Below are positions 1 to 57,957 of a stretch of DNA of 57,957 nt, one piece after another (positions within the stretch are counted from its first letter, which is position 1; every line of letters begins with the position of its first letter). This DNA is from a virus (Duplodnaviria; Caudoviricetes): IMG/VR virus record IMGVR_UViG_3300034375_000839, positions 1 to 57,957 of that record. One strand, 5' to 3'. The translations under genes were made by a program, and so were the position numbers. Under the pieces are notes generated by a model. The model searched no databases and was not told where the DNA came from. It saw nothing but the letters and a program-made list of their open reading frames with translations.

Positions 1-2
1 TT

Positions 3-191
3 ATTGATATTATTATGTTGCATCTTGCAGAAGACCAACAAGGATATCAAAACTTTGAAAAATTTGGTGGGTTACCTTCTACTAAGTCTTTTGGCACTAG
101 CCCAACTGGTGATATAAAATTTACTACTACTGGTGCTGGGGCAGTAGGAGACTCTTACCAAGTGGTTCTTAGAGTGTCTAAAGATTATTAA
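3..191 (+). CDS. Partial (5'-truncated) phage protein, probably virion-associated
   Basis: Frame 3 is open from the window start (IDIIMLHLAEDQQGYQNFEKFGGLP...GDIKFTT...VVLRVSKDY) to TAA at 189-191; it is followed by the RBS AGGAGA of the next gene. Confidence 0.6.
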   Translation: MDIIMLHLAEDQQGYQNFEKFGGLPSTKSFGTSPTGDIKFTTTGAGAVGDSYQVVLRVSKDY

Positions 192-202
192 GGAGAATAA
201 AT

Positions 203-1003
203 ATGGCTCAAGTATCTTCAATTAGTAGGGTTGGAACTACTGAGCCATTTTATCTTCAAGTAGCTCGTAATCAAATATCATTTCACAAAAGTATTTTTAA
301 ATTTGGTAATAATACAAGTGTTGGAAATACTTTAGAAACAGTATGGGCAGAAGGTGGTCTTTATAGTTATCTAACTTCTGCTTCTGTACTAAAAGTCTCT
401 AGTTCTTCAACTGCAGATACTTCAGCAGGAACAGGAGCAAGAACTGTACAACTTTTTGGCTTAGATACAAACTATGATGAAATAAACGAAACAGTTACTT
501 TAAATGGTCAGACTGCAGTAAATACAACTAAAGAGTATTTAAGAATCAATAGAATGGTTGTTAGGTCTGCAGGAACTGGTGGTGCAAATGCAGGTGTTAT
601 ATATGCAGGCACAGGTACAGTTACAACAGGTGTTCCTGCTAATGTTTATGCTTCTGTAAATGGAGTAACAGGAGCAAATCAAAGTCTGATGGCTCTTTGG
701 ACAGTCCCAGCAGGATACACTGCTTACATTCTTCAATATGATATATCTAATGGAACTACTTCTAATACTCCTGCAGTTTGTAAAATGGTACTAGCAGTAA
801 GACCTTATGGAGAAGTTTTTCAATCTAAAGATGTTAAATCTTTAACAACAAGTATGCACGTTGAAGAAACATTTTCAATTCCTTTAAAGGTTGAGGAAAA
901 ATCAGATATTGAGGTAAGAGCATTATCTTCTTCAGGTAGTGTCAGCTTTGATATTTCAGCAGCTTTAGAAATTATATATATTAAGAATGAGACATTGACA
1001 TGA
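203..1003 (+). CDS. Putative virion structural protein (beta-rich)
   Basis: 266-aa ORF with RBS AGGAGA; Ser/Thr/Gly/Val-rich; lies in the structural module; a paralogous 5' end occurs at 57746. Confidence 0.6.
   Translation: MAQVSSISRVGTTEPFYLQVARNQISFHKSIFKFGNNTSVGNTLETVWAEGGLYSYLTSASVLKVSSSSTADTSAGTGARTVQLFGLDTNYDEINETVTLNGQTAVNTTKEYLRINRMVVRSAGTGGANAGVIYAGTGTVTTGVPANVYASVNGVTGANQSLMALWTVPAGYTAYILQYDISNGTTSNTPAVCKMVLAVRPYGEVFQSKDVKSLTTSMHVEETFSIPLKVEEKSDIEVRALSSSGSVSFDISAALEIIYIKNETLT
292..414 (+). repeat. 123-bp exact repeat, copy 1 (copy 2 is 57835-57957)
   Basis: tatttttaaatttggtaataatac...agttcttcaactgc is identical to the last 123 nt of the window. Confidence 0.95.
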
Positions 1004-1671
1004 GTACATCAGGCACATATGACTTTTCTATGGACATAGATGAAGTCATTCAAGAAGCAATGGAAATGATAGGTGGTGAGCCTACACTAGGACATGAACC
1101 TAAATCTGCAAGAAGGTCAATTAACTTACTACTATCTGATTGGCAAAACAGAGACATAATGTTATGGACTGCAGAAACTTCTGTGTTTACAGTTTCTGTA
1201 AGTACAACTACATATTCACTTGCATCTTCAAGCATTGACGTATTAGAAGCAGTTGTTAATAGAGATAATACTGACATACAGTTAGAACGTATATCTATGC
1301 AAGAATATTTAAAGATACCTAATAAGAGACAAACAGGTAGACCTACTCAGTATGCAGTAAGACATGAAAGAGATAACCCTGTAGTCTATCTCTGGCCGCT
1401 ACCTGAAAATTCTACAGACCAAGTAAAGATAGAACTTATAAGATATATGCAGGATGTTAATAAGTCTGCAGTACAAACAGCAGATATTTCAAGAAAGTTT
1501 TTACCATGTTTAAGTGCAGGTCTTGCATATTATATGTCAATGAAAAGACCTAATGTAGACATGAATAGAATTACAATGATTAAAACAGAATATGAAGAAA
1601 GACTTGCAAGAGCTTTAACTGAAGACAGAGAAAGAGCAAGTCTTTTTATAACACCAAAGATTAGTATATAA
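1000..1671 (+). CDS. Head-tail connector / tail tubular protein A-like
   Basis: MSTSGTYDF N-terminus, ARRSINLLLSDWQNR, TGRPTQY and LWPLP motifs typical of podovirus-type adaptor proteins; genomic context. Confidence 0.6.
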   Translation: MSTSGTYDFSMDIDEVIQEAMEMIGGEPTLGHEPKSARRSINLLLSDWQNRDIMLWTAETSVFTVSVSTTTYSLASSSIDVLEAVVNRDNTDIQLERISMQEYLKIPNKRQTGRPTQYAVRHERDNPVVYLWPLPENSTDQVKIELIRYMQDVNKSAVQTADISRKFLPCLSAGLAYYMSMKRPNVDMNRITMIKTEYEERLARALTEDRERASLFITPKISI

Positions 1672-1949
1672 TGGCTACAAATAAAAATGTATATGGTTTG
1701 TGTGACACTTGTGGTTTTAGATATAAGTTAAGACAGCTTAAAAAAACCAGTTATGGAACAATGGTATGTCCTCAAGATTATGATGGAGCATATGATTTAA
1801 AGAACCATCCACAAAATAAAAGTCCACGAATACAAGAAAACTTTTTTATTAGAGATTCACGACCTGACCCTAGAACAGATATACAATCTAATTGGGAGTC
1901 ATTAGAACAAAATTGGGAAGATACTAACAATGATTGGAATACAATATGA
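1671..1949 (+). CDS. Small Cys-containing phage protein
   Basis: CDTCGFRY...MVCPQDYD...HPQN; translationally coupled to the upstream gene (TAATG). Confidence 0.6.
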   Translation: MATNKNVYGLCDTCGFRYKLRQLKKTSYGTMVCPQDYDGAYDLKNHPQNKSPRIQENFFIRDSRPDPRTDIQSNWESLEQNWEDTNNDWNTI

Positions 1950-3391
1950 GTAATTTTACAGGGCAAAAAATTGCAAATACTTATAAACAATTACTTCAAG
2001 TTAATACAAGTAACTCAGATTTAAGTAGCACTTTAATAACTGTAGAGACAGGAGCAGGTAATGCAACTCCACTACAACTTGCAACAGACAAAGTTAATAT
2101 TAATGGAACATTTCAATTAGGTGGAGAAACTTTAACTGCCAATGTTTCTGCATTAAATAACATTGCAGACCTTTCAGGTATTACAGGAATTGTTGTAGGA
2201 GATTCAGGAAGTCTTTCAGGAAGAACTCTTGTTGGTGGAAGTCCTATAACAATTACTAATGCTAATGGTACTGCAGGCAACCCTACTATAAGTCTTGCCA
2301 CTACAGGGATAACTTCTGCAACTTATGGACCATTAGCTAGACTTAATATAGATACATATGGAAGAGTTATAGATGTAAGTATTGCAACTACAGTTTCTGC
2401 AAATTCATTTATAGGTGGAGTTTTTAATGGTTCTTCTCTTACTGTAGAAAACGATACTTCTATTGGTGGTGATGTAGTTATTCAAGGCACTACTAATATG
2501 AAGGCAGTTAGTGCAACTGATGTAACTTTAAATAATCTTACTGTCGGAACTAAAATAACTGCAGCAACAGTTACTGCAACTACAATAGAAACAAGTGTAT
2601 TAAGAGCAACTAAAGCAAGTATAACAGATTTAACTGCAGACACTTTAAGTTTTGATAGTGTGTCTGTTAGTTCTATAAACACAAATATTGTTAATGTTGT
2701 TAGTTCTACAAACTTATCTGATAATGCCACTCTTAATTTTGGTGATGATAATGATTTAATTATTCAACATAATGGAGTTCATTCTGTAATTAAAGAAGCA
2801 GGAACTGGTGATTTATTTATTCAGAGTAACAGAATAAAATTAACTAATACTGGTTCGTTTTCAATGCTTACTCTTGCAGATGGACAAGACGCAGAGTTTC
2901 CATATGGTGTACAAGTTAGTGGTACAGTAAGTGCAACAAGTTTTGTAGGACCTACTATTACTTCTATTAATAATGTAATAGCTAATGTAAGTGCTTTAAC
3001 ACAAACTAATCTTGATGCAGTTACATCTATTAATACAGTTATAGATAATCTTAGTGCAACTATAGCAACAAGTATTGATAATAGAACTCAAGCAATTACA
3101 AGTATAAATAATGTTATTACAAATCTTAGTGCCACATTTGCTACAAGTATTGATAATACAAATACAAATGTAACAACTAATATAAATGCCATTACAAGTA
3201 TTAATACTGTTATTACAAATCTTAGTGCAACAATGGCAACGAGTATTGATAATACAAATACAAATGTAACAACTAATATAAATGCTATTACAAGTATTAA
3301 TACTGTTGTAGCTAATTTATCTTCTACAATGGCAACAAGTATTGATAACACTAATGGTGCAGCTCTTGCATTTGCTATTGCATTAGGATAA
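1934..3391 (+). CDS. Tail fibre / fibre-anchoring protein with C-terminal repeats
   Basis: Thr/Ser/Asn-rich; FGDDNDLIIQHNG fibre motif; repeated AITSINTVITNLSATMATSIDN units; ends ALAFAIALG. The start may be at 1946. Confidence 0.65.
   Translation: MEYNMSNFTGQKIANTYKQLLQVNTSNSDLSSTLITVETGAGNATPLQLATDKVNINGTFQLGGETLTANVSALNNIADLSGITGIVVGDSGSLSGRTLVGGSPITITNANGTAGNPTISLATTGITSATYGPLARLNIDTYGRVIDVSIATTVSANSFIGGVFNGSSLTVENDTSIGGDVVIQGTTNMKAVSATDVTLNNLTVGTKITAATVTATTIETSVLRATKASITDLTADTLSFDSVSVSSINTNIVNVVSSTNLSDNATLNFGDDNDLIIQHNGVHSVIKEAGTGDLFIQSNRIKLTNTGSFSMLTLADGQDAEFPYGVQVSGTVSATSFVGPTITSINNVIANVSALTQTNLDAVTSINTVIDNLSATIATSIDNRTQAITSINNVITNLSATFATSIDNTNTNVTTNINAITSINTVITNLSATMATSIDNTNTNVTTNINAITSINTVVANLSSTMATSIDNTNGAALAFAIALG
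2950..3350 (+). repeat. Intragenic imperfect tandem repeats (about 25-32 aa units)
   Basis: acaagtattgataatacaaatacaaatgtaacaactaatataaatgc recurs with a 96-nt period; protein units TSIN(T/N)VI(T/A)NLSATxATSIDN. Confidence 0.85.
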
Positions 3392-3406
3392 AACATCAAG
3401 TATAAT
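3378..3406 (+). promoter_or_regulatory. sigma70-like promoter for the tail-fibre block
   Basis: TTGCAT-17 nt-TATAAT directly upstream of the ORF at 3429. Confidence 0.65.
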
Positions 3407-3428
3407 ATAATATAATAAGGAAAAAGAA

Positions 3429-3776
3429 ATGGCAAACTTATTTTTATCAGAAACAAATGCAGGGATTGGAACATCGTCTGCTACCATATTAACATGTGGT
3501 GCTGATACTGAAACTACCATTATAGGTCTTAGTATTTCTAACATAGTTACAAGTCAAATCACTGTAGATGTACAGCTTGATGCTTCAGGTCGTACTAGTG
3601 GTACAGAAGACAGTGTATACATTGTTAAGGATGCACCTATACCTGTAGGTGGTTCATTGGTAGTTGTAGGTGGAGACCAAAAACTTGTATTAGAACCAGG
3701 AGATGCAGTTAAAGTTACATCTAGTCAGGCATCTTCTGCTGATGTTGTTCTGAGTCATCTAGATATTACAACATAA
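3429..3776 (+). CDS. Small virion protein (fibre adaptor-like)
   Basis: 115 aa with IVKDAPIPVGGSLVVVGGDQKLVLEPGD motif; sits between fibre genes. Confidence 0.55.
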   Translation: MANLFLSETNAGIGTSSATILTCGADTETTIIGLSISNIVTSQITVDVQLDASGRTSGTEDSVYIVKDAPIPVGGSLVVVGGDQKLVLEPGDAVKVTSSQASSADVVLSHLDITT

Positions 3777-3786
3777 GGGGTAACGT

Positions 3787-5346
3787 ATGACATACGTAGG
3801 GAAAAAACCTGCCGATATAATTGCAACTGCTGTTGACACAACTACAGGTACGTTTAGTGGTGACCTGACAGTAGACACAAACACACTTTATGTAGACTCA
3901 GCTAACAATAAGGTTGGTGTGGGTACTGTAAGTCCTCAAAGAATCTTACATTTAAATGAAGCTACTAGTGGGTCTAATTATTTACATATTACCAATAGCA
4001 CTACTGGTACAACATCCACAGATGGTTTGATATTTGGTATAGATGGTTCAGAGCAAGGTTATATTTGGCATTATGAAGCAAAAAACTTTATATTAGGAAC
4101 TAATAACACAGAACGCATGAGAATAGACTCCAGTGGCAACGTGGGTATTGGTACTAGTAGTCCTAGTGTTGAACTTTCAATCGCTGGTTCTGACCCGCAA
4201 CTTGTCCTTTGGGAGGGAACTGATGGAGCAAGTAGTTCAAAGGTTCAACTTGGAACGGGAGCTGTTCAAGGTTTTGTAAATATTCATAAGGGAGATGGAA
4301 CAAGAACAGTTCAATTAAACTCTGATGGTGATACCTACCTTAATGGTGGCAATGTTGGTATTGGTACTAGTAGTCCTTCAGAAACACTTGAGATAAACAG
4401 TGGCATAGGAAACATTGGTGCAAAACTTGTAAGCACAGACAATTTAGCAGTAATTGCCTTTAAAGATAACAGCACAACAGATGTTCAGTATTTAGGTGCT
4501 AATGGTGATAACTTAGTGTTTCATGCAGGAACTACACCATCAGAACGCATGAGAATAGACAGCAATGGAAGAGCCTTAATAAATTTAACTGGAGAAGTTC
4601 AATCTTCTAATGCAAAGTTACAGATTAGCAATACTGCTGATGATGTTGTTTTAATTAACAGAACAAATGATGGTGACCAAATAACTTTTCATGTCAATGG
4701 AAACTCTGCATCAGGAAGTATTGGTACTTTTGATGCAGGTTACTTATATATTGCATCAACTCGTACAACAGATGCAGGTATAAAAATTGGTACATCTCGT
4801 GTTGTGCCGAGTACCACAACTGGTGCAGATAGGGATGATGCTATTGACTTAGGTTATTCTAGTGGTCGTTGGAAAGACCTCTACCTATCAGGTGGTGTAG
4901 TCTTTGGTAGCACTGGTGGTGCAGTAACAAGCAAAACTTTGGATGACTATGAAGAGGGAACTTGCACATTTACTTATACTGGAAGCAGTGGTAATCCCAC
5001 TGTAACCTATGGTAGTGTTAGATATGGTTTTTATACAAAAATAGGTAGAAAAGTTTTTATTGAAGGAAGGATTAGAACAGATGCTTTTAGTGGTGGTTCA
5101 GGTTTACTTCAAGTATCTGGTTTACCATTTACTGTATCAAATATAGACCCAGACAAATACACTTCAGGTGGTGGTATAGTTTCAAATGATTTTGGTTCTA
5201 ATCAGCCACATTCAACAATGGCAATAGCAGGAACTACATCATTTTACTGTATATATGGAAACTATAATGTAAATAATATTTCTGATTGTCAAGATGGTTC
5301 TAATAAAAATCAAATACAGTTTTCATTTTTTTATATGGCAATATAA
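3787..5346 (+). CDS. Tail fibre protein 1
   Basis: Repeated ERMRIDSSGNVGIGTSSP units; C-terminal LDDYEEGT...YTKIGRKV receptor-binding-type domain. Confidence 0.8.
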   Translation: MTYVGKKPADIIATAVDTTTGTFSGDLTVDTNTLYVDSANNKVGVGTVSPQRILHLNEATSGSNYLHITNSTTGTTSTDGLIFGIDGSEQGYIWHYEAKNFILGTNNTERMRIDSSGNVGIGTSSPSVELSIAGSDPQLVLWEGTDGASSSKVQLGTGAVQGFVNIHKGDGTRTVQLNSDGDTYLNGGNVGIGTSSPSETLEINSGIGNIGAKLVSTDNLAVIAFKDNSTTDVQYLGANGDNLVFHAGTTPSERMRIDSNGRALINLTGEVQSSNAKLQISNTADDVVLINRTNDGDQITFHVNGNSASGSIGTFDAGYLYIASTRTTDAGIKIGTSRVVPSTTTGADRDDAIDLGYSSGRWKDLYLSGGVVFGSTGGAVTSKTLDDYEEGTCTFTYTGSSGNPTVTYGSVRYGFYTKIGRKVFIEGRIRTDAFSGGSGLLQVSGLPFTVSNIDPDKYTSGGGIVSNDFGSNQPHSTMAIAGTTSFYCIYGNYNVNNISDCQDGSNKNQIQFSFFYMAI

Positions 5347-5359
5347 ATAGGAGATAAAA

Positions 5360-5635
5360 ATGGCTTTAACAGAAGAGACAATACAAGACAAAATAGAAAT
5401 CGTAGGTGACTACAAAATGGTTCAGGTGAGGACAGCAGTGGTTATCAAGAGAGATGGCACAGAGATAAGCAGAAGCTTCTCAAGGCACGTTGTTGCACCT
5501 AATATAAGTGCAACTGACTTAGCCAATGAGAGTACAGAAGTACAAGCAATATGTAATGCAGTACATACAGAAGCAATCAAGACAGCATATGCTACACATT
5601 TAGCTAACACACATTTAGCTAACCAAGAGGTTTAA
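5360..5635 (+). CDS. Putative tail fibre chaperone/accessory protein
   Basis: Small ORF immediately after fibre 1 with RBS AGGAGA; contains a 15-nt tandem duplication (THLAN-THLAN, 5594-5623). Confidence 0.55.
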   Translation: MALTEETIQDKIEIVGDYKMVQVRTAVVIKRDGTEISRSFSRHVVAPNISATDLANESTEVQAICNAVHTEAIKTAYATHLANTHLANQEV

Positions 5636-5638
5636 TTA

Positions 5639-7417
5639 ATGGCATACATAGGAGTATCTCCTTCCAACGGAGTTAGACAAAAACATACCTATACTGCTAC
5701 TTCAGGTCAGACCACGTTTACTGGTTCAGACAATGCAGAGAATGTTACGTTAAGCTATAGAGATAGCAACTACGTTGATGTATATAGAAATGGTGTTAAG
5801 CTAGGTGACGCAGATTATACTGCCACTAGTGGTACATCTGTTGTACTAGGAGAAGGTGCTGCTGTTAATGATATAGTAGAGATTGTAACATATGATGTAT
5901 TCTCTGTAGCTGATACAGTAAGCAAGGCAGATGGTGGTACGTTTGATGGTAATGTTGCAATGGCAGGTACTCTTGCAGTTACAGGTGAGACTACTCTAAG
6001 TACACATCTTAACATGGGTGATAATGATATTATAAAAGTAGGTGACGGTGCTGACTTACAGATTTATCATGACCCATCTGCTCCCGGAGGAGCAACAAAC
6101 TTTATAAAAGAAAATGGAGGAATCTACACTTTTATTCAAGGTAATACTTTAAGACTAAGAAATAGAGATGGAAGTAAAAATTATATTAACATGGTTAGTG
6201 GTGCTGGTGTTGATATATACTACGATAATGCACCCAAACTAGCCACCACCTCAACAGGCATACAAGTAACAGGTAACATAGCTAATGCTAGTGGTGATTT
6301 TACACTTGATGTAGCAGGAGATATTACTCTTGATGCTGATGGTGAAGATATAAGATTAAAAGATGGTGGTTATGAATGGGGTAGATTTACTCATACAGGT
6401 CATTTTGGGATACAAAATCCAGTCAGTAATGCAGACATACAGTTTTTTGGCAATGATGGTGGTGCGACTATTACTGCTCTTACACTTGATATGTCAGATG
6501 CAGGTACTGCTACATTTAATCACGATATAAAACTATCTGATAATGCAATTATTGATTGTGGTGGAAACCTAAGATTAGATGCTGAAAATGCAAATATAAT
6601 TTTTCAAGATACTGGAACAGCTTATGGAAAAATATTTAAAAGTAGTGATGACTTTGTAATAAAATCAGAAATTAATCACGGAGACATAATTTTTCAAGGA
6701 TTTTATAATGGTTCTACTATAACTGCTCTTACCCTTAATATGGGAATTGATGGTACTGCCCAGTTTAAGGATAAAATACAATGCAATTCTATAAATACTG
6801 GTTCTTCTACTGGAAGTTTAACAATGTTTGGTGGTGGTACAAACAAGGGTGGTACGATTGAGTTATCAGGTGGTAACAATACTGGCTCAACTGGAGCAGG
6901 TATTGTATTTAAAACTGGTGCTTCTACTAGCAGTCCTTCAGAAAAAATGAGGATTGACCAATATGGTCATGTAACTATGCCAAATCAACCTGCTTTTCAA
7001 GTTTATGGTAATACAAATACAAGCATTTCCTCATTAGCAACTTACACAACAGCTATTTTAAATGTCGAAGTATTTGACCAAAATGGCGATTTTAACACAG
7101 GTAATTATAAATTTACAGCACCTGTTACTGGCAAATATCAATTAAATGCAATTGTTAGGTTAGATGATTTACAAAATGATTCTACTTTTTATATAGCACA
7201 GATAGGAACATCAAATAAAGAATATAAAGTGATTTTAGATACAGATGTTTTTAGTGCTGATTTACAATATCACACATTTACAATTAGTGTATTAGCAGAT
7301 ATGGATGCAAGTGATACTGCAGAAGTACAAGTCTATCAAAATTCTGGAACTTTAGGAAGTTCTGTAGTAATAGGAAATCCAAATTACACAATTTTTTCAG
7401 GCTACTTAGTAGCATAA
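5639..7417 (+). CDS. Tail fibre protein 2 with C-terminal C1q-like domain
   Basis: MAYIG..P / TYTATSGQTTF N-terminus; TITALTLDM repeats; C-terminal PAF...FTAPVTGKYQL...FSGYLV fits a C1q-like trimeric head. Confidence 0.75.
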   Translation: MAYIGVSPSNGVRQKHTYTATSGQTTFTGSDNAENVTLSYRDSNYVDVYRNGVKLGDADYTATSGTSVVLGEGAAVNDIVEIVTYDVFSVADTVSKADGGTFDGNVAMAGTLAVTGETTLSTHLNMGDNDIIKVGDGADLQIYHDPSAPGGATNFIKENGGIYTFIQGNTLRLRNRDGSKNYINMVSGAGVDIYYDNAPKLATTSTGIQVTGNIANASGDFTLDVAGDITLDADGEDIRLKDGGYEWGRFTHTGHFGIQNPVSNADIQFFGNDGGATITALTLDMSDAGTATFNHDIKLSDNAIIDCGGNLRLDAENANIIFQDTGTAYGKIFKSSDDFVIKSEINHGDIIFQGFYNGSTITALTLNMGIDGTAQFKDKIQCNSINTGSSTGSLTMFGGGTNKGGTIELSGGNNTGSTGAGIVFKTGASTSSPSEKMRIDQYGHVTMPNQPAFQVYGNTNTSISSLATYTTAILNVEVFDQNGDFNTGNYKFTAPVTGKYQLNAIVRLDDLQNDSTFYIAQIGTSNKEYKVILDTDVFSADLQYHTFTISVLADMDASDTAEVQVYQNSGTLGSSVVIGNPNYTIFSGYLVA

Positions 7418-7454
7418 GCCAAAGTGAAACAACGTAACATAAAGGAGTTATAAA

Positions 7455-7754
7455 ATGGCAAACCATACAAAGACAGTAACATTAACAGATTTACAACAGA
7501 AGATTTTATCTAATGATTTGTATAACGACACAGACAATGCAGGAATAGATACTTGGATACAAGGTGCTGTAGATGGCAAGATAAACAACTGTTGGAAAAG
7601 ATTTCAACAAGAGTGGACTACAAAACTAATGAACGACAGTAGCTTCACAGACCCAATACCATCTAATCAAGCAGACTTTGTTGCACTTGTAACAGCAAGA
7701 AGCGACTATCAAAATCGTAAACAACGTGATGATGCCAGTAATATAGGAGAATAA
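7455..7754 (+). CDS. Fibre-associated small protein
   Basis: 99 aa with RBS AAGGAG; GKINNCWKR motif; follows the C1q-type fibre. Confidence 0.55.
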   Translation: MANHTKTVTLTDLQQKILSNDLYNDTDNAGIDTWIQGAVDGKINNCWKRFQQEWTTKLMNDSSFTDPIPSNQADFVALVTARSDYQNRKQRDDASNIGE

Positions 7755-7755
7755 A

Positions 7756-8085
7756 ATGGCAGTAACATATACTTGGTCAATAGTTGATATGGAAAGACAA
7801 ATAACAATGGGCGATAAGTCTGATGTTATTACACAAATAACATATAAACTAGATGGCACAGAAACAGTAGATGGTACAGAATATACTGGCTCTATAAGTG
7901 AAACTGTTAGTGTTGAACTTGGCAGTCAACCATTTCAAGAATTTAGCTCTGTAACAGAAACAGATGCAATACAATGGGTAAAAGATAAGTTAGGTGCAGA
8001 TGGCATAGCTAATTCTGAGTTAAATGTGTCTAATCAAATAACTGAATCACAAACACCTATAACAGCAATGGGATTATCTTGGTAA
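7756..8085 (+). CDS. Fibre-associated small protein (paralogue of 9895-10206)
   Basis: MAVTYTWSI..MER...VTETDAIQWVKDKLG aligns by eye with MAVTWTIANMER...ITETQAIGWAKDALG; both end in SW. Confidence 0.6.
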   Translation: MAVTYTWSIVDMERQITMGDKSDVITQITYKLDGTETVDGTEYTGSISETVSVELGSQPFQEFSSVTETDAIQWVKDKLGADGIANSELNVSNQITESQTPITAMGLSW

Positions 8086-8099
8086 TTTAGGAGTAATAC

Positions 8100-9878
8100 A
8101 TGACAAGAGCAAAAGACATATCCAAGATAGTCACTGATGCAGACCTCAGTGGTACTCTTGATGTAACAGGTACAGTGACGGCAGGTGGGCTGACTTTAGC
8201 TCCTAGTCAAGTAATTAATTTAAATTCTGGTGCAGATTCTTTTGATGATATATTTCGTAATGACTCAGAAAACGCAACAATTATTAATGCTAGAAATAAT
8301 GTTAGAATAAATTTAGATTCTAATAGTGATAGCACAAGTGCTGAATTTGTTATTGGGTATAATGGCACAAACACAACTACAGCAAAGGCTTTATCTGTAG
8401 GTGAATCAGGTGACATCAGCTTCTACGAAGACACAGGCACAACACCAAAGCTATTTTGGGATGCTAGTGAAGAGGCTTTGGGGATTGGTACAACGACTCC
8501 ATCAACATTAATACATCTAGAAAGAGGCTCAACTGGTGCTGGTGGTGGTAGTAATGCAGGTATAACTATGACCAACAAGTTTGACTCTCCTGATAATAGT
8601 TGGTCAATCACTCCACAAAGAACTGGTGTTAGTAATACAGGATTACAAATAAGAGATGAGACTGATAGCAGAACAGATATGGTGTTTGATGGCTCAGGCA
8701 ATGTTGGGATTGGTACTAGTAGTCCATCTGATAAACTACATATTAAAGATGCGTCTTCAACAAACGTAATCATAGATGCACCAACAGATAATGCTAGTTT
8801 AACTTTGCAATGTGGTTCTTCAGATGCAGGAGCAGAGGGTGCTTTTATAAATTTTATTCAAAATACAACCTCTAAATGGCAAGTGGGTATGAACACTGAC
8901 AACACATTTAGATGGTATAATTATAATACATCTTCCGAAGCAATGCGTATAGACAGCAGTGGCAATGTTGGTATTGGTACTAGTAGTCCAGATGGTCGTG
9001 CAGACATTGCTCAAGACCAAAACACAACCAAGTTTACCGCACCTCACCTTGCCTTAACAGCTACTGGTACAACAGACACAACTGGGTTTACTGGTATATC
9101 TTATGCCACCTCTACTTTAACAAACTATGGTTGGACTGTTGGAGCATTAAGAGCAACATCTGGAGCTAATTCTGCTTTTCTTTTTACTCAACACAATGAC
9201 AGTGCAAGTGGTACAGAACGTATGCGTATCGATGCTAGTGGCAACTTGTTGGTGGGCAAGACGGCTACAGGTGACACGACAGAGGGTTTTGAAGCCCAAG
9301 CTAGTGGACGCACGACAATCTGTAGAGATAGCGCACAGCCTTTAAATGTTAGCCGAACAGGCACTGACGGCACACTGATAGCGTTTAAGGCGCAAGGCAC
9401 AGAAGAAGGTCAAATCACAGTATCTGGCACAACAGTTTCTTACAATGGTGGTCACTTAGCTAGATGGTCAAGATTACTTGATAACAGTAAAGACACAACC
9501 ATAGTCAAAGGTACAGTAATGACTAACCTTAATGAAATGGTTGAGTGGGGTGACGAAGATAACGAACAGTTAAATAAAATGGCAGTATCTAGTGTTGAGG
9601 GTGATGCTAATGTTGCAGGTGTTTTTGTTAACTGGGATGATGATGATGACTGGAATGACATGAACATTGCAATGACTGGTGATATGGTTATCCGTATTGC
9701 TCAAGGAATAACAGTCGCAAGAGGTGACTTGCTAATGAGTGCAGGAGATGGCACAGCGAAACCTCAAGGTGACGATATAGTTAGAAGTAAAACAATAGCC
9801 AAAGTTACTTCTACAAACGTATCACATACATATGATGATGGCACATATTTAGTGCCTTGTGTGTTGATGGCTTGCTAA
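8100..9878 (+). CDS. Tail fibre protein 3 with putative C-terminal intramolecular chaperone-like domain
   Basis: MTRAKD N-terminus; multiple MRIDSSGNVGIGTSSP units; C-terminal RGDLLMSAGDGTAKPQ...VPCVLMAC. Confidence 0.75.
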   Translation: MTRAKDISKIVTDADLSGTLDVTGTVTAGGLTLAPSQVINLNSGADSFDDIFRNDSENATIINARNNVRINLDSNSDSTSAEFVIGYNGTNTTTAKALSVGESGDISFYEDTGTTPKLFWDASEEALGIGTTTPSTLIHLERGSTGAGGGSNAGITMTNKFDSPDNSWSITPQRTGVSNTGLQIRDETDSRTDMVFDGSGNVGIGTSSPSDKLHIKDASSTNVIIDAPTDNASLTLQCGSSDAGAEGAFINFIQNTTSKWQVGMNTDNTFRWYNYNTSSEAMRIDSSGNVGIGTSSPDGRADIAQDQNTTKFTAPHLALTATGTTDTTGFTGISYATSTLTNYGWTVGALRATSGANSAFLFTQHNDSASGTERMRIDASGNLLVGKTATGDTTEGFEAQASGRTTICRDSAQPLNVSRTGTDGTLIAFKAQGTEEGQITVSGTTVSYNGGHLARWSRLLDNSKDTTIVKGTVMTNLNEMVEWGDEDNEQLNKMAVSSVEGDANVAGVFVNWDDDDDWNDMNIAMTGDMVIRIAQGITVARGDLLMSAGDGTAKPQGDDIVRSKTIAKVTSTNVSHTYDDGTYLVPCVLMAC

Positions 9879-9894
9879 CTAACAGGAGAATAAA

Positions 9895-10206
9895 ATGGCA
9901 GTAACTTGGACAATCGCAAATATGGAAAGAGACTTAGTGCAGGGAGATAACACAGATATTGTGACTATTTTGCACTGGAGAGCATCTGATGAAGACTCAG
10001 ATGGTAACACAGGGTCAGCTTATGGCACAGTCGGTGTAACACTTGTAGGTACACCAACACCATACGCAGATATCACAGAGACACAAGCTATTGGATGGGC
10101 TAAAGATGCACTTGGTGCAGAGCAAGTAACATCAATAGAAGATGGTATAGCTGCTCAGATAGCTGCAAAAGCAAACCCAACAACAGCAAGTGGAGTATCT
10201 TGGTAA
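9895..10206 (+). CDS. Fibre-associated small protein (paralogue of 7756-8085)
   Basis: RBS AGGAGA; similarity to 7756-8085. Confidence 0.6.
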   Translation: MAVTWTIANMERDLVQGDNTDIVTILHWRASDEDSDGNTGSAYGTVGVTLVGTPTPYADITETQAIGWAKDALGAEQVTSIEDGIAAQIAAKANPTTASGVSW

Positions 10207-10433
10207 TGACTGAACAAAACAATGTAATCACTATTGATGGTAAAGAGTATAATCAAGAAGATTTATCTCAAGACCAGAACTATTTTATCAATCAGATAAA
10301 AGACTTACAGGCTAAAGGTGCAAGTTTAAGATTCCAACTTGACCAAGTAACTGTAGCTCAGAATGCTTTTACAAACTCATTGATACAATCTGTTAAGGGT
10401 GAAGAAGAAACTAAAGAAGAAAAAGCTAGTTAA
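10206..10433 (+). CDS. Small coiled-coil protein
   Basis: ITIDGKEY motif followed by a heptad-like helix; coupled start TAATG at 10206. Confidence 0.55.
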   Translation: MTEQNNVITIDGKEYNQEDLSQDQNYFINQIKDLQAKGASLRFQLDQVTVAQNAFTNSLIQSVKGEEETKEEKAS

Positions 10434-10667
10434 ATGGAAATAGATGCAATGTTATTCTGGAACATTATCTTAACAATGGTTGTTGTTCCTTTTGGTTGGG
10501 CATTTAATAAAATGTTTCAAGAGGTTAAACGTATACAAATACTTCTTAATAAGACAAGAGAAGAGTATGCACGTAGGGATGATGTGAAGGATGACATGCA
10601 TGAATTAATGGATGCAATGAAAAGATTAGAAGATAAGTTAGATAAGATACTAATAGGGAGTAGATAA
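10434..10667 (+). CDS. Small membrane-anchored coiled-coil protein
   Basis: N-terminal hydrophobic helix (MLFWNIILTMVVVPFGWAF), then a coiled coil RLEDKLDKIL. Confidence 0.6.
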   Translation: MEIDAMLFWNIILTMVVVPFGWAFNKMFQEVKRIQILLNKTREEYARRDDVKDDMHELMDAMKRLEDKLDKILIGSR

Positions 10668-11389
10668 TGGCATCTACATATACAAGTAGAATTAGGTTAG
10701 AAAAACAAGCAGATGGAGAAAATCCTAACTCTTGGGGTTTGATACTTAATCAAAATGTTATAGACTTAGTTGATGAAGCAGTTGCAGGTTATGAGGTTGT
10801 TTCTGTTTCAAGTGTTGCTGTTGCTTTAACAAGTCAAGATGGTTCAAGTGACCAATCAAGAAAGGCAGGTTTAAAAATAGAAGGTACACTAACTGCAGAT
10901 GTAACTGTTTCTTTTCCTGCACAGGAGAAAACATACTTTGTTCATAATGGTACAACAGGTAATTATAATGTATTATTAAAAGCAGGAGCAGGTACTGCAG
11001 TTACTGCTACAAGTCAAGGTTTAAGTATGGCAGTTGCAACAGATGGTACAACTATTAATACTATGAAGTCTGAAGATAATGATTCAAAGATATATAATCC
11101 TTTTCTTGTTACCTCAACTTTAACTTCTACTGATACAGTAACACCAAGTGCAGGTAAGTCAATATATCAAAGAGTGGACACAACTGGAGGTGCAGTTACA
11201 ATTACATTAGCAGTAGGTGATTTATCTATAGGTCAGTATATTATTGTTGATAAAATTGGAGGTAGTGCAGGTATGACTTTAGCTTATCCAGGAAGTTCTC
11301 AAGGAATAAGTTTAGGAGATTCTACTGAACTAGCTATGGCAATATATAATGGTACTGCTTTTTCTTTTGTAGAAACAGTTAAAGCATAG
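10667..11389 (+). CDS. Tail-associated structural protein
   Basis: MASTYT..RLEKQADGEN...WG...N N-terminus typical of phage fibre/baseplate-type proteins. Confidence 0.6.
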   Translation: MASTYTSRIRLEKQADGENPNSWGLILNQNVIDLVDEAVAGYEVVSVSSVAVALTSQDGSSDQSRKAGLKIEGTLTADVTVSFPAQEKTYFVHNGTTGNYNVLLKAGAGTAVTATSQGLSMAVATDGTTINTMKSEDNDSKIYNPFLVTSTLTSTDTVTPSAGKSIYQRVDTTGGAVTITLAVGDLSIGQYIIVDKIGGSAGMTLAYPGSSQGISLGDSTELAMAIYNGTAFSFVETVKA

Positions 11390-11396
11390 GTTTTAT

Positions 11397-12551
11397 ATGT
11401 CAATACCTTTAATATCTAATTTATCTTTTACTAAAGTTAGTTCAGCAGGAAATTTAAATGATAAAGTACCTGCAACTAGAATTAATTTACCTGTACAATA
11501 TTTTAAAAATGTAGATAATATATCAGGCAATTTAACTTTAGATGATAATACTGCTCATAAAAAAGTAATATTAGATACACAAGATAAAACTATTATTAAT
11601 ACTTCAGGGTCACCTTTAACTAATGATAATCCAAATACAACTATGGATTTAAAAGGTAGTGGGAATATACAGTCTGAATTAAAGTCACATACTGTAACAG
11701 AAGCTGATGATGGATATACAGGAACTACAACTGTTACTGCTTTAAATGATTCATTGGTTATTGTAGATGATTCACATACTTATGAAACAACAGTAGTAGA
11801 TGATGAAAGGTCTGCAGGAGCAGGGGTTGCATTTGGTGATGGATTAACAACTGTAAGAGACCCTTCTACAAATAGTAATCAAGGTTGGTTAGTTAATGAA
11901 ACTTATTATACAACTGCATATACATCTCTTATAGGTGGTACATCTATGTCAGGTGCAAATCGTTCTGATTTTGCAATGTCATTTACACATGCTTTCTTAG
12001 AAGATGGTACACCTATTAGTGGAGCATTGACAGGTCCTGGAGGACCTAGTAGTTATGATGGTAGAACTGCACCTAACCCTTCAATAAATACAACACACAG
12101 TATTGGAGGAAGTACTTATAGATATATGAAATGGGATGATTGTATTGTAGGTGTTAATAATGGTAACTCAGGAGTTTTTGACTTTTATGCTTTTATAGAT
12201 GTAAATACTGGTAAGTTAGTTTTTGCAATGAACCAAGGTCGTGGAGCATTTAACCAAATTAAAAACGTAGAAATAGTAGGTACTGTTAATGGAAGAAAAA
12301 TTAGATTTACAAACAACTTATTAATACCTGCATTCTTAACAGGAGATAATCCTTTTACAGATGTGTCAGTTGATTCAAGTGCAACAGTAACTGCAACTAG
12401 AGATAGTACTGTAGGTTCATTTGAAATAACTGCATCAATTACAGGTAGTGATGGTGGTGGTCAACCTTATGCACTTGTGTCAGTTAATGATGGTGCAGGT
12501 AGCCTTAATACTACAGATTATACAGGAACATTTTCAGTAAGAGCATTTTAA
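11397..12551 (+). CDS. Putative tail/receptor-binding protein
   Basis: 384 aa, Thr/Gly/Asp-rich beta-type composition; lies within the tail module. Confidence 0.5.
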   Translation: MSIPLISNLSFTKVSSAGNLNDKVPATRINLPVQYFKNVDNISGNLTLDDNTAHKKVILDTQDKTIINTSGSPLTNDNPNTTMDLKGSGNIQSELKSHTVTEADDGYTGTTTVTALNDSLVIVDDSHTYETTVVDDERSAGAGVAFGDGLTTVRDPSTNSNQGWLVNETYYTTAYTSLIGGTSMSGANRSDFAMSFTHAFLEDGTPISGALTGPGGPSSYDGRTAPNPSINTTHSIGGSTYRYMKWDDCIVGVNNGNSGVFDFYAFIDVNTGKLVFAMNQGRGAFNQIKNVEIVGTVNGRKIRFTNNLLIPAFLTGDNPFTDVSVDSSATVTATRDSTVGSFEITASITGSDGGGQPYALVSVNDGAGSLNTTDYTGTFSVRAF

Positions 12552-12553
12552 AT

Positions 12554-14425
12554 ATGGCTTCAACAGATTCAAAACTAACCAAACTAAATTTTCTTCCTGG
12601 ATTTCATAAGGAATCTACACAGTATGCAGAAGAAGGTAAATGGTTTGAAGGCAATAGGGTTAGGTTTAGAGAGGGTAAGCCTGAAAATATTAGAGGTTAC
12701 ACTAAACATAATACTGAAAATATAGAAGGTATTGCAAGAGACATACTTACATGGTCTGATAATGATACAAGAAAGCATATTATTGTTGGTACAAATAAAG
12801 AAGTTATAGTAGAAAAGGATGCAGTATTATATGATGTAACTCCTATTGTAAGTGTAGTTTCTGCTTCAGATATTTTTACTACAACTAATGGTTCTATTGA
12901 AGTTGTAACAAGTATTACAAATCATGGTAGAAGTGCAGGAGATAAATTTATTGTTGAAGGTGCAGATGCAGTGGGTGGTATAACCCTTGTAACACTTACA
13001 CCTTATACTGTTACTAGTGTAACTGATATTAATGTTTTTACTTTTAATGCTAATACAACTGCAACAGGAACTGCAACAGGTGGTGGTACTGCAGTGTCAG
13101 TAGCTTATTTACTTAAAAATGAATTATCAGATAGTATTCAAGGTTTAGGATATGGTGCAGATATTTATAATGCAGGTACATCTACTACAGGAGTAAGAGG
13201 TTGGAATGATGCAGCAACTGCTTCAGGTATTACATTCCAAGGCTCTCAGTGGAGTTTTGATAACTGGGGTGAAGATGTTTTAGGATTAAGAAGGGGTGGT
13301 AATATTTATTACTATGATGCAGATGTATCTATAAGTCCTGAAAGAATGAAACCTATTACAAGTGCAACTAATGCACCACATGTAACTGCAACGTCTGCAC
13401 CTACACAGTCTAACTTTATATTAGTTTCACCTAATGATAGACATGCCATATGTTTTGCAACAAATGAATTTGGTACAGGTGACTTTAATAGTATGTTAGT
13501 TAGATGGTCTGACCAAGAAGATTTTACTAATTGGACTCCTGCAATTAATACAACTTCAGGTGAAACTGCACTTGCAGATGGTACAGAAATTATAGGTGCA
13601 GTAAGAACAAGAAGTGCCATACTTATATGGACTGATAATGCTTTATATAGTATGTCATATATAGGTGGTCGATTTGTATTTTCATTTAATCAATTAGGAA
13701 CTAACTGTGGATTGATTGCACCTCATGCGGCAATAGACTATGATGGTGTGTCATATTGGATGGGAGATAATAACTTTTATGGTTATGATGGTAGAGTACA
13801 AAACTTACCATGCACAGTAAGAAGACACTTGTTTGAAGATTTTAATAATACAAATAAAGATAAAGTTTATGCAGGTATTAATTCTGAGTTTAAAGAAATA
13901 ATATGGTTGTATCCAAAAGCAAACTCTACTGAACCTAATGCATATATAATATATAATACTGAAGAAAAGACATGGGTATTTGGAGATAGTTTTTATACAA
14001 CATTTAAAGACAGAACTGTGTATGAAAATACAATTACTACAGGAAAAGTTTCTGCAACTGCTGACACATTTTTATGGGATAATGAACCTGAAGATGTGTA
14101 CACAGGAGATGGTACTGCATTAAGTTCTTTTCTTGAGTCTTCTTCTTTTGATGTAGGAGAAGGAGATAACTTAATGTTTTTAAATAGAATTATACCTGAT
14201 TATAAATTTGACTCAGGACAAGAGATTGAAGTATATGTAAAGGTAAAAGAATTTCCTAGTGATACTTTTAAAATTAAAGGACCTTTTACAATAAATGCTA
14301 ATACTAAGAAAGTAGATTTTAGAGCAAGAGGAAGGCAGGCATCTGTAAAAGTTTCTGCTACTAATGATGGTGCATGGAAATGGGGTTCTGTAAGATTGGC
14401 ACTACAACCAGATGGTAAAAGATAA
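12554..14425 (+). CDS. Tail tubular protein B / tail hub (stabilisation protein)-like
   Basis: 623 aa beta-propeller-like; NRVRFREGKPE, WSFDNWGEDVL, LVRWSDQEDF motifs; C-terminal QPDGKR. Confidence 0.7.
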   Translation: MASTDSKLTKLNFLPGFHKESTQYAEEGKWFEGNRVRFREGKPENIRGYTKHNTENIEGIARDILTWSDNDTRKHIIVGTNKEVIVEKDAVLYDVTPIVSVVSASDIFTTTNGSIEVVTSITNHGRSAGDKFIVEGADAVGGITLVTLTPYTVTSVTDINVFTFNANTTATGTATGGGTAVSVAYLLKNELSDSIQGLGYGADIYNAGTSTTGVRGWNDAATASGITFQGSQWSFDNWGEDVLGLRRGGNIYYYDADVSISPERMKPITSATNAPHVTATSAPTQSNFILVSPNDRHAICFATNEFGTGDFNSMLVRWSDQEDFTNWTPAINTTSGETALADGTEIIGAVRTRSAILIWTDNALYSMSYIGGRFVFSFNQLGTNCGLIAPHAAIDYDGVSYWMGDNNFYGYDGRVQNLPCTVRRHLFEDFNNTNKDKVYAGINSEFKEIIWLYPKANSTEPNAYIIYNTEEKTWVFGDSFYTTFKDRTVYENTITTGKVSATADTFLWDNEPEDVYTGDGTALSSFLESSSFDVGEGDNLMFLNRIIPDYKFDSGQEIEVYVKVKEFPSDTFKIKGPFTINANTKKVDFRARGRQASVKVSATNDGAWKWGSVRLALQPDGKR

Positions 14426-14688
14426 TGGCTAGTTATCCACAGTTTACTGTATATAGACAGATACAAGATGTCAATGATATGTATGGAGAAATTGTTTCTT
14501 GGGGAAATAGATTAACATCTGAGTTAGAATTAAGAGATGACGAAGTAAGAAACCAAGCAGCAATAAGAGTAGAGGTTGTAACAACTGTTACAGAAATAGG
14601 TAGACCTCAAGCAGGTGACGTAGCTTTTTCTTCAGGAGAAAGTAAGTTTAAAGGTTATACAGGTTCAACATGGGTGGATTTTCATTAA
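14425..14688 (+). CDS. Hypothetical virion protein
   Basis: Coupled start; ends KFKGYTGSTWVDF. Confidence 0.55.
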   Translation: MASYPQFTVYRQIQDVNDMYGEIVSWGNRLTSELELRDDEVRNQAAIRVEVVTTVTEIGRPQAGDVAFSSGESKFKGYTGSTWVDFH

Positions 14689-14945
14689 TGGATATACAAA
14701 GTTATTTTAATTTAATTAGTAATAGTACATTTGTAGACAATATAAATAAAGGTATTACACAAACTGATGACTACTTTGGAACAAAAACAATTCAGGGTAT
14801 GGCATTAAACACAGGAATGTTGTATAATAAGAGTAATAAATTAGCTAGTAATATTAGTAACTTCCAATCTAACATGACTCAGGGTCAATCTAATTATATG
14901 ACACCAAATAAAGCAGGTAAGATAAATGGCATACTTAACCAATAG
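14688..14945 (+). CDS. Hypothetical protein
   Basis: ORF with a coupled start at TAATG (14688); contains an internal promoter-like site. Confidence 0.4.
   Translation: MDIQSYFNLISNSTFVDNINKGITQTDDYFGTKTIQGMALNTGMLYNKSNKLASNISNFQSNMTQGQSNYMTPNKAGKINGILNQ
14800..14828 (+). promoter_or_regulatory. Possible sigma70-like promoter for the internal-protein genes
   Basis: TGGCAT-17 nt-TATAAT about 100 nt upstream of 14926. Confidence 0.4.
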
Positions 14946-15618
14946 ACAAGCACCTAATAGTGGACTAGCAAACCTTCTTGCAATGAAAGGAAGAATGGGT
15001 GATACTGAATTAGTGCATATGTCTAAGCCTGAGATTGACATGATGGAAAGAATGGGCAAGATGACTATGAACCCTATGACAGGTTTACCTGAAGCATTTA
15101 GTTTAGAAGAAGAAATATCAGGACTTGCTTCTCTTATAAATATGCCAAGTGCAAAGACTGCAATGAATGACCTTATGGAATTTGGTAAAGAAAAGTTAAA
15201 GACTTTGACTATGAAAGAAATAGAAAAGGAAATGCCTAAACAGGACATGATGATGCCACCTATGCCACCACAACAGATGCCAATGCCACCACAGAAACAA
15301 CAAGGTATTGCAATGTTGGCAGGTGGTGCAAGACCTAAAGATTATTTTGAAGGTCAGGTATATGATGACAGAGGTGATGGTATGTCTGATGATATAGATT
15401 TTAAAGTTGAGGGAGACCCTGTAATTAAGGGAGCAAGGTTAAGTGCAGATGAGTATGTATTGCCTGCAGATTTAGTTGCAATGTTAGGTAATGGGTCTTC
15501 TGATGCAGGTGCAAAAAAATTAGATAGCTTTACTAAAGAAATGAGAATGAAAGCTTTTGGTACAAGCAAACAACAAAAACCAATTAATGCAACAAAAGAA
15601 CTAAAGGAAATAGTGTAA
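14926..15618 (+). CDS. Putative internal virion protein
   Basis: GRMGDTELVH, NPMTGLPE, GDGMSDDI..ARLSADEYV..ADLVAMLGNGSSDAGAKKL motifs; Met/Pro/Gln-rich linker. Confidence 0.6.
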   Translation: MAYLTNRQAPNSGLANLLAMKGRMGDTELVHMSKPEIDMMERMGKMTMNPMTGLPEAFSLEEEISGLASLINMPSAKTAMNDLMEFGKEKLKTLTMKEIEKEMPKQDMMMPPMPPQQMPMPPQKQQGIAMLAGGARPKDYFEGQVYDDRGDGMSDDIDFKVEGDPVIKGARLSADEYVLPADLVAMLGNGSSDAGAKKLDSFTKEMRMKAFGTSKQQKPINATKELKEIV

Positions 15619-17285
15619 TGGGATTTTTTGATTCAGATGTAGAATATCAGGGAGCTTATGATTTACCTACTGATTATAAATCAGGCTTGGCAGATATATT
15701 AGGTGAAGCTAAAAAATTATATGAAGCAAAAAAAGAAACAGGCTATCAAACTTATGAAGGTCCTAGAATTGCAGGCTTTACTCCTGAAGAACAAGCGGCA
15801 ATGACAGGCATTGCAGGTTTGGTAGGTACAGGTAGACAATACTTTGACCCTGCAACTCAGTATGCTAAAGGTTTAGGAGAACAGTTTACTGCAGATACTG
15901 CTCAGTCATATATGAATCCTTATCAACAGTCAGTAGTAGATGTTGAAAAAAGAAAAGCAAGAGAAGACTTTGAGCAAACTATGCAGGGCATTGGAGCAAA
16001 GGCAGTAGGTGCAGGTGGTTATGGTGGTTCAAGACAGGCAGTAGTAGAGGGTGAAGCTATAGGTGACTTAGGTCAAAGGTTAGGTGATATACAGGCAATA
16101 GGTCAGAAGCAGGCATTTGACCAAGCTCGACAAGCATTTGAAGCTCAGAAGGCAAGAGAAAGACAGGCAGGTAGTGCATTGGCATCTTTAGGTCAACAAG
16201 CACCACAACAGGCTTTAAAAGAGCTTACAGCCTTATCAGGTGTAGGTGAAGCAGGTAGAGGTATGGAACAGTCTAAAATGGATTTAGCTTATAAGGACTT
16301 CTTAGAAAGACAAGGTTTTGCAGGTGATGCATTAGAGGAATATAAAAGTAGTTTATATAAATACCCATATCAAGCTTATCAAAAACAAACTCAAGGATTT
16401 TCAAAACCAAGTTCATTTCAAAATCTTATGGGTATTGTAAGTGCAGGTGCAAAGGTTGCTCCTTTTTTAGGATTTAAAGAAGGTGGTCATATTGCCTTTA
16501 GGTCTCAAGGTGGACTGTCAGGTTTAACTGCTAATTATGAAGATGGAACAGGTGCAAGCACTGTAGGTAGTGGAACATCTTATAAGCAGGGTCTTATGGA
16601 TAGTTTAAAAAATATGATGAATTTATCTAGTATGAGCAGTGACTTAACTAGATTACAAGAGTTAAGAACTAAAATTGCAGAATCTAAAGCACAAAAAGAA
16701 ATAGGTAAGAATACTCTTTTAAATGCAATCGGTGAATTTGCACAAGGAGTTGCTTCAAGTTACGACCCAACTAAACCTCAAACAATGGCAGGTTCATTAG
16801 CTGCAGGAGCAGGTGCAGTTCAAGAAAGACAAGACCCTGATATTATAAAAGCACAAACAGAAGCAGAAGCTTTAGAAAGTGGTATTAAAACTAAACAGGC
16901 AATGGCAGAATTAACTAAAGATTATATAAAAGCTGCTTCAGATTTAGGTACAGATTTTGAAGTTGCAGATTCAAATGATTTAAGAAAAGATGTTGCTTTA
17001 AAATTTGGTTATAAATTAAATGAAAATAAAGAAATTGTTAAGGAAGATGGTACACCATTAACACAACAAGCTTCTGATAAAGTTTTTAATATGTATAAGA
17101 AAGCATTAGATAAGTATTTAGCTTTTGGTGGAGGTGCTAAAGGAAAACAAAAAGCAGTTGAATTTATAGCAGGACAGTCTAGTTTGCTTACAGGATTAGA
17201 TGGTGATAATAAAGGTAGTTCTTTAGATGATAAAGAAACACAAGATTATATAAATAAAGTAGAAAAAGAAATAGATTATAAATAA
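15618..17285 (+). CDS. Putative DNA ejection / internal virion protein
   Basis: YMNPYQQSVVD and AGGYGGSRQAV motifs; Gln/Ala/Gly-rich helical composition. Confidence 0.65.
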   Translation: MGFFDSDVEYQGAYDLPTDYKSGLADILGEAKKLYEAKKETGYQTYEGPRIAGFTPEEQAAMTGIAGLVGTGRQYFDPATQYAKGLGEQFTADTAQSYMNPYQQSVVDVEKRKAREDFEQTMQGIGAKAVGAGGYGGSRQAVVEGEAIGDLGQRLGDIQAIGQKQAFDQARQAFEAQKARERQAGSALASLGQQAPQQALKELTALSGVGEAGRGMEQSKMDLAYKDFLERQGFAGDALEEYKSSLYKYPYQAYQKQTQGFSKPSSFQNLMGIVSAGAKVAPFLGFKEGGHIAFRSQGGLSGLTANYEDGTGASTVGSGTSYKQGLMDSLKNMMNLSSMSSDLTRLQELRTKIAESKAQKEIGKNTLLNAIGEFAQGVASSYDPTKPQTMAGSLAAGAGAVQERQDPDIIKAQTEAEALESGIKTKQAMAELTKDYIKAASDLGTDFEVADSNDLRKDVALKFGYKLNENKEIVKEDGTPLTQQASDKVFNMYKKALDKYLAFGGGAKGKQKAVEFIAGQSSLLTGLDGDNKGSSLDDKETQDYINKVEKEIDYK

Positions 17286-17287
17286 TA

Positions 17288-20200
17288 ATGTCAACAGAAG
17301 AAAAAAAATTACAAACATTTTTACCTGACCCCTTTTCTCCACTTGGAAGAACTGTAACTGCAGGTATAGGCGAAGCTTTGTCAGATGCTGCAGAAATGGG
17401 TAGTGATGCTTTAGAGCTTATCTATGGTAAAAAAAGAGCAGACATTATTGAAGATAAGTTATCTAATGTTGTTAATTTTTTTGATGAAAGTTTAGATAAA
17501 ACTGAAGTAGGTAAAGCAACTAAGCAAGCTTTACAAAAAAGTTTTTATCCTACAGACTTATCTCCTATGCAAGAAGTAGGAAAGGAAATAGTTTCTTATG
17601 TTACTCCATACACAGGTGTAGTAAAAGCATTAAAACCTGTAACTAAAGTAATAAAGAAAGTATCACCTAGATTAGAAAAAGGTGTGAGGTATGGTACTGC
17701 AGGTGTTATTGCAGATGTAATTGCTAAAGATGAAAATGAACAGCACTTAAAACCTATAATGGAATTAGTTGGTGCAAAAGGTATTAGTGAAGAAGTAGAT
17801 GACCTTGTAAATAAATTAGATATAAATCCTGATGATACAGTATCAGAAAGACTACTTAAACAAACTATAGATAGTGCAGGTCTTTCAGTTGCATTAGGTA
17901 TACCTCTTGCAGTTATATTTAAAGTTTTAAAATATAGTGGTGGAAAAGCATTAGGTAAAGCTAAAGCAATTAAAAATAAAGTTGACACACCTGTAGCAAA
18001 TACTTCAAATAAAATTGCAAGTGATGTAAAGGTTGTAGAACAAAAGCCAGGTAAGTATTTACAGCAGGGTAAAATAAGTTCTGTTTTAGGAAAAATAAAT
18101 ACAGGACTAGGTAGAATACTTACATCTAAAGGTGCAATGCCTGATGAATTGTTTAAGGCATACATTAAAAGAAAAACATATTCAGAAGCTAAAGAACTGG
18201 CAATAAAAAATAATTCTAAAAAATTAGAATCAGTTTTAAAAAACGCATCTAAAGGTTTAAATGATGCTGATAAACAAAAACTATTAGATGATACTAATGA
18301 GCTTCTTAAAACTAAACAATTTGTAAAGACAGGTGTAAAAAAATTAGATGGTAAGGTTATTGACCCAGGCACTATTAAAGAAGCTTTAAAATATAGTCAG
18401 CTTTCTTCTAGACTTCCAAATGAAATAGTAGATACTGTAACAAAGTTAAGGCAATCTATTGATAAAGAAAGTAAAAACTTAAAAGACTTAATGGGATTAA
18501 GTAAGAATAGTAAACTTGGTGCAGTTATAGATGCAAAAACAAGTTTAACAACTACTCCTTCTATTGAACTATATCTAACAAAAACTTATGACTTTTATAC
18601 TAATCCTGAGTGGGTAAAAAAATTAAATAAGGGTTTAAAAGAAGCTAAGTCTTTTAGGGAAGGTGTTACAGATAATACCCATAATACAGAGGTTATAGAT
18701 GTTATTAATAATATGAGAACACATCTTATTAAAAATAACAAATCTATTACTGAGAATAATGTTGATGGTATATTAGATAATTTTATAAATGATGTAACTA
18801 AAAAGAATAAAAATAGTTCTGGTTTATTTGCAAATATAATGGACTTTACATATGATGGTAAACCTATTAAAGTTTTTACTAAAAGAAAAGACATAGATGA
18901 ACCTGTTGCAAATTTTTTAGGAGAAGTTAAAGACCCTTATAGAAACTATGTAGAAACAATGCGTAACCTTAATAAGTCTGTTGCAAAGGCACAGTACTTA
19001 CAAGATATAAAAAAGTTTGCAGAAAAGTATGCAGGTAAAGATATTAAATTAGGTGGCTTTATTCCTAGTTGGATGGGAGTTCCTAGTCAAGTATCTAAAA
19101 TAGTAAGAGATAGTGAAATAGGAACAAGTACTAAATTAGCAGACTTAGCTAAAAAAGAAATGGGTGCAATAGGAAGTGATGGCTCGTCTATTGGTCTTGG
19201 TAAATATAGTACAGATGATACTTTATATAAAATGATTGATGAAGGTATAGATGTTTTTGATAAGTATCAATCTGGAAATCTTTTTACTAATATATTTACT
19301 AGACCTGCAGGATATATACAGGCAACTGAAACTGTGTTTGACCAGACTGCACATGCAGTTAATGCTTTAGGAATGTTGCAAACATTAATTGCAAATGGAC
19401 ATATACTAAGAGGAAGGGAAGCTGCAAAATCAGCTAAAACTTTATATCAAAAATATGCAAATAAAGATAAAGATGCAATGAAGTTTTTTGAAAAAGCAAA
19501 ACTTGCAGCAGTAGTAGACACAAGTGTTAATGCAGAAATTGTAAGAAAGAATTTAAATGTTCTTGATGAAGATTTATTAGCAAGAGGTAGTTATAAAGGA
19601 AAAGATTTAAAAGAAGGTGCAGGATTAACATTTAGAAAAGGAAAAGAAGGATTTAGAAAGTTTACAAAAGCAACTGCAGATGCTTATGGTATAGCAGATG
19701 ACTTTGGTAAATTAACTGCATTACAGGCAGAAATTGCTTCTTATAGAAAAGCTTTTCCTAATATGTCTGAGGATGAACTTTTTGATTATGCTGCGGAAGT
19801 GGTAAGAAACACAATGCATTCTTATAGCACTGCACTTCCTGTAGTAAGAGCTTTATCAAGATTTCCTTTAGGTACTTATGCAACATTTCCTGCAGAAACT
19901 TTAAGAACAGGTAAGAATATTGTTATAAAAGGTGGACAAGATTTTTATAATGGTATATCAAATATTATTAAAGCATCAAAAACAGGAGATAAAGAGCTAT
20001 TTAAAACAGGACTTGCATTAGCTCAAATAGGTTCAAGAAGATTAAGTGGAGCAATACTTGCAGGTGTAGGTTTAGACTATATGTTTGGTAATACAGACAA
20101 AGATGATATATTTGGAATGGGAGTTTCTAAAGAAGACTCAGAAGGATTAGATAACTTACTTAGTGAATGGCAACAAAATACAACAAAACATTTTAATACT

Positions 20201-21172
20201 CCTATATATGAATCAAGAGATGGAAACATATATACAAAGTTTGTAGATGGAGGTGCATTAGATACTTATGCATTTATAAAAGATGCAGCTAAAGCTATGT
20301 ATGGAGCAGTTCTTGCAGGTGTAAATCCTGAAGACACTAATATTAAAGATGATTTTGATGTTGAATTTAATAAACTTGTATCTCCTTTTATATCTGAAAA
20401 AGCTTTAACAAAAAGAATGTTAGAAATATATCAAGGAAGAGATGAGTATGGCAGAGAAATAAACAGACTAGATTCTACTAGTGAACTATTTACAAAAGAT
20501 TTAAATCCAGGTTTTGTAAAAAATATAGGAAAATTATGGGAAGATTATAATTCTGAAAAACATAAAGAAAGAAATGAGTTGCCTATAGCAGGTTCTAGCA
20601 AAGGTTATCCTGTAGTTTTTGAAGATACTGTATTCCATAATGCTACAGGTATTAGAAAACAAACTATGAATATTACTAAAGCTATAGGTCATTTTATATA
20701 TAACCAACAACAAGAAACTAAAAAACCTTATGAAAATTATATTAAAACATTAAAAGAATTTCCAACAAAAGTATATACTAAAGAAGATGAGTTAAACATT
20801 TTAAAGGCATATGCAGATTCACAGTTTGAAAAAAGAAAGTTAACAAAAGAATTTGCAGATAGATTAAATCAAATTAAAGAAATAAACTATTATAAAAAAG
20901 TAGGCGATAAAGTTTATAAACAAAAGTTTGGAATGAATGTTATAGCAAATGCAAATGCTAAACTAGGTAAAAGAAAGATAGATAAAAATCTTTTATTTTT
21001 ATTGACTGATAAAGGGGGTGCAGGATATTTTAAACCTGACAATCCTATAGATAAAAAAGCAAGAGAAATTATAAGAGATAAAAAACTACCACCTGAAATA
21101 ATGAATAAATTAATCTACATCAAAAATAAATTTGAAGGAAGTGCTTTAAGGAAGGACATTGACAATGAGTAA
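17288..21172 (+). CDS. Large internal virion (ejection) protein
   Basis: 1294 aa, helical; RFPLGTYATFPAE motif; last large gene of the tail/internal block, as in podoviruses. Confidence 0.6.
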   Translation: MSTEEKKLQTFLPDPFSPLGRTVTAGIGEALSDAAEMGSDALELIYGKKRADIIEDKLSNVVNFFDESLDKTEVGKATKQALQKSFYPTDLSPMQEVGKEIVSYVTPYTGVVKALKPVTKVIKKVSPRLEKGVRYGTAGVIADVIAKDENEQHLKPIMELVGAKGISEEVDDLVNKLDINPDDTVSERLLKQTIDSAGLSVALGIPLAVIFKVLKYSGGKALGKAKAIKNKVDTPVANTSNKIASDVKVVEQKPGKYLQQGKISSVLGKINTGLGRILTSKGAMPDELFKAYIKRKTYSEAKELAIKNNSKKLESVLKNASKGLNDADKQKLLDDTNELLKTKQFVKTGVKKLDGKVIDPGTIKEALKYSQLSSRLPNEIVDTVTKLRQSIDKESKNLKDLMGLSKNSKLGAVIDAKTSLTTTPSIELYLTKTYDFYTNPEWVKKLNKGLKEAKSFREGVTDNTHNTEVIDVINNMRTHLIKNNKSITENNVDGILDNFINDVTKKNKNSSGLFANIMDFTYDGKPIKVFTKRKDIDEPVANFLGEVKDPYRNYVETMRNLNKSVAKAQYLQDIKKFAEKYAGKDIKLGGFIPSWMGVPSQVSKIVRDSEIGTSTKLADLAKKEMGAIGSDGSSIGLGKYSTDDTLYKMIDEGIDVFDKYQSGNLFTNIFTRPAGYIQATETVFDQTAHAVNALGMLQTLIANGHILRGREAAKSAKTLYQKYANKDKDAMKFFEKAKLAAVVDTSVNAEIVRKNLNVLDEDLLARGSYKGKDLKEGAGLTFRKGKEGFRKFTKATADAYGIADDFGKLTALQAEIASYRKAFPNMSEDELFDYAAEVVRNTMHSYSTALPVVRALSRFPLGTYATFPAETLRTGKNIVIKGGQDFYNGISNIIKASKTGDKELFKTGLALAQIGSRRLSGAILAGVGLDYMFGNTDKDDIFGMGVSKEDSEGLDNLLSEWQQNTTKHFNTPIYESRDGNIYTKFVDGGALDTYAFIKDAAKAMYGAVLAGVNPEDTNIKDDFDVEFNKLVSPFISEKALTKRMLEIYQGRDEYGREINRLDSTSELFTKDLNPGFVKNIGKLWEDYNSEKHKERNELPIAGSSKGYPVVFEDTVFHNATGIRKQTMNITKAIGHFIYNQQQETKKPYENYIKTLKEFPTKVYTKEDELNILKAYADSQFEKRKLTKEFADRLNQIKEINYYKKVGDKVYKQKFGMNVIANANAKLGKRKIDKNLLFLLTDKGGAGYFKPDNPIDKKAREIIRDKKLPPEIMNKLIYIKNKFEGSALRKDIDNE

Positions 21173-22178
21173 AGATTTAACAAAACTATCTAGAAAAGAA
21201 CTAGAAAGTAAATTAGCTAAGAAGTATGGTGTAGATAAATATCTTAATCAGAGAAGCCAACTACTTGACTTATTAGGTACAAAGGGTGAGACTGATATAC
21301 AAACAGGATTTACAGGTCCTGAGACTGAAGCCTTGTCAATTATATTAGGTGATGCTAAAAAAGCAGAAGGTGGTATTATAAGTTTGGCAGTAGGGTCAGG
21401 TGGTGTAGGCTCTGAAGATGATGACGATTATAGTGGTAGTGGTCCTTCTGCAGATGAAACAGGTTCTGCTAATGAAGGTGATATGGGAGCTTCAGGTGGT
21501 GCAGGAAATGATGGTAGTGATAATAATGATGAGTCTATTGAAGTTTCAGAAAGAGGAGATGTTTTTGGTGCAGGTCCTACACAATATGGAAAAGATTTTA
21601 CTCAGCAACAAATAGATGCATACTCAGGAGAAGTTGATAGAAACCCTCAATTAAGAGGATTTTTGGGTAAAAGTATTAAAGATAAAATTGCTGAAAAAAA
21701 TTTTAATATAGAAAGAAATAAAGATGGTATGATTACAGGAGTATACAGTCAGGCAGGATTACCAGGAGCTTTAGGTGTACTATCAGGTTTGCTTGGTGGA
21801 CCTACAACAGGAACTGTTTATACTGGGTATGGTAAGGGTGCAGAAATTACAGGTAGTGATGATAATTCTGACGAGCCTTCAGAAATGATAAAGAAAATAG
21901 TTGAGGAACAAAAGGAAGAAGACTTACCACTTACTCAAGAAGAGATTGACTACTATACAAGAGGTATGGGTACTGCAACTAAACCTTTAAAAAGTTTAAA
22001 GGATGTTAATGAATATATGTCAAGCTTAATAGGAAAAACTGGAAGTCCTACAGGTGCAAAGCTTTCTAAGGATAAAAAGTTTTTAATATTACCTAATGGA
22101 AAGATTATCAATCTTAGGACAGGTAAGGTTCAGGAAAGCATGTCAGGTTTAGAATTATTCAGAGGAGGTTTAATCTAA
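21159..22178 (+). CDS. Hypothetical, probably internal virion protein
   Basis: 339 aa with a Gly/Asp/Ser low-complexity tract and a KKAEGGIISL motif. Confidence 0.5.
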   Translation: MTMSKDLTKLSRKELESKLAKKYGVDKYLNQRSQLLDLLGTKGETDIQTGFTGPETEALSIILGDAKKAEGGIISLAVGSGGVGSEDDDDYSGSGPSADETGSANEGDMGASGGAGNDGSDNNDESIEVSERGDVFGAGPTQYGKDFTQQQIDAYSGEVDRNPQLRGFLGKSIKDKIAEKNFNIERNKDGMITGVYSQAGLPGALGVLSGLLGGPTTGTVYTGYGKGAEITGSDDNSDEPSEMIKKIVEEQKEEDLPLTQEEIDYYTRGMGTATKPLKSLKDVNEYMSSLIGKTGSPTGAKLSKDKKFLILPNGKIINLRTGKVQESMSGLELFRGGLI

Positions 22179-22663
22179 TGAAATATAACATGACAGAATT
22201 ACTAGACCAATTAGTTGAGCATGAAGGTCTAGAGTTAATACCTTATGAGGACAGTCTTGGGATTGATACTATAGGTATAGGTAGGAACTTAGAGCATAGA
22301 GGATTGACTGAAGCAGAGTTAGGTTACATAGGTAAAGATATATCAGATATATTTGAATGGGGTATTACTAAAGAACAGGCATACTACTTAGCACAAAATG
22401 ATATTAAAATAGTTGAGGAAGAGATTTGTAAAGCACATCCTTGTGTGATAGAATTAGACGAAGTTAGACAAAGAGTATTAATTGATATGGCATTTAATAT
22501 TGGTGTGCCAAGACTCAAAAAATTTGTTAAGATGTGGCAAGCCATACATGACAAAAACTTTGAAGAAGCAAAGGCTCAGATGCTAGATTCTCGTTGGGCG
22601 AATCAAGTAGGTAACAGGGCAGTGCGACTCTCTAATGCAATGAAATCAGGGGAGTGGGTATAA
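22178..22663 (+). CDS. Phage lysozyme (GH24/T4 lysozyme-like endolysin)
   Basis: HEG..L.PYEDSLGIDTIGIGRNL (E-D-T catalytic pattern), LIDMAFNIG and MLDSRWANQVGNRA motifs. Confidence 0.9.
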   Translation: MKYNMTELLDQLVEHEGLELIPYEDSLGIDTIGIGRNLEHRGLTEAELGYIGKDISDIFEWGITKEQAYYLAQNDIKIVEEEICKAHPCVIELDEVRQRVLIDMAFNIGVPRLKKFVKMWQAIHDKNFEEAKAQMLDSRWANQVGNRAVRLSNAMKSGEWV

Positions 22664-22665
22664 TA

Positions 22666-23052
22666 ATGTGGGGTGCAGTTATAAGTGGTGTGACGAGTCT
22701 TGCTTCTTCTTATATGGAAGATAGAAAAGTAAAGTCAGAACATAAAGCAAAAGTAGAACAGGCAAGAGTCAATGCAGAAATTAATAGAATTGAAAAAGCA
22801 GCACAGTCAGACCAAGACTATGACCTTGAAGCTTTACGACAAACAAGATACAGTTGGAAAGATGAATATGTACTTGTCATCATTACCTTACCTTTCATTG
22901 GAAGCTTCATACCTAATATACAAGACCATGTTCTCAAAGGATGGGAATATATAAACAAAGCACCTGAGTGGTATCAATGGAGTTTTATGGGAGCAGTTGC
23001 TGCTTCACTAGGTATCAGATGGGCTTTCAAGTTCTTCAGTGGTAAGAAGTGA
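22666..23052 (+). CDS. Putative holin
   Basis: Follows the endolysin; SWKDEY motif, two to three hydrophobic segments, basic C-terminus. Confidence 0.6.
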   Translation: MWGAVISGVTSLASSYMEDRKVKSEHKAKVEQARVNAEINRIEKAAQSDQDYDLEALRQTRYSWKDEYVLVIITLPFIGSFIPNIQDHVLKGWEYINKAPEWYQWSFMGAVAASLGIRWAFKFFSGKK

Positions 23053-23490
23053 TTCGTCTTCTTCTTCCTCTTCCATATCTTCAGGAAAAGCTTTTGACAT
23101 TAATTCAAGCACCTTGTCTATCCCAAGAATTTCCATACCCTTAACAATTTCTTCCTCTAAGGAATCAGAAGTTATCTCATCTGCATCTATATTATTACCT
23201 CTAATTCTAGAGAGCAACTCTAATGCTTTTAATGCAGAAGTTGTTTGTCCTTGGGTACGTGCAACATTGTATTGATTTTCTATTTCATCAACAACGTCAA
23301 TGCTTGTTGTCATGTTAACAGTTAGTTCTTCTATTCTTTCTTGAATAGCAGTATCTTGTAGTAATCTTGAGCCTGTGTTGTGTGCAGAGACTTGACTATA
23401 TCCTGCATCCTTTGCGGCTCTTGTTGCATTCCTATGTAGGATATAGTTCTGACAAAACTTTTCATGCTTTTCTTTAAGCAGCATTGTCAA
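23008..23490 (-). CDS. terS: Terminase small subunit
   Basis: KHEKFCQNY...NATRAAKDAGYS..SAHNTGSRLL...IQERIEEL helix-turn-helix and ALKALELL motif characteristic of TerS. Confidence 0.75.
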   Translation of the reverse strand: MTMLLKEKHEKFCQNYILHRNATRAAKDAGYSQVSAHNTGSRLLQDTAIQERIEELTVNMTTSIDVVDEIENQYNVARTQGQTTSALKALELLSRIRGNNIDADEITSDSLEEEIVKGMEILGIDKVLELMSKAFPEDMEEEEEDESLLTTEELESPSDT

Positions 23491-25756
23491 TCATCTCGTA
23501 GTAGTATTTTTCTTTTGCCTTCAAAGAGTTCTTCCAAACTTCAGAAACTAGTGTGTTAGTACCATGAACCTTGAGAGACATGTCCATATTCTTATCATCA
23601 AATAGTTTCTCACAGTCCTGTGCCATTGCAAGCAACTCTCCTGTAGTCCAAAAGTATTCTCCATTGGTTTCCACCTTAAAGTATTTAGGTTTACCTGAAG
23701 TTTTTTCTTTTTTCATTTCTTCTGTTACTTCAGGAACTGAGCAGTCAAAACCAAATAACTCAAAGTTTCTAAAGCCAAGTATGTGAGCAATGGATATTGT
23801 TCTCATGGCTGCACAAGTTCCACCTGATACCAATGTTTCTCCTTCTTCTATGCCTGTATCCTTAGCAATTTTAAGTTTATCTTTGACAGTCTTATCTCTT
23901 AGTGCTTCAGAGTAGGCAGACCAACCTTTAATATTTGCACCTTTTTTTATAAGGTATTTAGTAACTGAAGGGTCAGTCATAGAAGCTACAAGAAAGATGG
24001 TGTCCTTGTTTATCTTTTTAAATAAATCTTTTCTTACTACACCATGAGTACTTGTGCCTGTGATAGGTCTTGGGTCAAGTATAGAACATATAAAAGGACT
24101 GATGCCATGTTCTAGTAATTTAGGATAGCTGTGCTTAACACAAAAGATTTTAGTGTTAGGTTCTCTAGCTTTCTTTTTTAGTAAGTTAAAGTCTGTGCTT
24201 GAACCACCTGAAACAATAAGGGCAGTTTCATTATGTATTCTACCATGCTTCAACCAATTAAAATCTTTAATTAACTTTTTATTTTCTTTTATGTTTACAA
24301 ATATTTCATCCTTTGGTCTTGAGTCTTTAGGTGTAACCACAATAGGCATACGAGTAATTTCATCAGGTAGTTTTTCTACCTTCTTACTGTTAGCAACAAA
24401 AGCAATATGTGTTCTACCACCACCTAGAACTTTATCATTAGAGGGAAGAACAACTTTACCATATGCTTTTATTTCTTTTAGTAATTTATTAACACCCATA
24501 TTTTTTTCTAAAGGCTTCTGTCCAAACTCATCCTCAGAAAAGAAATCATCAAACACAAGTATAGGAACTTTCTTTAGATTATTATAGTCAGCCTTTACAG
24601 TTTCATATGAATGACCACCATCTATAAAAGCAAAGTCAACATTACGAGCTAACTTATTTTTCTTTAGTGTAATCTTAGAGTCACCTTTGTAAAGCTTAAA
24701 TATAAATTCTTTATTCTTCTCTTTCATTTTTTCTTTGAATTGATTTAGTCTTGTTTCAATAAGCTCTATTGTATGATGCTTCTTACTATTCATTTCTATA
24801 TCATCAGTAAGAGCAGTTGCTTCTTCAAACAAATCAAAACCAAAATATGTAAACCTGTCTGTGTATTCAAAGGCTGCAAGTGCCATTTCTATAGCTCTGC
24901 CACCATTCCATGTACCTACTTCAGTAAGTGTTTTAGGTTTGTAGTGTCTTATAATATCTGCAAGCTGTCTATATCTAGGTAACTTTACATCCTGTGCAAG
25001 AGTATTCTTTTTGTTTTTTAGATTACCTTTGTAGTGTATAAAATATTCTGAAAGAGGTGACTGCATGAAGGCAGTAAGACCTTTACAATTTTCTGATAGA
25101 TTGTTGACTACCATACCATGTGCCTTGTAGATATTAAGAAGTCTTTCAAATATAAAACCATCATGCCATTCTCTGTACGAAATAGTTTCACCTATTGTAT
25201 AACAACCTCTTAGGTCTGCAAGTATTGAACAGGCATCATGGTACTGTAAGTTAAAACCCATGAAGCTTGTTTCGCTGTAGTCAACATCTTTTCTTCCTAG
25301 ATGTACAAGACTTGCTTTGTTAGGTAACCACTTGTCAACTGCAGATTTATCTAGTCTCTTTGTAGTAACTGTATCTGCATCAAGCCATACTAACCACTGA
25401 GGTTCTTCAGGGTTCTTATTTTCTTCCATCATCTTGAAGGCTCTGTCAGTTAGGGCATACACTTTATGACACCACTTGACTGCATCTAGTCTCCAGTTGT
25501 AAGGCATTGTTCCACCTTCAGTACCATCATGCTTCTTCATCTTCTCACGATAGTCAGTCATTTCTTTTACATCATTAAGATGTATATATACAATGCTAGA
25601 AGAAGTAGGATGGTCAACCTTTTCAATGTCAAAATCATGGTAGTAAGCATATAGTTTAAAATGTTTTGGATTCCATTTTTCTGCCACACTTTTAAGCATT
25701 TCTTTTGCATAGGTATTATATCCTTCCTCGCTGAAAGAAGTTACGAATGTATACAT
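23474..25756 (-). CDS. Three-domain fusion: GT-A-like glycosyltransferase + class I SAM methyltransferase + DUF115/Maf-like domain
   Basis: N-terminal FVTSF..EGY..YAK, WCHKVYA, WLDADT (DxD), EWHDGFIF; middle EVGTWNG and FIDGGHSYETV..D; C-terminal ALIVSGGSS, ILDPR, GGTCAAMR..LGFRNFELFGFD. Start moved to 25756 (RBS AAGGA, no overlap with the upstream gene). Confidence 0.75.
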   Translation of the reverse strand: MYTFVTSFSEEGYNTYAKEMLKSVAEKWNPKHFKLYAYYHDFDIEKVDHPTSSSIVYIHLNDVKEMTDYREKMKKHDGTEGGTMPYNWRLDAVKWCHKVYALTDRAFKMMEENKNPEEPQWLVWLDADTVTTKRLDKSAVDKWLPNKASLVHLGRKDVDYSETSFMGFNLQYHDACSILADLRGCYTIGETISYREWHDGFIFERLLNIYKAHGMVVNNLSENCKGLTAFMQSPLSEYFIHYKGNLKNKKNTLAQDVKLPRYRQLADIIRHYKPKTLTEVGTWNGGRAIEMALAAFEYTDRFTYFGFDLFEEATALTDDIEMNSKKHHTIELIETRLNQFKEKMKEKNKEFIFKLYKGDSKITLKKNKLARNVDFAFIDGGHSYETVKADYNNLKKVPILVFDDFFSEDEFGQKPLEKNMGVNKLLKEIKAYGKVVLPSNDKVLGGGRTHIAFVANSKKVEKLPDEITRMPIVVTPKDSRPKDEIFVNIKENKKLIKDFNWLKHGRIHNETALIVSGGSSTDFNLLKKKAREPNTKIFCVKHSYPKLLEHGISPFICSILDPRPITGTSTHGVVRKDLFKKINKDTIFLVASMTDPSVTKYLIKKGANIKGWSAYSEALRDKTVKDKLKIAKDTGIEEGETLVSGGTCAAMRTISIAHILGFRNFELFGFDCSVPEVTEEMKKEKTSGKPKYFKVETNGEYFWTTGELLAMAQDCEKLFDDKNMDMSLKVHGTNTLVSEVWKNSLKAKEKYYYEMIDNAA

Positions 25757-25757
25757 A

Positions 25758-26531
25758 TTAATTTTCCTTTGGTAATATTCTTGAGTTGTATGAGTTGTGT
25801 AGTGTATCCCACTCACCTGCGTAGTGAGCATCACATAGTCTCTTTGGTTTCCAACTGTCAAACCAAGGACCACCTGTAGTAAAATGTACATTACATGGGT
25901 TTATTGATTCATCAGTCCATCCATCTAGGAAGTTCCACTTAGGATGGATAGAACCTATCTCTTCATCTTCTAGCCAACTAAAGTTATGTAGCCATCTACC
26001 TGACTGTTCATTAACATCCTTGATTGTAAGTCTTTTGTTGGCAGGGTGTTCGCAGTTCCATAGTATAAAGCTAGACCAATTCTTTCTATTATAATTAGTC
26101 TGTATTTGATTGTCCATTTTAAAAATTTCTTTAGGCTTGTACTCATGCTTAACAACAGAGACTGCATACTCATCAAACTGTCCATACTCTTCAAAGACTT
26201 CTGTTATGTCTGCTCTTAACAACATATCACAATCCATAAAAATAGCAAGACCTTTATGAAGATTAATAAAAGGTATTAAGAATCTTGTAAATGTAAACTC
26301 ACTACTGAAAGGTCTCTTGTCTGAAGAGTCTATCTTCTGATGTTGGTCATCAAGAAAGTAAGTTCTTTTGTAGAGACCTGATAAACGTAGGGATGATTGT
26401 TCAAGGGGAATGATATCATATTTATGGGTATACTTTTCTATTGAAAATTTTAATACCTCAAAAGCAATATGTTCTTTAGGGTCATACCCTACATATATAA
26501 CAGGTCTTCTACTAGTAAACATTTTTACCAC
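25758..26531 (-). CDS. Glycosyltransferase (GT-A fold, GT8-like)
   Basis: IYVGYDPKE, SEFTFTRFLIP, IFMDCDML (DxD), RKNWSS, WNFL and VHFTTGGPWF motifs. Confidence 0.8.
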   Translation of the reverse strand: MVKMFTSRRPVIYVGYDPKEHIAFEVLKFSIEKYTHKYDIIPLEQSSLRLSGLYKRTYFLDDQHQKIDSSDKRPFSSEFTFTRFLIPFINLHKGLAIFMDCDMLLRADITEVFEEYGQFDEYAVSVVKHEYKPKEIFKMDNQIQTNYNRKNWSSFILWNCEHPANKRLTIKDVNEQSGRWLHNFSWLEDEEIGSIHPKWNFLDGWTDESINPCNVHFTTGGPWFDSWKPKRLCDAHYAGEWDTLHNSYNSRILPKEN

Positions 26532-26755
26532 TTAAAAAATTGGTCAATTAAATTAAAGTGATTAGGCATGACAGTTGTTGCTCCATACTTTTCTTTTGCA
26601 ATATCTCTATACTTATTATATTTTTGAGTTGCAATTTCAGAAGCAGCTTCAAACTCTTTCCATGCAGATTTTAAGTCACCATACTTTAAGTCTTCCACTT
26701 CTTTTTGTTTAGATTTTATTTCTTCTTCAAGTTTTTTAATCTTATCGTCTGACAT
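26525..26755 (-). CDS. Small coiled-coil hypothetical protein
   Basis: RBS AAGGAG; directly downstream of a consensus promoter. Confidence 0.6.
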   Translation of the reverse strand: MSDDKIKKLEEEIKSKQKEVEDLKYGDLKSAWKEFEAASEIATQKYNKYRDIAKEKYGATTVMPNHFNLIDQFFKW

Positions 26756-26796
26756 AGTATACTCCTTTCCATTACCAGAAGATTTCTTCTATAGGA

Positions 26797-26825
26797 ATTA
26801 TAATATATATTGAATAGTGAGTCAA
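26797..26825 (-). promoter_or_regulatory. sigma70 promoter for the glycosyltransferase/terS operon
   Basis: TTGACT-17 nt-TATAAT on the minus strand. Confidence 0.75.
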
Positions 26826-26832
26826 GGACTTT

Positions 26833-27459
26833 TTAATAAAAGTACTCGTCAGTATCTCCAAGCCTTTTATTCTTTTCGTTTTCTACTTGGTAGTACTCTG
26901 TACTTACTTTAAAATCAGGCTTCAAAGGTTCTTCAGGTGTGAGGGAATTATCATAGACTCTCATTCTGTTATTGGGATAGAGAGCATACTGTCCATTCAC
27001 AAGTTCAATTAAATTAAAAGACTTATGCTCTTCAGGCACTTCACTTGTGCTGTAGTCTATTTCATCTGCAAAGGGATGGTAGTTATCAAGGGTGCAGATA
27101 TAAAATCCCTTGACAGTTCCAAAGTCATGTGTTAAAATTTCGTAGTCCATTGTGGAGATAAACTGTTTATGTATGTTGACTACACCATAGTCCATACAAT
27201 TCCAAAACTGTAAATTGTTAAGTGGCATATCAGGGTCAGGTAACTTAGGCTTGGACAGGAATGCAGAGATGGGAAGCTTGTCAAACAATGCACCATACTT
27301 AGGAAGATATGTTTCAAAGTAGAAGGCTCTTCCAGGTATTGACTTAGCAGTCACCCAGTTACCTTCTACAAATTCTCCATGACCATCCTTGAAGTCTCTT
27401 AGATATTCTTTTCTTACCCATACTTTGTTTGAAGGTAGGTTAGCTATTAGTGTTGACAT
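26833..27459 (-). CDS. Conserved phage hypothetical protein
   Basis: 208 aa with VWVRKEYL, KLPISAF, LQFWNCMDY and YPNNR motifs; function unknown. Confidence 0.65.
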   Translation of the reverse strand: MSTLIANLPSNKVWVRKEYLRDFKDGHGEFVEGNWVTAKSIPGRAFYFETYLPKYGALFDKLPISAFLSKPKLPDPDMPLNNLQFWNCMDYGVVNIHKQFISTMDYEILTHDFGTVKGFYICTLDNYHPFADEIDYSTSEVPEEHKSFNLIELVNGQYALYPNNRMRVYDNSLTPEEPLKPDFKVSTEYYQVENEKNKRLGDTDEYFY

Positions 27460-27571
27460 TATTTTTCTTGAATACCTTTCTTCCCTTAAAGAATACTATT
27501 GAGTTTATGCAAGTGTTAATGGTGATTGCAATTAACAACCACCACTGCCACCAATCAAGTTCATTCCCCAT
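27440..27571 (-). CDS. Small membrane peptide (not in ORF track)
   Basis: MGNELDWWQWWLLIAITINTCINSIVFFKGRKVFKKNNVNTNS, 43 aa; start coupled to the nrdJ stop. Confidence 0.5.
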   Translation of the reverse strand: MGNELDWWQWWLLIAITINTCINSIVFFKGRKVFKKNNVNTNS

Positions 27572-29508
27572 TATGTTATGTCCACTATCTCACACGAACC
27601 TGCAACACAAGCAAACTCTTTACTGCCTGTAGTTGTATCTTCTTTTTCGTAGTCTGATAATTTAGACCAATCAATAGACTTAGGCATTATATTTTTTAAC
27701 TCCAAGTATTCTTCTCTTTCTACATCTTGGTAAGGTGCTTGCTTATATACATGGTCATAAAAAGGAAGGAAGGAAATGCCTGATACCTCATCAAAGTTTT
27801 TATAAACCCATGCTCCTACTTCCATCCACTCATCCTTCTTAACAGATATAGTTACAGAAGGTTTGTGTTCACACCAATGTCTCTGAAAGATTAACCAATA
27901 ATCTAATTGTTCAATAGCAGTCATTTCAGTTCTAGTTATTGCACCTTCAGGAGACTTAGTAGGAAAGCTAAACACAGTTGTGGTTTCGTGTTCAATACCT
28001 ACAGAAGGTTCTGAAGGAATGCCTGCATCTTTCATAAACTGTGTGAGTGGGTCTGTGTTCCCTGCTCTTACAGTTCTTATGTAGTATTCACTATGTCTTG
28101 CATGAATACCTGATGCACTATCAACCAACTGACTAACTGTACCACTAGGTTTGACACAAGTAATTGCAGTTGACTGAGGTATACCTAACATCTTGGCATA
28201 CTTTTTATTTGTTTCTACTGCAACATTCTTTAGATTTTCTAGTGTATCTTTTAATGTAATGTTGCGAGGTGTAAGTAAAGGACAGTCAAGTATACCTGTA
28301 AGAGAAACTCCTAACAGTCTTTCCTCTTCTGTATTCTGTTTCCATATCTTACGTAAATATTTAAAGTTAGTAAGTGTTGATTGAAGTGTTCCTAATATTG
28401 TTGCAACTTCTACTTTTTGTTTTAGAGATTCTATAGTGTCACCTTCTCTACAAACAACTTCAGTTAGGTTACAGAACTGATAAGGTCTTAGAATAATTTC
28501 ACTACAAGGATTGCAACCAAACTCATGGTCAGCATCTCGTCTACCATTTTCTTTGACTTTGTTTTTTGCTGCCTGTCTATTGAAGATACCTCTCTCACCT
28601 GAATTAGATTCATATAGAGACAACCATTCTTTCATAAATGTTCCTATGTTAGGTTTATCTCTATAGGCAACAGAGTTATTGGCTTGACCTCTTTGACCAT
28701 TTCTTATTATATTTTCTTCAGGTATATCCCACCACTCTCCTGACTTACAATGTCTTATTTGGTCATCATTTAAATTAGACAAAGAGATAAGGGCAGAACG
28801 TCTTACACCACCTACAACAACTGCCTGTCCAATCTTACACATGATATCATGGCACTCAATAGGATAAAGTCTTCTGCCTTTTGCATCTTTAAACTTATCT
28901 ATAGTAAACTTACATAGATTAAGGAAAGGTTCAGGTCCTGATGCTCTACCACCCATAGTATTTAACTTAGCTCCTGCAGGTCTTACTTCAGATACGTCTA
29001 TTGTAGGTATCTGACCTACATATAACATAGCAATTAACTCTCTCAAAGCTTTTGCCCAACCTGGTCTAGAGTCAGCAACCTTTATAACTGTAGTGCTGTC
29101 TTCAAAATGCTCATTAACAATAGGTAGTTTGTCAACATTACTTCTTTCAACAGAGAAGCCTACACCTGTACCACACATAAGAATGTACATACACTCGTCA
29201 AAGGCTCTAGGTGAATCTACAGGTATGTAACTGCAGTTGTAGCTAGTTACATTACAATTCTGAAGAGCAGGTCCTGCAGTCATCAATGCCCTCATAGAAG
29301 GCATAACTTCTAGACCTAGTATCTTTTGTTCTAGTTTCTTTCTAAGAGAATCTGTTAAAGTTTTACTATGCAATCCCTGCATGTAGTCAAAATATCTTGA
29401 GACAGTTTCTGTCCAAGTCTCTCTTCTTTGTTCGTCTTCCTTCCATCTTGCATAGCGAGATAAAGCAATAAAGTTTTGATAGTCTGTTGGTAGTAAGTTA
29501 CTTTTCAT
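27571..29508 (-). CDS. nrdJ: Class II (adenosylcobalamin-dependent) ribonucleotide reductase
   Basis: NCSY, GGVRRSALI, GCNPCSEI, TCVKPSGTVSQL and C-terminal CVAGSCEI motifs; no small-subunit gene nearby. Confidence 0.9.
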   Translation of the reverse strand: MKSNLLPTDYQNFIALSRYARWKEDEQRRETWTETVSRYFDYMQGLHSKTLTDSLRKKLEQKILGLEVMPSMRALMTAGPALQNCNVTSYNCSYIPVDSPRAFDECMYILMCGTGVGFSVERSNVDKLPIVNEHFEDSTTVIKVADSRPGWAKALRELIAMLYVGQIPTIDVSEVRPAGAKLNTMGGRASGPEPFLNLCKFTIDKFKDAKGRRLYPIECHDIMCKIGQAVVVGGVRRSALISLSNLNDDQIRHCKSGEWWDIPEENIIRNGQRGQANNSVAYRDKPNIGTFMKEWLSLYESNSGERGIFNRQAAKNKVKENGRRDADHEFGCNPCSEIILRPYQFCNLTEVVCREGDTIESLKQKVEVATILGTLQSTLTNFKYLRKIWKQNTEEERLLGVSLTGILDCPLLTPRNITLKDTLENLKNVAVETNKKYAKMLGIPQSTAITCVKPSGTVSQLVDSASGIHARHSEYYIRTVRAGNTDPLTQFMKDAGIPSEPSVGIEHETTTVFSFPTKSPEGAITRTEMTAIEQLDYWLIFQRHWCEHKPSVTISVKKDEWMEVGAWVYKNFDEVSGISFLPFYDHVYKQAPYQDVEREEYLELKNIMPKSIDWSKLSDYEKEDTTTGSKEFACVAGSCEIVDIT

Positions 29509-29509
29509 T

Positions 29510-29854
29510 TTAATGTCCTAACACTGCGTTGATTCGTTTTCTTGTATATTCTACTTCACCTGATTCTAAAACTTTAAATGCAAACTCTCTCATATAATTA
29601 TGGTCAATGTTTGCATAGTCACATACCATTTTAAAATCTTCTGAGGTAACACCTACAGATGCAAAGAACCATGCCTTTGCCCTGTCTCTTTCAAGTGAGG
29701 ATGTCTCAGGCTCACCCTTGTAAGAAGGTTTAGTCGCATCAAGTAATGCCTGAAGGATGACACACATATATAATGTTTGTTCAGGAGTTGTTCTTTCTCT
29801 AAAGACATCTTCCTCAACAACAAAGTTTAAATTTGTATTTACTTTGTTATCCAT
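29510..29854 (-). CDS. Hypothetical protein
   Basis: 114 aa; VILQALLDA...AKAWF...DFKMVCDYA motif. Confidence 0.6.
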   Translation of the reverse strand: MDNKVNTNLNFVVEEDVFRERTTPEQTLYMCVILQALLDATKPSYKGEPETSSLERDRAKAWFFASVGVTSEDFKMVCDYANIDHNYMREFAFKVLESGEVEYTRKRINAVLGH

Positions 29855-30213
29855 TCTTTTGGTATCCCATCACTGAATTTGCAATACTTGAATCCATTCT
29901 TCTCACACCAAGTAGCATAAGTCATCTTTCCATTTTTGTATAGCTTCCTATTGGGATTATCAAAGACAAATCGAATGTCGTAATGAGGACACTGCTTTCT
30001 TACAAACAGATGTTTCTTTCTGTCCTCTAGTACGAACCTTCCCTTTACCTCTAGGATAATCCCATTACTTAATACAAAATCAGGAATATACTTTTTGGAT
30101 TCTAGCCATTCATAATTTATGATTAGCTTTTCGTATTTAAATGATACCTTATTTTCTTTTAAGAAGCAATAGGTATTGTACTCTGAATTAGAACGAAACT
30201 TATGCTTTGGCAT
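29839..30213 (-). CDS. T7 endonuclease I-like Holliday junction resolvase
   Basis: FRSNSE, YIPDFVL.NGIILEVKGRF...DRKKHL, DIRFVF, TYATWCEK.GF motifs. Confidence 0.9.
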   Translation of the reverse strand: MPKHKFRSNSEYNTYCFLKENKVSFKYEKLIINYEWLESKKYIPDFVLSNGIILEVKGRFVLEDRKKHLFVRKQCPHYDIRFVFDNPNRKLYKNGKMTYATWCEKNGFKYCKFSDGIPKEWITK

Positions 30214-31063
30214 TAGTAATTTCTTCTACATCAGGAGTCTTGTTAACCTGTGTTAGATAACGTACTCCTGTGGAATACTTGAACTTTCTTAATCCTTTGC
30301 CTTGATTAGCATCAGACCAACAATGTTCCTTGTATCCACAGAAGACGCAACCTAGTGCAAGTTTTTTATTACCTGACTTGCCATCAGGTTCATCAGGAAA
30401 ACATTTCTGAGGTGGAGAGGAAGACTTAACAACATCCTTGAGATGTTTGACCCTGTCAGAAGCATTTATCATATGTATACTTTCCACAGGCATGTAAGTA
30501 AGTTCTCCTGTAGATTTGTCTATTGCAAGAAAGCCTGCTGAGTCATCACCTGCACTCTCTGCATAGGCACTTATCTGAGATATGTAACCAAATGGGTCAT
30601 TGGTAGTAAGAGAACCATCCTTAAACTTCTTGAAGCTATAAGATGAAGCACTCTTTATATCAACAAGAGTACCATCTATCCTACAATCCTTATGACCCTT
30701 GACACCTTCTATCTCTTCCATCTTCTGCATTTCAGATACGTCATGTCCTGAAGCTTCTGCAAGAAGTATAACAAGAGACTCTAGGATTTCTCCATACAAA
30801 AACTTTATTTTAGTTTTAGCATCTAGTTTATTTGGTTTTATATCTGACTTTATATCATACCATAATTGTCTGTCAGGTCTTCCTATTTGAGAGAGCCTTA
30901 ACGTAGTTACGTCATCTCTCTTCTCAAATAAGAACTTCTCAATAGAGTCCATTACATTTTTGTTAAAGGTTTCTATAAAAGTTTTATCAGTTTTTCTTTT
31001 ATCTAAACCTTCATCAATAGTCCTGTAAATATCTTGGACTAATGTGTCTACCTTTTTGCTCAT
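30200..31063 (-). CDS. PD-(D/E)XK-family exonuclease (Cas4-like fold)
   Basis: LRLSQIG, GHKDCRIDG.LVDIKSAS, GYISQ..AY and CVFCGYKEHCW motifs; likely start MSKKVD at 31063. Confidence 0.75.
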   Translation of the reverse strand: MSKKVDTLVQDIYRTIDEGLDKRKTDKTFIETFNKNVMDSIEKFLFEKRDDVTTLRLSQIGRPDRQLWYDIKSDIKPNKLDAKTKIKFLYGEILESLVILLAEASGHDVSEMQKMEEIEGVKGHKDCRIDGTLVDIKSASSYSFKKFKDGSLTTNDPFGYISQISAYAESAGDDSAGFLAIDKSTGELTYMPVESIHMINASDRVKHLKDVVKSSSPPQKCFPDEPDGKSGNKKLALGCVFCGYKEHCWSDANQGKGLRKFKYSTGVRYLTQVNKTPDVEEITNAKA

Positions 31064-31122
31064 AATATATTCCTTTATAAAATTTTCCCACCAACCACAA
31101 CCCACTTCAGCATTAAGCTTAT

Positions 31123-31581
31123 TTAGAAAGGAATCTCATCAGAGTCTAAGTTATCTCCTGACTTATATCCATCAGGTATGACATCAAAGTCCTCACCTTC
31201 TGAATATTCTACAAGATTAATAACTTGGACTGCCTGCAGGTCAGCACCTATACCACTCTTACCTGCATAACTCCATTCATACGTTTTATAAAGGACATTA
31301 ACATCAGAACCATTTCCAACTAATGTTCCCTTGATGTCTCTCTTTTGAGAGTCTTTTAAAGATGGTGGATTGTTTTGACTACCATTCTTAGAAGTTACTT
31401 TTCTCTTCAGGGTAACAAAGTCTCCTCTATCATCATCTTTATTCTTTACTGCTAGACCTGAGTCTATAGCTTTCTTTTTATTAGCTTCATCTAAAGCTAG
31501 GTCAATACTCCAAACAGGCTCGAATGTAGTGTTTGGATTTGAAATAGATGCCCAATAGGCTTTACCACTTAATACTGGCAT
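31123..31581 (-). CDS. ssb: Single-stranded DNA-binding protein (T7 gp2.5-like)
   Basis: GKAYWA, LVGNGSDVNV and LQAVQVINLVEY motifs; acidic tail ending DEIPF. Confidence 0.8.
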   Translation of the reverse strand: MPVLSGKAYWASISNPNTTFEPVWSIDLALDEANKKKAIDSGLAVKNKDDDRGDFVTLKRKVTSKNGSQNNPPSLKDSQKRDIKGTLVGNGSDVNVLYKTYEWSYAGKSGIGADLQAVQVINLVEYSEGEDFDVIPDGYKSGDNLDSDEIPF

Positions 31582-31637
31582 ATGTCTTACTCCTTAGTTT
31601 GTTAGTGCAATCTTAGTTGCTTGTTAAATTATAACGA

Positions 31638-31666
31638 ATTATACTACACCTCAAAAGGTATGTCAA
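31638..31666 (-). promoter_or_regulatory. Consensus sigma70 promoter upstream of ssb
   Basis: TTGACA-17 nt-TATAAT (perfect match). Confidence 0.85.
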
Positions 31667-31670
31667 CCCA

Positions 31671-33323
31671 TTAATGTGTTTCATACCAATTTTTTCCTAT
31701 TTTATATTCACTATCCAAAGGACATTGAACATTCAGTTCTTTCTCTACAAGCTTCATAGCCTTTTGAGTTAGGTCTCCAAACCTTTCAGCTTGGTCTCTA
31801 CGAACCTCAAATTGGTATTCGTCATGGATAGATGCAACAAGTTTATAATCATATCCCTGTTGCACCTTTAAAGTTATTTGTCGTAACCATTCCTTACAAA
31901 TGATTGCACCTGCACCCTGTAGTAGTAGGTTCATTGATGCATGAAATTGTCTGACCTTTAGTAGTCTACCATCAATACCTCTTATGAGTCCTGTCTTGGC
32001 TACTCTGTCTACCTTATCACGCAAGGTCTTAAGAGCAGGCATATTGGACATAAACTTATTGATAATATTCTTGCCTTCAGTCTTACCACCACCAACTATC
32101 TGACCTATCTTATCAGGTCCTGCTCCATAGATTAGAGCATAGATAAAAGTCTTTGCTTGGTCTCTTGTCTTCAGACCTGCAGCCTTCTGATTGGCAGTAT
32201 GTATGTCACCTTCAACAACTTCCTTTGTAAACTTGGAATCACCCATGTAGTGGGCAAGGCAACGAAGCTCTAGGCTAGATGCATCACAACCTAGTAACAC
32301 ATAATTACTATTGGTAGGTATCCAAACTGACCTACATTCCTTTCCATAGGGAGAATAGGAAGCAGGAACTTGAGCCATATTTGGAGAGTTGTGAGCCATT
32401 CTTCCACTAATTGCTTTTAGTGTCATCACTCTACCATGCACCTTACCATCTTCTTGGACTACTTGTATCCAAGACTTAATCTGAGAAACTCTCTTCTGTA
32501 ATAGAAGATACTGAGCAATCTGTTTTGCTTCAGGAATATCTTTAATTTTTTTCAATGTTCCTTCATCAACAATAGGATGCCCTGTTGGTGTCAGGTTCTC
32601 AGGTTTCCAACCTTTCTCTATCAACCTCTTTGATATTTGTTGTCTAGAGTTAGGGTTGAACTCTTCCACACTATCAATCAATCTGTTACCTGTCTTCTCA
32701 GAGTATCTTTCTGTAATGATAGGTGGGAATATTTCTTGTAATTCTTTTTCTATCTTGTCTGCTTCTTCTTCAAGTCTTGCACATAACTTATCTGCCTGTT
32801 CAATGTCTAGTTTAAAACCATTCTCTTCCTGTCTGTTAACTATGGCTCTGACTTGATGTTCAAGAAGCATTGACTTCTTTGAATATTTTTTTAGTGTAGG
32901 TAATAAATGTTTATATAATTTATATGTCAACTCAACATCTTGTATACAATACTTTAACATATCTTCATTGAAGTGAGAGAAGTCATTGTAATCTATCTTA
33001 CCAAATCCCAATCTCTGTCCCCATGCCTTGAGTGAGTGTCCACCTTCTAGCATAGGGTCAGATAATTGTGAAAGGATAAGTGTGTCTCTGACCTGTGCAA
33101 GTTTTATCCTGCTACCTGTCAGCTTGTTGAGTATGGGAGCATCAAATGATATCCCATTATGCATAATAAATATATCTACAGATTCACTCCACTTAGCAAA
33201 GTCTTTTAGTGTATCTCCATACCATGATAATACATCTCCTTTATCAATGTCTTTGGCAACAATACAATGAATGACCTTTGCCTTGATGTCATCAGTTTCA
33301 ATATCTACTACAAATTTTCTCAT
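31671..33323 (-). CDS. Family A DNA polymerase with 3'-5' exonuclease (T7-like)
   Basis: Exo I DIETD, HNGISFD, YCIQDV; motif A DASSLELR, motif B RDQAKTFIYALIYGAG, motif C IHDE. Confidence 0.95.
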   Translation of the reverse strand: MRKFVVDIETDDIKAKVIHCIVAKDIDKGDVLSWYGDTLKDFAKWSESVDIFIMHNGISFDAPILNKLTGSRIKLAQVRDTLILSQLSDPMLEGGHSLKAWGQRLGFGKIDYNDFSHFNEDMLKYCIQDVELTYKLYKHLLPTLKKYSKKSMLLEHQVRAIVNRQEENGFKLDIEQADKLCARLEEEADKIEKELQEIFPPIITERYSEKTGNRLIDSVEEFNPNSRQQISKRLIEKGWKPENLTPTGHPIVDEGTLKKIKDIPEAKQIAQYLLLQKRVSQIKSWIQVVQEDGKVHGRVMTLKAISGRMAHNSPNMAQVPASYSPYGKECRSVWIPTNSNYVLLGCDASSLELRCLAHYMGDSKFTKEVVEGDIHTANQKAAGLKTRDQAKTFIYALIYGAGPDKIGQIVGGGKTEGKNIINKFMSNMPALKTLRDKVDRVAKTGLIRGIDGRLLKVRQFHASMNLLLQGAGAIICKEWLRQITLKVQQGYDYKLVASIHDEYQFEVRRDQAERFGDLTQKAMKLVEKELNVQCPLDSEYKIGKNWYETH

Positions 33324-34966
33324 AAAAAGTCCTCTACATCTGATTGGTTGTCAGACTCAAGTGGATTGGAAATCTCTTTCAATCGACCTGTGTCCTTGTC
33401 ATATAACAGGTAAGCAGAGACACCTGTCTCACCTGCATATCTATTCTTTAGTACCCTGACAGTTGTTGTATTAGCCATGACAGGGTCTTCTGCTTGTTGG
33501 TCTCTCTCTAGTGCAATGACTGCATCTGATATCTGTGCAATAGAGTGTGAACCTCTTAGCATTGATAAGGATATTTCCTTACCCTGTTCCTGACCTTTAT
33601 CTCCTGTTGCTCTTCTCAAGTGAGATACTAGTAGCATGGCACATCTAGTTTCTTCTACAAGAGAACGTAGCTTAGTCATAAGTTGGTCAATGTTTCTTCT
33701 CTCATCCTCACCTTCAATACCTGATACAAGTATGGATAGGTGGTCAATGAGTATGTACTTACAGTCTAGTGCCTTGACCATGTATCTTACTCTGTTAAGT
33801 ATCTCATCAGTAGTAATAGAACCAAAGTGGTCAAAGCCATAGAACCTTCTAGTACCAATAGTCTTTCTTTCAAACTCTTTTAGTTGTTCTACTGTATAGT
33901 TCTTCTGTACTTCCTTGATATACAATCTGTCACTTGCTTCTACTGACATAATATGTAACATAGTTCTTGTTATGTTTTCTTCAAGAGAGAACACACCAAT
34001 GTTATGTTCAGTATTAGTTAGTAAGTGATGCATAAGTTCTCTCATAAGAGAAGACTTGCCTGCTCCTGTACCTGCAGTAAAAGTAACAAGTTCACCTGTA
34101 CGCATACCATACAACTTCTCATTGAGTCCATCATAAGGATAAAGACAAGTCTCTGTGTCATCTTCCTCATATATTCTTGATGTAATATCTGCAAGGTTAT
34201 GTATGCCTGCAGGAGTGTAGGGTTTAGCATTCCAAAAGTCTTGAGTGAACTCTTGCTTCTTACCTTTCATAAGATACTCATTAGCATCCTTGTATCTCAT
34301 GTCCATGATAAGACACTTGTTAGGTTCAAATATCTGAGCAACTTTTGTGGCTGCTTTTCTTCCATGCTCATCACTATCAAAGCATAACACAACCTTATCA
34401 AACTTATTTACATAGTCATAGTTAGCCTTGATATCTTTGAGTGCAGACTGACAACCATTCTTTATTGAAAGACATGCCCACTTAGAACCTTGTAACTCAT
34501 AGGCAGACATTGCATCAATCTCACCTTCACATATAGTAAGATACTTACCACCATGAGGAAACTTATTCTGTCCAAACAAGACTGCCTTGGGGATGTTACC
34601 TTCTGAAGAGAAACCTTTATTCTCTACAAGTCTTATCTTATTACCTATGTGACTATTATTAATGTCATAATAAGGATATATATGCTTGACCACATTGTGA
34701 TTTCTATCGTGTAAGACTTGGACATTAAAAAATTGTGTAGTCTCTCTCTTAATTGCTCTATCAGGTATACCATCTATAACTCCACTACTAAAATTTTGGT
34801 GATTACTATTTATGGATATAGGTTTTGTTACTTGTTCCATATCGTCTCCCTTTGAATAAGTTCTACATGAAAAGCAAAACTTAGTTCCACCTTCATATAA
34901 TACATTTGCATCAGATGAACCACACCTATCGCAACTACCTTTCTTAACTACTTTTGATTCACTCAT
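33320..34966 (-). CDS. T7 gp4-like primase-helicase
   Basis: Zn finger CDRC...CFSC; TOPRIM EGEIDAMS / FDSDEHG; Walker A AGTGAGKS; IDHL, LVSHLRR, LRGSHSIAQISD, KNRYAG. Confidence 0.95.
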   Translation of the reverse strand: MSESKVVKKGSCDRCGSSDANVLYEGGTKFCFSCRTYSKGDDMEQVTKPISINSNHQNFSSGVIDGIPDRAIKRETTQFFNVQVLHDRNHNVVKHIYPYYDINNSHIGNKIRLVENKGFSSEGNIPKAVLFGQNKFPHGGKYLTICEGEIDAMSAYELQGSKWACLSIKNGCQSALKDIKANYDYVNKFDKVVLCFDSDEHGRKAATKVAQIFEPNKCLIMDMRYKDANEYLMKGKKQEFTQDFWNAKPYTPAGIHNLADITSRIYEEDDTETCLYPYDGLNEKLYGMRTGELVTFTAGTGAGKSSLMRELMHHLLTNTEHNIGVFSLEENITRTMLHIMSVEASDRLYIKEVQKNYTVEQLKEFERKTIGTRRFYGFDHFGSITTDEILNRVRYMVKALDCKYILIDHLSILVSGIEGEDERRNIDQLMTKLRSLVEETRCAMLLVSHLRRATGDKGQEQGKEISLSMLRGSHSIAQISDAVIALERDQQAEDPVMANTTTVRVLKNRYAGETGVSAYLLYDKDTGRLKEISNPLESDNQSDVEDFL

Positions 34967-34967
34967 A

Positions 34968-35177
34968 TCATTCCTTACTTGTTGTTAGTATCTTTGCAAT
35001 AGCTTCCATTGCACTCTTCTTAATTGAGTAGTACTTATTATCTATCTTATTATTATAAGCAACTATACATTCATATAAGTCTTTGTCTTTATCATAAGAT
35101 ACTACACACTCAACTTGTTTACCATCTACAAAACCATAGTAGTTATCATAGCCATATTGATTAGTCATCTTCTCCAT
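34968..35177 (-). CDS. Hypothetical protein
   Basis: Short ORF in the tightly packed minus-strand operon. Confidence 0.5.
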   Translation of the reverse strand: MEKMTNQYGYDNYYGFVDGKQVECVVSYDKDKDLYECIVAYNNKIDNKYYSIKKSAMEAIAKILTTSKE

Positions 35178-35346
35178 ACTCCTGTTTTATTATTTCATTT
35201 ATAAAGTCAGTATCACTTTCAATCTTGTCTGCGACCTCTTCTCTAGCATACTTCTTTGCTTCATGGTGAGTGTATCCTTCTTGGATTAACTCCTCATAGA
35301 TTTCTTTGTAGAGTTTCTGCTTGTCATTATCCCAAAGATTTTTCAT
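35161..35346 (-). CDS. Hypothetical protein
   Basis: 61 aa with EGY..HEAKKYA..E motif; overlapping start/stop with its neighbours. Confidence 0.55.
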   Translation of the reverse strand: MKNLWDNDKQKLYKEIYEELIQEGYTHHEAKKYAREEVADKIESDTDFINEIIKQEYGEDD

Positions 35347-35638
35347 AGTTTTCTCTGTTCTTTATAAGTTTATTTAGATACCATTGAGCTTTCTTTAAAT
35401 CTTCAGTACCATTCTTGTATCTATATCTCCATAGATATTTCATAATGTTACCCTGTAGATAGTAAGCAAACCCTTCATCAGTCATTGCTTCAATAGCATC
35501 TATTGTTTCAATGCCTGCATTGTTGTAGTGAGGTGGACTGTTTACCATGTCCTCAAAGGAAGGTAATGTCATACCTTCTCCTATGTCATTAGTCTCTATA
35601 AGTTTTTTTACCATGTAATTGTCATACCTTTCTTCCAT
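35327..35638 (-). CDS. DUF3310 / T7 gp1.7-like (putative nucleotide kinase) protein
   Basis: VNSPPHY...IETIDAI...GNIMKYLWRY..KNG.EDLKKAQWYL motif. Confidence 0.8.
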   Translation of the reverse strand: MEERYDNYMVKKLIETNDIGEGMTLPSFEDMVNSPPHYNNAGIETIDAIEAMTDEGFAYYLQGNIMKYLWRYRYKNGTEDLKKAQWYLNKLIKNRENYEKSLG

Positions 35639-35646
35639 AAATACAC

Positions 35647-35850
35647 CTATGAATAATTAATTTTCTTTACTACATCAACGTAAGATTCTAACTTATCATT
35701 GAAGGTAGGCTTATCCATTAACTCCATCTTGTCAATGGCTTCCCATTCATCATTCGCACTTACTACAAAGGTGTTCTTAGTTATTTCAATTACATTAACT
35801 TCCCACCTATTGAGTAGTCTCTTTCTACCCTTTGAAACTTTACGAATCAT
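35647..35850 (-). CDS. Hypothetical protein
   Basis: Short ORF within the operon. Confidence 0.5.
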   Translation of the reverse strand: MIRKVSKGRKRLLNRWEVNVIEITKNTFVVSANDEWEAIDKMELMDKPTFNDKLESYVDVVKKINYS

Positions 35851-35861
35851 ACCACAGTTTC

Positions 35862-36284
35862 CTATACATTGTCAATCTCCCTAAAAGTTTTAATTACATC
35901 AGATGAAAATAATTTCTGCAAGTTTAGTAGATACATTCTACTTGCATTATGGTCACCACCTGACACACTCTTTTTATAATCTAAGTTATCAATAATTTTA
36001 CGTAAGCTATTGATATCAAAGACTAATGTACAGAACACTTCCTTGCCTATACATAGATTATGAAACCAATAATCTGCTTCAGTTGTTTGGATTCCACTTG
36101 GCTTTCCATATGACTGATACTCTATGGCAATGTTGCCTGTCTTTTGCCATATGTCTCTCTCAGATTTGACTTCAATCTTTTTATCTTGCAACATATCTGC
36201 CACAAGTTTTTCCCTTACCTTACCATACTTCAAGTCCATATCAAACTTTTTCCTGTTAGGTTTTGAGGGTTCTAAATTTTCCAT
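35862..36284 (-). CDS. Putative PD-(D/E)XK-like nuclease
   Basis: FDMDL.YG..RE...IEVKSE..W..TGNIAIEY...PSGI..T.ADYW motif. Confidence 0.55.
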   Translation of the reverse strand: MENLEPSKPNRKKFDMDLKYGKVREKLVADMLQDKKIEVKSERDIWQKTGNIAIEYQSYGKPSGIQTTEADYWFHNLCIGKEVFCTLVFDINSLRKIIDNLDYKKSVSGGDHNASRMYLLNLQKLFSSDVIKTFREIDNV

Positions 36285-36374
36285 TGAGTTCCTTTCTAGT
36301 ATAAACTTGTGAATGCAAGGATGTATACCATTGCAAATAAACTTAGTAATAAATATTTAATATCTTCATTGCCC

Positions 36375-36403
36375 ATTATACTACACCTTGAGTGCAATGT
36401 AAA
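36375..36403 (-). promoter_or_regulatory. sigma70 promoter for the replication operon
   Basis: TTTACA-17 nt-TATAAT; shares AGGTGTAGTATAAT with the ssb promoter. Confidence 0.7.
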
Positions 36404-36416
36404 TGCATAGTATAAT
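36388..36416 (+). promoter_or_regulatory. Overlapping divergent promoter-like site (antisense to early genes)
   Basis: TTGAGT-17 nt-TATAAT on the + strand. Confidence 0.4.
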
Positions 36417-36501
36417 TATTAATAGTTTACCATAATCAAGGTCATACTTTGTACCTTCGCCATAGTTTACATTAAAAAAATCTATAATTCTATGTAACAT
36501 T

Positions 36502-36732
36502 TTACCAATCCCTTCTATCTAAGTCAAAGGCACGTCTTAAATCCCACATGCTCTGCTCTAAGTTTCTTATGTCAGATAAATATAAGTCTTGACACTCAAA
36601 CAACATCTGTAGTGCTGAACTTACATGCCTTTCAGTTTCTTTAACTGCTTTCATTTGTTCATCAGTCATACCATCAATACCTTTTTTCCTATTAATTTCA
36701 ATTAATTCAGATTCACTTTTTTTATTAGTCAT
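36502..36732 (-). CDS. Hypothetical protein
   Basis: 76 aa, coupled to the methyltransferase stop. Confidence 0.55.
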   Translation of the reverse strand: MTNKKSESELIEINRKKGIDGMTDEQMKAVKETERHVSSALQMLFECQDLYLSDIRNLEQSMWDLRRAFDLDRRDW

Positions 36733-37754
36733 TATACATACTCCTTGTTGTTATTGTTATACATTTCATTCCATCCATCTAAGTGGATACCTTTTAATAT
36801 GTGTGCAATCACATCAACTGTCCAACCATTGCCAATCATCTTGTATCTTTGTGAGTTGGATACATGATTAGTGTAGTTGTCAGGTAGTGTTTGTAATCTC
36901 TCACACTCAAGTGGTGTAAGCTTTCGCCACATGTCCTTGCTAGTTGCAACCTTTGGTTCTCTATGTCCACCTTGCATGGTGGTAAGTGTAGGTGCTTTAC
37001 CTTCTTGTGCATACACTCTCTTGATTGAGTCATGCCCTTTGAGGTCAGCAGTACCTACTCTAATCAATCCATCTTTAGACATGGTAGGGTTCTCCTTGAG
37101 TACCATAGTACGTTGCTTACGTTCAATACTATTCCACCATACTGCACCATTATATCTTGCAGTAAGGCAATGAGACTTACCACCACTAGTCATCTCTTCA
37201 GTCTCATAACCATCTTCAAGTATGTTCTGCATAGTCAAGCCTTTGCATATCATAGGTGGTATAGTTATCTGCTCATAGCTATCTCCTACACGTTTACCAA
37301 ACCAATACAATCTGTATCTGTTTTGTGCTGATACATACTTAGAGTTCAATGGTTGAGGTTGGAATCCCATGTAATCAGATATTACATCTTGAGATTTCTT
37401 AGCCATTCGTACATTCTCTAGCAGTACATACTTAGGTTTAACTATCTCAAGCATCTCCACGAAATTAAAGAACAATTTACTACGTGGGTCATCAAAGTTA
37501 AGCTGATGTCCTGCGAATGAGAACCCTTGACAAGGTGAACCACCCATCATCAAATCAATATCCCAATATGCTATCTCGTGTGGGTCTAAGTCTGTAACAT
37601 CTCCTAGCTGAACAGTATTAGGAAAGTTAGCTTGAGTTACCTTGATTGGATACTTATCAATCTCACTTGCAAAGTAGTTATCTACCTTGAAGCCTGCTCT
37701 TTGTAGTGCAATTTGACCACCACTACAACCATCAAATAAACTTAGTACATTCAT
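36732..37754 (-). CDS. C5-cytosine DNA methyltransferase
   Basis: Motif I LSLFDGCSGG, IV GGSPCQGFS, VI LLENV, VIII QNRYRLYW, IX-X ECERLQTLP / RYKMIGNGW. Confidence 0.92.
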   Translation of the reverse strand: MNVLSLFDGCSGGQIALQRAGFKVDNYFASEIDKYPIKVTQANFPNTVQLGDVTDLDPHEIAYWDIDLMMGGSPCQGFSFAGHQLNFDDPRSKLFFNFVEMLEIVKPKYVLLENVRMAKKSQDVISDYMGFQPQPLNSKYVSAQNRYRLYWFGKRVGDSYEQITIPPMICKGLTMQNILEDGYETEEMTSGGKSHCLTARYNGAVWWNSIERKQRTMVLKENPTMSKDGLIRVGTADLKGHDSIKRVYAQEGKAPTLTTMQGGHREPKVATSKDMWRKLTPLECERLQTLPDNYTNHVSNSQRYKMIGNGWTVDVIAHILKGIHLDGWNEMYNNNNKEYV

Positions 37755-37756
37755 TG

Positions 37757-37963
37757 TTAAACTCCTATAATGTGATACTCACCATGCTCATCTATAAGTG
37801 TAAGTATGGCTTCATGTTTTGGTGTGCTTGTTTGAATCTCTAGCCTATGAACTACATAAGGTAGTTGCTCCATACGAAACTTAAACTCTTTCATGTTAAG
37901 AGCATTACCTTCCACTAGATTTTCTAACATAAGTCTTACTTTTATTTTATCTTTTTGATTCAT
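37757..37963 (-). CDS. Hypothetical early protein
   Basis: Short ORF in the early cluster. Confidence 0.5.
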   Translation of the reverse strand: MNQKDKIKVRLMLENLVEGNALNMKEFKFRMEQLPYVVHRLEIQTSTPKHEAILTLIDEHGEYHIIGV

Positions 37964-38166
37964 ATCTTTTCCCTTCCTTGTTTGAAGAAATCATTCTGAA
38001 CCATGAAGTCTGCATATACAGTTATACCAAACTCATAGCCTTGTTTGTAGTAAGGATTTCTACTGTTATCATCTCTACTACCATGAAGTATTGCATCTGC
38101 AACACCATCTTTAAAATATCTTAAGTCTTTCTTAGTTAGTATTTCTACTTTAACTAGTTCTGACAT
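37960..38166 (-). CDS. Hypothetical early protein
   Basis: FKDGVADA...YYKQGYEFG motif; RBS GAGGAG. Confidence 0.55.
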   Translation of the reverse strand: MSELVKVEILTKKDLRYFKDGVADAILHGSRDDNSRNPYYKQGYEFGITVYADFMVQNDFFKQGREKI

Positions 38167-38168
38167 AG

Positions 38169-38345
38169 TTAATTCTCCTCTTTAATCAAGATATAAGAAG
38201 CACCTAGTACACCTAAGAAACTAAAGGTATAGATTATGGTAGGAATTAAACCACCCTCATCTACAACGTCTCCTACAGAGATTGTTACACCTATTGTAGA
38301 AACTATAAGTAATACTATTCTTGCAAAGTTATAATTTAAATTCAT
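38169..38345 (-). CDS. Small two-TM membrane protein (not in ORF track)
   Basis: MNLNYNFARIVLLIVSTIGVTISVGDVVDEGGLIPTIIYTFSFLGVLGASYILIKEEN, 58 aa; fills the gap exactly; RBS AAGGA. Confidence 0.55.
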   Translation of the reverse strand: MNLNYNFARIVLLIVSTIGVTISVGDVVDEGGLIPTIIYTFSFLGVLGASYILIKEEN

Positions 38346-38347
38346 AT

Positions 38348-38566
38348 CTATTGTCCTTTCTTGTTTGGTCTTGTTTTATCAAAGTATCTCATAAAGTAAT
38401 CTCTTGCAAGATGTTCATGTTTTTCTCCAAAAGATTCCTTCACTTGCTCAATGATTGTTGACATTGCCCAACCTCTAATCTTTGGGTTGGCTTTACCTTC
38501 TTTCATTTTAGTTTCAATAAAATTTATCACTTCCATTTTCTCATCTAAGTGTGGTGTTAAAGTCAT
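38348..38566 (-). CDS. Hypothetical early protein
   Basis: Short ORF with RBS AAGGA. Confidence 0.5.
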   Translation of the reverse strand: MTLTPHLDEKMEVINFIETKMKEGKANPKIRGWAMSTIIEQVKESFGEKHEHLARDYFMRYFDKTRPNKKGQ

Positions 38567-38820
38567 TGTTTATTTCCTTTCATTTTGTTTTTAGATTTCT
38601 CATTAGATAGTTGCAGTAATAGTTTATCTATCTCTGCATCTTGTTCGCTATTGATGTCTTCAAGTACTCTTATTCTTTCAAAGAGTCTTGACTGTTCATC
38701 AAGTAGGAATTTTTCTAGCTCAAGGTATGTAGATTTCTCTACCATGTTCAAGGCTTTCTCCTTCCAAAAGTCTGCCTTGTTTTTTTCTCTTTCATACCAA
38801 ACTTTCATTGGGTTTGTCAT
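38563..38820 (-). CDS. Hypothetical coiled-coil early protein
   Basis: RBS GAGGAG; helical composition. Confidence 0.5.
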   Translation of the reverse strand: MTNPMKVWYEREKNKADFWKEKALNMVEKSTYLELEKFLLDEQSRLFERIRVLEDINSEQDAEIDKLLLQLSNEKSKNKMKGNKQ

Positions 38821-38963
38821 TATCTTATCTCCTCTATACGTTCAATGACTACATCATCATAGCCTTTGTCTTTCCACTCATCTGCATCTTTCTTTGCATC
38901 ATTGTAGTTGGTATAGTAATCATCTACACCACCTACCCAAACTATATATTTGTATTCTTGCAT
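38820..38963 (-). CDS. Small early protein (not in ORF track)
   Basis: MQEYKYIVWVGGVDDYYTNYNDAKKDADEWKDKGYDDVVIERIEEIR, 47 aa; RBS GAGGAG. Confidence 0.6.
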   Translation of the reverse strand: MQEYKYIVWVGGVDDYYTNYNDAKKDADEWKDKGYDDVVIERIEEIR

Positions 38964-38964
38964 A

Positions 38965-39324
38965 CTACCACTCCTCTATTTTAAAGTTGCTGAATAACTT
39001 ATCATGGTCAATGTATCTCTTGCCCATAAAGGTTACTCTCTTTTTAAGTTCCTCAAGAGTTAAGTTCTTAGGTGATACTGATTCACCCATCTCATCACAT
39101 GACATGATAACTGCATTGCCACTTACAATGTAATCATCTATGGTAAAGAAGTAATTGTATTCTCCCAAGTTACCTTCCTCATCAGTCCATATGTCATTAC
39201 CATTTATTTGGTATGGATACATTTCTAACATGTTACAATTAATTAGTTCTTTTTTATGATGATAATCTACTACATCAGTTTCAACTATCAATTCATTCTT
39301 AGCATCTATAAAATAAGCTTTCAT
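38965..39324 (-). CDS. DUF3846-like early protein
   Basis: MKAYFID...IWTDEEG...IVSGNAVI..CDEMGES motif. Confidence 0.55.
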   Translation of the reverse strand: MKAYFIDAKNELIVETDVVDYHHKKELINCNMLEMYPYQINGNDIWTDEEGNLGEYNYFFTIDDYIVSGNAVIMSCDEMGESVSPKNLTLEELKKRVTFMGKRYIDHDKLFSNFKIEEW

Positions 39325-39413
39325 TAGTTTTCTTTCCTTTGTTGTTTAAGATACAATACAATAGGCAATTACTGCCCAAAATACTATTGTTGCGACTAGG
39401 TCATAACTCATTG

Positions 39414-39680
39414 TCATATTCCCACTCTCATTTCTGCAATGGCTTGCATTTCTATATCTTCAAACTCTAACCTTTCCATTTCCTTTTTTGCTAGTTGTAA
39501 GATACGTGACCTACTAATAGTACCATCATACTCATGCTCCCATTGTATGTAACCATCTGCATTAAAGATAATATATACATCATCTTTAACATCATACTCA
39601 CAATAGTAGTAGTCATTAGCAAGCATTACATTAGGTGGTAACTGCTCTTCATCAGTCTCTAAGTTATATATTATACCCAT
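39414..39680 (-). CDS. Hypothetical early protein
   Basis: Likely start MGIIY at 39680 after RBS AAAGGA. Confidence 0.5.
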   Translation of the reverse strand: MGIIYNLETDEEQLPPNVMLANDYYYCEYDVKDDVYIIFNADGYIQWEHEYDGTISRSRILQLAKKEMERLEFEDIEMQAIAEMRVGI

Positions 39681-39693
39681 TTTATTTTCCTTT

Positions 39694-40104
39694 CTATATG
39701 TAAACTTTAGGGTTACCATTTTGTGTTGAATCCATGTGTATCATACCAACCCAATCTCTTGGAATCTCATTCCATTCTTTAGGTTTGTATTGGTTATCAC
39801 TCATGCCTTGATGCATGAAGTAATCATCTTCATATGGGTTATATTTTACTCTATCCCAATCAGCAAACTCTTTCTTCAAAGATTCTGATGTGGATACAAA
39901 ATACTCACTCATATAGCCTACTGCAAAGGCATGAACATTCTTCTTACCTTCTTGTCGCACTCGCTTCTGTCCACCTTTACGAACAATAAAGTTACCTTCA
40001 AGCACTACACATTTCTTATGGTCTATCACTAGACCACTCTTGCAATCTTGTATGCTCCAAGTTTTCTTGTGTAAGTTCCAATAAACTCTAACTTTTTTCT
40101 TCAT
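39694..40104 (-). CDS. Conserved phage hypothetical early protein
   Basis: VRVYWNLHKKTWSI, G.KRVRQEGKKNVHAF and VKYNPY motifs. Confidence 0.6.
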   Translation of the reverse strand: MKKKVRVYWNLHKKTWSIQDCKSGLVIDHKKCVVLEGNFIVRKGGQKRVRQEGKKNVHAFAVGYMSEYFVSTSESLKKEFADWDRVKYNPYEDDYFMHQGMSDNQYKPKEWNEIPRDWVGMIHMDSTQNGNPKVYI

Positions 40105-40378
40105 TACTTTTCCTTTCATGTTGTTTATACCAATCTAAAGATGCTCCTCTAATTAGATTTGTATACTCTATACCATATCCACTTCCTGCCTTCAATGTTT
40201 CTTTATCAAGTAAGTGTTTATGCATATGGTCTATGTTATCCCAATTATCTAATATCTTTTTACATAAATAATCAAATTGGGTATCTTCTAAAACATTCAA
40301 ATCACATTCATAATATAAGTATGAACTCATTAGATAAATAGGAACTAGCCTATTATTTGAAATGTTATTTAATTCCAT
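40088..40378 (-). CDS. Stand-alone NAD+-dependent ligase domain Ia-like protein
   Basis: SSYLYYECDLNVLEDTQFDYLC resembles the YY..D.P.ISD.EYD.L NAD+/NMN-binding subdomain Ia of LigA; no catalytic ligase domain follows. Confidence 0.55.
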   Translation of the reverse strand: MELNNISNNRLVPIYLMSSYLYYECDLNVLEDTQFDYLCKKILDNWDNIDHMHKHLLDKETLKAGSGYGIEYTNLIRGASLDWYKQHERKSNEEKS

Positions 40379-40958
40379 GTATCCTTCTCCATGTTACCCA
40401 AGTAATTGCTTGTAATTCATATGCCTTGATACCTAGTTTTTTAGATGCTCTAAGGTAGGCTTTTTGTATATCCTTATACTCAGTCTTGGCAATGCTTGTA
40501 TTGGGTGTAGTCAATCCTTGTCTATCATTGTAGTAAATATTTCTTGCATGACCATCAATGGTAATATCTTGCTCATCTCCACTTATATTTCTAAAGAATG
40601 ATACAATCTTTTTACCATTTAGTATTGTAATTGTTTCTTCGTAGCTAGGCATTGTTTCAAGTATGTGCCAAGCTTTTGCCTTCATCTTATGATAGGTGCT
40701 TACCTTGATGCTATCCATATCATTGCCATTGATAAAGGCAGTACATAAATCTTTAGCATTAATAATATTCCTTTCCCATTTATTGTTTGGTGATAATGCA
40801 CTTGTTACACCAATAACAATATGAATAGGTAAATCCAATTCTAATGCAATCTTTTTACAATCAGTATAAGCATTTACATACCAAGTTAAACCATGTTTTA
40901 TTTCACTTGGATTGGCTAAATGATATACTAAAATAATATTCTTAGTTGTAATTGCCAT
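40365..40958 (-). CDS. Conserved phage protein, possibly HhH/DNA-glycosylase-like
   Basis: G..WY, SALSPNNKWERN, GKKIVSFFRNI, ITIDGHA and LQAITW motifs; the fold assignment is inference. Confidence 0.5.
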   Translation of the reverse strand: MAITTKNIILVYHLANPSEIKHGLTWYVNAYTDCKKIALELDLPIHIVIGVTSALSPNNKWERNIINAKDLCTAFINGNDMDSIKVSTYHKMKAKAWHILETMPSYEETITILNGKKIVSFFRNISGDEQDITIDGHARNIYYNDRQGLTTPNTSIAKTEYKDIQKAYLRASKKLGIKAYELQAITWVTWRRIHGIK

Positions 40959-40979
40959 TATTTATCCTTTCAAGAAATG

Positions 40980-41004
40980 AAAAGGAAGCACATAGTATGC
41001 TTCC
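40980..41004 (-). terminator. Rho-independent terminator-like hairpin
   Basis: Minus strand GGAAGCA-tactatg-TGCTTCC followed by TTTT, just after the 41016-41228 ORF. Confidence 0.55.
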
Positions 41005-41015
41005 CTAATTAAGTT

Positions 41016-41228
41016 TTACTTAACCAAGCTTATGCTTGATTTATGAACATTAAGCTTTTGAGCAAGTGACTCAATAAACTGTTCAGTTGTACACCACTTA
41101 CCACTTAGTAAGTCTTGGTTACTGTTTCTGAAAGTAACACTTGTTAGGGTTGGTGCATTCTCACTACCATTGTTATGAGAAATAGAGAAAGTTTTAAATC
41201 CTTTAGGATTGTATGAATTTTTAAGCAT
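41016..41228 (-). CDS. Early cassette gene 1 (hypothetical)
   Basis: 70 aa preceded by RBS GAAAGGA and repeat copy 1. Confidence 0.6.
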   Translation of the reverse strand: MLKNSYNPKGFKTFSISHNNGSENAPTLTSVTFRNSNQDLLSGKWCTTEQFIESLAQKLNVHKSSISLVK

Positions 41229-41309
41229 AACATTTTCCTTTCATTTAGTTGTTAATTGCTTAGTAGTATATATTGATTTCTATGTATCCATAGTTCAAAT
41301 ATACTTAGC

Positions 41310-41336
41310 TAGGTAGGAAAGGGGAAGCCCTACCTA
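41310..41336. terminator. Hairpin between cassette genes 1 and 2
   Basis: TAGGTAGG-aaaggggaagc-CCTACCTA inverted repeat; U-tract is weak. Confidence 0.35.
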
Positions 41337-41352
41337 ACAAGGTATACTTGGT

Positions 41353-41562
41353 TTACTTTAACCTAGCTATATTATTTTCTATTGCATCATAAAATATGTC
41401 CTCATTAAATCTTGGGTTTTGTGATGCACAATAAACCCTTACCAATTCTATTTCTGAATGAGTATAATTATTCCTAGCAATGATTTTAGTTATTTCTTCA
41501 AAATCTCTTTTAGTAGGATTTTTTCTAATCTTGTATTCAAATACGTCATCTCTAATCCACAT
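41353..41562 (-). CDS. Early cassette gene 2 (hypothetical)
   Basis: 69 aa with TKRDFEEI...NPRFNEDIF..A motif; RBS GAAAGGA and repeat copy 2. Confidence 0.6.
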   Translation of the reverse strand: MWIRDDVFEYKIRKNPTKRDFEEITKIIARNNYTHSEIELVRVYCASQNPRFNEDIFYDAIENNIARLK

Positions 41563-41604
41563 TGTTTTATTCCTTTCTGATTAGTTGTTATTATATATTG
41601 ATTT

Positions 41605-41838
41605 CTATGTATCCATTTTTCTAAATTTGTAGTATTCATCAATTTTTTCTAGTGTATTATGTCTAGCATTTAGTATATTAGATAAATCAATTATATCTAC
41701 ATATTTAGGATTAATAGATAATAATTCATTTAGTAATTCATCAAATACTCTTTTTACTTCTTTTACTTGATAGTTTTTAAAAGTATCTTTTCCAAACTTT
41801 CTTGTAATTTCTTCTTCTAGTTTTCCTGTAGTATTCAT
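41605..41838 (-). CDS. Early cassette gene 3 (hypothetical)
   Basis: 77 aa; its stop codon lies inside repeat copy 2; preceded by repeat copy 3 and an RBS. Confidence 0.55.
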   Translation of the reverse strand: MNTTGKLEEEITRKFGKDTFKNYQVKEVKRVFDELLNELLSINPKYVDIIDLSNILNARHNTLEKIDEYYKFRKMDT

Positions 41839-41891
41839 AATGTTTTCCTTTCTGATTAGTTATTATTATATATTGATTTCTATGTATCCAA

Positions 41892-42143
41892 TTAGATAAC
41901 ATTATTTAATTTACCTTGTTGTATCATTAATATAATAAATCTTTTTAACATATCTTTTTCTTCAATTAGATTAAGCTTCCTATTTCTTTTATTTTCTATT
42001 TCGTCATATGGGTAAATAAAACTATCATATAATAATTCTATGTTTTTATCTAAAATTATATTTAATAGTTTATCTTCTTTTATACGTGATAAGAAGGAAG
42101 CAGTATCTAAATCCATATCATTTTTATTAGTTATCATAATCAT
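41892..42143 (-). CDS. Early cassette gene 4 (hypothetical)
   Basis: 83 aa; ends 1 nt from repeat copy 3; preceded by repeat copy 4 and RBS GAAAGGA. Confidence 0.55.
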   Translation of the reverse strand: MIMITNKNDMDLDTASFLSRIKEDKLLNIILDKNIELLYDSFIYPYDEIENKRNRKLNLIEEKDMLKRFIILMIQQGKLNNVI

Positions 42144-42720
42144 TTATCCTTTCATTGTTTAATGATTTGTGTTTATAAATTTCTTATTAGTATATATTGA
42201 TTTCTATGTATCCAATATAGTTTTATATAGTTATTTCAATAACTTATATTAATATTGGGTAGTGGGTAGGTAGTAAGTAAATAATGCAATATATAAACTC
42301 ATTAGATTAATAATAGATTTATGTAATCTTTCTAATCTAAACAGTTTGTTTTATTAAAAAATTTATATAGATATATATTGATTCTTATGTATCCATTTAG
42401 AAAAAGGTAGTTTTTTGATAGAATTATATAGAATAGTATCTACCCCTACCAAAAAATCCTAGCTGTATATAATATATATATACCCTACCCCTAAATATTT
42501 TTAAAATTTTACAGGACTAACCATGCTCAACCTAGCTAAATGGGTCGCCGCCTGATTAAGTTGATATGAGTATTTATAGTTTGAGTATAAAGTAATATAT
42601 AATTACAATAGGAGGTTGGGGTCTATCTATTTACCCCCGGAGGTCTAAATAGAAAATAACATACTTTCCTATTTTATACAATAGTGTTATAATATTTTTT
42701 ATAACAACAAAGGAAAACTA
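42144..42720. other. AT-rich divergent intergenic region (candidate genome terminus / packaging or replication origin)
   Basis: Longest non-coding stretch, separating leftward early from rightward packaging genes; short GGGTAG/CTACCC repeats and inverted repeats. Confidence 0.45.
42665..42693 (+). promoter_or_regulatory. Extended -10 promoter for the packaging operon
   Basis: TTTCCT-17 nt-TATAAT with TGn extension (TGTTATAAT), upstream of 42721. Confidence 0.5.
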
Positions 42721-42933
42721 ATGTATGAGCTTTTTGTATTAGCATGTTTAATGAATGACCCTACCCAATGTAAAACTTTAGCAGATTTAAAAAGTCCACA
42801 TGACACACATGACAAGTGTCTAGCAAGAGCCTATGTCATTGCAAGTGAATTACATACTTATATGCCTGGGTATTTTCCAAAAGCATATAAGTGTTTTGAT
42901 AAAAACAAAGAAGAAGGTAAAATAAATACATAA
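42721..42933 (+). CDS. Small Cys-containing protein with hydrophobic N-terminus
   Basis: MYELFVLACL...C...C...YKC; RBS AAGGA. Confidence 0.55.
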   Translation: MYELFVLACLMNDPTQCKTLADLKSPHDTHDKCLARAYVIASELHTYMPGYFPKAYKCFDKNKEEGKINT

Positions 42934-44456
42934 TGGAAGAAAAAACTAATATAGAAAATTACCTAGACTTTAAGATTAACTTAGATACATATATTAATTT
43001 AAGAGCAAGAGATGACTTTCTTACATTTGTAAAAGTATTTGCTCCTACTCTTGTATCTGATTTTAAGATGGGTAAGCATATTAAGTTACTATGTAGTAAA
43101 TTACAGGGTGTGGTAGATGGTAACATTAAGAGACTTATGGTATTTCTACCACCTCGTTCTTCTAAATCATTGATATGTAGTAAGTTATTTCCTGCATGGT
43201 ATATAGGTAACTTTTCAAACCATGAAATAATGTCAGTTTCACATAGTGACCAGCTTGCTTCTGACTTTGGTAGAACTGTAAGAGACATAGTTAATACAGA
43301 AAAGTTCCAAAGAATATTTAAAGGTGTAGCATTACGTAGTGACGTTAAGGCAGCAGGTAAGTGGAAAACAAATAAGAATGGTTCATACTATGCAGCAGGT
43401 GTAAGAAGTCAGGTTGCAGGTAGGGGAGCAAACATTGCCTTGCTAGATGATGTCATGTCAGAAGAAGATTCATTTAGTCAGACAGGTAGGAAGTATATCA
43501 AGGAGTGGTATCCTGCAGGTTTACGAACAAGGCTTATGCCTAATGGGTCAATTATTATTATTAATACAAGGTATCACTATGATGACCTATGTGGTTGGTT
43601 GTTAAAGCAGGAAAAGACTGCAGAGCAAAGCACCTATCCCTGGGAAGTTATTAGTATTCCGGCATGGTTAAATGAAGAAGCAGCAGAGTTACTAGACCTG
43701 CCTGTAGGTAGTTCGTACTTCCCTGAGTGGAAATCAGACGAGATACTACGAATAGATGAGCAGGAAATCAGAGCAAGTAATGGTGCAAGGTATTGGAACT
43801 CATTATATATGCAAGACCCTTCCCCTGATGATGGTGGTATAATTAAAAAGAAATATATAAACTGGTGGGAGTATGAAGAACCACCTGAGTGTCAGTTTAT
43901 TATACAGACATATGATACTGCATTTAGTACAAGTAGAACTGCAGACTATAGTGTTATACAGACATGGGGTATATTCCATGATTATGACGAGGACTATGGT
44001 CATGCATCTCATTTGATACTATTAGGTAACACAAGAGGTAGGTATGAGTATCCTGAACTTAGACGTATTGCACAGGATTTGTATAGAGACTTTAGACCTG
44101 ACGTATGTATTATAGAAAAGAAGGCAAGTGGTCAGTCTCTTATACAGGACATGCGTAGGGCAGGATTGCCTGTACTAGATTATCTTCCGGATAAAGATAA
44201 AGTTGCCAGAGTATATGCATCTACTCCCATGATGGAAGCAGGCAGAGTATGGCTACCTAAAAATAAAATATGGGCAGATGATTTATTTTCTGAGTGCATG
44301 TCATTTCCTAATGGCTCACATGATGACCAAGTAGACTGTATGACTATGGCAGTACACTACATGAAAGACAGTTGGAACTTAACACACCCGGAAGACCCTT
44401 CCTGGGAGGATGATGGAAGTAAAAAGGATAAAAGGGTTGCGTACTGGAGGGTATAA
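42933..44456 (+). CDS. terL: Terminase large subunit
   Basis: RLMVFLPPRSSKS (Walker A), LLDD (Walker B), IINTRYHYDDL, nuclease YDTAF / IIEKKASG / HDDQVD. Confidence 0.95.
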   Translation: MEEKTNIENYLDFKINLDTYINLRARDDFLTFVKVFAPTLVSDFKMGKHIKLLCSKLQGVVDGNIKRLMVFLPPRSSKSLICSKLFPAWYIGNFSNHEIMSVSHSDQLASDFGRTVRDIVNTEKFQRIFKGVALRSDVKAAGKWKTNKNGSYYAAGVRSQVAGRGANIALLDDVMSEEDSFSQTGRKYIKEWYPAGLRTRLMPNGSIIIINTRYHYDDLCGWLLKQEKTAEQSTYPWEVISIPAWLNEEAAELLDLPVGSSYFPEWKSDEILRIDEQEIRASNGARYWNSLYMQDPSPDDGGIIKKKYINWWEYEEPPECQFIIQTYDTAFSTSRTADYSVIQTWGIFHDYDEDYGHASHLILLGNTRGRYEYPELRRIAQDLYRDFRPDVCIIEKKASGQSLIQDMRRAGLPVLDYLPDKDKVARVYASTPMMEAGRVWLPKNKIWADDLFSECMSFPNGSHDDQVDCMTMAVHYMKDSWNLTHPEDPSWEDDGSKKDKRVAYWRV

Positions 44457-44465
44457 CAGTATAAT
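44437..44465 (+). promoter_or_regulatory. sigma70-like promoter upstream of the portal gene
   Basis: TTGCGT-17 nt-TATAAT. Confidence 0.55.
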
Positions 44466-44637
44466 GAAGATATTCAAATACAATACTGTAACCTACTGCG
44501 TAGAGTGTGGAGCAAAACGATATAGTAAATATTGTAAGTGCAACAGGTTACCAGTAAAGATGGGCAAATCCACAACCACAAAAAAATATAAAAGTCCAAT
44601 GATAAGGAAAGAGAATGGCAGTAGAAAAGAATCCTAA
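44464..44637 (+). CDS. Small basic Zn-finger-like protein
   Basis: MKIFKYNTVTYCVECGAKRYSKYCKCNRL... (CxxC...CxC); start uncertain, no clear RBS. Confidence 0.35.
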   Translation: MKIFKYNTVTYCVECGAKRYSKYCKCNRLPVKMGKSTTTKKYKSPMIRKENGSRKES

Positions 44638-47098
44638 TGAAGAAATAGCTCAAGATAATGTTATTAACTTAGATATTCAAAAAGAAAATACAATGAATAA
44701 TGTAAGTTTTGAACTTGACCCTGACACAGGTGAATTAGAGGTAGAGTTTGAATCTGACATAGTTGAAGAAATTGAGGAAGAGCAAGGAACTTTTTATGAG
44801 AACCTTGCAGACCTTATGGAAGAAGAAGACTTACAGGACATTGCAAATACTGTAATAGAAAAATATGATGCAGATAAATCTTCTAGGTCAGAGTGGGAGT
44901 CAATGTTTGAGAGAGGGTTTGACTTACTAGGACTAAAGCTTGAAGACACTACAGAACCATTTGAAGGTGCAGCAACTGCAGTACACCCACTACTTATTGA
45001 ATCTGCAGTTAAGTTTCAGAGTAAAGCAAGTGGAGAGTTATTTCCTTCTAAAGGACCTGTAAAGGTACAGATACTAGGTGACGTTACAGAAGCAAAGCAA
45101 AAACAGGCAAATAGAGTTCAGAACTTTATGAACTATCAAGTATCAGAACAAATGCCTGAATACTTTGATGAAACAGAAAGAATGTTGTTTCATTTGCCAC
45201 TACTAGGTTCTGCATTTAAAAAAATATATTATGATGATTCACTAGATAGACCTGTAAGTGAGTTTGTACCTATTGACCAATTTTATGTATCGTATTATGC
45301 TACAGATTTAAGAAGAGCAGATAGATATACACATATTCTTTATAGAAGTCCTGTAGAACTTGCAAGACAAATAAATGCAGGTATGTATAGAGACATAGAC
45401 TTACCTGACCCTACACAACCTACTCAGTCAGCAATGGCAGAAAAGATGGACACAGTATTAGGTCTTACACCTTCTACAGATACTGACCCCCAATATACTT
45501 TACTAGAACAGCATTGTTATCTTGAAATAGAAGACTATGACACTGCCTGTCCATATATTGTAACTGTAGAAGAGCAGTCACAAAAGGTATTGTCAATTAG
45601 AAGAAACTGGAATGAGGATGACAAAACAAAACAAAAGAAAATGTTTTTTACTCACTATAGATTTGTTCCTGGGTTTGGTTTCTATGGACTAGGACTTATA
45701 CATTTCTTAGGTAACCTTACAATGTCTGCCACTGCAGCAATGAGAAGTTTAATTGATGCAGGTCAGTTTGCAAACTTGCAGGGTGGTTTTAAAGCCAAGG
45801 GTGTTAAGGTTGTAGGAGATAATGACCCTATTGCTCCAGGTGAGTTTAAGGAAGTGGAAGCAACAGGCATGGACTTAAATAAGTCTATTGTAATGTTTCC
45901 ATACAAAGAACCTTCTAGAACTTTATTTGAAATGATGCAGTTTGTTGCAGGTGCAGGACAGAAGTTTGCAGACACAACTGAACAAGTTATAAGTGAAGGC
46001 TCTAACTATGGTCCTGTAGGTACAACTATGGCTCTGTTAGAAGCTTCAAGTAAATTCTTTTCTGCAATACATAAGAGATTACATAAGGCACAGAGAGAAG
46101 AGTTTAAGGTACTTGCACGTATTGATTCAGAAAGTTTACCCCAGAGATATCCTTATGATGTCCCAGGAGAGTCTTCAGAAATATTTAGAACTGACTTTGA
46201 TAAAAAGATTGACATTATTCCTGTAAGTGACCCTAACATTCCTTCGTCTGCTCACAGACTTATGATGACAAATATGGCAATGCAGGTAGCACAAAACGCA
46301 CCTCCGGGTATGTTTAATATGGAAGCATTAAATAGAACATTACTTAATGCAGCAAATATTCCTAACTTGGAAAATATTATGCCAAGTAAACCTAAACCAA
46401 TGCCACTTGACCCTGTTACAGATATTGAAGCAGCAACTAAGGGATTACCTATCAAGGCATTTACAGGTCAGAACCATGATGCCCATATTCAAATAAAGAC
46501 TATGTTCTTACAAGACCCTGCAAATGGTGGTAATCCAATAATGCAAAGAGTAAGTCCAATACTTCAGGCAAACATACAGGAACATGTAGTAATGAAGTAT
46601 CAGGAACAAGTCAATGGTATGACAAGACAGATTATGTCTCAAGCACCTCAAGGTGACCCTAACATGCAGAACCCTCAAGTTATTGAGCAAGTTATGGCTC
46701 AGGCTGCACAACAAGTTATGCAGGCAAATCAAGCAATGGCTCAACAAGGTGGTTCACCTGAACAACAAATGGTACAGATGGAAGCTCAAAGACTTGGTCT
46801 TGAAAAAGAAAAAGTTCAGGCACAGCTTGCAAAGGAAGCTACTGAGGGTGCATTAAAGAATAGAGACCTTGACCTTAAAGAACAAAAGATTGCCCTTGAT
46901 GCTTATAAGATAGGAGCAGAAGGTTTACTTAAAGCAGAAGAAAGAGAAAAGGACAGAAATACTGAGCAGGCAATGAATGCAGTTAAAATGCTTGTTGACA
47001 TGATAAAGCAGGGTGATAGTATTCAAAGTGCAGAAAGTATAAAGACTTCTGACGTTCTTATTAAAATGCTTGAAGATGCAAAAAAAGAAAGAGAATAA
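44615..47098 (+). CDS. Portal protein
   Basis: 827 aa downstream of terL; PFEGA..VHPLL, LPLLGSAFKKIYYD, Y.FVPGFGFYGLG, PVGTTMAL; Gln-rich coiled-coil C-terminus. Confidence 0.9.
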   Translation: MAVEKNPNEEIAQDNVINLDIQKENTMNNVSFELDPDTGELEVEFESDIVEEIEEEQGTFYENLADLMEEEDLQDIANTVIEKYDADKSSRSEWESMFERGFDLLGLKLEDTTEPFEGAATAVHPLLIESAVKFQSKASGELFPSKGPVKVQILGDVTEAKQKQANRVQNFMNYQVSEQMPEYFDETERMLFHLPLLGSAFKKIYYDDSLDRPVSEFVPIDQFYVSYYATDLRRADRYTHILYRSPVELARQINAGMYRDIDLPDPTQPTQSAMAEKMDTVLGLTPSTDTDPQYTLLEQHCYLEIEDYDTACPYIVTVEEQSQKVLSIRRNWNEDDKTKQKKMFFTHYRFVPGFGFYGLGLIHFLGNLTMSATAAMRSLIDAGQFANLQGGFKAKGVKVVGDNDPIAPGEFKEVEATGMDLNKSIVMFPYKEPSRTLFEMMQFVAGAGQKFADTTEQVISEGSNYGPVGTTMALLEASSKFFSAIHKRLHKAQREEFKVLARIDSESLPQRYPYDVPGESSEIFRTDFDKKIDIIPVSDPNIPSSAHRLMMTNMAMQVAQNAPPGMFNMEALNRTLLNAANIPNLENIMPSKPKPMPLDPVTDIEAATKGLPIKAFTGQNHDAHIQIKTMFLQDPANGGNPIMQRVSPILQANIQEHVVMKYQEQVNGMTRQIMSQAPQGDPNMQNPQVIEQVMAQAAQQVMQANQAMAQQGGSPEQQMVQMEAQRLGLEKEKVQAQLAKEATEGALKNRDLDLKEQKIALDAYKIGAEGLLKAEEREKDRNTEQAMNAVKMLVDMIKQGDSIQSAESIKTSDVLIKMLEDAKKERE

Positions 47099-47290
47099 AT
47101 GCTATCAGATGAAATAAGTAGAGCATTAGATAAAGAAATCGAAACAATAAAAAATTCCCTTGCATATGGTTCAGCTTCAGATTATCATACGTACATGAAC
47201 TGTGTAGGTCGCATTGCAGGTATTGAATGGGCTAAAGCAGAAATTAAAAACATAACTAGAAAAATGTTAGATGAAGAGGATGACGATTAA
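47099..47290 (+). CDS. Small conserved head-module protein
   Basis: 63 aa; L..G...DY..Y...VG.I.G motif; lies between portal and GroES. Confidence 0.6.
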   Translation: MLSDEISRALDKEIETIKNSLAYGSASDYHTYMNCVGRIAGIEWAKAEIKNITRKMLDEEDDD

Positions 47291-47706
47291 TGCAACAACC
47301 AAGTATGGGAGCAGCAACAAAGAATGATATGTGGATAACAGAGGAGCATGTAGAAGACCCTGCAGTACTCCCTACTATTCCAGGATTTCATATTCTTGTA
47401 AGACCTATATCAATAAAAGAAAAAACAAAAGGTGGATTATACTTACCTGATTCTGTAAAGAATGACATTGCTTACTTAACTACAGTAGGTAAGGTTCTTA
47501 CAGTAGGAGACTCAGCTTACTTAGATGAAGCAAAGTTTCCAAAAGGACCTTGGTGTAAAGCAGGAGACTATGTATGTTATGGTAAACATTCAGGTCAAAA
47601 GTTTTTTTATAAAGGTACTAAACTACTATTGTTATATGATGACCAGATTTCTATGGTTGTAGAAGACCCTAAAGATTTAGACCCAACATATAACTTATCA
47701 AATTAA
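47290..47706 (+). CDS. groES: GroES/Cpn10-like co-chaperonin
   Basis: P..ILVRP....EKTKGGLYLPD...GKVL.VG..AY....PWCK.GDYV...K.SG...LLL.DD.I motif. Confidence 0.85.
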   Translation: MQQPSMGAATKNDMWITEEHVEDPAVLPTIPGFHILVRPISIKEKTKGGLYLPDSVKNDIAYLTTVGKVLTVGDSAYLDEAKFPKGPWCKAGDYVCYGKHSGQKFFYKGTKLLLLYDDQISMVVEDPKDLDPTYNLSN

Positions 47707-47720
47707 TTTCTTAAGCTTGC

Positions 47721-47749
47721 TTGCAAAGTAATTGAAATTAATATATAAT
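47721..47749 (+). promoter_or_regulatory. sigma70-like promoter for the scaffold/capsid genes
   Basis: TTGCAA-17 nt-TATAAT. Confidence 0.7.
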
Positions 47750-47793
47750 CAAAAATATGCGTAAACTTAGTTTCGCAAACTATGGAGAAATGA

Positions 47794-48777
47794 ATGACAC
47801 CAGATAATGAGTGGTCTACGATTGATACTTCACAATCGCAAAATAAAGAAGAAGACAAAGTAGAGTTTGAAATAGAAGGTCAGGAAGAACAGGCAGTTGT
47901 AGAAACAAAGCCAGAACAGCCTGCACCAGAAGTTCAAGTAAAAACAGAGACAGAAGAAGTTGTACCTGAGAAAAAACCTGAAGCAAATTCTTCAGGAGCA
48001 GAAAAAAGAATAAGACAATTAGTTCGTCAGAAGAAAGAACGAGAGGAACAAATTGAACAACTTATTTCAAGGCAGGCAGAGCTTGAAGAAAGACTAAAGG
48101 CTCAACAAAAGGAAGCAGAAACTTCTTTTACCAAAAGTTTTGAAACGACTGAAGAGCAAATTAAAAGTCGTATTGAAATGGCAAAAGATGTTTATAAGCA
48201 GGCTTTAGAATCAGGAGACTCAAGTTTAATTGTAAATGCACAAGAAAACTTGAACAATGCTCAGAATGATGCTAATGCATTAAAGATTGCAAAACAACAA
48301 TATGAAACACAGAAACCTATTGTTACTGAAGCAAAAGAAACTGCAAAACCTACTGCAAAGCCACAGTCAAATGTAAAGTATGATAAGCTTGCATTAGATT
48401 GGGCAGGTAAAAATCCTTGGTTTGGTCAAGACCAAGTAATGACTACGTTAGCATTAGAACTAGACCAAACATTAAAAGGAGAGGGTTATGACCCTTCTGA
48501 AGAAGATTTCTATAATGAAATAGATAACAGACTTCGTCAACAATATCCTGAAAGGTATGGAGTTGACACTCGTCAGCAGGAAACGACATCTCCTGCTCAA
48601 GTAGTCGGAGGAGCATCACGCACTCCTTCATCCTCGTCTAAGGGCAAGAAGGTTAGACTATCTAAAGAAGATATGCGACTTGCAGAAAAATGGGGTATAC
48701 CTCTTGAACAATATGCTGCAGAAAAGCTGAAGGTTGAAAAATCTGAAGGCGATTATACTACAGTTTACAATAAATAG
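47794..48777 (+). CDS. Capsid scaffolding protein
   Basis: Acidic N-terminus, long coiled coil, WAGKNPWFG, C-terminal VRLS...AEKWGIPLEQYA; upstream of the capsid gene. Confidence 0.75.
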   Translation: MTPDNEWSTIDTSQSQNKEEDKVEFEIEGQEEQAVVETKPEQPAPEVQVKTETEEVVPEKKPEANSSGAEKRIRQLVRQKKEREEQIEQLISRQAELEERLKAQQKEAETSFTKSFETTEEQIKSRIEMAKDVYKQALESGDSSLIVNAQENLNNAQNDANALKIAKQQYETQKPIVTEAKETAKPTAKPQSNVKYDKLALDWAGKNPWFGQDQVMTTLALELDQTLKGEGYDPSEEDFYNEIDNRLRQQYPERYGVDTRQQETTSPAQVVGGASRTPSSSSKGKKVRLSKEDMRLAEKWGIPLEQYAAEKLKVEKSEGDYTTVYNK

Positions 48778-48792
48778 TGTGGGGAAATTAAA

Positions 48793-49293
48793 ATGACACG
48801 AACAAGTACAATGGCAAAATCACGTAATACTGAAAGTCGTGAACTCAATAATAGGGAACAGGATATGGAATTTAGAGAACCTAATATGCTTGAGATTCCA
48901 GAAAATGTTTCTAATCGTTTTAGAAACGAGGGCATGGCTCTTCGTTGGATACGTATAAATCTTCGTGGAAAAGACGATTATACAAATGTTGGCAAGCGAA
49001 TACAAGAAGGTTGGCAATTTGTAGATATTAATGAAGTTCCTGAAATTCAACATACATCCTTCGTGAGGGATGAAGGTCGATATACTGGTGCAGTCTGTCG
49101 TGGAGACTTAGCATTAGCAAAAATGCCATTACAAAAAGCAGAAAATCGACAAAAGTTTTACGAGAACCAAAGCTCAGAAATGGTTGATGCAGTTAATCAG
49201 CAGTTAATGAGTGGGAATAATTCTCGTATGCCTATTAGAAATAATAGTAAAAGTCAGGTTACTAAGGGTAAGACACCTAGATTTCAAGATTAG
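48793..49293 (+). CDS. Conserved head-module protein
   Basis: LRWIR...G.DD..NV.KR..EGWQFV and GDLALAKMP motifs. Confidence 0.6.
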   Translation: MTRTSTMAKSRNTESRELNNREQDMEFREPNMLEIPENVSNRFRNEGMALRWIRINLRGKDDYTNVGKRIQEGWQFVDINEVPEIQHTSFVRDEGRYTGAVCRGDLALAKMPLQKAENRQKFYENQSSEMVDAVNQQLMSGNNSRMPIRNNSKSQVTKGKTPRFQD

Positions 49294-49348
49294 TCTAGTG
49301 TGTAGTAGTCTTAGTGATTGTTAATTTTAATTTAAGGGAGAAAAAACT

Positions 49349-49963
49349 ATGACTACAAGTGCAGCATTGTTTGGCTTCTCACCATCTCGTAAACGTGGTA
49401 ATAACCCAAATGCGATTGGAACTAATGAATATCCTATAGCTTCAGGTTATGGTGCAAATATTTTTACTGGTGACCTAGTAAGAATAAATGCAGGTAACTT
49501 AGAAGTTATTACAACTACTACTGAAGTAGTTCAGGGTGTCTTCATGGGTTGCAGATATGTTGAGAACGGCGAACAAAAATTTAAGGCATACTTTCCTTCA
49601 GGTACTTCTACTACAGATGCCTATGGAATAGTTGCTGATGACCCAAACCAAGTTTTTGAAGTACAGGCAGATGCGTCTGTTACTGCAGGAGACTTGCATG
49701 GTTCTCAAAACTTCGGAGTTGTTCTAGGAGCAGGTTCTACATTTACAGGTAAATCTGGACATGGTATAGATGCTTCAACTAGAACTACAGGAATCGCAAT
49801 GGTGCGTACACTGGATTATGTAAATGAGCCAGGTAACCAAGTAGATGTATCAGCAGAAAGAGCTTTTCTAAAATTAAATACTAGATTAGTTCAGCATACT
49901 GACAACTTCTTGACACCTATCGTTTCTGCTCCTGCAACTATTACAGCATATTTATTAGGTTAA
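49349..49963 (+). CDS. Putative capsid decoration / minor capsid protein
   Basis: FGFSP...YPIASGY..NIFTGDLV...GVFMGC.Y...DDPNQVFEVQAD; directly before the major capsid gene. Confidence 0.6.
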   Translation: MTTSAALFGFSPSRKRGNNPNAIGTNEYPIASGYGANIFTGDLVRINAGNLEVITTTTEVVQGVFMGCRYVENGEQKFKAYFPSGTSTTDAYGIVADDPNQVFEVQADASVTAGDLHGSQNFGVVLGAGSTFTGKSGHGIDASTRTTGIAMVRTLDYVNEPGNQVDVSAERAFLKLNTRLVQHTDNFLTPIVSAPATITAYLLG

Positions 49964-49977
49964 GGGGAGGATAAACT

Positions 49978-50922
49978 ATGGCGATAAATAGAGCAAGTAT
50001 ATCAAAAGAACTTCTTCCCGGACTTAATGCTGTTTTTGGCATGGAGTATGGAGAAGTTTCTGATGAGCATAAGCCACTATTTGAAGTTGAAAACTCAGAT
50101 AGGGCATTTGAAGAAGAAGTATTATTTACAGGATTTGGTACTGCACCGACTAAAGCAGAAGGTGCTGCAGTTTCCTTTGATGATGCTCAAGAGTCTTTCA
50201 CTTCAAGGTATACACATGAGACAGTTGCACTGGCTTTTGCGATTACTGAAGAAGCAATGGAAGACAACCTTTATGACACTTTTGCAAAATTAAGAGCAAA
50301 GGGATTAGCTAGAGCAATGGCTAATACTAAGCAGGTTAAAGCTGCAGATGTGTACAATAATGGTTTTAATGCATCTTTTGTAGGTGGGGATGGACAGCCT
50401 TTCTTTTCGGCTTCACACCCAACTATAGGTGATGGTAACCAATCAAATACTTTAGGTGCAACTGACTTGTCAGAAGCTTCTTTAGAATCTGCATTGATTA
50501 CTATTTCTAAAGCAAAAGATGACAGAGGTATTTTGATTGGTCTTCAGACTCAGTCATTGCATATACCTTCTGACTTGGCATTTACTGCAGACCAAATTCT
50601 AAATAGTACAATGTCAACAACTATTGGGGTTAATCCAACAACTGCTGCAAATGGTGCAACAAATGTTAACGACATTAACTCAATCAGAAATCAGGGCATG
50701 GTTCCAGGTGGATTCTTTGTAAATAGAAGGTTCACTGATACGAATGCATGGTTCTTAAAAACTGATTGTCCTAATGGAGCAAAAATGTTTGTACGTTCAC
50801 CATTACAGACAAAAATGGAGCCAGACTTCGATACAGGAAACGTAAGATTTAAAGCTAGAGAAAGATATAGCTTTGGTTTTTCTGACTGGAGAAGTTATTA
50901 TGGAGCTTCAGGTTCATCCTAA
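49978..50922 (+). CDS. Major capsid protein (Mu gpT-like HK97 fold)
   Basis: MAINRASI.KELLPGLNAVFG, SDRAFEEEV, RYTHETVALAF.ITEEA.EDNLY, DFDTGNVRFKARERYSFG.SDWR. Confidence 0.9.
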   Translation: MAINRASISKELLPGLNAVFGMEYGEVSDEHKPLFEVENSDRAFEEEVLFTGFGTAPTKAEGAAVSFDDAQESFTSRYTHETVALAFAITEEAMEDNLYDTFAKLRAKGLARAMANTKQVKAADVYNNGFNASFVGGDGQPFFSASHPTIGDGNQSNTLGATDLSEASLESALITISKAKDDRGILIGLQTQSLHIPSDLAFTADQILNSTMSTTIGVNPTTAANGATNVNDINSIRNQGMVPGGFFVNRRFTDTNAWFLKTDCPNGAKMFVRSPLQTKMEPDFDTGNVRFKARERYSFGFSDWRSYYGASGSS

Positions 50923-50950
50923 TAGATGACTGTAAGTTAATAACTTAATA

Positions 50951-50992
50951 AAAAAAGGGAGGGATAGCCTTTGCATCCTTCCCTATTTTTTT
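50951..50992 (+). terminator. Rho-independent (possibly bidirectional) terminator after the capsid gene
   Basis: A-run, GGGAGGGAT-loop-ATCCTTCCC stem, then TATTTTTTT. Confidence 0.75.
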
Positions 50993-50999
50993 GTATAAT
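50971..50999 (+). promoter_or_regulatory. sigma70-like promoter embedded in the capsid terminator
   Basis: TTGCAT-17 nt-TATAAT; RBS AAGGAG and ATG at 51021 follow. Confidence 0.6.
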
Positions 51000-51020
51000 A
51001 AATATATTAAGGAGAATTAC

Positions 51021-51326
51021 ATGTCAACGAATATTAGAACAGGATTTGTAACAGGCAGTGGAGCAGTATTAGATACTCTTTCAAGTGTAACTGTTGCAGA
51101 TACAAGAGTAAGAGGTGTGTTTTTTAGTGGTGTAGGTACATTCCTTATTACAGGAAGTCAAACAAATGAAAATGATAGCACTTCAGGAAGTAATATAAAG
51201 TTTGTAGGAACTACAAATGTAAATGCAGGAGACATTATGATACCTGATAGTGGTGTAAGAATGATAGGTCCTGTTAAAGTTTCTGCTCCAACTTCAACTG
51301 CAACTATAACAGTTTTCTATGGCTAA
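51021..51326 (+). CDS. Small virion protein
   Basis: Start at 51021 after AAGGAG; IPDSGV...ITVFYG C-terminus. Confidence 0.6.
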   Translation: MSTNIRTGFVTGSGAVLDTLSSVTVADTRVRGVFFSGVGTFLITGSQTNENDSTSGSNIKFVGTTNVNAGDIMIPDSGVRMIGPVKVSAPTSTATITVFYG

Positions 51327-51972
51327 TTATACATATCTAGTAAATGACATAATAGAGACTACAGAGAATGATAACTCTGACTTTACTAGTGCTATACCTA
51401 AATTTGTTAATAGAGCAGAGTTAAGATTAACAAAAGACTTAGATGATTATGGTTTAGTTACTTATACTTCCGTTGCAGTTTCAAGTGGTAAGAATATTAT
51501 TAACCTTCCTTCAGGAACAAGAATATTAAAAAACTTTAACATTAATAATGCAGGTACTAAAATAAATTTACTACAAAGAACTGATGAATTTTTAAATGAT
51601 TACTGGAATGTAAGTGCAAGCACAGGAACACCTCAATACTATGCACGCAGAGATAACACAACTATACTGATTGCACCTACTGCAGTGTCAACTGTTGATG
51701 GAGTAATAGTACATATATCAAGACCTACAACACTAAGCTCTGCATCAGATACAAATTACTTTTCAGACTTTTGTTATAATGCCTTGTATAATGCATCTAT
51801 GGTAGAAGCTTTATTGTTTATGAAAAACTATGAAGCAATTACTGTATATGAATCAAGATATAAAGAAGAAGTTCAGGCTCTTCGTAACCAAGCAAGAAGA
51901 ACCAGAAGAGATGATATGGAAACACCTGCAAGTCCTGCAGGAGGTGATAATACAATACTAGGGGGATTATAA
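51319..51972 (+). CDS. Head-tail adaptor / connector-like protein
   Basis: Y..L...I....EN....F...IP.F...AE.R; GTPQYYA; IAPT; L..ASMVEA..FMK motifs. Confidence 0.65.
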   Translation: MANYTYLVNDIIETTENDNSDFTSAIPKFVNRAELRLTKDLDDYGLVTYTSVAVSSGKNIINLPSGTRILKNFNINNAGTKINLLQRTDEFLNDYWNVSASTGTPQYYARRDNTTILIAPTAVSTVDGVIVHISRPTTLSSASDTNYFSDFCYNALYNASMVEALLFMKNYEAITVYESRYKEEVQALRNQARRTRRDDMETPASPAGGDNTILGGL

Positions 51973-51974
51973 TA

Positions 51975-52808
51975 ATGGGAATGACTAAAGCTGCAAGAAT
52001 GGCAATGGAAATGATGAGAAAATCTATGCCTTCTAAATCAATGAGTCAAGCAAATGCTCAAAGAGTTGAAGCTGCAATAAGAAAAAATCCAAAACTTTAT
52101 AAAGGACTATCTCCTTCTGAAGTTTTAAAAATGCTACCACCTAAAGGAATGACAGGTAAAGTTGTTGGTACACCTATAACAAAAGGAAAAAGAAAGAAAA
52201 AAGCAACACATGAACTTGTATATGAAGATGATAAGAATTATCCTACAATGAAAAAAATAAATAAAAAACCAACACATGAACTTGTATATGAAGATGATAA
52301 GAATTATCCTACAATGAAAAAAATTGTAACTAAAAAGTTTGTAGGTGGTGCATTAAAAACTATTAAAAAAGTTGGTGATGCAGTAAAGAAAAAAATAAAT
52401 AAAAAAGATTCTAAAGGTAATACTGTATCTATATTAGGTAAACCTAGTCCTAATCAAATTAAAACTAAAAAAGCAACTAAACAACAAAGAACTACAAGAA
52501 GAGAAAAAGCAAAATCTTTTGGTAAAGGTGTAACAACTACTACAGGTATAGGTCTTGCTATTGAAGGCTTAAAAGGTAAAAAGTCTCAAACACAATCAGA
52601 CCCTACACCTAAAACTGTAAAACCATTTACACCTAAATCTACTGCAATGCCAAAGCCTAGACCTAAGAAAAAAATGTACATGAAGGAAAGGTCAGGTAAA
52701 GACTCTAATGTAGAATTTGCAGTAGGCAAAGCTAAAAAGAAATTATTTGGTGGTGGTAAAGTAGGTGGTATGAAAGCAGGACCTGCAACACCTAATAGAT
52801 TATACTAG
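51975..52808 (+). CDS. Highly basic Lys-rich protein
   Basis: 277 aa, low-complexity Lys-rich, with an internal duplication. Confidence 0.65.
   Translation: MGMTKAARMAMEMMRKSMPSKSMSQANAQRVEAAIRKNPKLYKGLSPSEVLKMLPPKGMTGKVVGTPITKGKRKKKATHELVYEDDKNYPTMKKINKKPTHELVYEDDKNYPTMKKIVTKKFVGGALKTIKKVGDAVKKKINKKDSKGNTVSILGKPSPNQIKTKKATKQQRTTRREKAKSFGKGVTTTTGIGLAIEGLKGKKSQTQSDPTPKTVKPFTPKSTAMPKPRPKKKMYMKERSGKDSNVEFAVGKAKKKLFGGGKVGGMKAGPATPNRLY
52204..52324 (+). repeat. 55-bp exact direct repeat, period 66
   Basis: caacacatgaacttgtatatgaagatgataagaattatcctacaatgaaaaaaat at 52204 and 52270 (THELVYEDDKNYPTMKKI x2). Confidence 0.95.
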
Positions 52809-52817
52809 GAGAAAAAC

Positions 52818-54398
52818 ATGGTAGCATCTAAAATATTAAAAGGTATAAAGACTTTATCAAAGGCTGAAAAGAAAGCTAAAGCTCCTAAACCAAAAGGTAT
52901 TAAAGAAGGTAGTTCTGAATTTAGAGCTATATATTCTAAAAAGTTTAAAGAAGCTAAAGATAAAGGTCAAAAAAGAATAAGCATTAATAATGTTATAAAA
53001 AGGTCTCCTGATGGTAAAGGCTATCAAGATAAACCTAAAAAAGCTTTTTATATGGTTGAAAGAAGTAATAGAGCAAAGAAAAAAGATTTAACAGGTCTTA
53101 CCCCTAAAGAAAAAATGCAAAGAACAGCTATGGTTTCTGATGCTAAAAAGAAAATAAAAGGTTTAAGAAAAGATACTGAAGGCACAGGAGAAAAATCAAC
53201 AGTTAAATTAGCAGATAGAGTTATGGTTCTTAGTCCTAAAGCTAAAGGAAAGTCTGCATCTCAAATATTAAAAGAAGGAAGAGTAAGTCCTGCTACTAGA
53301 CAATATGTAAATCCTAATCTTATGGAAAGTGTAAACTCACCCTTAACTCCTAAGATGAGTAATGAAACAAGACGCATGAGAAGAATGGCTCAGTTAAAAG
53401 TTCTTCCTGAAAAATTTTTTAAAAGCAAATCAGAAGAGTTAGATGTTGTGCGAGGTAATATACCTCCTGCTTTAACATCTTCTCAGATAGCAAACAAACT
53501 TAGAGAGTCTGTTGCAAGAGGAACTCAAAAAATTAAAACTGATAAAGGGGTTGAAGAAACACCTGCAGTTGCAGCCACAGAACTTAAAAAGTTTCCTAAA
53601 AGAAAAACATTAAGCATAGGTGACAAGCTTAAAGGCACAATGGCAACTGAAAAAAATATTAAGAAACAAATTCTTAAAATTAACAAGGGTGACTTTGGAG
53701 GACCTAATAAGAGTTTTGCAAATAATTTAGTTGCTAAACAAGAAAAACCAAAAATAACAACTAAGACAATGTATTCTCAAAAAGAGTTAAATGCAATGTC
53801 TCCTGAAATAAGAAAAAGAAAAACTGTTAAAGGTTTACTAGAATATCAAAAAACTTTTAGTAAAGTAGAATTTAAAAAATTAAATGAAACTTTGGCTAAA
53901 GTAGAAAAAAGTCTTATGTCTAATCCTGCAAAGGCAACTCTAAATGATTTAAAAAATAGACCTTTAATTAAAAATGCTAAAAAAGGAAGTCCTTATGCAT
54001 CTATTAAAAATAGAGTTAGTAAATTAATTGAAAAGCAAAATCAAACTAAACCTAAATTAATAGGTAGTTTAAAAATGAAGCTTGATAATTTAGCAAATAG
54101 AAAGCCTGCAGCAAAAGGTGTAAAAGAAAAGTTTGGTGTAATACCTAGAAAATCAGGTGGTATACTTAAAGCAAAAGCAGGAACTAAAAAGAAAACTATA
54201 GGTAAAAGTAAACTTGGTAAATTAAAAGGTGCAATGCTTTCTCTTATGCCTATGGGTGTATATGACAGTATTGATATGATTGACACTGCAATAAGAACAG
54301 GTGTACCATTTAAGTCAGGTACTAAAGGAAAAACAATACGTGGCTGTGGTCAAGCAATGCGTGGCTATGGTAAAGCAATGAAAAAGGGGAGCAAGTAA
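52818..54398 (+). CDS. Highly basic Lys-rich protein
   Basis: 526 aa; RBS AGGAGA; C-terminal RGCGQAMRGYGKAM. Confidence 0.65.
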   Translation: MVASKILKGIKTLSKAEKKAKAPKPKGIKEGSSEFRAIYSKKFKEAKDKGQKRISINNVIKRSPDGKGYQDKPKKAFYMVERSNRAKKKDLTGLTPKEKMQRTAMVSDAKKKIKGLRKDTEGTGEKSTVKLADRVMVLSPKAKGKSASQILKEGRVSPATRQYVNPNLMESVNSPLTPKMSNETRRMRRMAQLKVLPEKFFKSKSEELDVVRGNIPPALTSSQIANKLRESVARGTQKIKTDKGVEETPAVAATELKKFPKRKTLSIGDKLKGTMATEKNIKKQILKINKGDFGGPNKSFANNLVAKQEKPKITTKTMYSQKELNAMSPEIRKRKTVKGLLEYQKTFSKVEFKKLNETLAKVEKSLMSNPAKATLNDLKNRPLIKNAKKGSPYASIKNRVSKLIEKQNQTKPKLIGSLKMKLDNLANRKPAAKGVKEKFGVIPRKSGGILKAKAGTKKKTIGKSKLGKLKGAMLSLMPMGVYDSIDMIDTAIRTGVPFKSGTKGKTIRGCGQAMRGYGKAMKKGSK

Positions 54399-55783
54399 TG
54401 AGTATAGGAACAGGTATTAAAGGTACTTTATCTTTAGGTAAAGGTCTTGGCAAAACTATAGATGATGCTTACAAAAAGTATGTTAAAGGTGGTGGTAAAA
54501 AAACTAAAAAGGTATTTAGTGCAGAAGAGTTATCAAAGAAAAAACAACTTGAAAAAGCAAAACAAAACAGACAAATAAAACAACAAAAGTCTAAAAAAAC
54601 AGAAGTTGTTAAAAAGGGTAAAAAGGTATATGATAAACCAATAGGTCCTCAGCCTAAACCTAAAAGTGTTAAAGTATACGATAAACCAATAGGTCCTCAG
54701 CCTAAACCTAAAAATGTTTCTTCAAAACAAAACCAGATTAATAAAGCAAAACAAAACAGACAAAATAGACAAAAGAAAACAGTTGCTAAAGGTAAGACAG
54801 TATACAATAAACCTGCAGGACCTTTTCCTAAAGTTTATAAAAAACCTGCAGGACCTACACCTAAGCCTACAAGCTTTCTAAAAAGAAACAAAGGTAAAAT
54901 TGCAGCAGGTACAGCATTACTTTCAACTGTACCTTTTCTTATAAATACAGATGATTCTAAAATAGGTGCAAAAGAAAATAAAAAAGTAACACCTTCTAAA
55001 GATATAGGACCTGACACATCTAAAATAACAAAACCTACTACAGCTAAAGTAAAGAAACAAACACTACCTCAAACTAAAGCTGATGACTACACAGGTAGGT
55101 TTATAGATAAAAAAGGTAATGTTGCATATGATAGCTTTTCAGATTTCTTAGCACACATGACAGGCAAGCCTAAGAAACGAGCAATGCCTAAGAAAACTGC
55201 AAGAATAATAGGTACAGGTAACAAGCTTAAAAGAAAAGAAGCAGATACTAAAGGTGCAGGTAAGGGTGTAAAGTTTAAGGCATTTAAAGCAGGCACTAAG
55301 GATAAAACTATATCTCAAAAACAATTAGATAAAAATGCTAAATATAAAGCTTCTAAAGCATATCAACTTAAAAATATGGAAAAAGTTGGTTTAATGGATA
55401 TAATTAAAAATCCTATAAAAGCTATAAAGAAAAGTTCAAGTAATGTAACGACAGCTAGAAGAAGAGCAAAGCAAGTTGCAGCAGGTGACCCTATCGCAGA
55501 AAGGAAATATGGTACAGGAAAAAGAACTGGGGATAAAATGAGCTATATGTATCCAGAAGGAGTGTTAAAATTTAAACCTGATGGTTCAGTAGAAAAACCT
55601 CTTAAATCATATAAAAGAAATCCTAAGAGTAAAAATAGAAGTGGTTTTGAAGTTACTAATAAATCAGGTGGAGGATTGATTGCAGGTTTATATGACAAGC
55701 CTGAAAAAGCTGAAACATATAAAGGAAATACATCTTCTGCAAGACAGGTAAAAGGTTATGGTAAAGCAAGGAAAAGACCCTAA
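54398..55783 (+). CDS. Highly basic Lys/Pro-rich protein
   Basis: 461 aa; KVYDKPIGPQPKPK repeats; C-terminal ARQVKGYGKAR. Confidence 0.65.
   Translation: MSIGTGIKGTLSLGKGLGKTIDDAYKKYVKGGGKKTKKVFSAEELSKKKQLEKAKQNRQIKQQKSKKTEVVKKGKKVYDKPIGPQPKPKSVKVYDKPIGPQPKPKNVSSKQNQINKAKQNRQNRQKKTVAKGKTVYNKPAGPFPKVYKKPAGPTPKPTSFLKRNKGKIAAGTALLSTVPFLINTDDSKIGAKENKKVTPSKDIGPDTSKITKPTTAKVKKQTLPQTKADDYTGRFIDKKGNVAYDSFSDFLAHMTGKPKKRAMPKKTARIIGTGNKLKRKEADTKGAGKGVKFKAFKAGTKDKTISQKQLDKNAKYKASKAYQLKNMEKVGLMDIIKNPIKAIKKSSSNVTTARRRAKQVAAGDPIAERKYGTGKRTGDKMSYMYPEGVLKFKPDGSVEKPLKSYKRNPKSKNRSGFEVTNKSGGGLIAGLYDKPEKAETYKGNTSSARQVKGYGKARKRP
54626..54713 (+). repeat. Intragenic direct repeat, period 48
   Basis: gataaaccaataggtcctcagcctaaacctaaaa x2; degenerate VYxKPAGP copies further on. 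Confidence 0.9.
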
Positions 55784-56051
55784 ACTAGGCACAGGTAAAA
55801 AACCTAAAGGTTCAGGCAGAAGGCTGTACACAGATGAAAATCCTAAGGATACTGTTCGCATTAAGTATGCAACCATATCAGATGCTAAGGAAACTATATC
55901 TAAAGTTAAAAAAATTAATAAGCCTTATGCAAGAAAAATACAAATACTTACAGTCCTTGAACAACGAGCCAAAGTATCTGGGAAAAAGGAACAAGCAAAA
56001 CTTGCCAAGCAAGGAAAAGAACAAATAAGGAAGAAGTATGGAAAAGCCTGA
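55758..56051 (+). CDS. Small basic conserved phage protein
   Basis: DPKLGTGKKPKGSGRRLYTDENPKDTV.IK.AT...KIQILTV.EQRAK motif. Confidence 0.65.
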   Translation: MVKQGKDPKLGTGKKPKGSGRRLYTDENPKDTVRIKYATISDAKETISKVKKINKPYARKIQILTVLEQRAKVSGKKEQAKLAKQGKEQIRKKYGKA

Positions 56052-56154
56052 TAAATGTGAAACTTGTAAGTGTTATGAGTGTGATTGTGAAGAATGTAAC
56101 TGTGAATGTCATATACAAGAAAAGAATGAGGAGGTACAAGGAGTACCTGTATAA
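56038..56154 (+). CDS. Metallothionein-like Cys-rich peptide (not in ORF track)
   Basis: MEKPDKCETCKCYECDCEECNCECHIQEKNEEVQGVPV: 8 Cys plus His within 19 residues; RBS AAGGAAG; fills the gap before 56159. Confidence 0.6.
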   Translation: MEKPDKCETCKCYECDCEECNCECHIQEKNEEVQGVPV

Positions 56155-56158
56155 ATAA

Positions 56159-56341
56159 ATGATTGAGTTTGTGTTAGTGTTTATGATGGGATTAAGAGTA
56201 GTAGACCAAACACAAACCTTCCAAGATATAGATAGATGTTTGTATTTTGCAGAAAGACTACATAACCAACCTTCAATACCACAAAAGGAAGGAGCTAATC
56301 TACAAATAACAGCATATTGCAAACCCATAAGGAAAAACTAA
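56159..56341 (+). CDS. Small protein with hydrophobic N-terminus and Cys pair
   Basis: MIEFVLVFMMG...FQDIDRC...AYCKP. Confidence 0.55.
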   Translation: MIEFVLVFMMGLRVVDQTQTFQDIDRCLYFAERLHNQPSIPQKEGANLQITAYCKPIRKN

Positions 56342-56342
56342 T

Positions 56343-56786
56343 ATGTTAGCAGAACTAGCCGCAGCAAATGCCGCATTCGGTATAATAAAAGAATTTATTT
56401 CTAACGGCAAAGAACTTTCAGGTTGTGTTCAACAAATAAGTGATTTTGTATTTGCAAAAGAAGAAATAGAAAAAAGTTTAAAGAAAAAGAAATCTAAAGG
56501 TATAGGAGGTACAGACTTAGAAGAGTTCATGGCTCTTGAGCAAATAAAAGAAAAAGAAGAAGAACTCAAGAAGATTATGATATATCTAGGTAGACCTGGA
56601 CTATGGCAAGATTGGCAGGCATTCCAAGCAGAAGCTCGTAAATCTAGACGTTATCAAGAAAAGATGGCAGAGAAACGTAAAGAAGAGTTGATGGAATATG
56701 TTGGTTATGGAATTGCATTTATAAGTGTAATATTTTTTGCAGGATTGATGGCATGGTTTGTAGGTAAATGGATAGGAAGATTTTAG
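56343..56786 (+). CDS. Coiled-coil protein with C-terminal TM helix
   Basis: LAAANAAFG.IK, DLEEFMALEQI, GRPGLWQDW motifs; hydrophobic C-terminus. Confidence 0.65.
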   Translation: MLAELAAANAAFGIIKEFISNGKELSGCVQQISDFVFAKEEIEKSLKKKKSKGIGGTDLEEFMALEQIKEKEEELKKIMIYLGRPGLWQDWQAFQAEARKSRRYQEKMAEKRKEELMEYVGYGIAFISVIFFAGLMAWFVGKWIGRF

Positions 56787-56884
56787 AAACACCTTGTATA
56801 GGAGTATGCAAATTAAAAGATAATATATGTATAGGATGTAAAAGAACAATAGAAGAAATAAAAGAAGCTTATAAAGGAAAGTAA
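56768..56884 (+). CDS. DUF1289-like Cys-rich small protein (not in ORF track)
   Basis: MDRKILETPCIGVCKLKDNICIGCKRTIEEIKEAYKGK matches the PCxxxC...CxGCxRTxxEI pattern. Confidence 0.6.
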   Translation: MDRKILETPCIGVCKLKDNICIGCKRTIEEIKEAYKGK

Positions 56885-56885
56885 T

Positions 56886-57269
56886 ATGTCTACTGCAGTT
56901 AAGAGAGACCCTAAGAAATGGGAAGCAGCTAAGGCAAGAGCAAAAGCAAAGATGGGTGGAAAACATTCTGCAAGAGCTATGCAACTCGCTGTTAAATATT
57001 ATAAAGATTCAGGAGGTACATATTCAGGCAAAAAGAAATCTACTAATAAGTTGTCTAAGTGGACTAAACAAAAATGGACTACTAAGAGTGGTAAGAAGTC
57101 TTCTGAAACAGGTGAGAGGTATTTACCTAAAAAAGCGATTGACACTTTGTCGAACAAGGAATATGCAGCAACAACTAAAGCTAAAAGAGAAGGAACTAAA
57201 AAAGGTAAACAGTTTGTGAAACAACCTAAAAAGATTGCAAAGAAAGTTAAAAAGTATAGGATGGCATAA
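56886..57269 (+). CDS. Small basic conserved phage protein
   Basis: HSARAMQLA...YK..GG.Y, L.KWTKQKW.TKSGK.S..TGERYLP motifs. Confidence 0.7.
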   Translation: MSTAVKRDPKKWEAAKARAKAKMGGKHSARAMQLAVKYYKDSGGTYSGKKKSTNKLSKWTKQKWTTKSGKKSSETGERYLPKKAIDTLSNKEYAATTKAKREGTKKGKQFVKQPKKIAKKVKKYRMA

Positions 57270-57623
57270 ATGAATAAGTTTCCAGGAGTTAAAAGATTAC
57301 CATCAGGAGGGATAGAGTATCGTGGGAAAAAATTTGCAGGATTTAATAAACCTAAAAGGTCTGACAGAGCAGGTAAAAAAGGCATGGTCTTGGCTAAGGA
57401 AGGCGATAAGATTAAGCTTATACACTATGGTGATTCTTCAATGGGTCACAACTATTCTCCAGAAGCTAGACAAAGTTTTAAGGCTCGCCACAAAAAAAAT
57501 ATACAAAAGGGTAAGATGTCAGCAGCTTATTGGGCAGATAAAAAATTATGGGCAGGAAAGGGCAAAAGCAAAAAAGCACCGCCTAAGAATCAAAAGCACG
57601 TCAAAGGAATCAGAAGAGCATAA
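57270..57623 (+). CDS. Small basic conserved phage protein
   Basis: GFNKPKR, VLAKEGDKIKLIHYGD, ARQSFKARH, SAAYWA..LW motifs. Confidence 0.7.
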   Translation: MNKFPGVKRLPSGGIEYRGKKFAGFNKPKRSDRAGKKGMVLAKEGDKIKLIHYGDSSMGHNYSPEARQSFKARHKKNIQKGKMSAAYWADKKLWAGKGKSKKAPPKNQKHVKGIRRA

Positions 57624-57656
57624 AAGAAAATGGTATGACTGGTTAAGAGGTAAGTA

Positions 57657-57746
57657 ATGGCTATTAGTAGAAGTAGTATCTCACAACAAATTAAAAAGCC
57701 TGCTACTAAAAAAATTAAAAAGAAAAAAATAAAAGGTAAAAAATAA
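57657..57746 (+). CDS. 29-aa basic peptide resembling the capsid N-terminus (not in ORF track)
   Basis: MAISRSSISQQIKKPATKKIKKKKIKGKK; RBS GAGGT; its stop overlaps the next start. Confidence 0.55.
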   Translation: MAISRSSISQQIKKPATKKIKKKKIKGKK

Positions 57747-57957
57747 TGGCAGTATATAGTTCAATTACAAGATTTGGTAAACACGAACCCTTTTATTTAC
57801 AGGTTGCTAGAGAACAAATATTTAATCATAAAAATATTTTTAAATTTGGTAATAATACAAGTGTTGGAAATACTTTAGAAACAGTATGGGCAGAAGGTGG
57901 TCTTTATAGTTATCTAACTTCTGCTTCTGTACTAAAAGTCTCTAGTTCTTCAACTGC
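57746..57957 (+). CDS. Partial (3'-truncated) paralogue of 203-1003
   Basis: MAVYSSITRFGKHEPFYLQVAREQIFNHKNIFKFGNNTSVGNTLETVWAEGG... runs off the window end. Confidence 0.75.
   Translation, partial: MAVYSSITRFGKHEPFYLQVAREQIFNHKNIFKFGNNTSVGNTLETVWAEGGLYSYLTSASVLKVSSSST
57835..57957 (+). repeat. 123-bp exact repeat, copy 2 (copy 1 is 292-414)
   Basis: Identical to 292-414. Confidence 0.95.

Follow-up and report, generated by a model that had tools for sequence, protein, structure and literature searches.

The window, by which we mean the whole 57,957-nt stretch of DNA that was analyzed, is a podovirus-like, pelagiphage-related phage genome of about 58 kb. Between two divergent operons, in the lowest-GC part of this genome, the 24-mer TGGATACATAGAAATCAATATATA occurs in four exact copies and in a fifth copy with two mismatches. 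The five copies together span 41267–42395 on the minus strand, with start-to-start spacings of 325, 275, 324, and 181 nt, and we number them P0 (the variant copy) to P4 in the 5′ to 3′ direction of that strand. All five are on the coding strand of the array genes, and the four exact copies precede four short ORFs, A to D, which are mutually unrelated (BLASTP, best E 0.026). The DUF7178 gene, which is the first conserved gene past the array, served as the downstream anchor in relatives. The features are listed in Table 1.

Table 1. Features of the array and its surroundings in the window, in the 5′ to 3′ order of the minus strand.
Feature	Coordinates	Strand	Description
Sigma-70-like site TTGGTA-18-TATAAT	42423..42452	-	about 30 nt upstream of P0; 10 of 12 consensus matches
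P0	42372..42395	-	motif copy with 2 mismatches (TGGATACATAAGAATCAATATATA); heads the non-coding unit
Non-coding P0-to-P1 unit	42215..42371	-	conserved; inverted repeats GATTA/TAATC and GTTTATAT/ATATAAGT
P1	42191..42214	-	exact copy; followed by the 53-nt slot-1 5′ UTR ending in GAAAGGATAAATGATTATG
ORF A	41892..42143	-	83 aa, without known family; in relatives, the family occupies slot 1, 2, or 3
P2	41867..41890	-	exact copy; nearly identical to P3 (45 of 46 nt), UTR and ribosome site included
ORF B	41605..41838	-	77 aa, without known family; last codons and TAG stop within P3
P3	41592..41615	-	exact copy
ORF C	41353..41562	-	69 aa; predicted three-helix protein, pLDDT 83.3
Stem-loop	41296..41350	-	between ORF C and P4; -29.2 kcal/mol, z -3.9; kept in relatives
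P4	41267..41290	-	exact copy; hairpin upstream, ORF D downstream
ORF D	41016..41228	-	70 aa; constant last cassette; predicted beta-beta-alpha-beta fold, pLDDT 73.5
Intrinsic-terminator-like hairpin and T run	40982..41006	-	after ORF D; -15.3 kcal/mol, z -3.5
DUF7178 gene	40365..40958	-	PF23802, E 6.9e-40

The motif is confined to this block. In a position-weight scan of both strands, the five copies scored 33.3–34.2 bits and the next best site in the genome 13.5, with no sixth copy in the 57,957 bp; the maxima in 20 shuffled sequences were between 8.6 and 17.5. A search for the 24-mer in 100 dinucleotide shuffles gave no match at all. The GC contents at 41001–42000 (0.260) and 42001–43000 (0.251) are the two lowest among the 57 one-kb windows of the genome. 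Moreover, a Logan DNA contig of 2235 nt (run X12), which is independent of the window assembly, matches 40054–42288 with no differences, and therefore the repeat arrangement is no artefact of one assembly.

Each scaffold has the following anatomy. The 24-nt element is composed of an 18-nt upstream module, which starts with GGATAC, and a TATATA box. The exact copies then continue into TATAAT (P2 and P3) or TATACT (P1 and P4), and lie 29–53 nt upstream of a GAAAGGA ribosome site and an ATG, at a distance that differs between the slots. P2 and P3 are nearly identical throughout this stretch, including the ribosome site. Furthermore, the units abut: ORF B terminates inside P3, and ORF A stops 1 nt before P2. 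The original prediction, which had been made from the letters of this stretch, described the copy number and spacings, the TATAAT or TATACT box followed by GAAAGGA and an unrelated ORF of 69–83 aa, the 46-nt near identity of two copies, the abutting units, and the AT-richness of the block. All of these were reproduced here, and the box, ribosome site, and ORF follow at all four exact copies.

How might these elements function? We infer that the 24-nt elements have promoter activity, as well as their start point and “early” timing. It is plausible that the motif is a promoter, and that it represents a class of its own that lacks a canonical −35. None was detected at the motif, where TGGATA is located only 12–14 nt from the TATATA/TATAAT box, and the TG of an extended −10 is absent from the copies. 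When a 17-nt spacer is assumed, the second hexamer is poor and non-conserved (AATAAT, ACTAAT, or ACTACT). By eye, the motif was also compared with sigma-54, ECF, and extended −10 promoters, and these readings were dropped because the needed boxes or spacings are absent. The other promoters of the phage had been described as canonical in the original prediction; a sigma-70 consensus scan of 38500–43200, with a consensus that may not be that of the host, yielded 27 sites, as compared to 32.2 ± 5.0 in shuffles, which does not verify that description. The TTGGTA-18-TATAAT site may be a promoter of the conventional kind, from which transcription would enter the array and possibly run through all of it; since the scan is not enriched over shuffles, we regard this site only as a lead. 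The Logan RNA runs found have only small shares (0.06–0.16) and consist of contigs; those of runs X17 and X19 are pieces of relatives and leave 41340–42275 uncovered.

The same upstream site would also suit a reading at the RNA level, in which the 24-mer acts within a polycistronic transcript started upstream of P0, as a processing site or a translational operator. Each copy sits precisely in the gap that separates a stop codon from the following ribosome site, and some copies have no ORF behind them, both of which agree with such a role. However, the secondary structure of the 24-mer is insignificant at four of the five copies (z +0.03 to −1.6), and the 29–53 nt to the start codon would be a variable distance for an operator. 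In addition, the invariant part of the motif is the TATATA box, and in lineage L105, whose DUF7178 protein is 79% identical, the equivalent place holds a repeated canonical promoter (TTGACA, 16 nt, TATTAT, and a ribosome site). Terminator-like hairpins lie ahead of P4 and of the additional downstream copy in relatives, forming terminator-then-promoter pairs. We therefore consider the RNA-level reading quite improbable. The stem-loop between ORF C and P4 may be a terminator or attenuator, or it may stabilize the 5′ end of the D transcript.

Next, we consider the proteins. No match to ORFs A–D was found in Pfam, PHROGs, NCBIfam, or PADLOC, except for a 17-bit LmuB match on ORF C, which was taken as noise. 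Foldseek searches of the PDB with C and D gave no match at E 0.001 or better. In the wide VIA-align comparison, the best hits of ORF C (a helical part of DnaG, Z 6.1) and ORF D (a small archaeal ribosomal protein, Z 4.5; phi29 p6, Z 3.0) are within the noise range of this tool. The homologues of C and D are all unnamed, and most of them come from environmental collections (ENA, JGI, Tara). ORF D is well conserved, with a mean column identity of 85% over 18 homologues. Small early phage genes usually serve host takeover and defence, and such roles had been proposed for the array ORFs; with the family, defence, and structure searches giving nothing, this proposal is pure conjecture.

The comparison with relatives reveals what is constant and what is exchanged. 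We collected 21 distinct related arrays, and the ORF content was readable in 20 of them. The motif is kept across all 21, while the ORFs between its copies (families A, B, C, E, G, J, and K) vary in number, identity, and order, so that the ORF strings differ in 19 of the 20 readable arrays, as had been predicted. Counting only the ORF directly behind a motif copy, family A occupies slot 1 in eight arrays (plus L088, whose contig ends short of P0), slot 2 in three, and slot 3 in one. Family B occupies slot 1 in six arrays and slot 2 in two; family C, slot 1 in two, slot 2 in five (plus L088), and slot 3 in two; and family E, slot 1 in two and slot 2 in three. Altogether, family C is present in 16 arrays, where it can also be the second gene of a slot or follow D. 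Without exception, ORF D follows the final motif copy of the array proper.

The T1-type relatives—the motif types are described below—retain at least 21 of the 24 motif positions, although their alignable flanks are only about 70–80% identical. This conservation bears on another explanation of the repeats, namely that they are functionless leftovers of a recent tandem duplication. The 45 of 46 nt common to P2 and P3 do look like a recent duplication of one scaffold, but in the scanned T1 loci the 24-mer persists while its surroundings diverge and the ORFs are replaced, which contradicts this explanation and leaves it scarcely credible. About 22 nt of the 5′ part of P4 are lost as an indel in four of the ten correctly placed aligned relatives, and the TATACT box is kept in all ten.

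In the exchanges, the 5′ UTRs stay with their slot, and the ORF swaps at the ATG and at the next motif. Slot 1 always reads ...ATGATTATG followed by the ORF, regardless of whether family A, B, C, or E comes next. In six T1-type relatives (L087, L088, L089, L096, L099, and L104), the collinear match to the window ends at array position 866–867, which is the slot-1 ATG; in the T4-type L110, it ends at 885. The C block begins at the motif in L087 and at the ATG of C in L104. Across the arrays, the ORF content is combinatorial, with its breakpoints at the scaffolds, and these homology breakpoints at motif and start codons bear out the proposal that the elements are exchange boundaries. Recombination at the motif itself is what these end products suggest. 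None of the contig joints listed is a joint or circle within 41000–42400. In the sublineage comprising the window (WIN), L179, L189, L193, and L199, motif position 12 shows a concerted change, being A rather than G in most or all copies; the exceptions, each of a single base, are the P0 copies of WIN and L189, a single copy in each of L179 and L193, and in L179 also the far-downstream copy.

Not every copy heads a gene. No ORF of 40 aa or more is present in the 157 nt following P0, which had been interpreted as an empty slot. Instead, P0 heads a conserved non-coding unit of about 155 nt: the P0–P1 spacing is constant at 178–181 nt in 19 of the 21 arrays, and a homologous segment is present in the aligned arrays of types T2, T3, and T4. 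Taken singly, P0–P1 sequences form more stable folds than their shuffles do (z −1.9 to −5.9). RNAalifold detected no consensus structure among 12 sequences of four motif types; among 18 T1 sequences, it gave two short helices at −1.5 kcal/mol with one-sided changes only and no compensatory ones. Rfam gave no match in 40000–43000 at E up to 1. In addition to P0, which lacks an ORF everywhere, up to three ORF-less copies occur in T2, T3, and T5 arrays (three in L011), and in L022, L177, and L206 one copy is followed only by a hairpin.

Such conserved ORF-less tandem copies, in the lowest-GC stretch between divergent operons, raise the question of whether the repeats are iteron-like or entry-related DNA sites—a transcription-primed origin, or polymerase loading for genome entry—with expression as a secondary matter. 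The contigs of 13 of the 28 close relatives end within or close to the array region, 400–715 nt upstream of the terminase gene, but these contig ends are equally well explained by the repeats and population heterogeneity. Moreover, in contrast to replication-origin iterons, which are phased direct repeats at close spacing beside an initiator gene, the copies are neither close nor helically phased, with spacings of 181–325 nt. Every copy is oriented with the genes, most have a UTR with a ribosome site and an ORF behind them, and the relatives have a further copy, 2.3–3.2 kb from P0, in front of an ordinary gene. This reading is accordingly very improbable.

Phages with near-identical terminase genes have different allelic motif types, designated T1 to T5. 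These types have a common layout, a GGWTAS box followed after 11–12 nt by TATATA, in which TATATA, the end of every type, is the sole invariant part. The T2, T3, and T5 contigs found are only about 4–7 kb. The whole set of copies differs between arrays: the T4-type records contain four or five T4 copies and no T1 copy at up to three mismatches, and the far-downstream copy (about 2.3–3.2 kb from P0) matches the other copies of its array in type. However, the types are not strictly separated. L014 contains three T3 copies and one T1 copy within one array, and L008 (T1) and L010 (T2) are sisters on the terminase tree with a support of 100/100. On this tree the T1 label needs six changes, and the well-supported branches force at least four. 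The L014 mixture and the changes on the tree therefore indicate that a motif type moves together with the early-region block being swapped, and that different types function in one and the same phage background.

Could the 18-nt module be the site of a phage-encoded activator that takes the place of −35 recognition, as in sigma appropriation, or of a sigma-like protein or shut-off repressor? The array would then be a regulon dependent on that factor, with T1–T5 as alternative pairs of factor and site. The replacement of whole copy sets, together with the type-matched far-downstream copy, would fit such pairs. So would the geometry, in which, as estimated from the copy layout, the conserved part would cover about −30 to −7 and miss the −35 position, and the sharp end of copy identity at the 24-mer edges, beyond which the flanks are slot-specific. 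On the other hand, the two-type array of L014 and the type changes between sister phages weaken the claim that the elements are read by a specific factor, and the layout common to all types fits one common reader. Nor does the gene content point to a candidate: no sigma, helix-turn-helix, MotA-like, AsiA-like, or RNA-polymerase family was detected among the 79 ORFs with PHROGs or the 54 of them scanned with Pfam (the 25 ORFs outside the Pfam scan had PHROG names). Altogether, we find factor–site pairs unlikely. The motifs were also considered as promoters of a T7-like or N4-like phage RNA polymerase, and this candidate was set aside because no RNA-polymerase family was detected, though a very divergent enzyme is possible. 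The 1294-aa protein of the phage resembles LPD38-type polyvalent virion proteins (Atlas score 0.97), and its single match among PDB sequences (E 0.75) is not meaningful.

A more far-reaching version, which we put forward tentatively as a possibility, is an “expression rack”. In this version, scaffolds that are not of the sigma-70 type (GGWTAS, 11–12 nt, TATATA) would be read through an unrecognized phage or host specificity factor. The ORFs would be swapped from ATG to stop among co-infecting phages, and whole T1–T5 racks would be swapped between phages with identical structural genes, in a cassette system for early accessory genes without a recombinase. Among the same 79 (PHROGs) and 54 (Pfam) ORFs, no integrase or recombinase family was detected. 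The recombination genes that we found encode Phage_endo_I (E 9.5e-37), a Cas4-like exonuclease, and a Gp2.5-like annealing protein.

Several known systems resemble the array in part. T7-like phages have tandem strong early promoters at the leading end; these are of the canonical sigma-70 kind, and exchangeable ORFs are not known to lie between them. The present array is similarly tandem, has some geneless copies ahead of the presumed first early genes, and belongs to a phage with T7-like replication and recombination genes, but it differs on both of these points. In the middle promoters of phage T4, a −10 is paired with an activator box that is centred near −30 and stands in for the −35 hexamer. 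The motif likewise has a −10-like element and a conserved box near −30, while its box sequence is unrelated and no MotA-like or AsiA-like protein was detected in this phage. An integron has an adjacent tyrosine-recombinase integrase, folded attC-type hairpin sites, and promoterless cassettes read from one common promoter. The array, which had been called integron-like, likewise has a repeated site between short ORFs that are unrelated and exchangeable, and the likeness is an analogy only: there is no integrase, the site is not an attC-type hairpin, each cassette has its own promoter-like TATATA-box element, which would make expression independent of one common promoter, and the exchange looks like homologous recombination at regulatory DNA.

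The closest known system is provided by the promoter-early stem-loop (PeSL) cassettes of T4-like myoviruses (Arbiol et al. 2010, PMC2839356; Comeau et al. 2014, PMC4122927), and the array is a variant of that kind; the likeness drawn in the original prediction is apt (PMC2839356). Both systems consist of repeated short regulatory motifs in a hypervariable region, located right upstream of small ORFs without known relatives and followed by a Shine-Dalgarno sequence and start codon, and close relatives differ by motif-bounded insertions, deletions, and replacements. The differences are as follows. The PeSL has a sigma-70 consensus −35 at 16–18 nt, which is absent here, and its stem-loop is part of the motif, whereas here a stem-loop is beside only one of the five copies (P4, z −3.9). 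In the present podovirus-like, pelagiphage-related genome of about 58 kb, which is not that of a T4-like myovirus, the copies are all gathered in a single tandem array heading one operon, the ORFs swap at the ATG while the UTRs remain, and several allelic motif types replace one another blockwise. The formation of mini-circles by exchange between nearby motifs, as well as promoter and terminator activity, was demonstrated experimentally for PeSLs (PMC2839356, PMC4122927). A blastn comparison of the array with the named phages of INPHARED gave no match, and none of the papers listed by our literature searches describes such an array in this phage group.

Based on these observations, we propose that the repeats are tandem transcription-start scaffolds at the head of an operon, which double as homology islands for ORF exchange; we assign this reading a probability of roughly 0.6.

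Transcription: The repeated scaffolds would head the leftward operon of replication and nucleotide-metabolism genes. Each scaffold would consist of the 24-nt element, in which the 18-nt GGATAC module precedes TATATA acting as the −10, the slot-specific 5′ UTR, and GAAAGGA. The host RNA polymerase would most likely start about 7 nt past the TATATA box, producing short, separately expressed messages for the small proteins and one non-coding unit from P0.

Exchange: Amid the fast-diverging DNA, the scaffolds would provide fixed islands of homology. Recombination between co-infecting relatives, and between slots, would then replace, add, delete, and reorder the ORFs, with the 24-mer and the junction of ribosome site and ATG as the exchange junctions. 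The T7-like annealing protein, the exonuclease, and endonuclease I of the phage are the probable enzymes.

If the elements are promoters, an abundant group of uncultured marine phages keeps a stable regulatory frame while turning over its small early genes fast. The region yields short, portable candidate promoter alleles (T1–T5) and about ten small protein families (A–K), which their shuffling marks as accessory. The PeSL idea would thereby extend beyond the T4-like myoviruses to a different promoter anatomy. Finally, the junctions at the ATG and the motif, together with the blockwise swaps of promoter alleles between phages with near-identical terminases, provide a concrete case of mosaicism at the sub-gene scale.

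The 24-nt motif occurs in the window as four exact copies and one copy with two changes, all on the minus strand, and no match appeared in 100 shuffles. A weight-matrix scan of the window scored the five copies at 33-34 bits and found no sixth copy, the next site reaching 13.5 bits and shuffle maxima up to 17.5 bits. The original description also holds for the spacing of the copies, for their continuation into TATAAT or TATACT, for the GAAAGGA ribosome sites, for four mutually unrelated ORFs of 83, 77, 69 and 70 aa, for the identity of two copies over 45 of 46 nt, for the stop codon within a motif copy and for the GC content of the array region (0.25-0.26), the lowest in the genome. Moreover, a Logan DNA contig (2235 nt), which is independent of this record, is identical to the window over 40054-42288.

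Features of the array (copies P0 to P4 named in the direction of transcription) and of the phage genome
Feature	Position	Strand	Context
1294-aa protein	17288-21169	+	
Small terminase subunit	23008-23490	-	closes leftward operon
804-aa protein	23474-25891	-	Methyltransf_24 methyltransferase domain and MptE-like domain
T7-like recombination set	29839-31581	-	
Phage_endo_I	29839-30213	-	T7-like recombination set
Cas4-domain exonuclease	30200-31105	-	T7-like recombination set
Gp2.5-like annealing protein	31123-31581	-	T7-like recombination set
Equivalent of extra-copy site in relatives	39325-39413		hairpin kept (39362-39378), motif absent
Terminator-like hairpin and T run			between ORF D and DUF7178 gene
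P4		-	followed by ORF D
Strong stem-loop (-29.2 kcal/mol, z -3.9)			between ORF C and P4
P3		-	followed by ORF C
Last codons and TAG stop of ORF B	41605-41615	-	inside P3
P2		-	followed by 29-nt UTR, then ORF B
P1		-	followed by 53-nt UTR, then ORF A
Non-coding unit, 157 nt			between P0 and P1
P0	42395-42372	-	first motif copy
G-rich boxes GGGTAGGGTA and GGTAGGGGTA on either side of TATATATAT run	42441-42492	-	between terminase operon and P0
Large terminase subunit	42933-44456	+	

How constant is the content of the array among related phages? Terminase and DUF7178 protein searches (80 loci each, from viral contigs) and a degenerate motif search (42 stretches of metagenome contigs) yielded 36 loci with at least two motif copies, which represent 21 distinct arrays. 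The motif keeps at least 21 of 24 positions (consensus TGGATACATAGGAATCAATATATA; position 12 is A in the sublineage of the window), while its alignable surroundings share only some 70-80% identity. Content could be read in 20 arrays, and these have 19 different ORF strings, L026 and L029 being the sole agreeing pair, and D invariably lies behind the last copy of the array proper. The ORF content between the motif copies is thus combinatorial: as the original prediction had anticipated, the motif is conserved and the ORFs differ in number, identity and order.

ORF strings of the window and related loci (+, motif copy; letters, ORF families)
Locus	String
Window	++A+B+C+D
L013	++A+C B+D F
L020	++B+E C+D
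L024	++B+C+D
L026	++B+A C+D F
L087	++A+C G+D H F
L168	++A+K u E C+D F
L177	++A+D C H
L179	++A+B+A' C+D I
L185	++C B+E+D F
L190	++B+E+D I
L194	++B+A+D
L199	++E+J+C B2
L206	++A+D u

The fifth copy had been regarded as an empty slot. Instead, the P0 unit is conserved non-coding DNA: the P0-P1 spacing is constant at 178-181 nt in 19 of the 21 arrays, that is, in all with both copies, and the contigs of the other two start after P0. The unit may yield a small RNA, load polymerases or serve replication. In six relatives (L013, L024, L087, L088, L179, L031), an extra downstream motif copy of the relative's own type lies right behind a terminator-like hairpin and ahead of a DUF3846-like gene. The G-rich boxes near P0 are kept in all motif types whose DNA reaches the region; two contigs (L007, L021) stop within the first box and its TATATAT run or directly before them, and two others (L016, L017) about 40 nt earlier. 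The location could be that of genome termini, of a packaging site or of an origin.

Where do the exchanges occur? Starting on the side of the terminase, the window is collinear with six relatives of its own motif type (T1) across P0, P1 and the slot-1 UTR up to the ATG of the slot-1 ORF, where the match ends (array position 866-867); with L110, of type T4, it ends at 885. The C block starts at the motif in L087 and exactly at the ATG of C in L104, where C is the second gene of its slot. When all copies are sorted by the next ORF, the UTR depends on slot and sublineage and is independent of the gene: in slot 1 its end is always ...ATGATTATG, followed by A, B, C or E, while in slots 2 and later of the window sublineage ATAAYAACTAATYWGAAAGGA precedes B, C, A, G or J. 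In addition, stop codons abut or overlap the next motif. Since the breakpoints fall at the ATG or the motif, the UTRs are slot-bound and the stops touch the next motif, the exchangeable module is the ORF by itself, and its scaffold (24-mer, UTR, ribosome site) stays in place. Family B and J ORFs end in ...(M/L)DT-stop encoded by the next copy (window; L020, L026, L199), so that the motif also serves as the 3' end of a coding sequence.

An indel at P4 covers about 22 nt, the 5' part of the motif: this part is absent in four of 10 correctly placed relatives (L010, L022, L177, L206), and the TATACT box is kept in 10 of 10; in this alignment, the window and L024 rows are left out and L179 represents the window. 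The stem-loop adjoins P4 only, the contexts of the other four copies folding no better than shuffles. The A at position 12 is found, with single-base exceptions, in most or all copies of the window, L179, L189, L193 and L199. This is one case in which the variable spacer is alike within a genome, and the 46-nt P2/P3 duplicate is another; such sameness points to copying between slots, which could be carried out by the T7-like recombination set of the phage.

ORFs C, D and E have a clear third-codon-position excess, and A and B a weak one. ORF C is confidently predicted to form three helices (pLDDT 83.3), and ORF D, which is strongly conserved (mean column identity 85%), a beta-beta-alpha-beta fold (pLDDT 73.5). 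Structure and family searches gave no credible match for C or D; their homologues are unnamed proteins only, mostly from environmental collections.

The record is a 57,957-bp genome with an estimated completeness of 99%. Its rightward genes start at 42721 with a small ORF, the large terminase, portal and head genes, and the tail genes continue across the ends of the record up to about 23000. The leftward genes, from about 42400 to 23008, encode small ORFs, a methylase, primase-helicase, DNA polymerase A, the Gp2.5-like protein, the Cas4-like exonuclease, endonuclease I, ribonucleotide reductase and the small terminase; the two terminase subunits are about 19 kb apart on opposite strands. Because the closest named phages are Pelagibacter phages (39-40% identity in the terminase, 47% in the DNA polymerase), the phage is an uncultured relative of pelagiphage-like podoviruses. 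The 1294-aa protein lacks a Pfam, PHROG or NCBIfam match, and the single hit of a PDB sequence search (E 0.75) is not meaningful; in a language-model comparison it resembles LPD38-type polyvalent virion proteins (score 0.97).

In close relatives, whose terminases are 92-97% identical, other repeats are found at these slots of the array. Among the 28 examined, 12 have T1, one T2 (L010, three copies ending ...ATGTAACCTATATA), one T3 with T1 (L014, three T3 copies and one T1 copy at P4), five T4 (GGATAGATAAGCAACAATATATA) and three T5 variants, recognised by eye (L011, L015, L028); the remaining six have too little upstream DNA to reach P0. In T4 records there are 4-5 copies of T4 but none of T1 at up to three mismatches. 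The additional copy that lies about 2.3-3.2 kb downstream of P0 is of the same type as its own array. The types look like diverged homologues, because all have a 5' GGWTAS box, 11-12 variable nt and then TATATA, and T1 and T5 also have TAGGA.TCA in common. T2, T3 and T5 arrays contain a second conserved non-coding unit of about 145-160 nt from P1 to P2, which in L010 and L014 lies 700-880 nt upstream of the terminase gene; in L011, the stretch from P0 through the three copies to the hairpin holds no ORF. The types are not clades on the terminase tree: L008 (T1) and L010 (T2) are sisters with 100/100 support, the T5 loci are nested in T1 clades, and the T1 label needs six changes, at least four of them forced by well-supported branches. 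By this distribution, whole early-region blocks, motif type included, are exchanged between phages with nearly the same structural genes.

What does the element do? The 24-mer is most likely a promoter, given its orientation, its constant placement ahead of ribosome sites, the TATATA box that never varies, the terminator-then-motif pairs and the canonical promoters at the equivalent place in L105 (1-1830), a distant relative with TTGACA, 16 nt, TATTAT and ribosome-site units about 335 nt apart. In such a promoter, the conserved stretch would extend from about -30 to -7. The geometry is unusual: a -35 hexamer at 16-18 nt is missing, as is a TG extended -10. A sigma-70-like site (TTGGTA, 18 nt, TATAAT) about 30 nt upstream of P0 is only a lead, because the consensus scan was not enriched (27 sites versus 32.2 +/- 5.0 in shuffles). 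A phage-specific reader of the motif is possible, but the mixed T3/T1 array and the swapping of motif blocks among near-identical phages weaken it, as does the lack of any RNA polymerase, sigma factor or helix-turn-helix regulator family among 79 ORFs (PHROGs) or 54 of these (Pfam). One reader for the boxes that all types share fits better, and the host holoenzyme would be the simplest candidate.

The same searches (79 and 54 ORFs) found no integrase family, and the array is not an integron, to which it had been likened. Other distant relatives also have different repeats in its place; in the region ahead of the terminase gene, some lineages, L059 and L067-L069 among them, have repeats reminiscent of PeSLs, in which each small ORF is preceded by about 40-50 nt that include a perfect hairpin. 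The array of the window lacks two defining features of PeSLs (PMC2839356, PMC4122927), the sigma-70 consensus promoter and the stem-loop. The observation behind the original prediction stands and its interpretation is supported in part: we give a probability of about 0.6 to the combined reading, in which the motif would be both a promoter scaffold and a site of recombination. The array would work like PeSL-mediated modular shuffling (PMC2839356, PMC4122927), but in another type of phage, where ORFs would be exchanged precisely at the ATG and the motif has alternative alleles.
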